Numbered from the stretch's first letter, positions 1 to 37,711 are shown. The stretch is 37,711 bases of DNA from Verrucomicrobiota bacterium (GCA_023428335.1 JAEYYS010000114.1:1-37711); one strand, 5' to 3'. Notes: generated from the sequence alone by a model not told the origin. Made by a program: numbers and translations.

Positions 1-89
1 ACAACAAAGGCGCTGCATACACCGCGTGGGTTCAGCCCACTCACGACTCCACCTCCTTCTCCAGCCGTGTATCAGCTTGGGCGTTGATC
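1..89 (+). other. attC-like integron recombination site, cut by the window edge
   Basis: CAAC(2-5) AAAGGC GCTGCATAC ... GTATCAGC TTGGGC GTTGATC(83-89). The outer AAC/GTT pair and the inner boxes pair with one extra base, as in attC. The left spacer is 6 nt rather than the usual 5. Confidence 0.4.
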
Positions 90-227
90 CGACCTGCCGG
101 GCTCGATGAAGTCCCGAAGTGTCCTTCGGCGTTTCAGGAAATCTCCCGCCCCGCTCTGGGGTGGTGGCTACGCGCTGGACTCAGGGCGAGCAGGCTGCGC
201 CATGCCCGTGGTCGGGGAGGCACGCAA

Positions 228-293
228 AGTACTCCAGGGCTTTAGCCCGCGAACGGTTGGCCGCGTCGGGACGGGCTGAAGCCCGGGAGTACT
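228..293. repeat. REP-like inverted doublet
   Basis: AGTACTCCAGGGCTTTAGCCCG (228-249) and CGGGCTGAAGCCCGGGAGTACT (272-293) are 22-bp inverted arms with 2 mismatches. Each arm has an internal GGGCT-N2-AGCCC palindrome. Confidence 0.75.
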
Positions 294-407
294 CTGACCC
301 CCTTTCTGCGGTGCCATTCTGAGGAGTGGGCCTCCCCAATCCCGCGTTCGGGCGAACGCGCTTACGGGCTGAAGAGCGGGTCATTGCCCCGCACTACAGA
401 GGGCGCC

Positions 408-1388
408 TCAGCCGAAGTCTTCGAGATACTGGCGGACGATTTCGGCGAGTGGGGGTGGTGAGGGCAGGCCGAGGGCGGCGGCGCGGGCGCCGTTGACGGC
501 TTGGGGCCAGTTGTCGACGATGCCCTGGATGCGGGGATCGAAGGCGTCGGTGATCGGGCCGAGGGTGAGGCCGCGTTCGGCGGCGACTTCCTGCAGGACG
601 GTCTCGGCGAGGGCGGGGGTGACGGTGTGGGCGGGCAGGACGAAGGCGCGGTCGCTGCCGAGCCGCTCGGCGGGCAGTTCGTGCAGGGCGATGAAGGATT
701 CCACCACCGTGCGGTAACCGGTCATGGGGTGGCGCTGGTCGCGGCGGATGGGCAGGTGGCAGGCTTCGCCGCGCAGGGGTTCGCGGAACATGCCGCTGGC
801 CCAGGAGGAGGCGGCGGCGTTGGGCTGGCCGGGGCGGATGATGACGGTGGGCAGGCGCACGCTGCGGCCGTCGAAGTGGCCCTTGCGGCTGTGGTCGTTG
901 ACGAGGAGTTCGCAGATGGCCTTGGTCATGCCGTAGGTGGTCTGCGGGGTGTGCTTGGTGCGGTCGTCGTTGAGGTCCTGCATGCCTTCGCCGCCGAAGC
1001 AGGCGATGCTGCTGGCGAAGACGACGCGCGGCCGGCCGGCGGCGGCGCGGGCGGCTTCGAAGACGTGGCGGCCGCCGTCGAGGTTGACGCGCAGGGCGTC
1101 GTCGAAGCGTTCTTCGCACTCGCCGCTGACCATGGAGGCGAGGTGGAAGATGGCGGTGTCGGCGCGGTCGCCAACGGCGGTGAAGACGGTGTCGCGGTCG
1201 GCGATGTCACCGACGACCTCGTGCACGCGCGGGTCGTCGAAGTGGCGGTGGAAGCCGGCATCGAGCAGGGTGAGGCGTTCGATGGGTTCGGGGCCGCCGG
1301 AGGGGCCGGTGAGCTGGCCGAGGTGGAGCAGGCGCTGGCAGAGGCGGGAGCCGAGGAAGCCGCCGCCGCCGGTGATGAGGACGTTCAT
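408..1388 (-). CDS. denD: NAD-dependent epimerase/dehydratase, D-erythronate dehydrogenase-like
   Basis: N-terminal TGGGGFLG Rossmann motif, YGMTK catalytic YxxxK, and RLPTVIIRPGQPNAAASS..REPL typical of DenD-like SDRs. Substrate is not certain. Confidence 0.75.
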   Translation of the reverse strand: MNVLITGGGGFLGSRLCQRLLHLGQLTGPSGGPEPIERLTLLDAGFHRHFDDPRVHEVVGDIADRDTVFTAVGDRADTAIFHLASMVSGECEERFDDALRVNLDGGRHVFEAARAAAGRPRVVFASSIACFGGEGMQDLNDDRTKHTPQTTYGMTKAICELLVNDHSRKGHFDGRSVRLPTVIIRPGQPNAAASSWASGMFREPLRGEACHLPIRRDQRHPMTGYRTVVESFIALHELPAERLGSDRAFVLPAHTVTPALAETVLQEVAAERGLTLGPITDAFDPRIQGIVDNWPQAVNGARAAALGLPSPPPLAEIVRQYLEDFG

Positions 1389-1448
1389 GCCGCGGTTATA
1401 GAGTCGCCGGGCGCGGTGGCAAGGCGGAAGTGCGGGTGGCCGGGCCGG

Positions 1449-2858
1449 TCAGGCCTCGCGCAGCAGGATGGCGTCGACGTTGACGCCCTCGTAAAGGGCG
1501 TCGCTGAGGATGACCAGGGGTTCGCCCGGCTTGACGTGGCCCTCGCGCATGAGCAGGGCGACGGCGTCGCGGATGGAGCCCTCGGGATCGCCCTCGGTGA
1601 AGGGCAGGACGAAGGGCTGGACGCCGCGGGCGCTGACGAGGGTGCGGCTGACGTGGCGGTGCGGGGTGAAGGCGAAGATGGGGGCGGACTCGGGGCGCTG
1701 GTGGGCGAGCAGGTGGGCCATGACGCCGCGCAGGGTGAAGACGAGCAGGCGGCTGCCGGGGATGCTGTTGGCGAGCAGGATGGCGGCCTTGACGGTCTTG
1801 TGCTTGTTGGTCTTCAGCGGGGCGTCGGAGGCGAAGCGGCCGGAGGGATATTTTTTCTCGATGCGGCGGATGACGGTGTCGAGCACCTCGACGCACTTGG
1901 CGGGGTAGCGGCCGACGCTGGTTTCGCCGCTGAGCATGACGCAGTCGACCTGCTCGATGACGGCGTTGAAGATGTCGGTGACCTCGGCGCGGGTGGGCAC
2001 CGGGTTTTCGATCATGCTTTCGAGCATCTGGGTGGCGACGATGACCTTGCGGCCGTGGTAGGAGCAGCGCTCGACGATGTGGCGCTGGATGATGGGCAGT
2101 TCCTCGATGGGGCACTCGCTGCCGAGGTCGCCGCGGGCGACCATGATGCCGGCGCTGGCCTCGACGAGGGTATCGATGTTTTCCAGGGCCTGCTGGTTTT
2201 CGATCTTGGCGATGACGCGGGCCTTGCTGCCCTTTTGATCGAGCAGGAGCTGGAGGTGCTGGAGGTGGCCGGGCTCGCGGGCGAAGCTGAGGGCGAAGTA
2301 GTCGGCGCCGAGTTCGATGCCGAGGTCGAGGTCGGCGTAGTCCTTCTGGGTGAGCGGCGGCAGGCGCACGGGGATGCCGGGCAGGTTGATGTGGCGGCGG
2401 GATTTCATTTCGCCGCGGGTGAGGACGGTGCCGAGCACGCGCTTGGGCCCGGTCTCGGTGGCGCGGATCTGGATCATGCCGCCGTCGACCATGATGATGT
2501 CGCCGGGGCGCAGGTCCTTGCCGAGTTCGGGGTAGTTGACGGTGACGGAGAGCGGCAGGCTGGCGGTGACCTCGGGCCGGCAGCGGAATTCGACGGCGTC
2601 GCCGGGCTGCAGTTGCCAGGGCTGCTCGAGGTCGCCGGTGCGGATGCTCGGGCCGGTGAGGTCCATGAGGATGGCGATTTCCTTGGAGCCGGCGGCGGCG
2701 GCCTCGCGGATGCGGCCGTGCACGGTGCGCACCCAGTCGTGCGAGGCATGGCTCATGTTGAGGCGGAAGATGTCGGCGCCCTTGGCGATGAGTTCGGCGA
2801 TGGCTTCGGCGGATTCGGTGGCGGGTCCGAGGGTGCAGAGGATCTTGGTTTTGCGCAT
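1449..2858 (-). CDS. pyk: pyruvate kinase
   Basis: MRKTKILCTLGPAT, FRLNMSH, IAKIEN, IMVARGDLG, ATQMLESM..NPVPTRAEVTD, VMLSGETSVGRYP. Start placed at MRKTK (alternative 2867). Confidence 0.97.
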   Translation of the reverse strand: MRKTKILCTLGPATESAEAIAELIAKGADIFRLNMSHASHDWVRTVHGRIREAAAAGSKEIAILMDLTGPSIRTGDLEQPWQLQPGDAVEFRCRPEVTASLPLSVTVNYPELGKDLRPGDIIMVDGGMIQIRATETGPKRVLGTVLTRGEMKSRRHINLPGIPVRLPPLTQKDYADLDLGIELGADYFALSFAREPGHLQHLQLLLDQKGSKARVIAKIENQQALENIDTLVEASAGIMVARGDLGSECPIEELPIIQRHIVERCSYHGRKVIVATQMLESMIENPVPTRAEVTDIFNAVIEQVDCVMLSGETSVGRYPAKCVEVLDTVIRRIEKKYPSGRFASDAPLKTNKHKTVKAAILLANSIPGSRLLVFTLRGVMAHLLAHQRPESAPIFAFTPHRHVSRTLVSARGVQPFVLPFTEGDPEGSIRDAVALLMREGHVKPGEPLVILSDALYEGVNVDAILLREA

Positions 2859-2998
2859 CGCAGGCATGGTGGGGACGGCGGCGGGGGATTCAAGCGCCAA
2901 TGGCGGAATCAGCAGGCGGCGTGCCGGTGGCGGTATTTTGCGCCCATTGATGCTGTGCCATTGCATTAACCCCTGGCTGAGCTATAGCGAAAATTCTC

Positions 2999-3775
2999 AT
3001 GCTGCGCTTCCTTGGCAGACACGCACTTTCCTCGGTCCACGGCCTGGGCGGTTTTGCCCTGTTCGTGGCGCGCGCCTTTGCCGCCGTCCCGGGGGCGCGC
3101 AAGTTGTTCCATCGCCTGATGCGCGCCGGCCATGAGCAGGGCGTGCGCTGCCTGCCGGTCATCCTCATTGTCGGTCTCTTCACCGGCCTGGTGCTCGGCC
3201 TGCAGGGTTATCATGTGCTCAACCGCTTCGGCTCAGAGGGCCTGCTCGGCACGCTGGTGTCGCTGACCCTGGTGCGCGAACTCGGGCCGGTGCTGGCGGC
3301 GCTCATGCTGGTCGGCCAGGCCGGCTCGGCGCTGGCGGCGGAACTCGGCATCCAGCGCAACAGCGAGCAGATCGCCGCGCTCGACACGATGGGCGTCAAC
3401 AGCCACGCCTATTTGGTGTCGCCGCGCCTGCTCGCCGCGCTGTTCGCCTTTCCGATGCAGACGGCGCTGTTTGTCTGCGTCGGTCTTTTTGGTGGTGCCC
3501 TCTCCGGCTCCCTGCTGCTCGGCCTGTCGCCCGGCGTGTACTGGTCGGCCGTCGAGCGTGCGCTGGAGCCGCGCGACATGGCGGAGTGCTTCACCAAGGC
3601 GGGCGTGTTTGGCCTGCTGACGATTTCCCTGTGCGCCTACCACGGCTTTCACACCCACCGCCTGCGCGGGGTCACCGGCGCGCGCGCGGTCAGCACCGCC
3701 ACCACGCGCGCCGTGGTGCAGTCGAGCATCCTCGTGCTCTGCGCCGACTACGTCATCACCTCCTTCTTCGTCTGA
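2999..3775 (+). CDS. mlaE: MlaE-family ABC permease
   Basis: LVRELGPVLAALMLVGQAGSALAAELG..EQIAAL..MGV..YLVSPR and VSTATTRAVVQS; first gene of the mla cluster. Confidence 0.93.
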   Translation: MLRFLGRHALSSVHGLGGFALFVARAFAAVPGARKLFHRLMRAGHEQGVRCLPVILIVGLFTGLVLGLQGYHVLNRFGSEGLLGTLVSLTLVRELGPVLAALMLVGQAGSALAAELGIQRNSEQIAALDTMGVNSHAYLVSPRLLAALFAFPMQTALFVCVGLFGGALSGSLLLGLSPGVYWSAVERALEPRDMAECFTKAGVFGLLTISLCAYHGFHTHRLRGVTGARAVSTATTRAVVQSSILVLCADYVITSFFV

Positions 3776-3777
3776 CC

Positions 3778-4566
3778 ATGCCCGACCTCCTGCTGCGTGC
3801 CGAAGGCGTCCACAAGCGCTTTGGCGATCTCGTGGTCCTGGCCGGCGCCGACCTCGAGGTGACGCGCGGCAGCATCGTCACCGTGCTCGGCCGCAGCGGC
3901 ACCGGCAAGTCGGTCTTCCTCAAGTGCCTGGCCGGCGTGCTGGCGCCCGAGGCCGGCCGCGTCTGTTTTGACGGTCAGACGCTCGATGCCGCGACCCGCG
4001 CCAGCTTCCGCCGCCGCTGCGGCTACCTGTTTCAAAGCAACGCCCTGTTCGACTCGCTGACCGCCCTGGAAAACGTCGCCCTGCCGCTCGAGCAGTCCAC
4101 CGACCTGCCGGATCGCGAGGTGCGCGAGCGCGCCCTGGAGGCGCTGCAGCAGCTCGGGCTGGAGGCGCATCGCGACCGCCACCCCGGCGAGCTTTCCGGC
4201 GGCATGCAGAAGCGCCTGGCCCTGGCGCGCGCCATTGTCAGCCGGCCGGAGCTGGTGCTGTTTGACGAGCCCACCGCCGGGCTCGATCCGCTGCGCCGGA
4301 ATGACGTCTTCACCATGATCGCCAAGTACCAGCGCCAGTTCGGCTTCACCGCGGTGATCGTCACCCATGACGTCGCCGAGGCCCTGGTGGTGAGCGACCG
4401 CGTGGCCCTGCTTGACAATGGGCGCATGCGGTTTGAGGGAACGCCCGGTGATTTTTCCGCCTCTGCCGACCCGGTCGTGCGGGGCTTTCGCGACAGCGCC
4501 GCCGCCCTCGGCGACACCGTCTCGGCCCTGCGCCGCGGCGAGCCAGCCCCTTCCGAAGACCCATGA
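3778..4566 (+). CDS. mlaF: MlaF-type ABC ATPase
   Basis: Walker A GRSGTGKS, signature LSGGMQKRLALARA, DEPTAGLDP. ATG at 3778 lies just after the mlaE stop. Confidence 0.92.
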   Translation: MPDLLLRAEGVHKRFGDLVVLAGADLEVTRGSIVTVLGRSGTGKSVFLKCLAGVLAPEAGRVCFDGQTLDAATRASFRRRCGYLFQSNALFDSLTALENVALPLEQSTDLPDREVRERALEALQQLGLEAHRDRHPGELSGGMQKRLALARAIVSRPELVLFDEPTAGLDPLRRNDVFTMIAKYQRQFGFTAVIVTHDVAEALVVSDRVALLDNGRMRFEGTPGDFSASADPVVRGFRDSAAALGDTVSALRRGEPAPSEDP

Positions 4567-5027
4567 AACTGCCTCAACTGGAACTTTTCGTCGGCACCTT
4601 CGTGCTTGCCGGCCTGGTCGCCGTCGCCTGGCTGACGGTGAAGCTGGGGGGACGCAACTTTGTCGGGGGCGACACCTATGCGATCGAAGCCCGTTTTGAC
4701 AACGCCGGCGGCCTCAATGCCGGTGCCAATGTCGTGGTTGCCGGTGTGCCGGTCGGCCGCGTCGAGGCGATCCGCGTCGATGAGACCGACTTCAGTGCCA
4801 TCGCCACCTTGCGCGTGCTCGCCGGCCTGAAACTGCCTTCCGATTCCATGGCCTCGATCAAGACCTCCGGCCTGATCGGCGACAAGTTTGTGGCGCTTTC
4901 CCCCGGGGCTGAGGAGGCCTTTCTTGAGCCCGGCGCCCGCATCACGCTGACCGAATCCTCGGTTGATCTTGAGTCGCTCATCGGGAAAATGGCCTTTGGC
5001 AGTCTCGACAAAGAACCCGCTCCATGA
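4563..5027 (+). CDS. mlaD: MlaD (MCE domain) protein
   Basis: N-terminal TM helix, FDNAGGL..GANVVVAGVPVGRV, IKTSGLIGDKFVALSPG; ATGA overlap with mlaF. Confidence 0.95.
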   Translation: MKLPQLELFVGTFVLAGLVAVAWLTVKLGGRNFVGGDTYAIEARFDNAGGLNAGANVVVAGVPVGRVEAIRVDETDFSAIATLRVLAGLKLPSDSMASIKTSGLIGDKFVALSPGAEEAFLEPGARITLTESSVDLESLIGKMAFGSLDKEPAP

Positions 5028-5608
5028 CCTCCCGTCGCTCCCTCCTCCTGTTGGCCGCCGCCTTTGGCCTGACCGCACCCGCCGGTGCCTCGCCCGCCGA
5101 AGCGGAAAAACGCCTGCGCACAGCGGTCGACGAAGTTCTCGGCGTGGCCGATCGCGCGGCCGACGGCGCCGCCCTGAGTTCGCGCGTGCGGCCGGTGCTC
5201 GAGCGCCACGTCAGTTTTGAAACGATGACGCGCCGGGCGGTCGGCTTCGGCTGGCGCCAGTTCAGCAGCGAGCAGCAGCGCCAGGCCGTGCGGCTGTTCA
5301 CCACCGTGGTCATCCGCAGTTACACCGACAAGTTCACCCCGGGTGAGCGCCCCGCCATCACCTGGCAGCCGGCGGTGACACCTGCCAGCGGCCGTGTCGA
5401 TGTGCCGACGCGCATGGTCTATGCTGGCAGCCACTACAATGTCACCTACCGCATGGAAGACGTCGGTGGCTGGCGCATTGCCGACGTGGTCATCGAAGGG
5501 GTGAGCCTCGTCGCCAACTACCGCTCCCAGCTCGACGCCACCTTTAAGAAGGGCGGTGCTGCCGCCGTCCTGCAGTCGCTCGAACAGTCCATCTCCCGAC
5601 GCCCATGA
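5024..5608 (+). CDS. mlaC: MlaC/Ttg2D periplasmic phospholipid shuttle
   Basis: Signal peptide and C-terminal WRIADVVIEGVSLVANYRSQ motif; ATGA-coupled to mlaD. Confidence 0.92.
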   Translation: MTSRRSLLLLAAAFGLTAPAGASPAEAEKRLRTAVDEVLGVADRAADGAALSSRVRPVLERHVSFETMTRRAVGFGWRQFSSEQQRQAVRLFTTVVIRSYTDKFTPGERPAITWQPAVTPASGRVDVPTRMVYAGSHYNVTYRMEDVGGWRIADVVIEGVSLVANYRSQLDATFKKGGAAAVLQSLEQSISRRP

Positions 5609-6354
5609 AAGCCGTGCTCCTGACCCGCCTGCTGCTTCCCACCGCGCTGCTCGCCCTGGCGAGCTGTGCCACCGCTCCCGCCGGTTCCGGCGCTGACGCC
5701 ACCGGTGATGATGCCCTCGACGACTACGCCGCCGCGGACGCGGTGGCCGACCCGCTGGAGCCGGTCAACCGCGCCATTTTCCGTTTCAACGACGTCGTCT
5801 ATGATTTCGTCATGCGGCCGATTGCCAAGGGCTACGAATGGGTGGCGCCGAAGCCCCTGCGCATGGCGCTCGACAACGGTTTCGACAACGTCAAGTACCC
5901 GGTGCGCCTGACCAACAGCCTGCTGCAGGGCAAGTTCGACCGCGCCGGGCTCGAGACCGAGAAGTTTCTGGTCAACAGCCTCGCCGGTTTCGGCGGCCTG
6001 ATCCGCCAGTCGGACCGTGTGCCGCGGCTCGCCAATCTGCCGGCCGAGGACAGCGGTCAGACCCTCGCCGTGTGGGGGATCCCGCAGGGGCCCTATCTGG
6101 TCCTGCCCGTGCTCGGCCCGAGCAGCGTGCGCGAGGCCTTCGGCTATGCCGGCGATTACGTGATGAATCCGGTCAACTGGGGCATGTTCCAGCATCGCGA
6201 CTCGCTGCAGTACATCCCGCCGTCGACGAATACCCTGCGGGCCCTGCCGGAGCAGTTGCGGACCTATGATGCCGCACGCAAGGATGCCATCGACCCCTAC
6301 CTGTCGGTGCGCAGCACCTTCCTGCAGAACCGCGATGCCGCGGCGCGCGAGTAG
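5605..6354 (+). CDS. mlaA: MlaA/VacJ outer-membrane lipoprotein
   Basis: Lipobox LASC, DPLEPVNRAIFRFND, EDSGQTLAVWGIPQGPYLVLPVLGPSSVRE, DPYLSVRSTFLQNR. Confidence 0.95.
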   Translation: MKAVLLTRLLLPTALLALASCATAPAGSGADATGDDALDDYAAADAVADPLEPVNRAIFRFNDVVYDFVMRPIAKGYEWVAPKPLRMALDNGFDNVKYPVRLTNSLLQGKFDRAGLETEKFLVNSLAGFGGLIRQSDRVPRLANLPAEDSGQTLAVWGIPQGPYLVLPVLGPSSVREAFGYAGDYVMNPVNWGMFQHRDSLQYIPPSTNTLRALPEQLRTYDAARKDAIDPYLSVRSTFLQNRDAAARE

Positions 6355-6508
6355 AGGTTCGGGGCTTTGACGGTGTGCGCCGCTTTTTTGTGCGGCGTGG
6401 CATTCGGCATGCTTTGCCAGCGGGCGACCGCTCCAGACGTTGCGTCCGGATCGGTTGACCCGTGAGACGGCGCCGTGGGCGTGCGTGCACGGGGATGAAC
6501 CCCCTGCC

Positions 6509-7513
6509 ATGCTCTCATCCTCAGTTGTCACCGTGCAGCCCGTGGCTTTTGCCCGTCGGTCTGCTGACCTGCGTCGCCGTCTCGGTCTGAGTCAGCACGT
6601 GTTGGCGCGCTGGCTTGGTATCAGTGCCGGCCAGCTCGCCGACCTTGAGCGCGGTCGCCGAGTGCCAGCCGCGCGTTTGATCCGTGTTTTGGAGCAACTG
6701 GAAAACGAAGCCGCCATGTCCCGCCTATTTTTGTCCGCCGCCGCACCTGTCGCTCCTGAGCCATCTGGTCTGCCACTGCCGCCCGAGGTGCAGGCAGTGC
6801 TCGACCGGGCCAAACCGCCGGCCGCCGTCCCGTCGCCCGTCCTGCCCGGGCCGCCCGCGGATCTCGCCAAACGGGTGCGCGCCCTGCGCGAACGGCTCGG
6901 CGTCACACGCCCCAAACTCGCTGCCATGCTCGGCGTTTGTCGCCAGTATGTGGGCAAGGTCGAGAACGGCCGGCGTGCCTCGCAGCCCTTCATCAAGCTG
7001 GTCGAGAAGATGGAGGCGGAACTGCTCGGTCCGCCGCCGGCGGAGAAGCCGGTGGAGAAACCGGCGGCGCCGGCGCGGGTGTGGTCGGCCGATGGCGGCG
7101 CGGCTTTGCCACGGATGGCGTATCTGCCGCTGCTGACCCAGCGCGATGCGCTGTTGCTCGCGCATCCCGGGCAGGCGGCCCGATATGCGCGCGAGCAGGT
7201 GCCGTTTGGCGTGCGCGACGAGGCGGCCTTCGCCGTGCGCGTGCGCGGCGACGCCATGCTGCCGCAGCATGGCGACGGCGAAATCGCCGTGGTTTATCCG
7301 GGGGTTGTGCCGCGCAGTGGCGACCGCGTGCTGGTGCGTGTGCATGACGACGTATGCGGCGAGGTGTTGTTCCGGGTGCTCGGCGCGGCCGGACCGGGTG
7401 GGCGGGTGACGTTGTCGAGCCCGAATCCGGTGTATCCGGCGCTGACGCTGGAGCGCGCGCAGATCCTCTGGATGTGTCCGGTGGCGGCGACCGTGCGTCT
7501 GCTTTTGGAGTAA
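6509..7513 (+). CDS. transcriptional regulator with two XRE-type HTH domains and a C-terminal S24/LexA-like domain
   Basis: HTH1 LRRRLGLSQHVLARWLGIS..LERG; HTH2 LRERLGVTRPKLAAMLGV..VENG; S24-like FAVRVRGDAMLP..GEIAVV and LSSPNPVYP. Start uncertain (6440 or 6509). Confidence 0.8.
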   Translation: MLSSSVVTVQPVAFARRSADLRRRLGLSQHVLARWLGISAGQLADLERGRRVPAARLIRVLEQLENEAAMSRLFLSAAAPVAPEPSGLPLPPEVQAVLDRAKPPAAVPSPVLPGPPADLAKRVRALRERLGVTRPKLAAMLGVCRQYVGKVENGRRASQPFIKLVEKMEAELLGPPPAEKPVEKPAAPARVWSADGGAALPRMAYLPLLTQRDALLLAHPGQAARYAREQVPFGVRDEAAFAVRVRGDAMLPQHGDGEIAVVYPGVVPRSGDRVLVRVHDDVCGEVLFRVLGAAGPGGRVTLSSPNPVYPALTLERAQILWMCPVAATVRLLLE

Positions 7514-7710
7514 GCCTGGCGCGCGGGGGAAAAGTTTTTTTCCGGATCACGCACGTCTTGCGGACTGACTGTCAATGCTAACACGCCTGTTGTTAGGTCG
7601 TGCGGGCGGTGTGACGCGACATTTCGGCCGGAGTGGCATCCGCGCTGCTTTGTGCAGTGGCAGCCGGTGCTGCGTGCTCGCTCGCCCGGCTTTCGCAAGC
7701 CCCCACCCCC

Positions 7711-10700
7711 ATGATTCTTTTGAAGTTCCCGCTCCGGCCGGCTCTCGCGCTGCTGGCACCCTGCCTGCTCCAGGCTCAGACCCTCACCTGGGATGCCAGC
7801 ACCGGTTCCGCCGGCGTGCAAAACGGCTCCGGCACCTGGAATCTCACCAACAGCAACTGGTGGGACGGCTCCGCCAACGTTTCCTGGGTGAACGGCGCGG
7901 AGGCGATCGCCCAATTTGGCACGCCGACACCGGTCAGCGGCAACGCCGTCTCTATCGAGCAGGACATTCAGCTCAAGGAACTGCGTTTTCTGAGTGTCAC
8001 GGCCGCGAGCATCGCTTCGGGGCAGCAGTTCTCCCTCAATGGCAACGCCGCCGGCCGAGTCATCGATTTTGGCGCCAACGGCCTGATTCAGATGGCCGAT
8101 CTGTCCTCGGGGGGTTCGCAGTTCGTTTCACTCGGTGCCAACCTCAGCCTCAAGGGCTCGGATCTGCGCCTGCAGAAGTTCGGCGCCGGCACGGCCTTTC
8201 AGTTCCTCACGCTCGGCATGGCGGCGAATCCGCAACTGACTGGCGCCTTCACGATCGGCGGCAGCATTTATGCCACGGTCAACAATCCCAACACCCTGCA
8301 GGCGGTCGACCGCATTGTCGTTGAAGCGGGTGGCTCGGCGGCGCTCGGGGGAGCGAATGCCCACTACACCCAGCCCTTCCATCTGGCGGGTTTCGGCAAC
8401 AGTCTGACAGGCACAAGCACCGCTTACGGCGCGATCCGCTTCACCACTGCCAATACGCGAATCTCCGGTCCCGTGACGCTGACGGCCGACGCCGGTGTGC
8501 ACACGAATTTGAGCGGCGCCAACGGCCTGAGCGGCATGGTCATCAGTGGCGCCATCGCCGACGGTGGTGCCGGGTATGCCTTCCACCGTTTTGCCCTCGG
8601 TCGCGGCAACGGCACGCTCACGTTTGCCGGGGCGAACACTTATGGCGGCACCACCGTTCTGGGTCGGGCCCAGACCGGTTACTCGGGGGGCATCACGATC
8701 CTCGACTTCACCGCGGCCACCGCGCCACAGGACGACATCCTCTACCAGGGATTGGCGACGCCCGGTGCCCTGCAACTCATCGGTGGCAACTCGGCCAGCG
8801 TGCTGCGGCTGACCGGTGGCGACGGCCAGACGCACCGGCAGCACTTCGGTGACGTGTCGGTGAGCGGCACGCACAGTGTCATTGAACTGCAGGCCGGATC
8901 CGCTGGCGAGATGCATCTGAGTGCGGGTGCCATCTCGCGCTCCGGCAATGCCACTCTGACGGTCGGCGGACCGGCGGCGGGCGCATTCACGACGACGCAG
9001 GCCGACGGCTTTCTGGGTCCATGGCTCAGCTACCAGACGGCAGCCGGCGCGCGCAGTTGGGCGCGGGTTCAAGGCGGCGTGCTTGGGGCCGGATTTGCCG
9101 GCGAGGTCGAGCTCGCCACGGGTGGCCTGCTTGACGCGGCTCCCTATGCCGGGGCGCATGTTGGTCTGACTTCCACCTCGGTCGGTGAGGTGTCGCAGGG
9201 TGCGGCGGTGGCGGATGTGCAGACCCTGTCGATGAATGACGACCGCCTCGACCGCCAGGTGCCGATTGGCTTGGATCGCCTTCTGCGCTTTGGCAGCACC
9301 GGCGGGGTGCAGATCGTCGCCGGGGCGCGCAGCCTGACGCTGGGCATGACCGATGCCGTCAGCATTGTCACTGCCGGCGGTGCGACGACAAACACGCCCG
9401 GCCAACTTTTCCTCAGCAACCATTCCGACAGTTCGGTGCTGACGGTTCACTCGCGCATCGCCAACAACGGCACCGGTGGCGTGGTCAGCCTGCTGGTCAA
9501 CGGCGCGCCGGGTTCGCGCACGGTGCTCACGGCCGGCAACACCCACACCGGCGGCACTGTCATCGCATCCGGGCTGCTGGAAATCCGCAATGCCGCGGCG
9601 CTGGGCAGCACCGGCACGGTGACGGTGGTTGACGGCGCCACGCTGGCCTTCTCCGGCGGGCTGACCGTGACGCGCACGCTCACTGCGGTCGGCGGTTTTG
9701 GCGACGGTGGACTCGGCGGCTTGCGCAGTCTGGCGGATGTGAATGTGCTGGCGGCCCAGGTCACGCAGGCGGCGCCGACATTCCTGACGGCGGATGCCGG
9801 TGCGGTGCTGCGCCTTGAACGTGCGGCGGCGACCGACATCGTGCTGGCGGGAGGTTACACCGCGACCTTTGGCGGTGAGGGCACAGTTGAAGTGAACAGC
9901 CGCATCTCGATCAGTTCCTCCGGCTTGGTCAAAACCGGCAACGGCCTGTTGGTGCTGGCGGGCGACAACAACTTCACCGGCGCCGTCACCATCAGCCAGG
10001 GGGCGTTGCGCGTGCAGCATGCCAATGCGTTGGGGGTCAACGGCAGCAGTTTCAGTTCGACCACCGTGTCGGCGGGCGGTGCCCTCGAACTCGCCGGTGG
10101 CATCACCCTGGCCGCAGAGCCGGTCACCCTGGCCAGCACGGGCATGAACCTCGCGGGTGGCATCCGCAACGTCGACGGCGACAACACGACCACCGGTGTC
10201 ATCACGCTCAACGCCACCACCGTGCGCATCCACTCCGATGCCGGCCTGCTGACATTGGGCGGCACCGGCAATGCTACGCTGCACAGCACCAGCAGCGCGC
10301 GCACCCTCATCTTCGGCGGCGCCGGCGACATCCTCGTCGCCCGGCCGCTGGCGCGCACGGGCAGCGGCGCCTTCACCGTCACCAAGGATGGCAACGGCAG
10401 CCTGACCCTGGCCGCCGCCGTCGCCAACAGCGCGACCGCCGTCAATGCCGGGTTGATGAAGCTCGATTTTGCCGGCAGCGCCAGTCCGATTACGCAGATC
10501 CTCAATGGCACCGCCTCGCTCAGTCTTGGCGGTGGCCGGCTGCTGCTGAGCGGCCGTGCCGACACGGCCAACAGTCAGACGACCGGCACCCTGACGGTGG
10601 GCGGCAGTTTTTCAGAGCTCGACTTCGAAACGAATGGCGCCACCAGCCTGAGCCTGACCGTGGGCGATGTGGCGCGCAGTTGGAGCGGCATTGTTTCGGT

Positions 10701-12735
10701 GGGACCCCACAGTGCCGGCTCCCTGCGCACGAGCGGCAGCACCGGCGTGGGCGACAACCAGGCCCTCAGCAGCGATGGCCGGGTCTATGCCGTGCTGCGC
10801 GATCCCGTGCTCGGCGATGACTGGGCGGGCACAACCGCGGTGAGTGGTGGCATGCGCGACATCGTCAAGCTGTCGGCGCTCGGCATCCAGACGCCGTCCA
10901 GCCTCGACAGTCTCGCCGGCCATGCCGACATCGCAGCTGGGGTGACAACGACGACGCTGGCGGCCGAGACGACAGTGAGCAGCCTGCGTTTTGGTGTCGC
11001 ACAAAGCACGACGATCGCCCAGACGGGCAACTCGATCCTCAACACCGGAGGCATTCTCGTCAGCAGCACGGTGGGTGCGTTCGACAGCATCATTGCCGCG
11101 CAGGTGCGGCCCACGGCCTCGACGATCAGCAACCCTGAACTCGTCATCGTCCAGAACAATTCGCTGGGATCGCTGGTCTTTCAGAATGGCATCCTCAACC
11201 GCACCGAGAGCGGGCGCACGACGGTTTCCGTGGCCAAGGCGGGGCAGGGCCGGGTGGTGATCGGCGGCACCAGCACCTTCAGCGGCAACCTGCGCCTTTA
11301 TGAGGGCGACATTCAGTTCGCGCCCGGGGCCGTTGTCAGCAGCAGCATCGAGTTCCTGATCGGTTCCGGCGCGCGCAGCGGCCGCGTCACGCTGGGTTCG
11401 GCGGACGGCACCGCCTCGCTGTTGATCGACTACATCGCCACGGTCGGCACCGGCACGGACAACCGCATCGTCGGCGGCGCCAGCGGTTTGTCGCGACTGA
11501 CCCTCACCGGTTCTGCCACCACACCGAGCAATTTCGCCAACGGTTTCCTCGGTGGTCCGGGCACGAACGAGAACCAGCTCGAATTGCGCCTGGCGAGCGC
11601 CAACGGCCGGGTGATCCTGGGGCCGGACAACACCTATGCCGGTGCCACGATCCTGTCGCGCGGCATCATCGAGGTGGCCAGGCTGGCTGACTCCGGTCAG
11701 TCCAGCTCGCTGGGCACGGGCACGCTCAATCCGGTCATTCAAATGGGCGATGCCACCACCAGCGCCGTCGGATCCTCGGCAATCGCCGTGCTGCGCCACA
11801 CCGGTGCCAGCGATTCGGTGACCAACCGCCCGCTGAACCTGACCAACAGCGACAACGCCACCGACATCACGACGGTGGCCGCGGTGCTGGAAAGCGAGGG
11901 CGCGGGCACGGTGAAGTTCACCGCGCCATTCACGGTCGGCGGCAGCAATCCTGCCGGTCGTGTGTTGCAGTTGAGCGGCAGCAACACCGGTCTCAACGAG
12001 GTGGTCGGCATCGGTCAGATCAGCGCAGCGAATGCGACCTCGCTGGTCAAGACCGGCACGGGCACCTGGGCGATCACCGGGTCGAGCTTGTTCACGGGAG
12101 GCACCCAGGTGGAGGCCGGGCGGCTGCTGGTGACCAACAGCAGTGACTCGGCCACCGGGCTCGGATCGGTGACGGTTGCCGCCGGCGCCGTGCTCGGTGG
12201 CAGCGGCCGGATCGCACCCGCGGCGGATGCCGAGATTTCCCTCACTGGCGCCACCCTGCAGGTCGGGCTCGATCTCCAGGGCGAGCCGGTCAGTGCGGCG
12301 GCCCTGACCCTGCACACCTCAGGCAGCGGTTCGACCCGGCTGCTCGACGGTTCGGTGCTCGCCCTCGACCTGATCTCCGGTGCGGGGTGGGGCGATCAAA
12401 CGACAGAGGCGGGTGCGGCCGACCGGCTTGTTGTCGGTGGTTCGCTCATGCTGGGCGACAGTGCCGTCCTCAGGGTCGGCAATCCGAACCGCATGGATGC
12501 GTGGATGGCCGGCGACGCCTGGCGATTGTTCGACTGGACCACGCTTTCCGGTTCGGCCGAAGGCACGTTCACCACCTTCGAACTGCCGGTGCTGCCCGAG
12601 GGACTGGCCTGGGACACCTCCAGCCTCTTCGATCAGGGCACGCTCGCCATCGCCTTCGTGCCCGAGCCCGGGCGGACGGCCTTCATCGGTCTCGGTCTGC
12701 TGTTCTGGCTGCTGCGCCGGAAACGCCGGGAATAA
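7711..12735 (+). CDS. large Gly/Thr/Ala-rich surface protein with autotransporter-associated beta-strand (PATR) repeats and a PEP-CTERM sorting signal
   Basis: Signal peptide ending LLQA. About seven K.G.G.L.L...NT(Y/F)TG.T.-type repeats, e.g. LVKTGNGLLVLAGDNNFTGAVTISQGALRV. C-terminus VPEPGRTAFIGLGLLFWLLRRKRRE. No beta-barrel. Confidence 0.9.
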   Translation: MILLKFPLRPALALLAPCLLQAQTLTWDASTGSAGVQNGSGTWNLTNSNWWDGSANVSWVNGAEAIAQFGTPTPVSGNAVSIEQDIQLKELRFLSVTAASIASGQQFSLNGNAAGRVIDFGANGLIQMADLSSGGSQFVSLGANLSLKGSDLRLQKFGAGTAFQFLTLGMAANPQLTGAFTIGGSIYATVNNPNTLQAVDRIVVEAGGSAALGGANAHYTQPFHLAGFGNSLTGTSTAYGAIRFTTANTRISGPVTLTADAGVHTNLSGANGLSGMVISGAIADGGAGYAFHRFALGRGNGTLTFAGANTYGGTTVLGRAQTGYSGGITILDFTAATAPQDDILYQGLATPGALQLIGGNSASVLRLTGGDGQTHRQHFGDVSVSGTHSVIELQAGSAGEMHLSAGAISRSGNATLTVGGPAAGAFTTTQADGFLGPWLSYQTAAGARSWARVQGGVLGAGFAGEVELATGGLLDAAPYAGAHVGLTSTSVGEVSQGAAVADVQTLSMNDDRLDRQVPIGLDRLLRFGSTGGVQIVAGARSLTLGMTDAVSIVTAGGATTNTPGQLFLSNHSDSSVLTVHSRIANNGTGGVVSLLVNGAPGSRTVLTAGNTHTGGTVIASGLLEIRNAAALGSTGTVTVVDGATLAFSGGLTVTRTLTAVGGFGDGGLGGLRSLADVNVLAAQVTQAAPTFLTADAGAVLRLERAAATDIVLAGGYTATFGGEGTVEVNSRISISSSGLVKTGNGLLVLAGDNNFTGAVTISQGALRVQHANALGVNGSSFSSTTVSAGGALELAGGITLAAEPVTLASTGMNLAGGIRNVDGDNTTTGVITLNATTVRIHSDAGLLTLGGTGNATLHSTSSARTLIFGGAGDILVARPLARTGSGAFTVTKDGNGSLTLAAAVANSATAVNAGLMKLDFAGSASPITQILNGTASLSLGGGRLLLSGRADTANSQTTGTLTVGGSFSELDFETNGATSLSLTVGDVARSWSGIVSVGPHSAGSLRTSGSTGVGDNQALSSDGRVYAVLRDPVLGDDWAGTTAVSGGMRDIVKLSALGIQTPSSLDSLAGHADIAAGVTTTTLAAETTVSSLRFGVAQSTTIAQTGNSILNTGGILVSSTVGAFDSIIAAQVRPTASTISNPELVIVQNNSLGSLVFQNGILNRTESGRTTVSVAKAGQGRVVIGGTSTFSGNLRLYEGDIQFAPGAVVSSSIEFLIGSGARSGRVTLGSADGTASLLIDYIATVGTGTDNRIVGGASGLSRLTLTGSATTPSNFANGFLGGPGTNENQLELRLASANGRVILGPDNTYAGATILSRGIIEVARLADSGQSSSLGTGTLNPVIQMGDATTSAVGSSAIAVLRHTGASDSVTNRPLNLTNSDNATDITTVAAVLESEGAGTVKFTAPFTVGGSNPAGRVLQLSGSNTGLNEVVGIGQISAANATSLVKTGTGTWAITGSSLFTGGTQVEAGRLLVTNSSDSATGLGSVTVAAGAVLGGSGRIAPAADAEISLTGATLQVGLDLQGEPVSAAALTLHTSGSGSTRLLDGSVLALDLISGAGWGDQTTEAGAADRLVVGGSLMLGDSAVLRVGNPNRMDAWMAGDAWRLFDWTTLSGSAEGTFTTFELPVLPEGLAWDTSSLFDQGTLAIAFVPEPGRTAFIGLGLLFWLLRRKRRE

Positions 12736-12763
12736 CCGCGGTCGCCGCAACGTATGGGAGGGG

Positions 12764-14197
12764 ATGTCGCCACGTCTCGAAAACCTGCACCTGCGCACCC
12801 GTCGCCAGTTTCTCGGCGCCGCCGGCCAGTTCAGCCTGGGTGCGGTTGCCCTGCAGGCCCTGGCCAACCCGGGCTCGGCCGGACCGCTTGACGCCCGCGC
12901 ACCACATCACGCGGCCAAGGCGAAGCGGGTGATCTACCTGCACATGTCCGGGGCACCGCCGCACCTGGATCTTTTCGATTACAAACCGGAGTTGGTGAAA
13001 CGCGGTGGTCAGGATTGTCCGGATGCCTTTCTCAAGGGTCGCACCTTCGCCTTCACCAGCGGGGTGCCCAAGCTGCTCGGCACGCCGCGCCGCTTCAAGC
13101 GCCACGGTCGCGCCGGGATGTGGATGAGCGATGCCTGCCCGAACTTCCACCGCCTCGCCGATGAGATCACGCTGGTGCGCTCGATGCACACCGACCAGTT
13201 CAACCACGCGCCGGCTGAGCTGCTGCTGTTCACCGGTCACAGCCGCCAGGGCCGGCCGTCGATGGGCTCCTGGGCCAGCTATGGACTGGGTTCGGAAAAT
13301 CAGAACCTGCCCGGCTTTGTCGTCCTCATCTCCAGCGGCACCCAACCCTCCGGCGGCCAGGGCTGCTGGGGCAGCGGCTTCATTCCCTCGGTTTATCAGG
13401 GTGTGCAGTGCCGGTCGAAGGGCGATCCCGTGCTCTTCGTTAATGACCCGCCCGGCATGGACCGCGCCCTGCGCCGGCGCAGCCTCGACGCGCTCAACGA
13501 GCTGAACGCCCTGCAAGCCGCCGAGCTCGGCCATCCCGAGACGGCGACCCGCATCGCCCAGTACGAACTCGCCTACCGCATGCAGGCCAGCGTGCCCGAG
13601 GTCATGGACATCGGCCGCGAGCCGGCGAAGGTGCTGGAAGAATACGGCGCCAAGCCGGGGGAATCCAGCTTCGCCAACAACTGCCTGCTGGCGCGCCGAC
13701 TGGTGGAACAGGGCGTGCGGTTTGTGCAGTTGTTCGACTGGGGTTGGGACTTCCACGGCACCAGCGCGGCCACCGGTTTGACCGACGGCCTGACGCAAAA
13801 GATGGCGGCGACCGACCGGCCCGTGGCGGCGCTGATCACCGATTTGAAGCAGCGCGGCCTGCTCGACGACACCCTGGTCATCTGGGGGGGCGAGTTTGGT
13901 CGCACGCCCTTCCGCGAGGGGCGCACTGCCGCCAGCCAGGTGCTCGGGCGCGACCACTATCCCGACTGCTTCTCGCTGTTCATGGCCGGTGGCGGCGTCA
14001 AGGCCGGCTTCGAGTACGGGGCCACCGACGAACTCGGCTTCTCGGTGGTCGAGAACAAGGTGCACGTGCACGACTTCCAGGCGACCGTGCTGCACCTGCT
14101 CGGCTTCGATCACGAGCGTCTCACCGCGCGCTTTCAGGGGCGCGACTACCGGCTCACCGACATCCACGGTCACGTCGTCCGCGCCCTGCTGGCCTGA
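12764..14197 (+). CDS. DUF1501 family (sulfatase-like) protein
   Basis: Tat-like TRRQFLG, AKAKRVIYLHMSGAPPHLDLFDYKP, GRPSMGSW, LLARRLVEQGVRFVQL, GGEFGRTP, GRDHYP, RLTDIHG. Confidence 0.92.
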   Translation: MSPRLENLHLRTRRQFLGAAGQFSLGAVALQALANPGSAGPLDARAPHHAAKAKRVIYLHMSGAPPHLDLFDYKPELVKRGGQDCPDAFLKGRTFAFTSGVPKLLGTPRRFKRHGRAGMWMSDACPNFHRLADEITLVRSMHTDQFNHAPAELLLFTGHSRQGRPSMGSWASYGLGSENQNLPGFVVLISSGTQPSGGQGCWGSGFIPSVYQGVQCRSKGDPVLFVNDPPGMDRALRRRSLDALNELNALQAAELGHPETATRIAQYELAYRMQASVPEVMDIGREPAKVLEEYGAKPGESSFANNCLLARRLVEQGVRFVQLFDWGWDFHGTSAATGLTDGLTQKMAATDRPVAALITDLKQRGLLDDTLVIWGGEFGRTPFREGRTAASQVLGRDHYPDCFSLFMAGGGVKAGFEYGATDELGFSVVENKVHVHDFQATVLHLLGFDHERLTARFQGRDYRLTDIHGHVVRALLA

Positions 14198-14204
14198 GCC
14201 GGAT

Positions 14205-15695
14205 TCAAAGCGTTGCCGCCAGCGCGCGCAGGGCCTTGCGGTCGAGCTTTTGGTTGGCGGTGCGCGGCAGTTCCGCCAGAACATGCACGCGGTCGGGCAG
14301 CTTGGCGCGCTCCAGCACCGCCGCCAGGCCGGCAAGCACGGCGGCCGGTTCGGGCGCGGCGTCGCGCGCGGTCAGGAACAGATGCAGCAGGTCGCGCGCT
14401 TCATCCTTGGTGCAGCCGGCCGCGGCCACGCCGGGCAGCAAGAGGGCGGCCTCCTCAATCTCGGCGGGATTGAGTCGCGTGCCGCGGTGCTTGATGAGGA
14501 AATCGGCCCGCGTTTCAAAGCTCAGGAATCCCTGCGCGTCGACGCTGCCGCGGTCACCGGTGAACAGCGTGCGCACACCGTCGATGAGGCGAAAGCGCGC
14601 GGACGTTTCTTCCGGGGCATTCCAGTAGCCGGGGCTGAGGTGCGGGCCCTGCACGGCGATCTCGCCGCTGGCGCCGGGCGGCAGCGGTTGGCCGTCGGCA
14701 TCGACCGCAAACACGCGCGTGCCATCCAAGGCGCGGCCGACGCTGTCCGGGTGCGCCGCGCGTTCCTCGGGCAGTAGGATGCTGACGCGTTTGCACTCGG
14801 TGAGGCCGTACATCGGGAAGATGCGTGCCTGCGGCAGGCTTGCCTGGAGGAGGTCGATCTGCGCGGGCGGCAGTCGGTCGCCGGTGTTGCTGAGCAGGCG
14901 CAGATTGGGCAGGGCGCGCGGGCGATGCTCGAGCAGGCGCAGCAGGGCGGCAAACAGGGTGGGCACACCGGGCAACACGTCGATCCGCTGCTGCTCCAGC
15001 CATTGCGGCAGGCCGGGGCCGACCTGTTCTGGGCGACCGAGCACGACGCAGGCGCCGCTGAGGCAGGCGAGGAAGAGTTGGTACAGCGCGTAGTCGAAGG
15101 CGAGCGGCAGGAGCACAGCGATGCGGTCCTGCTCGCGGTACTGCAGCCGGGCCTGGATGGCCGGTGTCACGAAGGCGACGTTGCCATGGCTGAGGATGAC
15201 GCCGCGCGGCGTGCCGGTGCTGCCGGAGGTGAAGACCAGAAAGGCGGGATCGTCCGGGCCGAGGTTCGCGGTCACGGGCGGTTCACCGATGCCGGCGTGG
15301 TCGAGCCGAGCCACCGGGCAGCGTCCCTCGGCGGCGACCGCCAGCGGTTCGGTGCTGGCGTCGAGCAGCAGCAGGGCGGGCGCGCACGGGTCAAGGATTT
15401 TGACCAGTCCGGCCGGCTGCAACTGGGCGGGCAGCAGTGAGAAGATCGCGCCGAGCCGCAGGGCGGCGAAGGCGAGCAGCGGCAGTTCGAGCCGGTTGGG
15501 GGCGACGATCAGCAGGCGGTCGCCGGTGCGCAGGCCGAGGCCCTGCAGCCAGCCCGCCAGCAGAGCACAGCGCTGCGCCGCTTCGGTGTAGCTGAGAGCC
15601 GTGGCGCCGTCGTCGAGGAAGACGTGTTCGGGCCAGCGTGCGGCGGCCTGCTCCAGCCAGGTGGCAGGCCCGGAAAAGCGCGGGGTCGCGGGCAC
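14205..15695 (-). CDS. class I adenylate-forming enzyme (acyl-CoA ligase-like)
   Basis: FTSGSTGTPRGVILSH, YGLTECKRVS, TGDRG, LPRTANQKLDRKAL. Probable GTG start at 15695, just after the upstream stop. Confidence 0.88.
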   Translation of the reverse strand: MPATPRFSGPATWLEQAAARWPEHVFLDDGATALSYTEAAQRCALLAGWLQGLGLRTGDRLLIVAPNRLELPLLAFAALRLGAIFSLLPAQLQPAGLVKILDPCAPALLLLDASTEPLAVAAEGRCPVARLDHAGIGEPPVTANLGPDDPAFLVFTSGSTGTPRGVILSHGNVAFVTPAIQARLQYREQDRIAVLLPLAFDYALYQLFLACLSGACVVLGRPEQVGPGLPQWLEQQRIDVLPGVPTLFAALLRLLEHRPRALPNLRLLSNTGDRLPPAQIDLLQASLPQARIFPMYGLTECKRVSILLPEERAAHPDSVGRALDGTRVFAVDADGQPLPPGASGEIAVQGPHLSPGYWNAPEETSARFRLIDGVRTLFTGDRGSVDAQGFLSFETRADFLIKHRGTRLNPAEIEEAALLLPGVAAAGCTKDEARDLLHLFLTARDAAPEPAAVLAGLAAVLERAKLPDRVHVLAELPRTANQKLDRKALRALAATL

Positions 15696-15700
15696 CGGCT

Positions 15701-16372
15701 TCAGCGGAAGAGTTCGCGGAAGAAGTTGCCGGTTTCCTTGCGCGCGTTGTCGGTCCAGTTCCAAGCGCGGCGGGCGGTGCGTTTGACGGCGCGTGCCGCG
15801 CGTTCGCCATTGTCGGCCTCCTCGGCCCGGCGCTGGGCGGTCGTGACGCGCGGCGTCCAGTCCTGGAAGGTGACGGCGCCGGTGTCGGCTGCAACGACGA
15901 CGAAACCGACCTCGTGACCGGTCTCGTCCTTGAGGGCCAGGCCCCATTCCGGCGCACCGGTTTGCGGGTTGGCGGCGAGCTGGTAATCCACCGAGGCAAA
16001 GACCGCCTTGGCGGTGACCGCCGCCTTGCCGGCCTCCTGGCGGGCGGCCTCGCTGCGCAGCTTTAGCGACGCGGCATCAAAGGGGCGTTGCGGGGCGCGG
16101 TCGAGCACTCGGCTGCCTGAACCCGCGACCTCGGCCTGCCAGGCGCCGTCGACGCGGTGGACGCGGATGCGCAGCAGGTCCTGGGGACGGAAGGTGTCAC
16201 GCGAGTAGGCGGTCCATTCGATGGGTTCGGCGACGCTGCCGCTGCCTTTCAGGAGCAGGACATTGGCCTGGACCGTGGCGCCGAACTGGCGGCCGACCGC
16301 GGCCAGCACATCGGGGTTGGCATGCAGCAGGGCGGGGGCGGCGAGCAGGGCGCAGCAGAGCAGGGTTTTCAT
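15701..16372 (-). CDS. hypothetical secreted protein with a weak PepSY-like C-terminal segment
   Basis: Signal peptide MKTLLCCALLAAPALLHA; sits between the ECF sigma and ligase genes on the same strand; WGLALKD..VVVAADTGAV resembles a PepSY end motif. Confidence 0.7.
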   Translation of the reverse strand: MKTLLCCALLAAPALLHANPDVLAAVGRQFGATVQANVLLLKGSGSVAEPIEWTAYSRDTFRPQDLLRIRVHRVDGAWQAEVAGSGSRVLDRAPQRPFDAASLKLRSEAARQEAGKAAVTAKAVFASVDYQLAANPQTGAPEWGLALKDETGHEVGFVVVAADTGAVTFQDWTPRVTTAQRRAEEADNGERAARAVKRTARRAWNWTDNARKETGNFFRELFR

Positions 16373-16395
16373 GGCGGGGCAGGGTTGGGAAGGGA

Positions 16396-17070
16396 TCACT
16401 GGTCCTCGGCGGCCAGCTTGGCGGCCTCGCGCTTGAGGATGCGGCCGACGCGATGTTTGGCGAGGTAGACCTGGGCGGCATTGACGCCGAGCTCCTTTTT
16501 GACGCGCTCCGGGCTCCAGCCCTTGAGCACGTAGCAGGAGAAGATTTGGTACTGGCGCGGCGAGACGATGGCCTTCACCCGGCGCAGGGCGAGGTCCATG
16601 ACCTTCTCCTGCCATTCCTGGTCCCAGAGTTTTTCCAAGACCATGCCGTTGGGATCGGCGCAGCGGTCGATCGGCGCGGTGCGGCGCTCGTCGGTCTCGT
16701 CGGCATACAGGTTGGCCTCGCGGCTCTGCTGCTTCTTGCGGCGGCGAAACTGGTCGAGGATGCGCCAGCGCGCCTGGTTGAGCAGGAAGGATTTGAAGGA
16801 GCCGAGGCTGGTGTCGAACTTCTTTTTCTGCAGGTTCTTGGCGACGCCGATGAAGGTCTCCTGGACGACGTCGTTGGCCTCGTCATCGCTGAGGCCGGAC
16901 TTGCGGGCGACGTGGAAGACAAAGCCCGAGTAGGTGCGGTAAAACTCGTCCCAACTGGACCAGTCGGACCAGTTGTCGAGCCGCTCAATGAGGGTCTTGC
17001 GCGTCGGCAGGGTGCCCGACGCCTCCTTGACCAGCTCTTCGGTGATGTCTTTTGGGAGAGGATCCTCCAT
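16396..17070 (-). CDS. ECF (sigma-70 group 4) sigma factor
   Basis: WDEFYRTY..EANDVVQETFI..GSFKSFL (region 2) and RQYQIF..VYLAKHRV (region 4). Confidence 0.93.
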   Translation of the reverse strand: MEDPLPKDITEELVKEASGTLPTRKTLIERLDNWSDWSSWDEFYRTYSGFVFHVARKSGLSDDEANDVVQETFIGVAKNLQKKKFDTSLGSFKSFLLNQARWRILDQFRRRKKQQSREANLYADETDERRTAPIDRCADPNGMVLEKLWDQEWQEKVMDLALRRVKAIVSPRQYQIFSCYVLKGWSPERVKKELGVNAAQVYLAKHRVGRILKREAAKLAAEDQ

Positions 17071-17225
17071 GCGGGGCGGAATCTATCGCCGGCCGGGCGG
17101 GGGGCCAAGCCCTAATTTGGCCTCCTCCGATAGAAGCCGCCGCCGGCCGGCGTTGTTTCGTCCCGCCGGAACTGCCTTGAAAACCCACCCCAAGCAGGCG
17201 TTCCGGAGGTGCTTGTGTCATTTGC

Positions 17226-18917
17226 ATGCCCAAAAACCTTTTTGCCCACCTCCTGAACGCCTTGCCCGCGCTGTGCCTGTGCGCCCTCGCGGGCTGCTCC
17301 CAGGGCTTCTACAAGCGCTCGGCGGACCGCGAGGTCTTTGGCATCATCGGCAAAAAATCCGCGGTTGTTCCAGGTGCCGATGACGCCCTGCTCAACATCA
17401 CGCCACCGCCGCCGGTCAAGCTCGACAGCCTGCTCAAAAATGGCGACGGCAGCGATTTTCTCGGCGAGCGCGCCTTCATCGAAAAGGACGCGCGCGTGCT
17501 CACGCTCGCCGACGCCCTCGATTTCTCCCTGCATCGCAACCGCGCCTACCTGGCGCGCAAGGAACTGGTTTACCTCAGTGCCCTCGGCCTCACCCTCACC
17601 CGCCAGCAGTTCGCCCCCGTCGCCGACGGCGGTGGCGGCGTCTTCTACACCGAGCAGCAGGTCCAGGGCGGCGTCAACAATCTGGTCCGCAACTCGACCC
17701 TGACCACCGACGGCGCGGTCGGTCTCGATTATCTCATGCGCACGGGCGCCCGCCTGGCGATGGACCTGAGCACGGATTTCACCCGCTTCTTCACGGGCGA
17801 CAACCGCCGGCTCAGCGACTCGCGCGCCGCCGCCACCCTGTCGCAGCCGCTGCTGCGCGGCGCCGGCGTGCTCGCCGCCTCCGAACCGCTGCGTCAGGAT
17901 GAGCGCAACGTGCTCTATTCGATCCGCGACTTCACCCAGTACCGCAAGGAGTTCGCGGTCGACATCACCCGCCAGTACCTGCGGGTGCTGCAGGCGCGTG
18001 AGGCCGCCCGCAACCGCAACACCGCCTACCGCGCCGCCGTGCTCTCGCTGGAGCGCGAGCGCGCCCTCGCCGCCGCCAACCTGCGCTCGCAGTCCAGCCT
18101 CAAGCAGATCGAGCAGGGTCTGCTCAACTACGAACGCACCCGCCTGACCGCCATCCGCGCCTATGAGGACCAGCTCGACGACCTCAAGGTCGCCCTCGGT
18201 CTGCCGGTCAACGAGCGCATCGTGCTCGACAGCGGTGAACTGGAAAAACTTGAGATCATCGACGCCGAAGGCGACCTCGACCTGGCCATGGACACCGCCC
18301 TGGTCACCCGCCTCGACCTGTTCAACCAGCGCGACCGCCTGCAGGATGCCGCGCGCAAGGTCAAGATCGCCCACCAGCAGACCCTGCCCGGGGTCAGTGC
18401 CGTGGTCAGTTACCAGGCGACTTCGCCGCCGAACACCGACGGCCTGCAGTTGGATGCCAGCAACCGCCGCTTCAGCACCGGGCTCGACATCGATCTCAAC
18501 CTCAACACCAAGCCCGAGCGCAACGCCCTGCGCGCCAGCCAGATCGCCGAGCAGCGCGCCGAACGCGAACTTGAGCTGGCCGAGGAGCAGCTGCGCAGCG
18601 CGATCCGCGGCGACTGGCGCAACCTTGAGGTCGCGCGCAAGCAGTTCAAACTCGCCCAGGACGGACTCGCCCTCGCCCAGAAGCGCCTGGAGATCGAGGA
18701 GGCGCTCATGGCTGAGGGTCAGGGCACCGCGCGTGACATCGTCGAGTCCCAGGACCGCCTCATCACCGCTCGCGACCTTGTGATTTCCACCCGCATCGAC
18801 CATGTCCTCGCCCGCCTCCAGCTCTGGAGCGACATGGGAATCCTCTTCTTGGAGAAAGACGGGCGCTGGCGGGACGTATTGAACAAAGAAAAACCCAAGG
18901 GACAGGCAAAGGAATGA
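17226..18917 (+). CDS. TolC-family outer-membrane efflux lipoprotein
   Basis: Lipobox LAGC, LTLADALDFSL, SQPLLRGAG, long helical repeats; precedes the MFP and ABC genes. Confidence 0.85.
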   Translation: MPKNLFAHLLNALPALCLCALAGCSQGFYKRSADREVFGIIGKKSAVVPGADDALLNITPPPPVKLDSLLKNGDGSDFLGERAFIEKDARVLTLADALDFSLHRNRAYLARKELVYLSALGLTLTRQQFAPVADGGGGVFYTEQQVQGGVNNLVRNSTLTTDGAVGLDYLMRTGARLAMDLSTDFTRFFTGDNRRLSDSRAAATLSQPLLRGAGVLAASEPLRQDERNVLYSIRDFTQYRKEFAVDITRQYLRVLQAREAARNRNTAYRAAVLSLERERALAAANLRSQSSLKQIEQGLLNYERTRLTAIRAYEDQLDDLKVALGLPVNERIVLDSGELEKLEIIDAEGDLDLAMDTALVTRLDLFNQRDRLQDAARKVKIAHQQTLPGVSAVVSYQATSPPNTDGLQLDASNRRFSTGLDIDLNLNTKPERNALRASQIAEQRAERELELAEEQLRSAIRGDWRNLEVARKQFKLAQDGLALAQKRLEIEEALMAEGQGTARDIVESQDRLITARDLVISTRIDHVLARLQLWSDMGILFLEKDGRWRDVLNKEKPKGQAKE

Positions 18918-20746
18918 GAATGACTCGTAAAACGTGGATCATGTCGGGTGTGACCGTGGTGGCCGTCGCGGCGGCCGGCTATTGGCTTACACGCGGCCAG
19001 GCTGCGACCGAGGATGTGCCGACCTTCGCCGTGCAAAAGGGTCCGCTGCAGATCAATGTCCTCCAGGGCGGTGAAATCCGCGCCCTGCGCAACTTCGAGC
19101 ACAAGTCCGAAATCGAGACGCCGACCAAGATCATCAGCGTCATTCCCGAAGGCTACTATGTGACGGAGGAGGACGTCAAGGAGGGCAAGGTCCTCATTGA
19201 GCTCGACAACACCGACCTCAGATCGCGCATCCAGGATCACGAAATTCAATTCCAGACCACGGTCTCCTCCTACATCGATGCCGATGAAGGCCGTGAGATC
19301 CAGCGCAGCGAGAACCAGAGCCTGGTGCGCGACGTCAAGCAGACCTCGGTCTTCGCCCTCATGGATTTTGAAAAGTACCTCGGCCGTGAGCTCGCCTCCG
19401 AGGTGCTCACCGCCGCCGGCCTGCCCAAGGACGTGCAGGATTTCGACAAGTTTGCCGACCAACTGGAAAGCCAGGCCAATGCCCAGCTCGAAGCCGGGGC
19501 CGCCCTGCGCGCCAGCGGCGAGGTCGCCACCACGGACAAGGACGCGGAGAACAAGACGGAAACGGTCGCTGCCGCCCAGGAGGCCGCCCCCGCCGACCGC
19601 ATCGATTTCACCCCCTTCCTTGAGAAGAAGGGCAGCGGCGATGGCGAGGCCCAGCAGAAGCTGCGTCAGCTGGAGGACGAGCTGCTGCTGCGCAAGTCGG
19701 AGCTGGCGGTCTCCAAGCAGAAGGTCGAGGCCTCCGAGCGCCTCGCCGCCCGCGAGTTCATTCCGCGCACCCAGTTGGAGAACGATCAGGTCAACTTTGA
19801 GAAGGTCTCGCTCTCGGTGAAGACCGCCGAGACCCAGCTCGGGCTGTTCAAGACCTACGAGTTCTCGAAGATGTGCGCCCAGCTGCTCTCCAACTACCGC
19901 GAGAGTCTGACCAAGCTGCAGCGCACCGTGCGCGCCAACCGCTCGAAGATGGCCCAGGCCGAGACCCGCTTCCAGACGGCCAAGCGCCGCTACGAAATGG
20001 AGCTGGCCAAGAAGGACGACCTCGACCGCCAGCTCAAGGCCTGCCTGATGCGCGCCACCCAGCCGGGCCTGGTCGCCTACGGCAACCTCAACGCCAGCAG
20101 TTCCACCCGCTACAGCGAACCGATCGAGGAGGGCGCCACCGTGCGCTTCCGCCAGACCCTGCTCACCATTCCGGACATGTCGCAGATGGGCGTGCACGTG
20201 AACATCCACGAGTCCCAGGTCAAGAAGGTGCGCATCGGTCAGCCCGCGCTCATCCGCGTTGATGCGGAGCCTGGCAAGGTGCTGGAGGGCCGCGTTGCCG
20301 AACTCGCCATGCTGCCGGATTCCAGCAGCAGCCGCTACACCCCCAACCTCAAGGTCTACCCCGCCACCGTTCACATCATCGGCACCCACCCCTGGATGAA
20401 GCCGGGCATGAACGCCAAGGTCGAGATCATCGTCGACCAGCTCGCCGACGTCGTCTACGTGCCGGTGCAGTCGATCGAGGTCCAGGACGACCAGCACTTC
20501 TGCTACGTCAACGATGGCTCCGGCCTCGCCCGCCGCAGCGTCGTCACCGGCCTCTTCAACGACGAGTTCATTGAGGTCCGTGAAGGCCTGCAGTCCGGCG
20601 AACTCGTCGCCCTCGCCCTGCCCAAGAGCCTGACCCCGGAAGTCAAACCTTCGGCCGGCGGCAGCGTGCCCACCGAAACCGGCAACGACAAGCCGGCCCC
20701 CAAGGCCAAGAGCAAGGACAAGAACGTCGCCGCCGTGCGCAGTTGA
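18914..20746 (+). CDS. HlyD/MacA-like periplasmic adaptor (membrane fusion protein) with an extended helical region
   Basis: N-terminal TM helix, VKEGKVLIELD lipoyl half-motif, MRATQPGLVAY, MKPGMNAKVEI, VYVPVQSI, TGLFNDEFIEVREGLQSGE. Confidence 0.88.
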   Translation: MRMTRKTWIMSGVTVVAVAAAGYWLTRGQAATEDVPTFAVQKGPLQINVLQGGEIRALRNFEHKSEIETPTKIISVIPEGYYVTEEDVKEGKVLIELDNTDLRSRIQDHEIQFQTTVSSYIDADEGREIQRSENQSLVRDVKQTSVFALMDFEKYLGRELASEVLTAAGLPKDVQDFDKFADQLESQANAQLEAGAALRASGEVATTDKDAENKTETVAAAQEAAPADRIDFTPFLEKKGSGDGEAQQKLRQLEDELLLRKSELAVSKQKVEASERLAAREFIPRTQLENDQVNFEKVSLSVKTAETQLGLFKTYEFSKMCAQLLSNYRESLTKLQRTVRANRSKMAQAETRFQTAKRRYEMELAKKDDLDRQLKACLMRATQPGLVAYGNLNASSSTRYSEPIEEGATVRFRQTLLTIPDMSQMGVHVNIHESQVKKVRIGQPALIRVDAEPGKVLEGRVAELAMLPDSSSSRYTPNLKVYPATVHIIGTHPWMKPGMNAKVEIIVDQLADVVYVPVQSIEVQDDQHFCYVNDGSGLARRSVVTGLFNDEFIEVREGLQSGELVALALPKSLTPEVKPSAGGSVPTETGNDKPAPKAKSKDKNVAAVRS

Positions 20747-20756
20747 TCGCATCGCC

Positions 20757-21491
20757 ATGCCTGCCTCCGAGCCGATCATCCGGCTGGTCGACATCCGCAA
20801 GTCGTACCAGATGGGCGACGTCCTCAGCCAGGTGCTGCAGGGCGTCTCCTTCGACATCCATCCCGGCGAGTACGTCTGCATCATGGGCCCCTCCGGCTGC
20901 GGCAAGTCGACCCTGCTCAACGTGCTCGGCTGCCTCGATCAGCCGACCAGCGGCGACTACTTTCTCGGCGGCGAAAACGTCGCCTATCTCAACGACGACG
21001 ACCTCTCAGCGGCGCGCAATCGCAACCTCGGGTTCATCTTCCAGAGCTACAACCTCATCCAGCAGCTCACCGTGCTCGAGAACATCGCCGTGCCGATGTA
21101 CTACGGCGGCGCCGACGACGCGCGCATGATCGAGGTGGCGGAAAAACTCGCGGAACGCGTCGGCCTGTCGCACCGCAAGTACCACAAGCCGAACGAACTT
21201 TCCGGCGGCCAGCGGCAGCGTGTCGCCATCGCCCGCGCGCTCTCCAACAACCCGCTCATGATCCTCGCCGACGAGGCCACCGGCAACCTCGACTCGAAGT
21301 CGGGCCAGGAGATCCTCGCCCTCTTCGACGAGCTCAATGCCGAGGGCAAGACCCTCGTCTTTGTCACCCACGACGAACGCATGGTCGAGCGCTGCACCCG
21401 CATCATCCGCCTGCGCGACGGCGTCGTCGAAAGCGACGAACCGGGCGGCAAGCTGCTGCGCCGGCAGGCGGCCGGGCTGGCGGTGGCCTGA
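20757..21491 (+). CDS. MacB/LolD-type ABC ATPase
   Basis: [55 protein letters not shown]. Confidence 0.93.
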
Positions 21492-21494
21492 TTT

Positions 21495-24224
21495 TCACAC
21501 CGCCTGCAGCACCAGGCGCACGGCCTCCAACCGCAGGCGGGCGTCGGTCAGGGCCTGTTCCAGGGCGGCCTGCTGGGTGCGCAGGGCGGCGATTTCCTCG
21601 GGGCGCACATGATCGTTCAGACGCGCCAGGTCCTCGAGGCGGGCGATCTCACCGCCCAGCTGCGCGTGCGCGGCCGTCACCGCCTGCCCGGCCAGCTCCG
21701 TCAGCTCTGCTTCGGCCAGTTGGCGCGCCCGGCTGAGCATGGCGGGGAAGAGCTTGTGCTTGATGCCGGCATTCTCCAGCAGGCGCGAGGGACTGCCCTT
21801 CTCAATGCGGGCATGGCGGTAGGCGGCGTCCTCACGCCGGTCCTTCTTGGTGTGATCGACCACCACCCGCACCGGCACGGCCGGCAGAAAGCGGTCGGCA
21901 TGCAGGGTCGCCGGCGCGACGCATTCGACAACGAAGTGCGCCTCCAGCAGCAGGCCCTCGGCACCGGCGCCGCGCCAGATGCCGAAGCTGCTGTTGCCGG
22001 CCTCGCTGCCAAGCAGCAGGTCGAGCGCCGCCCGCACCATCGGATGATCCGGGGTCAGGAAACCGACGTTTTCGCGCGCCAATGCCCGCGTCCGGTCGAA
22101 GGTGACCGTCAGTCCGTCGTCGGGCAGTGAAGGGAAGGCGTCGGTGGTCAGGTTGCCGGGCAGCAGGAAGTAGGAACGGTTCCCGAGTTCCTCGACGTGC
22201 ATGCCGAAGTGGTCGACGAGACGGATGAAGAACTCCTCGAAATCGGTGTCGGCATCCTGGGCGCGCACGGCCTCGATGGCCGCGTCGGCCGCCTCCGGCC
22301 GGTGCGAGTTGAGTTCCAGCAGGCGGTCGTGGCCGCGTTCGAGTTTCTGCACGACGCGCCCGCGCAGTTCGCGGGAGTCGCGCAGGAAGTCGTTCAAATC
22401 CGCGGCGTCGGGCTGCGCGAGCAGGGCCTGCAACCGCGGCCGCAGGGCCTGGGCGATCTCGGTGGCGCCGTGCAGGTTTTCCTCGAAGGCACCGAGGCCC
22501 TCGTGATACCAGCGCGCCAGCACCGCCTCGGCGCTGTTCTGCAGGTGGGGCACATGGATCTGGATGGTCGACGTCTGGCCGATGCGGTCGAGGCGGCCGA
22601 TGCGCTGCTCGAGCAGTTCGGGATCCTCTGGCAGGTCGAACAGCACCAAGTGATGGGCGAACTGGAAGTTGCGGCCCTCGCTGCCGATCTCGGAGCTGAT
22701 CAGCACGCGCGCGCCCTCCGCCTCGGCAAACCACGCCGCCTGGCGGTCGCGCTGCAGCAGGGTCAGGCCCTCGTGGAAGAGCGCCGCGCTCTGCGCGGTT
22801 TCGTGCAGCAGCCGCTCCTGAATGGCTTCGGCGCGGGCGCGACTCGAGCAGATGAGCAGCACCTTGGCCTCGCCCAGTTCACGCAACAGACCGGCCAGCC
22901 ACTTGACCTTGGTCTCGATCTCCTCGCCGTCCGCCGCCAGCGGCGCGAGACAGGCGCGGCGCTCGGGGAAGCCGCCGAGCGCGGCGCGGGTGTTGCGGAA
23001 CATCACCCGGCCGGTGCCGAATTCATCGAGCAGGGCCGCCGCCAGACGGTCGCGCGCGCCCTCGGCGCCGGCCTTCACCTCGGCCAGTCGCTCGCGCAGG
23101 TGCGGCGACTTGCGCATGAACAGTTTTTCATCGGCGGCGCTCGGCTTTTTGCCGGTGAGCAGGCGGTCGAGCGCGCGCGCCAGTTCCTCGTAATGCTCCG
23201 CTTCGGCGAGGAAGGCGCCCAGGTCGGCGTAGCGGTTCGGATCGAGCAGGCGCAGGCGGGCAAAGTGACCCTCGGGACCGAGCTGCTGCGGGGTGGCGGT
23301 GAGCAGCAGCAGGCCGGGCACACGCGCAGCCAGAGCCTCAACGAGAGCGTAGGCCGGACTGGCGGTCTGCGGATTCCATTCCAGGTGGTGGGCCTCGTCG
23401 ACGATGAGCAGATCCCAGCCTGCCTCGGCGGCTTGGCGGGCGCGCTCGGGCGAGCCGGCGAGGAAGCCGGTGCCGCAGATCACCAGCTGGCTGTCGAGGA
23501 AGGGATTGCCGTTCTCCTCGTTGGTTTCGATCGAGTCGCAGCGCGCCTCGTCGAACAGGGCGAAGAGCAGGTGGAACCGGCGGAACAGTTCGACGAACCA
23601 CTGGTTCACCAGCGGCTCGGGCACCAGGATCAGCACTCGCTCGGCGCGGCCGGTCAGGTGCAGCCGGTGCAGGATCAGGCAGGCCTCGATCGTCTTGCCC
23701 AGGCCGACCTCATCGGCCAGCAGCACGCGCGGCAGCAGCCGGCCGGCCACTTCGGCGGCGATGAACATCTGGTGCGAGAGCAAGTCGACCCGGCCGCCGC
23801 AGAAACCGCGCACCGGCGACTGCCGGAAGCCGGCGCGCCGCTGCAGGGCCTCGACGCGCAGGTCGAAGGCGCGCCCCTCATCGATCTGGCCCGCCAGCAG
23901 GCGGTCCTCGGGCTTGCTGAAGCTGATCGTGTCGGACAGCTCCGCCTCGCTGGCCGTGCGGCCCTTGCCGAGGTAGTGCAGCAGGCCGCGGCGGTCCTCG
24001 ACCGCGGTGATTTCCAGGCTGCTGCCGTCGTGCAGCTTGACGCTGTCGCCCGGCTGGTAGCGCACGCGCCGCAGCGGTGCCGACTTCATGGCGAACTGCC
24101 GGTGCTCGTTGGCGGCGGGGAAAAAGATTTCGACGCGGCCGAATTCGGCCTTCATGACCACGCCGAGGCCGAGCTCAGGCTCACTGTCGCTGACCCAGCG
24201 TTGTCCGGGGAGGGGGGCTTCCAT
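21495..24224 (-). CDS. rapA: RNA polymerase-associated SNF2 ATPase RapA (HepA)
   Basis: [84 protein letters not shown]. Confidence 0.96.
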
Positions 24225-24278
24225 TGCAAAAAGGGGGCGTACAGCATAGGGCCGTGCGCCGGCTCTGCAAGCGGCATT

Positions 24279-24329
24279 GGGAAGCGGGATGAGGGATCAG
24301 GGAAAAGGGAAAAGGGATCAGGGAAAAGG
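24279..24329 (+). repeat. heptamer tandem repeat (GGGAnnn x7)
   Basis: GGGAAGC GGGATGA GGGATCA GGGAAAA GGGAAAA GGGATCA GGGAAAA GG in the intergenic region upstream of rapA. Confidence 0.85.
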
Positions 24330-24366
24330 CCTGGCGGCCGGGACGGTTTCAGCCTGCCGGGACGCT

Positions 24367-25284
24367 TCACGCCCGGAAAAACACCTTTTCCGCCGTCTTG
24401 CGCAGCATCCAGTCGCGGTCGTCGGCGCTGAGAAAATCGAGGCGGTCGCGGACGAGGGCGATGCTGTCGCGGTAGCTGTGGCCGGGTCCGACCTGGAAGG
24501 GGCAGTCGCTGGCCCACATGAGGCGCTCGGCGCCGAAGTGGTCGCGGCAGGTGCGGATCATCGGTCCAAGGTCGGTGTAGGGCGGCTGCTTCTTGCCGAG
24601 CGCGTAGAAGGCCGAGGTCTTGACATGCACCTGCGAGTGCTTCGACAGGTGCAGCAGGCGGTCGAGCGGTCCGCGTTCAACGGGACCGGCCATGCCGAGG
24701 CGGGCGAAGTGGTCGATCACCACCGGCGTGCGCGGGAAGCGGTCGCACATCCGGTTCACGGCGGCCAGGGCCTCGGGATTGATGAGCAGGCAGACGTTGA
24801 GATTTTCATCGGCTGCCACCTTCCAGAGTTCGGCCATGCCGGCCGAGCCGAGCCAGGCATCGACGTTCGTGCCGCTGGTGTAGATGCGGAAACCGCGCAC
24901 GCCCTGGCGGGCGAGGTCGCGCATGCGGGCGCGCAGGCCGGCGGCGTGTTCATCGACGATGGCCACGCCGGAAAACACCCCGGGATGGGCGGCGATGCCG
25001 TCGAGCATGTAGCGGTTGTCGAAGCGGTAGTAGCTCATCTGGATGAGCACGATGCGCGACACCCCCTCGGGGCGGCAGTGGGCGAACAACTCCGCCGGGG
25101 TGAAGCTCGCCGGCTGCATGTCGGACTTTTGAAAGCCCTCGGCCAGCGGGTAGCGGTCGGTGTCCGGGGTCCAGACATGGACGTGGGCATCGATCGCGCC
25201 GGCGCGCGTCAGGGTGCTGCACTGGCTGAGACCGCCGACGGCGGTGGCGGCGGACAGATGGAGGAAGCGGCGGCGCGTGGTCAT
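24367..25284 (-). CDS. amidohydrolase-2 family metal-dependent hydrolase, probably Tat-exported
   Basis: TRRRFLHL Tat motif, IDAHVHVW, VIDHF, FGAERLMWASDCP. Confidence 0.88.
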   Translation of the reverse strand: MTTRRRFLHLSAATAVGGLSQCSTLTRAGAIDAHVHVWTPDTDRYPLAEGFQKSDMQPASFTPAELFAHCRPEGVSRIVLIQMSYYRFDNRYMLDGIAAHPGVFSGVAIVDEHAAGLRARMRDLARQGVRGFRIYTSGTNVDAWLGSAGMAELWKVAADENLNVCLLINPEALAAVNRMCDRFPRTPVVIDHFARLGMAGPVERGPLDRLLHLSKHSQVHVKTSAFYALGKKQPPYTDLGPMIRTCRDHFGAERLMWASDCPFQVGPGHSYRDSIALVRDRLDFLSADDRDWMLRKTAEKVFFRA

Positions 25285-25337
25285 GGCAGGCAGGGGTTAC
25301 GGCGGCGCCTTGGTGAATCTTTGCAGGAAGCAAACAG

Positions 25338-25493
25338 GAATATCCAATGCTCAACAAGGAAGTCAGAAGGCCCAAGGGGCCTGCGCCGCTCCTTCGGACT
25401 TGGACATTGCTTGTCGGGCATTGGATCTTCGGGATCGAACCTGGATCGGCCGTCCACTCCGACCCCAGCGGTTGCAAACCGCCGCCACTTTTG
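25338..25493. repeat. intergenic REP-like modules (inverted doublet plus a short hairpin)
   Basis: GAATATCCAATGCTCAACAAGGAAG.. pairs imperfectly with ..CTTGGACATTGCTTGTCGGGCATTGGATCTTC. CAGCGGTTGCAAACCGCCGCCAC lies at about 25467-25489. The same modules recur in the 28-30 kb composite repeats. Confidence 0.7.
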
Positions 25494-25533
25494 GAATGGC
25501 GGTCCGCCGCAGCGACCCCTAGACTGCAGCACT

Positions 25534-26133
25534 ATGGCAACCTCCATGATTGTTCTGCTGTCGTTGGCCGGCATCGCCGTCCTGCTCGTGCTCTGGGTGA
25601 TCGGCCAGTACAACGGCCTCGTGCGCGGGCGCAACGCCTTCCGCAACGCCTTTGCGCAAATCGATGTCCAGCTCAAGCGTCGCTACGACCTGATCCCGAA
25701 CCTGGTCGAGACCGCCAAGGCCTACCTCAAGCACGAGCGCGAGACGCTGGAGGCGGTCATTGCCGCGCGCAACCAGGCCGCCGGTGCCTGCGCGGCCGCC
25801 GCGGCCAATCCCGGCTCCCCCGCCGCCATGGCGGCGCTGGCCCAGGCGGAGAGCGGTCTCGGCGGCGTGCTCGGTCGCCTGTTCGCCGTTTCCGAAGCCT
25901 ATCCGGAGCTGAAGGCGAATCAGACGATGATGCAGCTCACCGAGGAACTGACCAGCACCGAGAACCGCATCGCCTTCGCCCGTCAGGCCTACAACGATTC
26001 GGTCATGAGCTTCAACAATGCCCGCGAGGTCTTCCCGGCCAACCTGGTCGCCGGCCTCTTCCAGTTCGCCGCCGCCAGCCTGTTTGAGGTGACCCGCGAA
26101 GGCGAGCGCGAGGCGGTCAAAGTCCAGTTCTGA
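25534..26133 (+). CDS. lemA: LemA family protein
   Basis: N-terminal TM helix, YNGLV..NAFAQIDVQLKRRYDLIPNLVETAKAY, EAYPELKAN, ELTSTENRIAFARQAYN, FPANLVA. Confidence 0.96.
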   Translation: MATSMIVLLSLAGIAVLLVLWVIGQYNGLVRGRNAFRNAFAQIDVQLKRRYDLIPNLVETAKAYLKHERETLEAVIAARNQAAGACAAAAANPGSPAAMAALAQAESGLGGVLGRLFAVSEAYPELKANQTMMQLTEELTSTENRIAFARQAYNDSVMSFNNAREVFPANLVAGLFQFAAASLFEVTREGEREAVKVQF

Positions 26134-26170
26134 GCCGTTGGCTGAGTCGATTCCCGACGCTTCGAGTGCG

Positions 26171-28069
26171 ATGGACTTCTTTGCCGCGCAGCAACAGGCC
26201 CTGAAGCGCAGCCGTTGGCTGGTGGTCGGTTTCGCGCTGTGCGTGCTCGGTGTCATCGCCAGCGCCTTTGCCGTGGCGGTGCTGCTCAAGCCCGTGCTCT
26301 TCGACTCCGGCACCGCCACGCCGGTCCTGCGGGGCGTGGCCTCCCCCTGGTGGGATCCGCACCTGCTCGGCTGGGTGGCCGCCACGGTCGGCGGCACCAT
26401 CACCCTCGGCAGCGCCTACAAGCAGGTGCGCCTCGCCGGCGGCGGCAGCGTCGTCGCCCGCGACCTGGGCGGTCGCCCGGTCTCGCCGGGCACGACCGAT
26501 CCCCTGGAGCGCCGCCTGCTCAACGTGGTCGAGGAGATGGCCATCGCTTCGGGGGTGAGTGTGCCGGAGGTGTGGGTGCTCGAGGACGAAGCCGGCATCA
26601 ATGCCTTTGCCGCCGGTACCGATCCGGCCAACGCGGTGATCGGCGTCACCCGTGGCTGCCTGGAACAGCTCACGCGCGCCGAGCTGCAGGGCGTCGTCGC
26701 CCACGAGTTCTCCCACATCGTCAACGGTGACATGCGCCTCAACCAGCGGCTCATCGGCTGGGTGTTCGGCCTGATCATGGTGGCCACGGCGGGGCGACTC
26801 ATCCTTGAATCGCTGCGCCACGTGCGCGTTCGCTCGTCGCGCGACTCCCGCGGCGCGGGCGGGCTCGTGCTGGCCCTGCTCGTGGCCGGTCTGGCCCTCT
26901 GGTTGATCGGCTCGATCGGCACCTTCTTCGCCCGCCTGCTGCAGGCGGCGGTGTCGCGCGAGCGCGAGTTCCTCGCGGATGCCGCGGCGGTGCAGTTCAC
27001 CCGCGAGCCCTCCGGCATCGCCGGCGCCCTGAAAAAGATCGGCGGCCACTCGGCCCATGGCGTTCTGCACCACGGTCAGGCGGGCGAGGCCCGGCACCTG
27101 TTTTTTGTCGCCAGCGACTTCCTCCGCCTGGGGCTGGCCACGCATCCGCCCCTGCCGGAGCGCATCCGGCGCCTGGAGCCGTCGTGGAACGGCGTCATGC
27201 TGCAGCCGGTCAGGCGCGGCACCGCGGAGGAGACGATCCGGCCGCTCGCGCCGGCGCCGCCCGTGCTGCCCCTGGTGAAAACCCTGGGTTTCACCGAACG
27301 CATCGATCCGGCCGTCGGCAGCGCGGTGCGCGAGCTGCTGCAGGCCGAACAAAAGCGCCTCGCCTCCCGCGCGGACGCCCAGGCCCTGCTCTTCGGTCTG
27401 CTCATCGGCCGCGATGAGGCAGCCTGCCAGGGCGCCCTGGTCCGGCTCGCTGAACACGGCGGCGACACCCTTGTGCAGCAGGCGCTCGACTGGAGCCGGC
27501 GCCTGCGCGGGCGTCGCTCCCTCGAAAAACTCGCCCTCCTGGATCTGGCCCTGCCCTGGTTGCGTCATCTGGGTCGCGAGGGCGCCCGCGAGTTCATCGA
27601 GCTGACCCGCGCCTTCATCGCCGCCGACGGCCAGCTCGATGCCTTCGAGTTCATGCTGCAGAAGGTGATCGAGCGCCAGGTCGCGGTCGGCGCGGGGTTG
27701 CGTCCCCTGGTGCCGGTGCGCCATGCCTCGCTGCGCTCGGTGCATGCCGAGGCGGCGACCCTGCTTCAGGCCTTCGCCCAGGTGTCGGGCCATCCCGAGG
27801 CCCTGAGCGCCGCGGCCGCAGAGTTTCAGCAGCACACCGGACAGCCGTTGCCGCCCGCGCCCGCAACCTTGCTGCCTCTGGCAGAAGTGGCCGCCGCCCT
27901 CAAGGAACTCGAGGCCGCCACCCCGATGGTCAAGAGCGCCCTGCTGCGCCTCGGCGTGCGCATCGCCCTTCATGATGGGCATCTCAACGACGAGGAACTG
28001 GAACTGCTGCGCGCCACCGCCGAAGCCATCGGCGCCCCCGTCCCGCCGCTCGCCCGCGTGATTCGGTGA
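26171..28069 (+). CDS. M48 (HtpX-like) membrane zinc metalloprotease with a C-terminal extension
   Basis: LLNVVEEMAIASG, INAFAAG, VVAHEFSHI (HExxH), SREREFLADA, ATHPPLPERI; the usual lemA partner. Confidence 0.92.
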   Translation: MDFFAAQQQALKRSRWLVVGFALCVLGVIASAFAVAVLLKPVLFDSGTATPVLRGVASPWWDPHLLGWVAATVGGTITLGSAYKQVRLAGGGSVVARDLGGRPVSPGTTDPLERRLLNVVEEMAIASGVSVPEVWVLEDEAGINAFAAGTDPANAVIGVTRGCLEQLTRAELQGVVAHEFSHIVNGDMRLNQRLIGWVFGLIMVATAGRLILESLRHVRVRSSRDSRGAGGLVLALLVAGLALWLIGSIGTFFARLLQAAVSREREFLADAAAVQFTREPSGIAGALKKIGGHSAHGVLHHGQAGEARHLFFVASDFLRLGLATHPPLPERIRRLEPSWNGVMLQPVRRGTAEETIRPLAPAPPVLPLVKTLGFTERIDPAVGSAVRELLQAEQKRLASRADAQALLFGLLIGRDEAACQGALVRLAEHGGDTLVQQALDWSRRLRGRRSLEKLALLDLALPWLRHLGREGAREFIELTRAFIAADGQLDAFEFMLQKVIERQVAVGAGLRPLVPVRHASLRSVHAEAATLLQAFAQVSGHPEALSAAAAEFQQHTGQPLPPAPATLLPLAEVAAALKELEAATPMVKSALLRLGVRIALHDGHLNDEELELLRATAEAIGAPVPPLARVIR

Positions 28070-28080
28070 GGTGGGTGGAG

Positions 28081-28461
28081 GGGGCCTACGGAAGACACGG
28101 AAAGCCCGGAAGGGCAGGGAGGCAGAGGTGGCAGTCGGGAGGCTTCACCGGCTAGGGCGGAGCGGAAGTTTTGAACCGAAAACCCCGAAAAGGAAGAGTC
28201 CGCAGATTTCGCAGATTTTCAGAGGTGAACCCAGCGGCGCGTAGTGCACCGCCTAGGCGCATGGAGTGACGAGCGACTCCCTGCCAAATTGGACATTCCT
28301 TGTTCGATATTGGCTATTCCAGATTGGACGGATCGGAAGTTTCGAACCGCTGATGGGACGCTGATGCGGAAGGGGAGGGGCGGCTCCCGTAGCGGAAAGT
28401 GTCCGGCTTCCCGGACTTGGGGGGCGTGGCGCACCGTCTAAACCCTGCGGTTGGAAACCGC
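28081..28461 (+). repeat. composite intergenic repeat R, copy 1 (~380 bp)
   Basis: Colinear with 29177-29556 through GGGCCTACGG, ACCCCGAAAAGGAAGAG, CGCAGATTTTCAGAGGTGAACCCAGCGGCGCG, TTGGACATTCCTTGTTCGATATTGGCTATTCCAGAT, AACCGCTGATGGGACGCTGAT, GGCTCCCGTAGCGGAA and CTGCGGTTG.AAACCGC. Confidence 0.92.
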
Positions 28462-28470
28462 TATCGTTTG

Positions 28471-28496
28471 CATAAAAGCATATTGATGCTTTTATG
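28471..28496. promoter_or_regulatory. palindromic operator upstream of vapBC
   Basis: Perfect 11-bp inverted repeat CATAAAAGCAT-ATTG-ATGCTTTTATG, AT-rich, 4 nt before the antitoxin ATG; typical position for TA autorepression. Confidence 0.75.
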
Positions 28497-28500
28497 TTTC

Positions 28501-28755
28501 ATGAGGACGACCTTGGATCTACCAGATGAGCTCTTTCGCCAGCTCAAGGCGGAGGCGGGTTTGAGTGGTCGCAAGCTGAAGGACCTCGTCACGGAATTCA
28601 TTGAGCGCGGCCTGGCAGCCCGGTCGGCCACGCCCGCACGGTCGCGCAGTCCCTTGCCGATGGTGCGACCTCCCACGGGCAGGCCGCACCCGGCCCTGAG
28701 CAACGCCGAGTTGGAGAGCCTGCTCACCTTGGAGGATTCCCATGCCGGCTCGTGA
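28501..28755 (+). CDS. vapB: RHH-type antitoxin (VapB-like)
   Basis: MRTTLDLPDELFRQLKAEA..LKDLVTEFIERGL ribbon-helix-helix N-terminus; overlaps the PIN toxin gene. Confidence 0.85.
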   Translation: MRTTLDLPDELFRQLKAEAGLSGRKLKDLVTEFIERGLAARSATPARSRSPLPMVRPPTGRPHPALSNAELESLLTLEDSHAGS

Positions 28756-29176
28756 CCTGCCCGATCTGAATGTCTGGCTGGCCTTGGTCGATGCTGACCA
28801 TCAGCACCACGCCCGTGCCCGCCACTACTGGCAAACCGAGGCGGCGGAGCTGGTGGCCTTTTGCCGCGTTTCCATGCTCGGGCTGCTGCGCCTGCTCAGC
28901 CATGCCAAGGTCATGCGCGGTGCTCCCTTCACCCCCGCGCAAGCCTGGCAAGCCTATGAGGCCTTTCGCGCCCTGCCCGAAGTCACCTTTCTGGCGGAGC
29001 ACCCACGGCTGGAGTCACAGTTCCGAGCCTGGACCGATCGACCCGACTTCCCCCCGCATCGCTGGACGGATGCCTGGCTGGCTGCCCTCGCCGCCACCAC
29101 CGGCAGCCGCCTCGTCTCCTTCGACAGCGATTTCCACAGCTTCCCCGGTCTCGCTTTTCTCCATCTCGCGGCTTGA
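28742..29176 (+). CDS. vapC: PIN-domain toxin (VapC)
   Basis: LPDLNVWLAL..HQHH, WTDAWLAALA, LVSFDSDF: conserved PIN acidic residues. Confidence 0.92.
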   Translation: MPARDLPDLNVWLALVDADHQHHARARHYWQTEAAELVAFCRVSMLGLLRLLSHAKVMRGAPFTPAQAWQAYEAFRALPEVTFLAEHPRLESQFRAWTDRPDFPPHRWTDAWLAALAATTGSRLVSFDSDFHSFPGLAFLHLAA

Positions 29177-29562
29177 GGGCCTACGGTACAGACGGAAAAC
29201 CCGGAAGGGTTGGGAAGCTGTCGCGGAAGTCATGAGACCTCTCCGACTTGAAAAACGCAGAGGTTTTCAACCGCTGACCCCGAAAAGGAAGAGTTCGCAG
29301 ATTTTCAGAGGTGAACCCAGCGGCGCGGAGTGTACCGCTTGGACGCGTGGAACGACTAGTGACTCCCTTCGAACTTGGACATTCCTTGTTCGATATTGGC
29401 TATTCCAGATCGGACGGGTCGGAGGTTTGGAACCGCTGATGGGACGCTGATGGGACGCTGATGCGGAAGGGGAGGATCGGCTCCCGTAGCGGAAGTTGTC
29501 CGACTTTCCGGACTTGGGGGCGTGTTCTTCCGTCCGAATCCTGCGGTTGAAACCGCAGCCAC
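29177..29562 (+). repeat. composite intergenic repeat R, copy 2
   Basis: Starts immediately after the vapC stop and has the same module order as copy 1, ending CTGCGGTTGAAACCGCAGCCAC. Confidence 0.92.
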
Positions 29563-29612
29563 GTTGAAGATTCCACCTCGCCGCGCTCCACGCGACGGAG
29601 TAATCTGCCGCC

Positions 29613-30191
29613 ATGCGCGTTTCGACCGACTGGCTGTACCCCCGCTTCACCTGGCGGCAGGGGTTGGGCATGATGGGTTTTGGCCTGGTCGGGGCCGGGA
29701 TCGCGGGCGCCTATGGCATCCTGCACGATCAGGTCACCTTCACGCTGTCGCCGGAGTATTTCACGCACTTCAAGTTCGACCAGTTCGACTACCTCGATGA
29801 CACGCTGTCGCCGCGCGTGCGGGTGGCGCAGATCGGGTTTTTGGCGACCTGGTGGGTGGGCTTTTTCGCCGGCTGGTTCATGGGCCGCGTCACCCTGCCG
29901 CACCTGCCCGCAGCAACCGCCGCGCGCCAGGCCCTGCGCGCCGTCTCGGTCATGCTCGGCCTGGCCCTGGCCTCGGGCCTCGCTGGCGGCGTCTTCGCGC
30001 CCCAGGACCCCGACCGCCTGCAGGCCTGGCAGGCCTTCCTCGACCTGCGCGGCGTCACCGACCCCGCCGCCTTCGTCCGCGTCGGCTGGATCCACAACGG
30101 CAGCTATCTCGGCGCCCTGCTTGGCCTGATCCTTGCCCTGCTCTGGCTGCGCCGGGCAAGGCGACAGGTTTCCTCAACGCAAGCCCAGTGA
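29613..30191 (+). CDS. hypothetical multi-pass membrane protein
   Basis: Four or so hydrophobic segments; conserved-looking AGAYGILHDQVTFTLSPEYFTHFKF, GFLATWWVG and VGWIHNGSYLG; host-like codon usage. Confidence 0.8.
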   Translation: MRVSTDWLYPRFTWRQGLGMMGFGLVGAGIAGAYGILHDQVTFTLSPEYFTHFKFDQFDYLDDTLSPRVRVAQIGFLATWWVGFFAGWFMGRVTLPHLPAATAARQALRAVSVMLGLALASGLAGGVFAPQDPDRLQAWQAFLDLRGVTDPAAFVRVGWIHNGSYLGALLGLILALLWLRRARRQVSSTQAQ

Positions 30192-30368
30192 TCCGCAGAT
30201 TTCGCAGATTTCAGAGGTGAACCCAGCGGCGCGGAGTGTGCCGCCTGGGCGCATGGAATGGCGAGCGACGCCCCTTCGAACTTGGACATTCCTTGTTGGG
30301 TATTGGGTGTTCCGATCGGATGAGGCGGAGGTTTTGAACCGCTGATGAGACGCTGATGAGACGCTGAT
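30190..30368 (+). repeat. composite intergenic repeat R, copy 3 (partial)
   Basis: TCCGCAGATTTCGCAGATTTCAGAGGTGAACCCAGCGGCGCG..CTTGGACATTCCTTGTT..AACCGCTGATGAGACGCTGAT; begins at the stop codon of the membrane gene and lacks both ends of R. Confidence 0.88.
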
Positions 30369-30460
30369 CTGAATGAGCAAGTGAACCGGAGATGTCGCCG
30401 ATGGGCGCAGATGTTCTTTGTGGTGGCCACCTCCGTGCTCATCGGCGTCATCGGTGGTCC

Positions 30461-30600
30461 AAACCCGCGACACCACCGCCAGTCTTCCTCGCGTGGAACC
30501 CAAGGTTACCCGACTTGTCCGTCGTAGCCTTGGCGAAGACGAATGGCCTCGGCGTATTCGAGGCTCTGGGATAGAATGATTTGTGTTCCTCTGGAGTGCT
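30461..30600 (-). pseudogene. hsdR: degenerate hsdR 5' fragment (stub 5)
   Basis: Reads STPEEHK / ..LEYAEAI[RLRQGYDGQV]G* ..VPREE..RGF with a frameshift, a stop and no ATG; aligns with the other stubs. Confidence 0.6.
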
Positions 30601-30606
30601 CGGGGA

Positions 30607-30681
30607 TCAAAGGGCTCGCGACCTCCGTAGCCCGCAGGATGAAGGAGGTTGGACGGTTTTGTGTTCTCCGGGTGTGGGCAT
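30607..30681 (-). pseudogene. hsdR: hsdR 5' fragment (stub 4)
   Basis: MPTPGEHKTVQ[PPSSCGLRRSR]AL*; ATG lies 2 nt after the DUF262 gene stop. Confidence 0.7.
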
Positions 30682-30683
30682 GG

Positions 30684-32561
30684 TCAGCCAGCAGTGACGG
30701 TTGCATCTTCGTCCTCCTGATCCGCAGGCATTTCACTAGGAACCGGATTTCGAGATTTCCAACGTCCTTTGATCCAATCGACAATCTTATCCCGACGGAT
30801 TTGTGATTCCTTGGCCGTCCAGTCCAAGTAAGCGGCGACATCGCGCTCCTGCCGTATATCCGAATGGATGTAGCTAGGACCCTTTCCTGCAACGCCCCTC
30901 TTTTTTTCGAAGTCGAAATTCAGGTAATTTGAATTGTTCTGGGTGAGCACCAAATTGCCGAGATCATGCAGGTGCATCTTCATTTCATCGAGCGTCCATT
31001 TCATGACCCAATCCGAACCTGAATCGGGAGTTTGGGGCAGAATGTGCTCTATCGTAGAGTCGCTCATGATGCCGTCCCAAGAAAGCGCAGGCCCTTTACC
31101 TTTGCCCTCGGCACCCAAAAGGTGAAGCTCATATTCGAAAAGCGTGTAGCGAAGCAGGCCGCGATGGGCATACCAGTTGTCAGGCCTGCTGATCCATGCC
31201 ACGAAGCCGGCCTCAGGAGAGTATTCTTCCATGAGACCATAAATCCAAGAAGTGACATCGGGCACATTGTGCCGTCCGCTGAAAATGTCATCCGCCCACC
31301 GGTGGAAGCTGGATTTACCAGCATTGCTTCTTTTTCCTTCGAAAAGGAAAACGCGGTAAGCATAGCACTCCAGGGCACTCAGCAGAGAACAGTAACTCTC
31401 CGCGTCTGCTTTGCCTTCTTCCACCTTGATTCGGACCGCTGTCATCAGAGGCAGGAAATTGGCAATGTTGCCGGTGTGGTGGATCTTGGTTAGCCAGCGA
31501 AACTCCTCCGCTGAAACACAGTCCGTTGCAGATGGATTCACGATCCGCGAATAGTGCATCGAAACCAGTGCCAATCCCTCCGCAAACCGTTCGAGAAAGG
31601 CCTGCGTTTCCTCCTTGGTCTTGTATCGAGCGGTTTCCATCTTCGTGGAATCGCGAAAATTGCGAAGCGGAATATAGGCATCCCCCTTGAACCCGCTGTA
31701 ACCATCCCAATTCTTGGGTGGGTAGGTGCAGTAAAGCGTCCACGCGACACGCAGACATTGATCCTCCCGGCCGAGACCTCGCGTCGTGCCGATGTTGGTG
31801 TAGGTGTCCCTCCAGCACTTGTTGACTAATTGCGTCAGTGCCTCTCGTGCATCGGCAGACGCATTCCGGTAGACCCAATGCATCAGGTAGTTCTTCAAAA
31901 GCTCCAGCACTGAAAGTCCCTTCCCCCGCGAGTTCATCAATTCGAACGTCATGCCGATCTCGGACTCCTCTTCAATCGTGTAGAACGTGAAAACCAACTT
32001 TTGTGTGATCGCTTCGTAAAGCCCCTTCAGGTATGCAACTCCATCCTCTCCCTTGGCCGCAAGCCGATTGTCAATGTGCCGCTTGAGGTATTGATGCGCT
32101 TCCGCCAACCGCACTTGATGCGTTGAAGCCGGTGCAGTTCGTGGAGATCCCGATTTGATCAAGTCATGATATAGGTCCTGCGTATCATTGTTCAATGTGA
32201 GCTTCGTCGTGGCAGACGCATACAAGAAAAGCGGAATCTCCTGCCCGAAATCCTTCTCGCCGATGCCGATGAGCTTGTGAGTCAAGATCGACAAATAGAG
32301 GCTGACAGTTGTCAAACGCTGCTGCCCATCGACGACATCCACCCTCTTCAAGCGGCCGAGATGATATGGCCTAGGAGCGTCTTTGCCTTCGTAGGTAACC
32401 ACTGTCCCGGTGTAGTGAGCTGTGATATTGTCCTCCACCAATGCATCGAGATCCTGAATGAATTCGGCCCATTGCTGCTCCTCCCAAGCGTAACCTCGCT
32501 GGTAGCTTGGAATCTGGAAAAGGTTCGGGGTGAGCAGCTGTCTCAGTGTTTGTTTTTGCAT
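30684..32561 (-). CDS. DUF262-DUF1524 (GmrSD/SspE-like) defence nuclease
   Basis: IPSYQRGYAW, VVDGQQRLTT, FELMNSRGKGLS..LLKN (DUF262); TIEHILPQ..LGNLVL..NS (HNH-like DUF1524); visibly lower GC than the host genes. Confidence 0.9.
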   Translation of the reverse strand: MQKQTLRQLLTPNLFQIPSYQRGYAWEEQQWAEFIQDLDALVEDNITAHYTGTVVTYEGKDAPRPYHLGRLKRVDVVDGQQRLTTVSLYLSILTHKLIGIGEKDFGQEIPLFLYASATTKLTLNNDTQDLYHDLIKSGSPRTAPASTHQVRLAEAHQYLKRHIDNRLAAKGEDGVAYLKGLYEAITQKLVFTFYTIEEESEIGMTFELMNSRGKGLSVLELLKNYLMHWVYRNASADAREALTQLVNKCWRDTYTNIGTTRGLGREDQCLRVAWTLYCTYPPKNWDGYSGFKGDAYIPLRNFRDSTKMETARYKTKEETQAFLERFAEGLALVSMHYSRIVNPSATDCVSAEEFRWLTKIHHTGNIANFLPLMTAVRIKVEEGKADAESYCSLLSALECYAYRVFLFEGKRSNAGKSSFHRWADDIFSGRHNVPDVTSWIYGLMEEYSPEAGFVAWISRPDNWYAHRGLLRYTLFEYELHLLGAEGKGKGPALSWDGIMSDSTIEHILPQTPDSGSDWVMKWTLDEMKMHLHDLGNLVLTQNNSNYLNFDFEKKRGVAGKGPSYIHSDIRQERDVAAYLDWTAKESQIRRDKIVDWIKGRWKSRNPVPSEMPADQEDEDATVTAG

Positions 32562-32952
32562 GGAACTTGAAATTTGGAATGATTTGCTCTCACCCTCTGC
32601 TGCACGAACGCCAGGTCGCGCTCGCGCTTCTCCTCGTGGTCGAAGAACTTGCCCCGGTTGCGCAGGTGCTCGACGAATTCCCGCTTGCCGTAGATGTCGG
32701 TGTGGAGATGGCGGAACTGCCCGAGCAACGCGCCCTCGGCCTCGGCATAGCGCGGGTTGAACTCCCGCACCTTGGCATCAAGCAGGTCGTCGAAGAACAG
32801 GCTCGCATTCGTCATTTGGCCTTCGCCATTCGTCATTGCGGCGATCCCTCGCCGCCTTTCGGCTTCCTCTTTTGTGACAAAAGACCACCCGATCTCCTGC
32901 GCATAGGCAGGATCCGAGCTTGAACCGTCTTATGTTCTCCAGGTGTGCTCAT
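32543..32952 (-). pseudogene. hsdR: hsdR 5' fragment (stub 3, longest, frameshifted)
   Basis: MSTPGEHKTVQARI / one base missing near 32910 / AYAQEIGWSFVTKEEAERRRG..ASLFFDDLLDAKVREFNPRYAEAEGALLGQFRHLHTDIYGKREFVEHLRNRGKFFDHEEKRERDL. Recognised as a type I HsdR N-terminus; similarity appears to end near 32612. Confidence 0.78.
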
Positions 32953-33089
32953 GGGTGATCAAAGGCCTCCTGACCTCCATAGCTGGAACAGCGACGGAGG
33001 TCGGCGTAGGCGAGGATCCGGGCTCCAGACCGCCTTAGCCCGAAGGGCGAAGGAGGTTGGACGGTTTTGTGTTCTCCGGGTGTGGTCAT
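32949..33089 (-). pseudogene. hsdR: hsdR 5' fragment (stub 2)
   Basis: MTTPGEHKTVQ[PPSPFGLRRSG]ARILAYA[DLRRCSSYGGQ]EAFDHP*; ATG lies 6 nt after the upstream stop and its TGA overlaps the stub 3 ATG. Confidence 0.75.
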
Positions 33090-33095
33090 AAGACA

Positions 33096-33995
33096 CTATT
33101 TCCGTTTTCGCCTGATTAGAGGCCTGTGGTCTTCCGCGACGGAGATTCGGGCTAAGAGCTCGAGAAAATTGGGCCTTGGTGACGGTAAATTCATCTCCTC
33201 TCGGGTCACCATTTCTGGCCACCGCTCATGCGTTTTCAACCACTTCACCAACTCCTTCTCAGCTGAGCGTGTCTCTGCGGAACCACGCATATTTCGCCGC
33301 AGAAGCTGAAGGAACAGGCACCACAGGTAGGCTCCGTAAACAAGGCCGAAACTCTGATAATAGAGATCAAAGTTGGATGCATCGAATCTAGGTTTTTTGG
33401 GGTCATCCGACCAGCCAAAACGGAGAAGAACAGCGGGATTGAAGTGAACAATGTCACAAGAAAACCGATAGAAAAACTCGTAGACTTCAGAAATGCCAGC
33501 CTTCTTGGCCATCTGCCACGTAGAAGGCGCGATGCTGTCAGGTTTTAGATTGAATCCGAGTGCCTTCCAAAGTGGATGAATCGCCGCAACGTGCTTTGGA
33601 AGGACGGTTTGATCTGACGTGGCTAGAATATTCTGAAAAGGTCTATTCTTCCGGAAAAAAGACGTCTGTGTGAGAACATTCGTATGGATCTCGTGCGCTA
33701 GCCAATTTGACAAGATGTCGTCGCGTTGAGTATTCGGAACATCCTGCAGCAAGCTCAGAACGATAAGATCCTCGCAGCTGCCGCGCAGTGTGCCAGCAAT
33801 GAAGAAAGCGGGAATTGGCTCTTTCTGTAATGAGAGCCTAATAATCGAAGCGTTGAAGTCGAACAGCTTCGAGAGCGCTGACCGAACACAGCAATCAAAC
33901 ATTCGCCCCTTCCTGAGCCCTCCGACTCGTCGGGTTTCCAGCCAAGGATCAAATTTTGCGTATATAGCCTGCAATTCTTTGGCGGCTTTCTTCAT
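33096..33995 (-). CDS. hypothetical protein, DUF5677/HEPN-like, candidate defence gene
   Basis: Intact 299-aa lower-GC ORF, predicted helical, with LRGSCED and YEFFYRFSCDIVH (Rx6H) motifs. Confidence 0.6.
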   Translation of the reverse strand: MKKAAKELQAIYAKFDPWLETRRVGGLRKGRMFDCCVRSALSKLFDFNASIIRLSLQKEPIPAFFIAGTLRGSCEDLIVLSLLQDVPNTQRDDILSNWLAHEIHTNVLTQTSFFRKNRPFQNILATSDQTVLPKHVAAIHPLWKALGFNLKPDSIAPSTWQMAKKAGISEVYEFFYRFSCDIVHFNPAVLLRFGWSDDPKKPRFDASNFDLYYQSFGLVYGAYLWCLFLQLLRRNMRGSAETRSAEKELVKWLKTHERWPEMVTREEMNLPSPRPNFLELLARISVAEDHRPLIRRKRK

Positions 33996-34126
33996 AGGCG
34001 ACTATGCAATGGGGTGAATCCGCGCCGCCGCTCGGCTTCCTCACGGGACACCATCGTCCAGCCAATGGTCTCGGCGTAGGCGAGGATCCGGGCTTGGACG
34101 GTTTTGTGTTCTCCGGGTGTGGACAT
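33992..34126 (-). pseudogene. hsdR: hsdR 5' fragment (stub 1)
   Basis: MSTPGEHKTVQARILAYAETIGWTMVSREEAERRRGFTPLHSRL* (44 aa); ATG lies 9 nt after the CD-NTase stop and its TGA overlaps the next ATG. Confidence 0.8.
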
Positions 34127-34135
34127 GTCTGCGAT

Positions 34136-35590
34136 CTACATGATGTTGACAACGAAAGGACCGCTTCGGGCCAAGCAGACCTCGTCGCGGACGACAAAAA
34201 ACTCAACCCAGTGCATTCCCCGGTAAAGCGTGCGTTCGTTCCTCGAGGGCCTCTCGATCATCGTCGTGCTGCGAAGCCCTGATTGCCCAACCGAACCGGA
34301 TGGAACGATCTGCCCCCGGTGGCAGCCCTTAGAAACGGCGTCTGTGCCCGTATTGACGACTTGCCAATAAACTTGGTATGGCGGCGGCACATTGGTTTCA
34401 CCGAAGAATCGGAGATACAAATGCTTGTCGAGCGCAGGTCCGTTGTTTGGGAACTCCCTCCAGTTGATTCCATGTTCACTGGTGTTCCATCTTCCGCGTA
34501 TCGTCGCGGTGTGACTGTTCAGCATGGGCCACGGAGGCTTCTCTGCCCAAGGCACATCGAATACAGACCTACCCGCATTCGCTGCTACAGCCTCGGATTT
34601 AACCACCCTTGTCGCTTCATCGTATTCCGCAAAGAAACCGTCACTCTTAAAAACCCAATCCCAGACGGCCCGTGCATCCTTTTCAGTCTCCTTCGAGCTT
34701 TCATCCAACACCTCGATCTCCCGGAGTGCTTCCTGAATCTTTTCCTGCAAAGCCACGACATTATCGTCGCAAGTAGTGCGAGTGATCATCGGTTGTTCGG
34801 GATGTGCGCGGTTATGAATAGCCTTGTTTAAATCAAGGCGTTCATCAATCCGTTCGAGAAGGCACCGAAATGCGACATCGATCCTTGCCTCGTAAGGTGG
34901 CTGACACTCATCGACAAGCATCGATAGCTTCATGCCGTTCGGTAGCAATTCGAGCCAGTCTTTTCTACTCCGACAGAAACGCTTCAAGAGTTGGATAAGA
35001 TTCCGGAACTGAGTCCCCCAGCCGTCTACCGCCTTATTACGATCTGCGACGATAGTGTTGAACCAGTCGTTTACTTGGGTGGGGTTTGATCGAACCCAAT
35101 TTGATTCCGATGCAAGTTCCTGCACTACTTCATTGTCTTCGGTCGTCCACCGGCGATAAACAGGAAAGTCCACGTGATGCTTTTCCTCGTCTTTGTCCGC
35201 GTAAAATACTCGAACACAATTCGTGAAGAGTTTCGGCTGACGGTTAAATCGTTTGTCCTTCAACGCATCTCGGACGGCCTCCCTCACTTCTGATGAGGTC
35301 ATTTCGCTGCCATCAGCTTTTTTGAGCTGGCTTCTCGTGATCAATAGCCCATCGTCGATGTCATATTCCTCATCGACAAACTTGGTCTGAACGACAGTGC
35401 CCATAGCAACAGAACCTTGAGGCTTGAAGTTGCTCTCACCGATACTGGCACGCGGAATAAAGTCCGAAAGACGGCTAATCAGGCGGTCTCTGTTCGCCTT
35501 TCGACGGTCAAGCAATTTATCCTTGAACAGCGAGGGTAGTCTGACCCGTTTGTCGCGAAATGCTTCCAGTTGGACGGAATAATCGAACAT
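34136..35590 (-). CDS. CBASS cGAS/DncV-like nucleotidyltransferase (CD-NTase) with a C-terminal AGS-C domain
   Basis: QGSVAMGT..YDIDDG, HVDFPVY, SNP..WF, LLKRF (SMODS core); LDKHLYLRF..YWQVVNTG..RGQI..ERTLYRGMHWVEFFVV (AGS-C). Confidence 0.9.
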   Translation of the reverse strand: MFDYSVQLEAFRDKRVRLPSLFKDKLLDRRKANRDRLISRLSDFIPRASIGESNFKPQGSVAMGTVVQTKFVDEEYDIDDGLLITRSQLKKADGSEMTSSEVREAVRDALKDKRFNRQPKLFTNCVRVFYADKDEEKHHVDFPVYRRWTTEDNEVVQELASESNWVRSNPTQVNDWFNTIVADRNKAVDGWGTQFRNLIQLLKRFCRSRKDWLELLPNGMKLSMLVDECQPPYEARIDVAFRCLLERIDERLDLNKAIHNRAHPEQPMITRTTCDDNVVALQEKIQEALREIEVLDESSKETEKDARAVWDWVFKSDGFFAEYDEATRVVKSEAVAANAGRSVFDVPWAEKPPWPMLNSHTATIRGRWNTSEHGINWREFPNNGPALDKHLYLRFFGETNVPPPYQVYWQVVNTGTDAVSKGCHRGQIVPSGSVGQSGLRSTTMIERPSRNERTLYRGMHWVEFFVVRDEVCLARSGPFVVNIM

Positions 35591-35592
35591 CG

Positions 35593-36345
35593 TTAGGTTG
35601 CGCTAAGGGTTCGGGCATACGCCATCCAATCGACAGCAGGCACGGTCGCCAGCGATTGCAGCTTCGAAAGAAGGCGAAACGCAAAGTAGGCGAGTGCGTT
35701 TTCCTTCGGGCCGAAAGTGTAGGCATTCTCACCATCAAAAACATCAAAACAGGAGCCGCTTGCGGCAAATCCGCAATCCAGCCTGAGGTCGCCGATCAGT
35801 GTTGAATGATTCTCACGAAAGCTTTCGCTCAGGCCGTCCGTCCATCCCACCTCAGTTGCGAGAATACCAGCAATGATTGAGAACGGCTTTTTCGCAGGGA
35901 GGACACCACCTGCGTGATGAATTTCAACTGAGGTCCGATGCAGTATGCGAACAGACTGTGCCTTCTTGGCCGCATATTCCAAATACTCCTTATCGATCTT
36001 TGGCTTGCACTCGAAGACAGCGTAAACCGCCTCAGCCGGAACGTAGCGGTGTTTGTCGTTATCAAGCAGCGTCGGAGTGTATTGGCGGTCGAAGACGACC
36101 ACATCGATCGAATGGCTCACTGCGCCGGTGCTATCGATCACAATTGCCTTCTCCACCGTGTAGCGGTTCGGAAGGTAGGCCCGGAGGAAATCGATGAAGA
36201 ATTGCTCGTTCACCTCGCCCCTGTCTCCTTTGTGCGTGATCCGGAGTGATGACTTCAGGTTTGCCAACAAGCACGTTTGTTCAGATGCAAACGCATCCCG
36301 TAGAAATTGAGCATTTGCCTGAGGTGTGTCGTCTTCTGGTTCCAT
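35593..36345 (-). CDS. nucC: NucC cyclic-oligonucleotide-activated endonuclease
   Basis: HKGDRGEVNE..YLPNRY, IDVVVFDRQYTP, VPAEAVYAVFECK (ID..ExK active site), SVRILHRTS..HAGG, LQSLATVPAVD..AY match NucC along its length. ATG at 36345 is preferred over TTG at 36375. Confidence 0.92.
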   Translation of the reverse strand: MEPEDDTPQANAQFLRDAFASEQTCLLANLKSSLRITHKGDRGEVNEQFFIDFLRAYLPNRYTVEKAIVIDSTGAVSHSIDVVVFDRQYTPTLLDNDKHRYVPAEAVYAVFECKPKIDKEYLEYAAKKAQSVRILHRTSVEIHHAGGVLPAKKPFSIIAGILATEVGWTDGLSESFRENHSTLIGDLRLDCGFAASGSCFDVFDGENAYTFGPKENALAYFAFRLLSKLQSLATVPAVDWMAYARTLSAT

Positions 36346-36355
36346 AAGTCGATAG

Positions 36356-36636
36356 TTAGAATGAAAGTGCTCCAACGCGGGTCTTCGCGGTCATCAGTTC
36401 GTGAAGGAGGGTGTGGAAGAGGTTTGGAGTTGGCTTTGCATTCGGCCCGTGGTTTCAGGCTTCAGGTTAAAACCTGCCCGGCAGTCCGCCATCGCGGACT
36501 GCTCGTCGCGCGAAGGTGGCGAGGACTTCCCGACTGTGATCCCTGGAACTTTGGCCATGGCTATGTCGGACTGGCCGGTGACTCCGTGTGAGCCAGCCAC
36601 TGGGAGGGGCCTCACGCGAATCTCCCCGGGCTTCAT
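36356..36636 (-). pseudogene. hsdS: hsdS remnant (C-terminal conserved region; target recognition domains deleted)
   Basis: PPSRDEQSAMAD..QSQLQ / -1 frameshift near 36423 / LFHTLLHELMTAKTRVGALSF* matches the typical HsdS ending (P..EQ..IA..L..LF..LLHELMT.K.RV). ATG overlaps the KilA-N stop. Confidence 0.72.
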
Positions 36637-37475
36637 TCCGCGCCTCCCTTCAACTGCTTCACCGTCCGCGCGGTGAGGGTCTGCATCTGGCGGATGGCGA
36701 TGGCATTGAGGCGTTTCAGGCGGTCGCTTTGCGGCAGCCCCATGTGGATGAACTCGGCGTTCATGTTCTCTAGGTTCGCTAGGACGAGGAGTTGCTCCAG
36801 CGTGGCGTGATCGCGCATGTTGCCCTCCAGGCCGGGGTTGGCGTCGCGCCATTCGCGGGCGGTCTGGCCAAAGAGGGCGACGTTGAGCAGGTCAGCTTCA
36901 TTGGCGTAGGTGATGGCAGCCTGCTTCGCGGTGACCTCGGGCGGGATGAGGTGGGTCTGGATGGCGTCGGTATGGAGACGGTAATTGATCTTCGCCAGGG
37001 TGCGGTTGAGGTTCCAAGCGAGGGAGAGGCGGCGGTTCTCGTCTTCCTTGAGACGCTGGAATTCCTTGATCAGGTAGAGTTTGAATTCCACCGAGACCCA
37101 TGAGGCGAATTCAAAGGCCACATCGATGTGGGCGTAGGTGCCTCCGTAGCGCCCTGCTCTGGAGACGAGGCCAGTGGCGGCGGTCTTCTCGATCCACTGC
37201 TTCGGGGTGAGGGTGAAGCTGTTCAGGCCGGCCTGTTTTTTAATCCCGTCGAATTCGACGGGATTAAAACCGGGGTTGTGGAGTTGCTCCCAGATGCCGA
37301 GGAGCTCCAGTGTGTTGCGGTTGCGGAGCCAGTTGCGAATGAGGTCGTCCGGGTGATCGGCATTCTTCGACTTGGCGATGTCCGTGAGCGAAATGTAGTC
37401 CTCGTTTCCGTGTCGGATGATGGTGATCTCCGTGTCCCTCACGTGGATCGTGGCGCTGGTCGGCTTCTTTTTCAT
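36633..37475 (-). CDS. KilA-N domain DNA-binding protein
   Basis: DYISLTDIAK..IRNWLRNRNTLELLGIWE..NPGFNPVEFDG, SRAGRYGGTYAHIDVAFEFASWVSVEFKLYLIKEFQRLK; this family is often embedded in type I RM loci. Confidence 0.92.
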   Translation of the reverse strand: MKKKPTSATIHVRDTEITIIRHGNEDYISLTDIAKSKNADHPDDLIRNWLRNRNTLELLGIWEQLHNPGFNPVEFDGIKKQAGLNSFTLTPKQWIEKTAATGLVSRAGRYGGTYAHIDVAFEFASWVSVEFKLYLIKEFQRLKEDENRRLSLAWNLNRTLAKINYRLHTDAIQTHLIPPEVTAKQAAITYANEADLLNVALFGQTAREWRDANPGLEGNMRDHATLEQLLVLANLENMNAEFIHMGLPQSDRLKRLNAIAIRQMQTLTARTVKQLKGGAE

Positions 37476-37555
37476 GCTGCGATCCTCCTGCGGATGCTTC
37501 CGAGGGCATCCCAGATCCTGGATTTGAGGGCCGTGGTCTTGGCAGTGGCAGGCAT
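37472..37555 (-). pseudogene. hsdM: probable hsdM 5' stub
   Basis: MPATAKTTALKSRIWDALGSIRRRIAA* resembles the HsdM N-terminal L.S.IWDAA.SIRG helix; TGA overlaps the KilA-N ATG. Confidence 0.5.
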
Positions 37556-37661
37556 GAAGATCTTGAGAGTGTTCCCTATTCAAGCGGCATGGGCAACTTT
37601 AGGCAAGCGCATCAGTCCAGAGATTGCCTGTTTCCGTGGCGTTTCCAGTCGCAAGACAAGA

Positions 37662-37688
37662 GATCCGCAGATTGCGCAGATTTCAGAG
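37662..37688 (+). repeat. 27-bp direct repeat of 30190-30216
   Basis: GATCCGCAGATTGCGCAGATTTCAGAG versus GATCCGCAGATTTCGCAGATTTCAGAG (1 mismatch). Confidence 0.85.
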
Positions 37689-37711
37689 AGGGCTTGTGGA
37701 GAGGTGAAAGG

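Follow-up and report, generated by a model that had tools for sequence, protein, structure and literature searches.

Truncated hsdR starts separate stacked anti-phage genes in a type I restriction cargo slot

Five 5' remnants of the restriction gene hsdR, all on the minus strand, separate three anti-phage units in a 37,711-nt stretch of DNA from a Verrucomicrobiota bacterium (GCA_023428335.1), the whole of which is referred to here as the window. Within a type I restriction operon of a very mobile family, the array fills the cargo slot between hsdS and hsdR, and the same pattern of stacked cargo is general across many bacterial phyla. On the best reading, the remnants are scars, each left by an older hsdR gene that once lay behind the cargo on its left. 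We propose, with slightly better than even confidence, that defence units are stacked in this slot by homologous recombination anchored in hsdR combined with an illegitimate second join.

Sequence search of the window revealed an exact 27-mer with three minus-strand copies (34120-34094, 33083-33057 and 30675-30649), against an expectation of zero from 100 dinucleotide-preserving shuffles. The hsdR-start ATGs of these copies lie at 34126, 33089 and 30681. A fourth hsdR start has its ATG at 32952 and differs from the 27-mer at 5 of 27 positions, and the fifth, degenerate and without an ATG, spans about 30598-30542 (repeat family D4). The initial annotation of this DNA had picked out the same three sites and the same two diverged copies from a recurring peptide motif, and both observations hold. 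It had also placed three copies immediately behind different defence genes, and the ORF ends bear this out, with gaps from stop codon to stub of 9 nt after the CBASS genes NucC and cyclase (ORF end 34136), 6 nt after a DUF5677 gene (33096) and 2 nt after a GmrSD gene (30684).

The remnants differ in length and integrity. Stub 1 (33992..34126) comprises an hsdR 5' end of ~111 nt corresponding to HsdR residues 1-39 (82% by tblastn over query residues 1-39) in a 44-codon ORF, the stop codon of which overlaps the start of the DUF5677 gene (ATGA). Stub 2 (32953..33089) is a composite, as read from the sequence and from repeat families D1, D2 and D5: hsdR nucleotides 1-33 are followed by a 33-nt filler, 23 more hsdR nucleotides and a 48-nt filler or leader that runs up to stub 3. 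Stub 3 (32543..32952) comes from a different hsdR allele and contains ~340 nt of it (HsdR residues 1-117), matched by tblastn at 93% over query residues 1-15 and at 77% over residues 17-117, with a frameshift after codon 15 and a short terminal leader overlapping the start of the GmrSD gene. Stub 4 (30599..30681) again carries hsdR nucleotides 1-33, then a filler and a leader related to those of stub 2, and its 70-nt repeat D5 is 89% identical to the stub 2 region. Stub 5 (30505..30598) consists of the degenerate hsdR 5' end (~nt 4-63) and a 37-nt filler (alignment A2). Stubs 1, 2 and 4 represent one allele, differing only at nucleotide 4 over 33-56 nt. A handle used repeatedly, or a single donor lineage, accounts for this better than unrelated donors do, and it counts against our preferred explanation.

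The stubs are N-termini of HsdR. A 120-residue read-through of stub 3 gave 1383 protein matches at E≤1e-3 (best 7.7e-55), the best of them 68-86% identical, so that this longest remnant reaches 86% identity to the N-terminus of ~973-residue HsdR proteins. Among the matches listed, most homologues are ~970 residues long with HSDR_N, SWI2_SNF2 and T1R_D3 domains, and their N-termini share the PGEHKTVQ motif with the stubs. Stubs 1 and 3 were assigned by tblastn with a 973-residue HsdR, and stubs 2, 4 and 5 by nucleotide identity. The HsdR origin suggested by the initial annotation is thus upheld by similarity to full-length proteins, but not by profile matches, as no stub matched Pfam HSDR_N at E≤1 or NCBIfam hsdR at E≤0.1. 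Because the stubs are too short, ending before or early in the domain, these profile negatives say nothing against an hsdR origin. The 27-mer has no further copy in the rest of the 3.83-Mb assembly, which ties the stubs to the restriction locus as opposed to a generic genome-wide repeat.

The first unit of the array is a predicted two-gene CBASS, an addition to the genes listed previously. Its effector is a NucC-type endonuclease (DUF6602; 35593..36375, minus strand), matching Pfam DUF6602 at E 4.5e-31 and PADLOC NucC at E 2.6e-91 over positions 4-241 of the 244-position effector profile; the true start of this gene is likely the ATG at 36345. The CD-NTase cyclase (34136..35590, minus strand) combines DncV-like NTase and AGS-C domains by Pfam and covers positions 1-453 of the 455-position PADLOC cyclase model (E 3.6e-119). 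The two ORFs are adjacent, 2 nt apart, giving the CBASS arrangement of a CD-NTase with an adjoining effector. The second unit is a DUF5677-like gene of 299 residues (33096..33995, minus strand; Pfam DUF5677, E 2e-9). The third is a GmrSD-family type IV restriction gene of 625 residues (30684..32561, minus strand) that possesses both the N- and C-terminal domains (GmrSD_N, E 3e-31; GmrSD_C, E 2e-14) and matches PADLOC HEC-06 at E 5.6e-53. The genes preceding the stubs had been described as intact; profile coverage agrees for the CD-NTase and GmrSD genes, and the DUF5677 match is partial (profile positions 33-164 of 166).

The upstream edge of the slot is a frameshifted hsdS 3' remnant (36356..36528, minus strand), detected by tblastn with five HsdS proteins of the family. 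It shows 61-81% identity over the last 21-26 residues of the five proteins, in addition to a weaker upstream piece, and ends in the conserved C-terminal helix of the family; positions 36374-36433 match the 3' ends of hsdS at three other loci (L149, L150 and L151), with 96-98% identity over 48-61 nt. All cargo lies on the minus strand between this remnant and the hsdR starts (34126 to 30598), an embedding also seen at the loci of intact relatives, which have the same hsdS-cargo-hsdR order. The upstream neighbour is a KilA-N domain gene (36633..37583, minus strand; Pfam KilA-N, E 2e-21; PADLOC candidate PDC-S22, E 2e-134). The restriction platform itself is dead in this genome: in place of intact hsdM, hsdS and hsdR there is the hsdS remnant, with no hsdR body detected. 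No HSDR_N or TIGR00348 match was found anywhere in the assembly, a fragmented bin of 522 contigs that is 74.6% complete, and a scan of 20 ORFs at 18.7-37.7 kb turned up neither hsdM nor N6_Mtase. GC content is 51-58% in 1-kb windows over the array, compared to ~63-71% in the rest of the window and ~68% for the host.

A same-genus genome (G123) lacks the whole 6-kb segment at 30462..36505, with matching flanks on both sides. Its contig C148 aligns to window positions 25981-29451 at 96%, 30197-30461 at 86% and 36506-37681 at 95%, the last two matches being only 2 nt apart, and it retains the KilA-N gene at 94% amino-acid identity. The unit-wise gain or loss of gene and stub that the initial annotation had anticipated among close relatives was not seen, since G123, the only close relative with the locus, lacks the entire array; this too counts against our preferred explanation.

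Beyond this genus, a degenerate EHKTVQxRIL pattern matched at least 134 stretches on at least 119 contigs from many phyla, and 16 of the 119 contigs listed carry two or three hsdR starts on the same strand. In all five array genomes searched whole, an 18-nt core is confined to the array locus and to one strand, and the reversed control of this core gave no match in the same five genomes. The five fetched arrays (L135 to L139) share the order cargo-stub-cargo-hsdR, and in four of five an intact hsdR is followed by YgjP. L135 reads hsdM, KilA-N, RhuM and hsdS, then four Qat-like genes, a stub, a helicase-like gene with DUF2290, a stub, an M78 gene, hsdR (973 residues) and YgjP; L136 to L139 are analogous, L139 stopping at the contig end inside hsdR. 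The serial units of cargo plus hsdR start envisaged earlier are found in many genomes, with the intact hsdR last. At only ~10 of 80 loci with 2-kb flanks does hsdS (or hsdM, or an hsdM-hsdS fusion) lie directly 5' of the hsdR start; many other loci have a variable defence or toxin-antitoxin gene there, the cargo types including HipA, Fic, YhcG, UvrD-like, HerA, GmrSD, AAA_13 and TIR with STALD. In an even phylum sample, one of 18 other motif-bearing genomes has two copies on one contig, indicating that arrays are a minority outcome, which we count against our preferred explanation.

Some junctions recur. A DUF5677 homologue sits immediately upstream of an intact hsdR in L034/L035. The stub-DUF5677-hsdR start unit is thereby present in a genome other than this one, where hsdR is intact, with similar left spacing (131 vs 135 nt) and the same 6-nt right spacing. 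The junction of stub 5 with its filler is common to L048 (85.5% by blastn), L151 (81%) and L033, and in L151 it lies just upstream of an intact hsdR. These two shared junctions show that some stub-cargo units stay together or travel as a whole, in line with a cassette model, and likewise count against our explanation.

The break points are not at one fixed site. In a set of 40 stubs the end falls anywhere in codons 21-127, and for 27 of them in codons 21-40, within or just after the conserved N-terminal block. Fifteen alignments of stubs with their downstream copies (14 distinct stubs) end at 38-370 nt; 13 show 6-21% divergence from the downstream hsdR 5' copy, which fits different donors, and the remaining two, of 33 and 38 nt, match it exactly. 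The same cargo type, YhcG or Fic, has different left junctions and leaders in different genomes, and the cargo leaders are too diverged between genomes for a comparison of parental junctions. Of the four Phage_integrase matches in this genome, all are on contigs other than the array contig C63, and none was detected in the flanking ORFs of the five fetched arrays. The initial annotation is upheld in part: its hsdR stubs, cargo slot and serial stacking stand, but no site-specific, integron-like platform is evident, given the spread of stub ends, the differing leaders, the lack of a tyrosine recombinase on the contig and a convincing hairpin in only one of four fillers.

We propose that incoming DNA from a related locus, carrying a leader, cargo and hsdR, would pair with the hsdR already in place through ordinary homologous recombination, and that its other, non-homologous end would join illegitimately within a few hundred bases of the start of that gene, a pathway termed homology-facilitated illegitimate recombination, the hallmark of which would be short microhomology at the illegitimate joint. 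The product would read old cargo, resident hsdR stub, new cargo and complete hsdR, and repeats of the event would stack units with the newest adjoining hsdR. At L135, a further hsdS 3' end contributes ~70 nt between a stub and the next cargo, as expected if the incoming piece began inside the donor hsdS. Stubs might later decay via frameshifts, short filler insertions and deletions, and may travel with their neighbours. The array would have reached this genome from a lower-GC source, and subsequent loss of the restriction genes would leave an orphan, tightly packed row of defence genes, possibly expressed as one operon. The excess of short stubs is not expected from a purely random illegitimate join and counts against this scheme, which would need selection against long HsdR fragments, erosion, or a preference for the conserved first ~100 nt.

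A version of the initial annotation's idea, in which RecA shuffles cassettes in place of an integrase, would also fit that excess. Recombination between the direct repeats of the hsdR start around a cargo gene would loop it out, and the resulting circle, or a linear stub-cargo-stub piece, would insert at another locus, again at its hsdR start; a stretch of ~35 codons at the beginning of hsdR would then be a portable recombination handle. The single allele of three window stubs, the kept spacing around DUF5677 and the stub 5 junction common to four genomes also favour such shuffling, as does a somewhat higher conservation at the third positions of codons 6-10 (0.76-0.85, versus ~0.4-0.7 later, in 136 distinct starts), although this is modest and could reflect translation initiation. 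Yet the unlike left junctions of YhcG and Fic cargo and the divergence of most stubs from the adjoining hsdR start argue against it, RecA recombination would be inefficient on handles of 33-120 nt, and neither circles nor precise excisions were seen; we regard it as unlikely, albeit a serious contender. Erosion would account for the short stubs if adjacent hsdM-hsdS-cargo-hsdR operons of the same family had decayed by deletions leaving cargo with hsdR or hsdS remnants. Deletion does act at the locus, as G123 lacks the array and hsdR is undetected in this assembly, and the hsdS 3' remnant within L135 is of the expected kind; however, the listed array loci show no other additional hsdS end, and most stub-to-cargo gaps have no hsdS or hsdM remnant. 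Moreover, no second restriction operon in tandem was found within the stretches fetched for eight loci with full-length hsdR, and repeated 6-7 kb deletions would have to spare both flanking cargo genes, making tandem decay rather improbable.

Dedicated site-specific or hairpin-directed recombination, with palindromic fillers as attC-like or REP-like sites, perhaps acted on by a Y1 transposase domain embedded in HsdR, is very doubtful and already weakly refuted. Fillers do occur at four stub ends in the window, related ones exist in L033, L048 and L151, and several HsdR relatives carry an in-frame Y1_Tnp domain. The second filler of stub 2 folds well (-10.3 kcal/mol, z -3.5), but the other three, including the first filler of stub 2 (z -1.3), exceed shuffles only marginally or not at all. 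As hsdR resumes after that first filler, it is an insertion into the stub and not a joint. In addition, the breaks examined in L135 and L137 have no such fillers, the window fillers have no copies elsewhere in this genome, Rfam gave no match, and the scanned ORFs of the window yielded neither a Y1 transposase nor an integrase. A wrong joining of strains with a common hsdR start and different cargo, conceivable in a short-read metagenome bin as fragmented and incomplete as this one, is barely credible: the longest exact repeat among the stubs is ~30 nt, the flanks of each stub are unique, and the same architecture appears in many independent assemblies, including OZ244578.1, titled a single chromosome, with three copies.

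The hsdS-hsdR interval, named in the initial annotation as a cargo hotspot, is a cargo slot both at our loci and in the accessible text of earlier studies, in which prrC sits within the EcoprrI type I restriction operon (PMC12707154), TgvAB is embedded in that of Vibrio cholerae VPI-2 (PMC11411939), and the site is named "a potential recombination hotspot" (PMC12255303). As with prrC, TgvAB, DarTG2 (EPEC) and the "guilt-by-embedding" candidates, the array cargo occupies the interval from the hsdS 3' end to the hsdR start and is of the same kind, on the same strand and tightly packed; the embedded genes catalogued (PADLOC) already include GmrSD-like and KilA-N (PDC-S22) genes. Unlike the cases in the accessible text of those three papers, which have one unit per operon and no hsdR remnants, the array stacks several units, each followed by an hsdR stub, and the restriction operon itself is gone in this genome. 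According to the accessible text of Payne et al. (bioRxiv 10.1101/2024.01.29.577857), systems with pseudogenes were excluded, so stub arrays would be filtered out.

Similar to integrons, the array runs in one direction beside a conserved anchor that the newest unit presumably adjoins, and its adaptive genes are unrelated and mostly lack promoters, with a repeat behind each. It differs in having no IntI-type tyrosine recombinase on its contig and in a repeat that, compared to attC, is an hsdR coding fragment of 21-127 codons in place of a structured site, with fillers at some junctions only. In tandem tRNA-gene islands, each integration leaves a partial copy of the tRNA 3' end, the copies being exact att sites made by a tyrosine integrase. 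The array shares with them serial accretion by a conserved gene, truncated copies at unit borders and one intact copy, but its copies vary in length, no recombinase accompanies them, and the gene concerned is a protein gene copied at its 5' end. Homology-facilitated illegitimate recombination operates in naturally transformable bacteria such as Acinetobacter and Streptococcus pneumoniae, and its one-sided anchor would similarly give variable nearby breaks with no dedicated enzyme. Our literature search found this pathway nowhere linked to defence genes accumulating in restriction operons, and found no description of such hsdR stubs. Altogether, the array pattern looks like the scars of defence genes stacked serially inside restriction operons.

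The window comprises the entire contig C63, which belongs to a fragmented genome bin of 522 contigs (3.83 Mb, 74.6% complete). The GC content is ~63-71% over most of its length, compared to 51-59% in 1-kb windows at 30-37 kb, where ORF calls together with Pfam and PADLOC profile searches revealed an array of tightly packed minus-strand ORFs. The minus-strand genes of this region encode a KilA-N protein (37583-36633; PADLOC candidate PDC-S22), a NucC-type endonuclease (36375-35593; Pfam DUF6602), a CD-NTase with an AGS-C domain (35590-34136), a DUF5677-like protein (33995-33096) and a GmrSD-family protein (32561-30684; PADLOC HEC-06). NucC and the CD-NTase constitute a two-gene CBASS, so that the first cargo unit consists of two genes. 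The DUF5677 protein matched a single metagenome contig of 1,044 nt, the context of which was uninformative. The KilA-N coding sequence harbors a perfect 16+16-nt palindrome (37238-37269), and several genomes of the family have this 32-nt element in their KilA-N genes with 97-100% conservation. Copies of a host intergenic repeat (28300-28370, 29290-29460, 30190-30400 and 37650-37711) flank the island and terminate the contig; they carry 'CATCAGCG' motifs in tandem, and a 39-nt segment at 30178-30216 recurs at 37650-37688 with 90% identity. A plus-strand PIN-domain gene and a small upstream ORF (28742-29176), located in host-GC DNA with a copy of the repeat on either side, likely form a toxin-antitoxin pair.

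Five remnants of the hsdR 5' end, termed stubs 1-5, lie on the minus strand at 33992-34126, 32953-33089, 32543-32952, 30599-30681 and 30505-30598, respectively. Stubs 1, 2 and 4 share an exact 27-mer (34120-34094, 33083-33057 and 30675-30649), which is absent from the rest of the assembly and not expected even once by chance (100 shuffles). Their ATGs at 34126, 33089 and 30681 start 9, 6 and 2 nt past the stops of the CD-NTase, DUF5677 and GmrSD genes, respectively. These three stubs represent one allele, differing solely in the first base of codon 2, and stub 3 represents another. The fourth copy of the motif, with its ATG at 32952, is mismatched at five of the 27 positions; the fifth (~30598-30542) lacks the ATG and contains small indels. 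Stub 5 is an old, degenerate copy. The recurring motif described in the initial annotation was therefore confirmed, as three exact, one diverged and one degenerate copy.

Its assignment in the same annotation to the N-terminus of type I HsdR was borne out by protein comparison. The stub ORFs are too short for domain models, and Pfam and NCBIfam scans of them returned nothing useful; neither did the stub 3 sequence match any solved structure. Read from just past its frameshift, stub 3 matched 1383 proteins at E<=1e-3, the best of those listed being 68-86% identical; most of these have ~970 residues with the domains HSDR_N, SWI2_SNF2 and T1R_D3, and several bear the HsdR name at source. The N-termini of these proteins share the motif PGEHKTVQ followed by RIL.YA..IGW. 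A tblastn search with the 973-residue HsdR-family protein P0056 aligned stub 1 to residues 1-39, and stub 3 to residues 1-15 and 17-117 with the frameshift in between. Judged by these alignments, the stubs are hsdR starts. ATGA overlaps were observed in three successive ORF pairs, namely stub 1/DUF5677 (33992-33995), stub 2/stub 3a (32949-32952) and stub 3a/stub 3b (32833-32836), where 3a and 3b are the two ORF pieces of stub 3; a chain of short ORFs thus bridges the cargo genes in the window. The idea that stubs are kept as translated ORFs bridging their neighbors was dropped as a general rule, as the spacing between stub ORF and following long ORF varies from -224 to +252 nt for 11 stubs in other arrays.

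A frameshifted remnant of the HsdS C-terminus, including the conserved terminal helix of the family, was found at 36356-36528, just upstream of the NucC gene. It is 61-81% identical to the last 21-26 residues of five HsdS proteins, and over its final 48-61 nt it shows 96-98% identity to the ends of hsdS at three related loci. Given the position of this remnant, the array spans from the hsdS 3' end to the hsdR 5' ends, and it represents the cargo slot of a type I restriction operon. HSDR_N and hsdR models gave no match anywhere in the 74.6%-complete assembly, and a scan of 20 ORFs from the right-hand half of the window found no methylase. In this genome the restriction operon is gone and the array is left.

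The only relative with the locus, the same-genus genome G123, matches the window flanks at 25981-29451 (96% identity), 30197-30461 (86%) and 36506-37681 (95%), and lacks the entire 30462-36505 segment. Among close relatives, represented by G123 alone, no gain or loss of single units was thus observed. As the weak part of the hsdS remnant appears to run across the G123 junction, we take G123 to be a deletion derivative, an assignment that is not certain. One copy of the host repeat lies at the deletion joint of G123. The KilA-N gene might stem from a former hsdM-KilA-N-hsdS operon, by comparison with the array L135 of another genome, but it is not taken as proof of one: an M20 peptidase gene sits upstream of KilA-N in G123, and within 1.5 kb of the KilA-N homologues of the family neither hsdM nor hsdS was clearly recognizable, save one weak (23%) methylase match.

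The array pattern is general across genomes. A degenerate DNA pattern for EHKTVQxRIL, scanned in one-genome-per-species contigs, gave at least 134 stretches on at least 119 contigs from many phyla, including Verrucomicrobiota, Pseudomonadota, Nitrospirota, Chlorobiota and Acidobacteriota. Among the matches listed, at least 16 contigs have two or three copies, on the same strand every time. An 18-nt core is confined to one locus in all five array genomes searched whole (reversed control, 0 matches), which, together with the restriction of the 27-mer to the array, rules against a generic genome-wide repeat unlinked to restriction-modification loci. Of 401 genomes sampled evenly across the window's phylum, 19, the window genome included, contain the core motif (reversed control, 8 matches), and just one besides the window's has two copies on one contig, indicating that a common arrangement leads to arrays in only a minority of cases. 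In ~10 of 80 loci with 2-kb flanks, hsdS, hsdM or an hsdM-hsdS fusion directly precedes the hsdR start; many others have variable cargo at this position, such as HipA, Fic, YhcG, UvrD-like, HerA, GmrSD, AAA_13, TIR+STALD, RhuM, Schlafen-like and deaminase genes.

Five arrays (L135 to L139) were fetched and annotated. L135, the record of which bears the title of a Nitrospirales chromosome, consists of dapF, hsdM, KilA-N, RhuM, hsdS, four Qat-like genes, a stub (residues 1-32), a 712-residue helicase-like gene with DUF2290, a stub (residues 1-33), an M78 peptidase, hsdR (973 residues) and a YgjP-like peptidase. The Qat-like set (5110-9808), which encodes a KAP NTPase, an unknown protein, a QueC-like protein and TatD, is the first of three units. 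L136 has the order hsdS, PHP and AAA_21, stub (1-36), YhcG nuclease, stub (1-14), Fic, hsdR and YgjP. L137, L138 and L139, the last of which stops at the contig end within hsdR, are analogous, with cargo such as Polbeta nucleotidyltransferase, HipA, AAA_21/15, DUF3800, AAA_13 and YhcG. In another locus (L023:785-2041, minus strand), an hsdR stub (residues 4-31) opens a frame that runs into the MinC gene, with a HipA gene upstream, and this slot remnant adjoins host cell-division genes. Several HsdR proteins (P0005, P0013, P0055, P0070 and P0083) contain an in-frame Y1 transposase domain (PF01797, IS200-like), at loci including L136:6853-10599, L149:8619-12386 and L022:1707-3530. They have 1226-1327 residues compared to ~973, with the insert placed between the nuclease and motor domains, around residue 222; it is bordered by short palindromic-repeat-like sequence, and the frame stays open through it in several genomes.

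Some of the junctions are old and common to several genomes. A Verrucomicrobiae contig (L034/L035) carries a homologue of the DUF5677 gene, with 66-76% protein identity and an apparent frameshift. In the two genomes, an hsdR stub ATG precedes the start of this gene by 131 or 135 nt, and the next hsdR ATG follows its stop by 6 nt in both; in L035 the latter hsdR is full length. Stub 5 and its filler, a short segment beside the stub, align with the same composite in three other loci (L048, L033 and L151). In L151, from the window's own genus, the composite lies ~20 nt upstream of a full-length hsdR, itself after a Gabija-like pair. The window stubs are thus leftovers of arrangements intact elsewhere, and a stub and its cargo can persist or move together as one unit.

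Other features of the junctions are variable. We pooled 158 distinct hsdR starts from all loci in the analysis, a non-random sample that includes arrays fetched on purpose: 68 read on into the gene, 50 extend past the end of the locus and the other 40 are stubs, which end at codons 21-127, 27 of them within codons 21-40. Nucleotide alignment of stubs against the downstream hsdR 5' copy of the same array (15 alignments of 14 distinct stubs, one counted twice in two overlapping loci) placed the break points at 38, 41, 65, 70, 79, 92, 95, 98, 104, 116, 116, 169, 253, 319 and 370 nt. Stub and downstream copy are 79-94% identical, or 100% for two very short stubs. Past the break, the sequence differs among genomes even for the same cargo type: the part shared at Fic does not start before a palindromic element that lies upstream of this gene, and YhcG joins at differing places, one of them inside the coding sequence. 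At one junction of L135, ~70 nt of a second hsdS 3' end lie between the stub and the next cargo. No tyrosine recombinase is encoded on C63, and no Rfam family was found in the array region. The fillers beside stubs 2, 4 and 5 are hairpin-like by eye; against shuffles, one folds clearly better (z -3.5), the others giving z -1.3, -0.1 and +0.5. At stub 2 the hsdR sequence picks up again past the first filler, which marks this filler as an insertion into a dead stub rather than a joint. A blastn-short search found no other copy of the fillers in the window genome, which fits an assembly of the array in another host. In L033, the Fic gene has the same composite on either side (L033:1986-2180 and L033:3740-3880), composed of filler, an internal hsdR fragment (about residues 194-221) and host repeat; a 21-codon hsdR stub precedes the first of the two copies.

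Altogether, general recombination accounts for the data better than a dedicated system does. We prefer a model of one-sided homologous recombination, in which leader-cargo-hsdR DNA arriving from a related locus would pair with the resident hsdR, and the other end of the incoming DNA would be joined illegitimately to the resident hsdR, inside its first few hundred bases, leaving the resident stub and a complete hsdR downstream. Such events would explain the variable break points, the divergence between a stub and the neighboring gene, the occasional hsdS remnant, the absence of a recombinase and the single intact hsdR that closes each complete array. Of the platform proposed in the initial annotation, the unit of cargo gene plus hsdR start proved right, whereas its integron-like, site-specific nature is wrong or at least unproven. 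A RecA-dependent form of that proposal, with cargo between two hsdR starts looped out and re-inserted by homologous recombination, seems to us rather improbable; it fits the excess of short stubs, the three identical window stubs and the junctions common to several genomes, all of which one-sided recombination by itself does not explain.

More broadly, the first ~35 hsdR codons and the conserved last ~20 hsdS codons might serve as portable homology handles for RecA recombination, by which 'stub-cargo-stub' cassettes are captured, looped out and re-inserted among the type I operons of many phyla. We hold this to be unlikely, yet if true it would amount to an integrase-free functional analogue of the integron that assembles stacks of defence genes. 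Decay of tandem complete operons is disfavored, as none of the eight fetched loci with full-length hsdR contains tandem operons. That the repeats arose in assembly is very unlikely, for the exact repeats do not exceed ~30 nt and the same architecture recurs across many assemblies made independently, among them records titled as single chromosomes.

The location of defence genes within type I restriction operons is already known. Published reports describe prrC (PMC12707154), TgvAB (PMC11411939) and DarTG2 (PMC12255303) embedded between hsdS and hsdR, the last calling the site a potential recombination hotspot. The 'guilt-by-embedding' survey removed systems with pseudogenes (bioRxiv 10.1101/2024.01.29.577857), and surveys that discard pseudogene-bearing loci would miss stub arrays. 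In the main text of articles outside subscription journals, we found no account of hsdR 5' fragments in tandem between defence genes; truncated hsdR, where it came up, belonged to staphylococcal elements and strains. The stubs bear on how defence genes enter type I operons and become stacked there, and they make the mechanism testable: tandem hsdR 5' remnants form a readable record of successive acquisitions, giving both the order of events and the borders of the units. They also provide a search key, by which a gene between two hsdR starts, such as that of the DUF5677 protein in the window or the unannotated cargo of other arrays, becomes a candidate defence gene.
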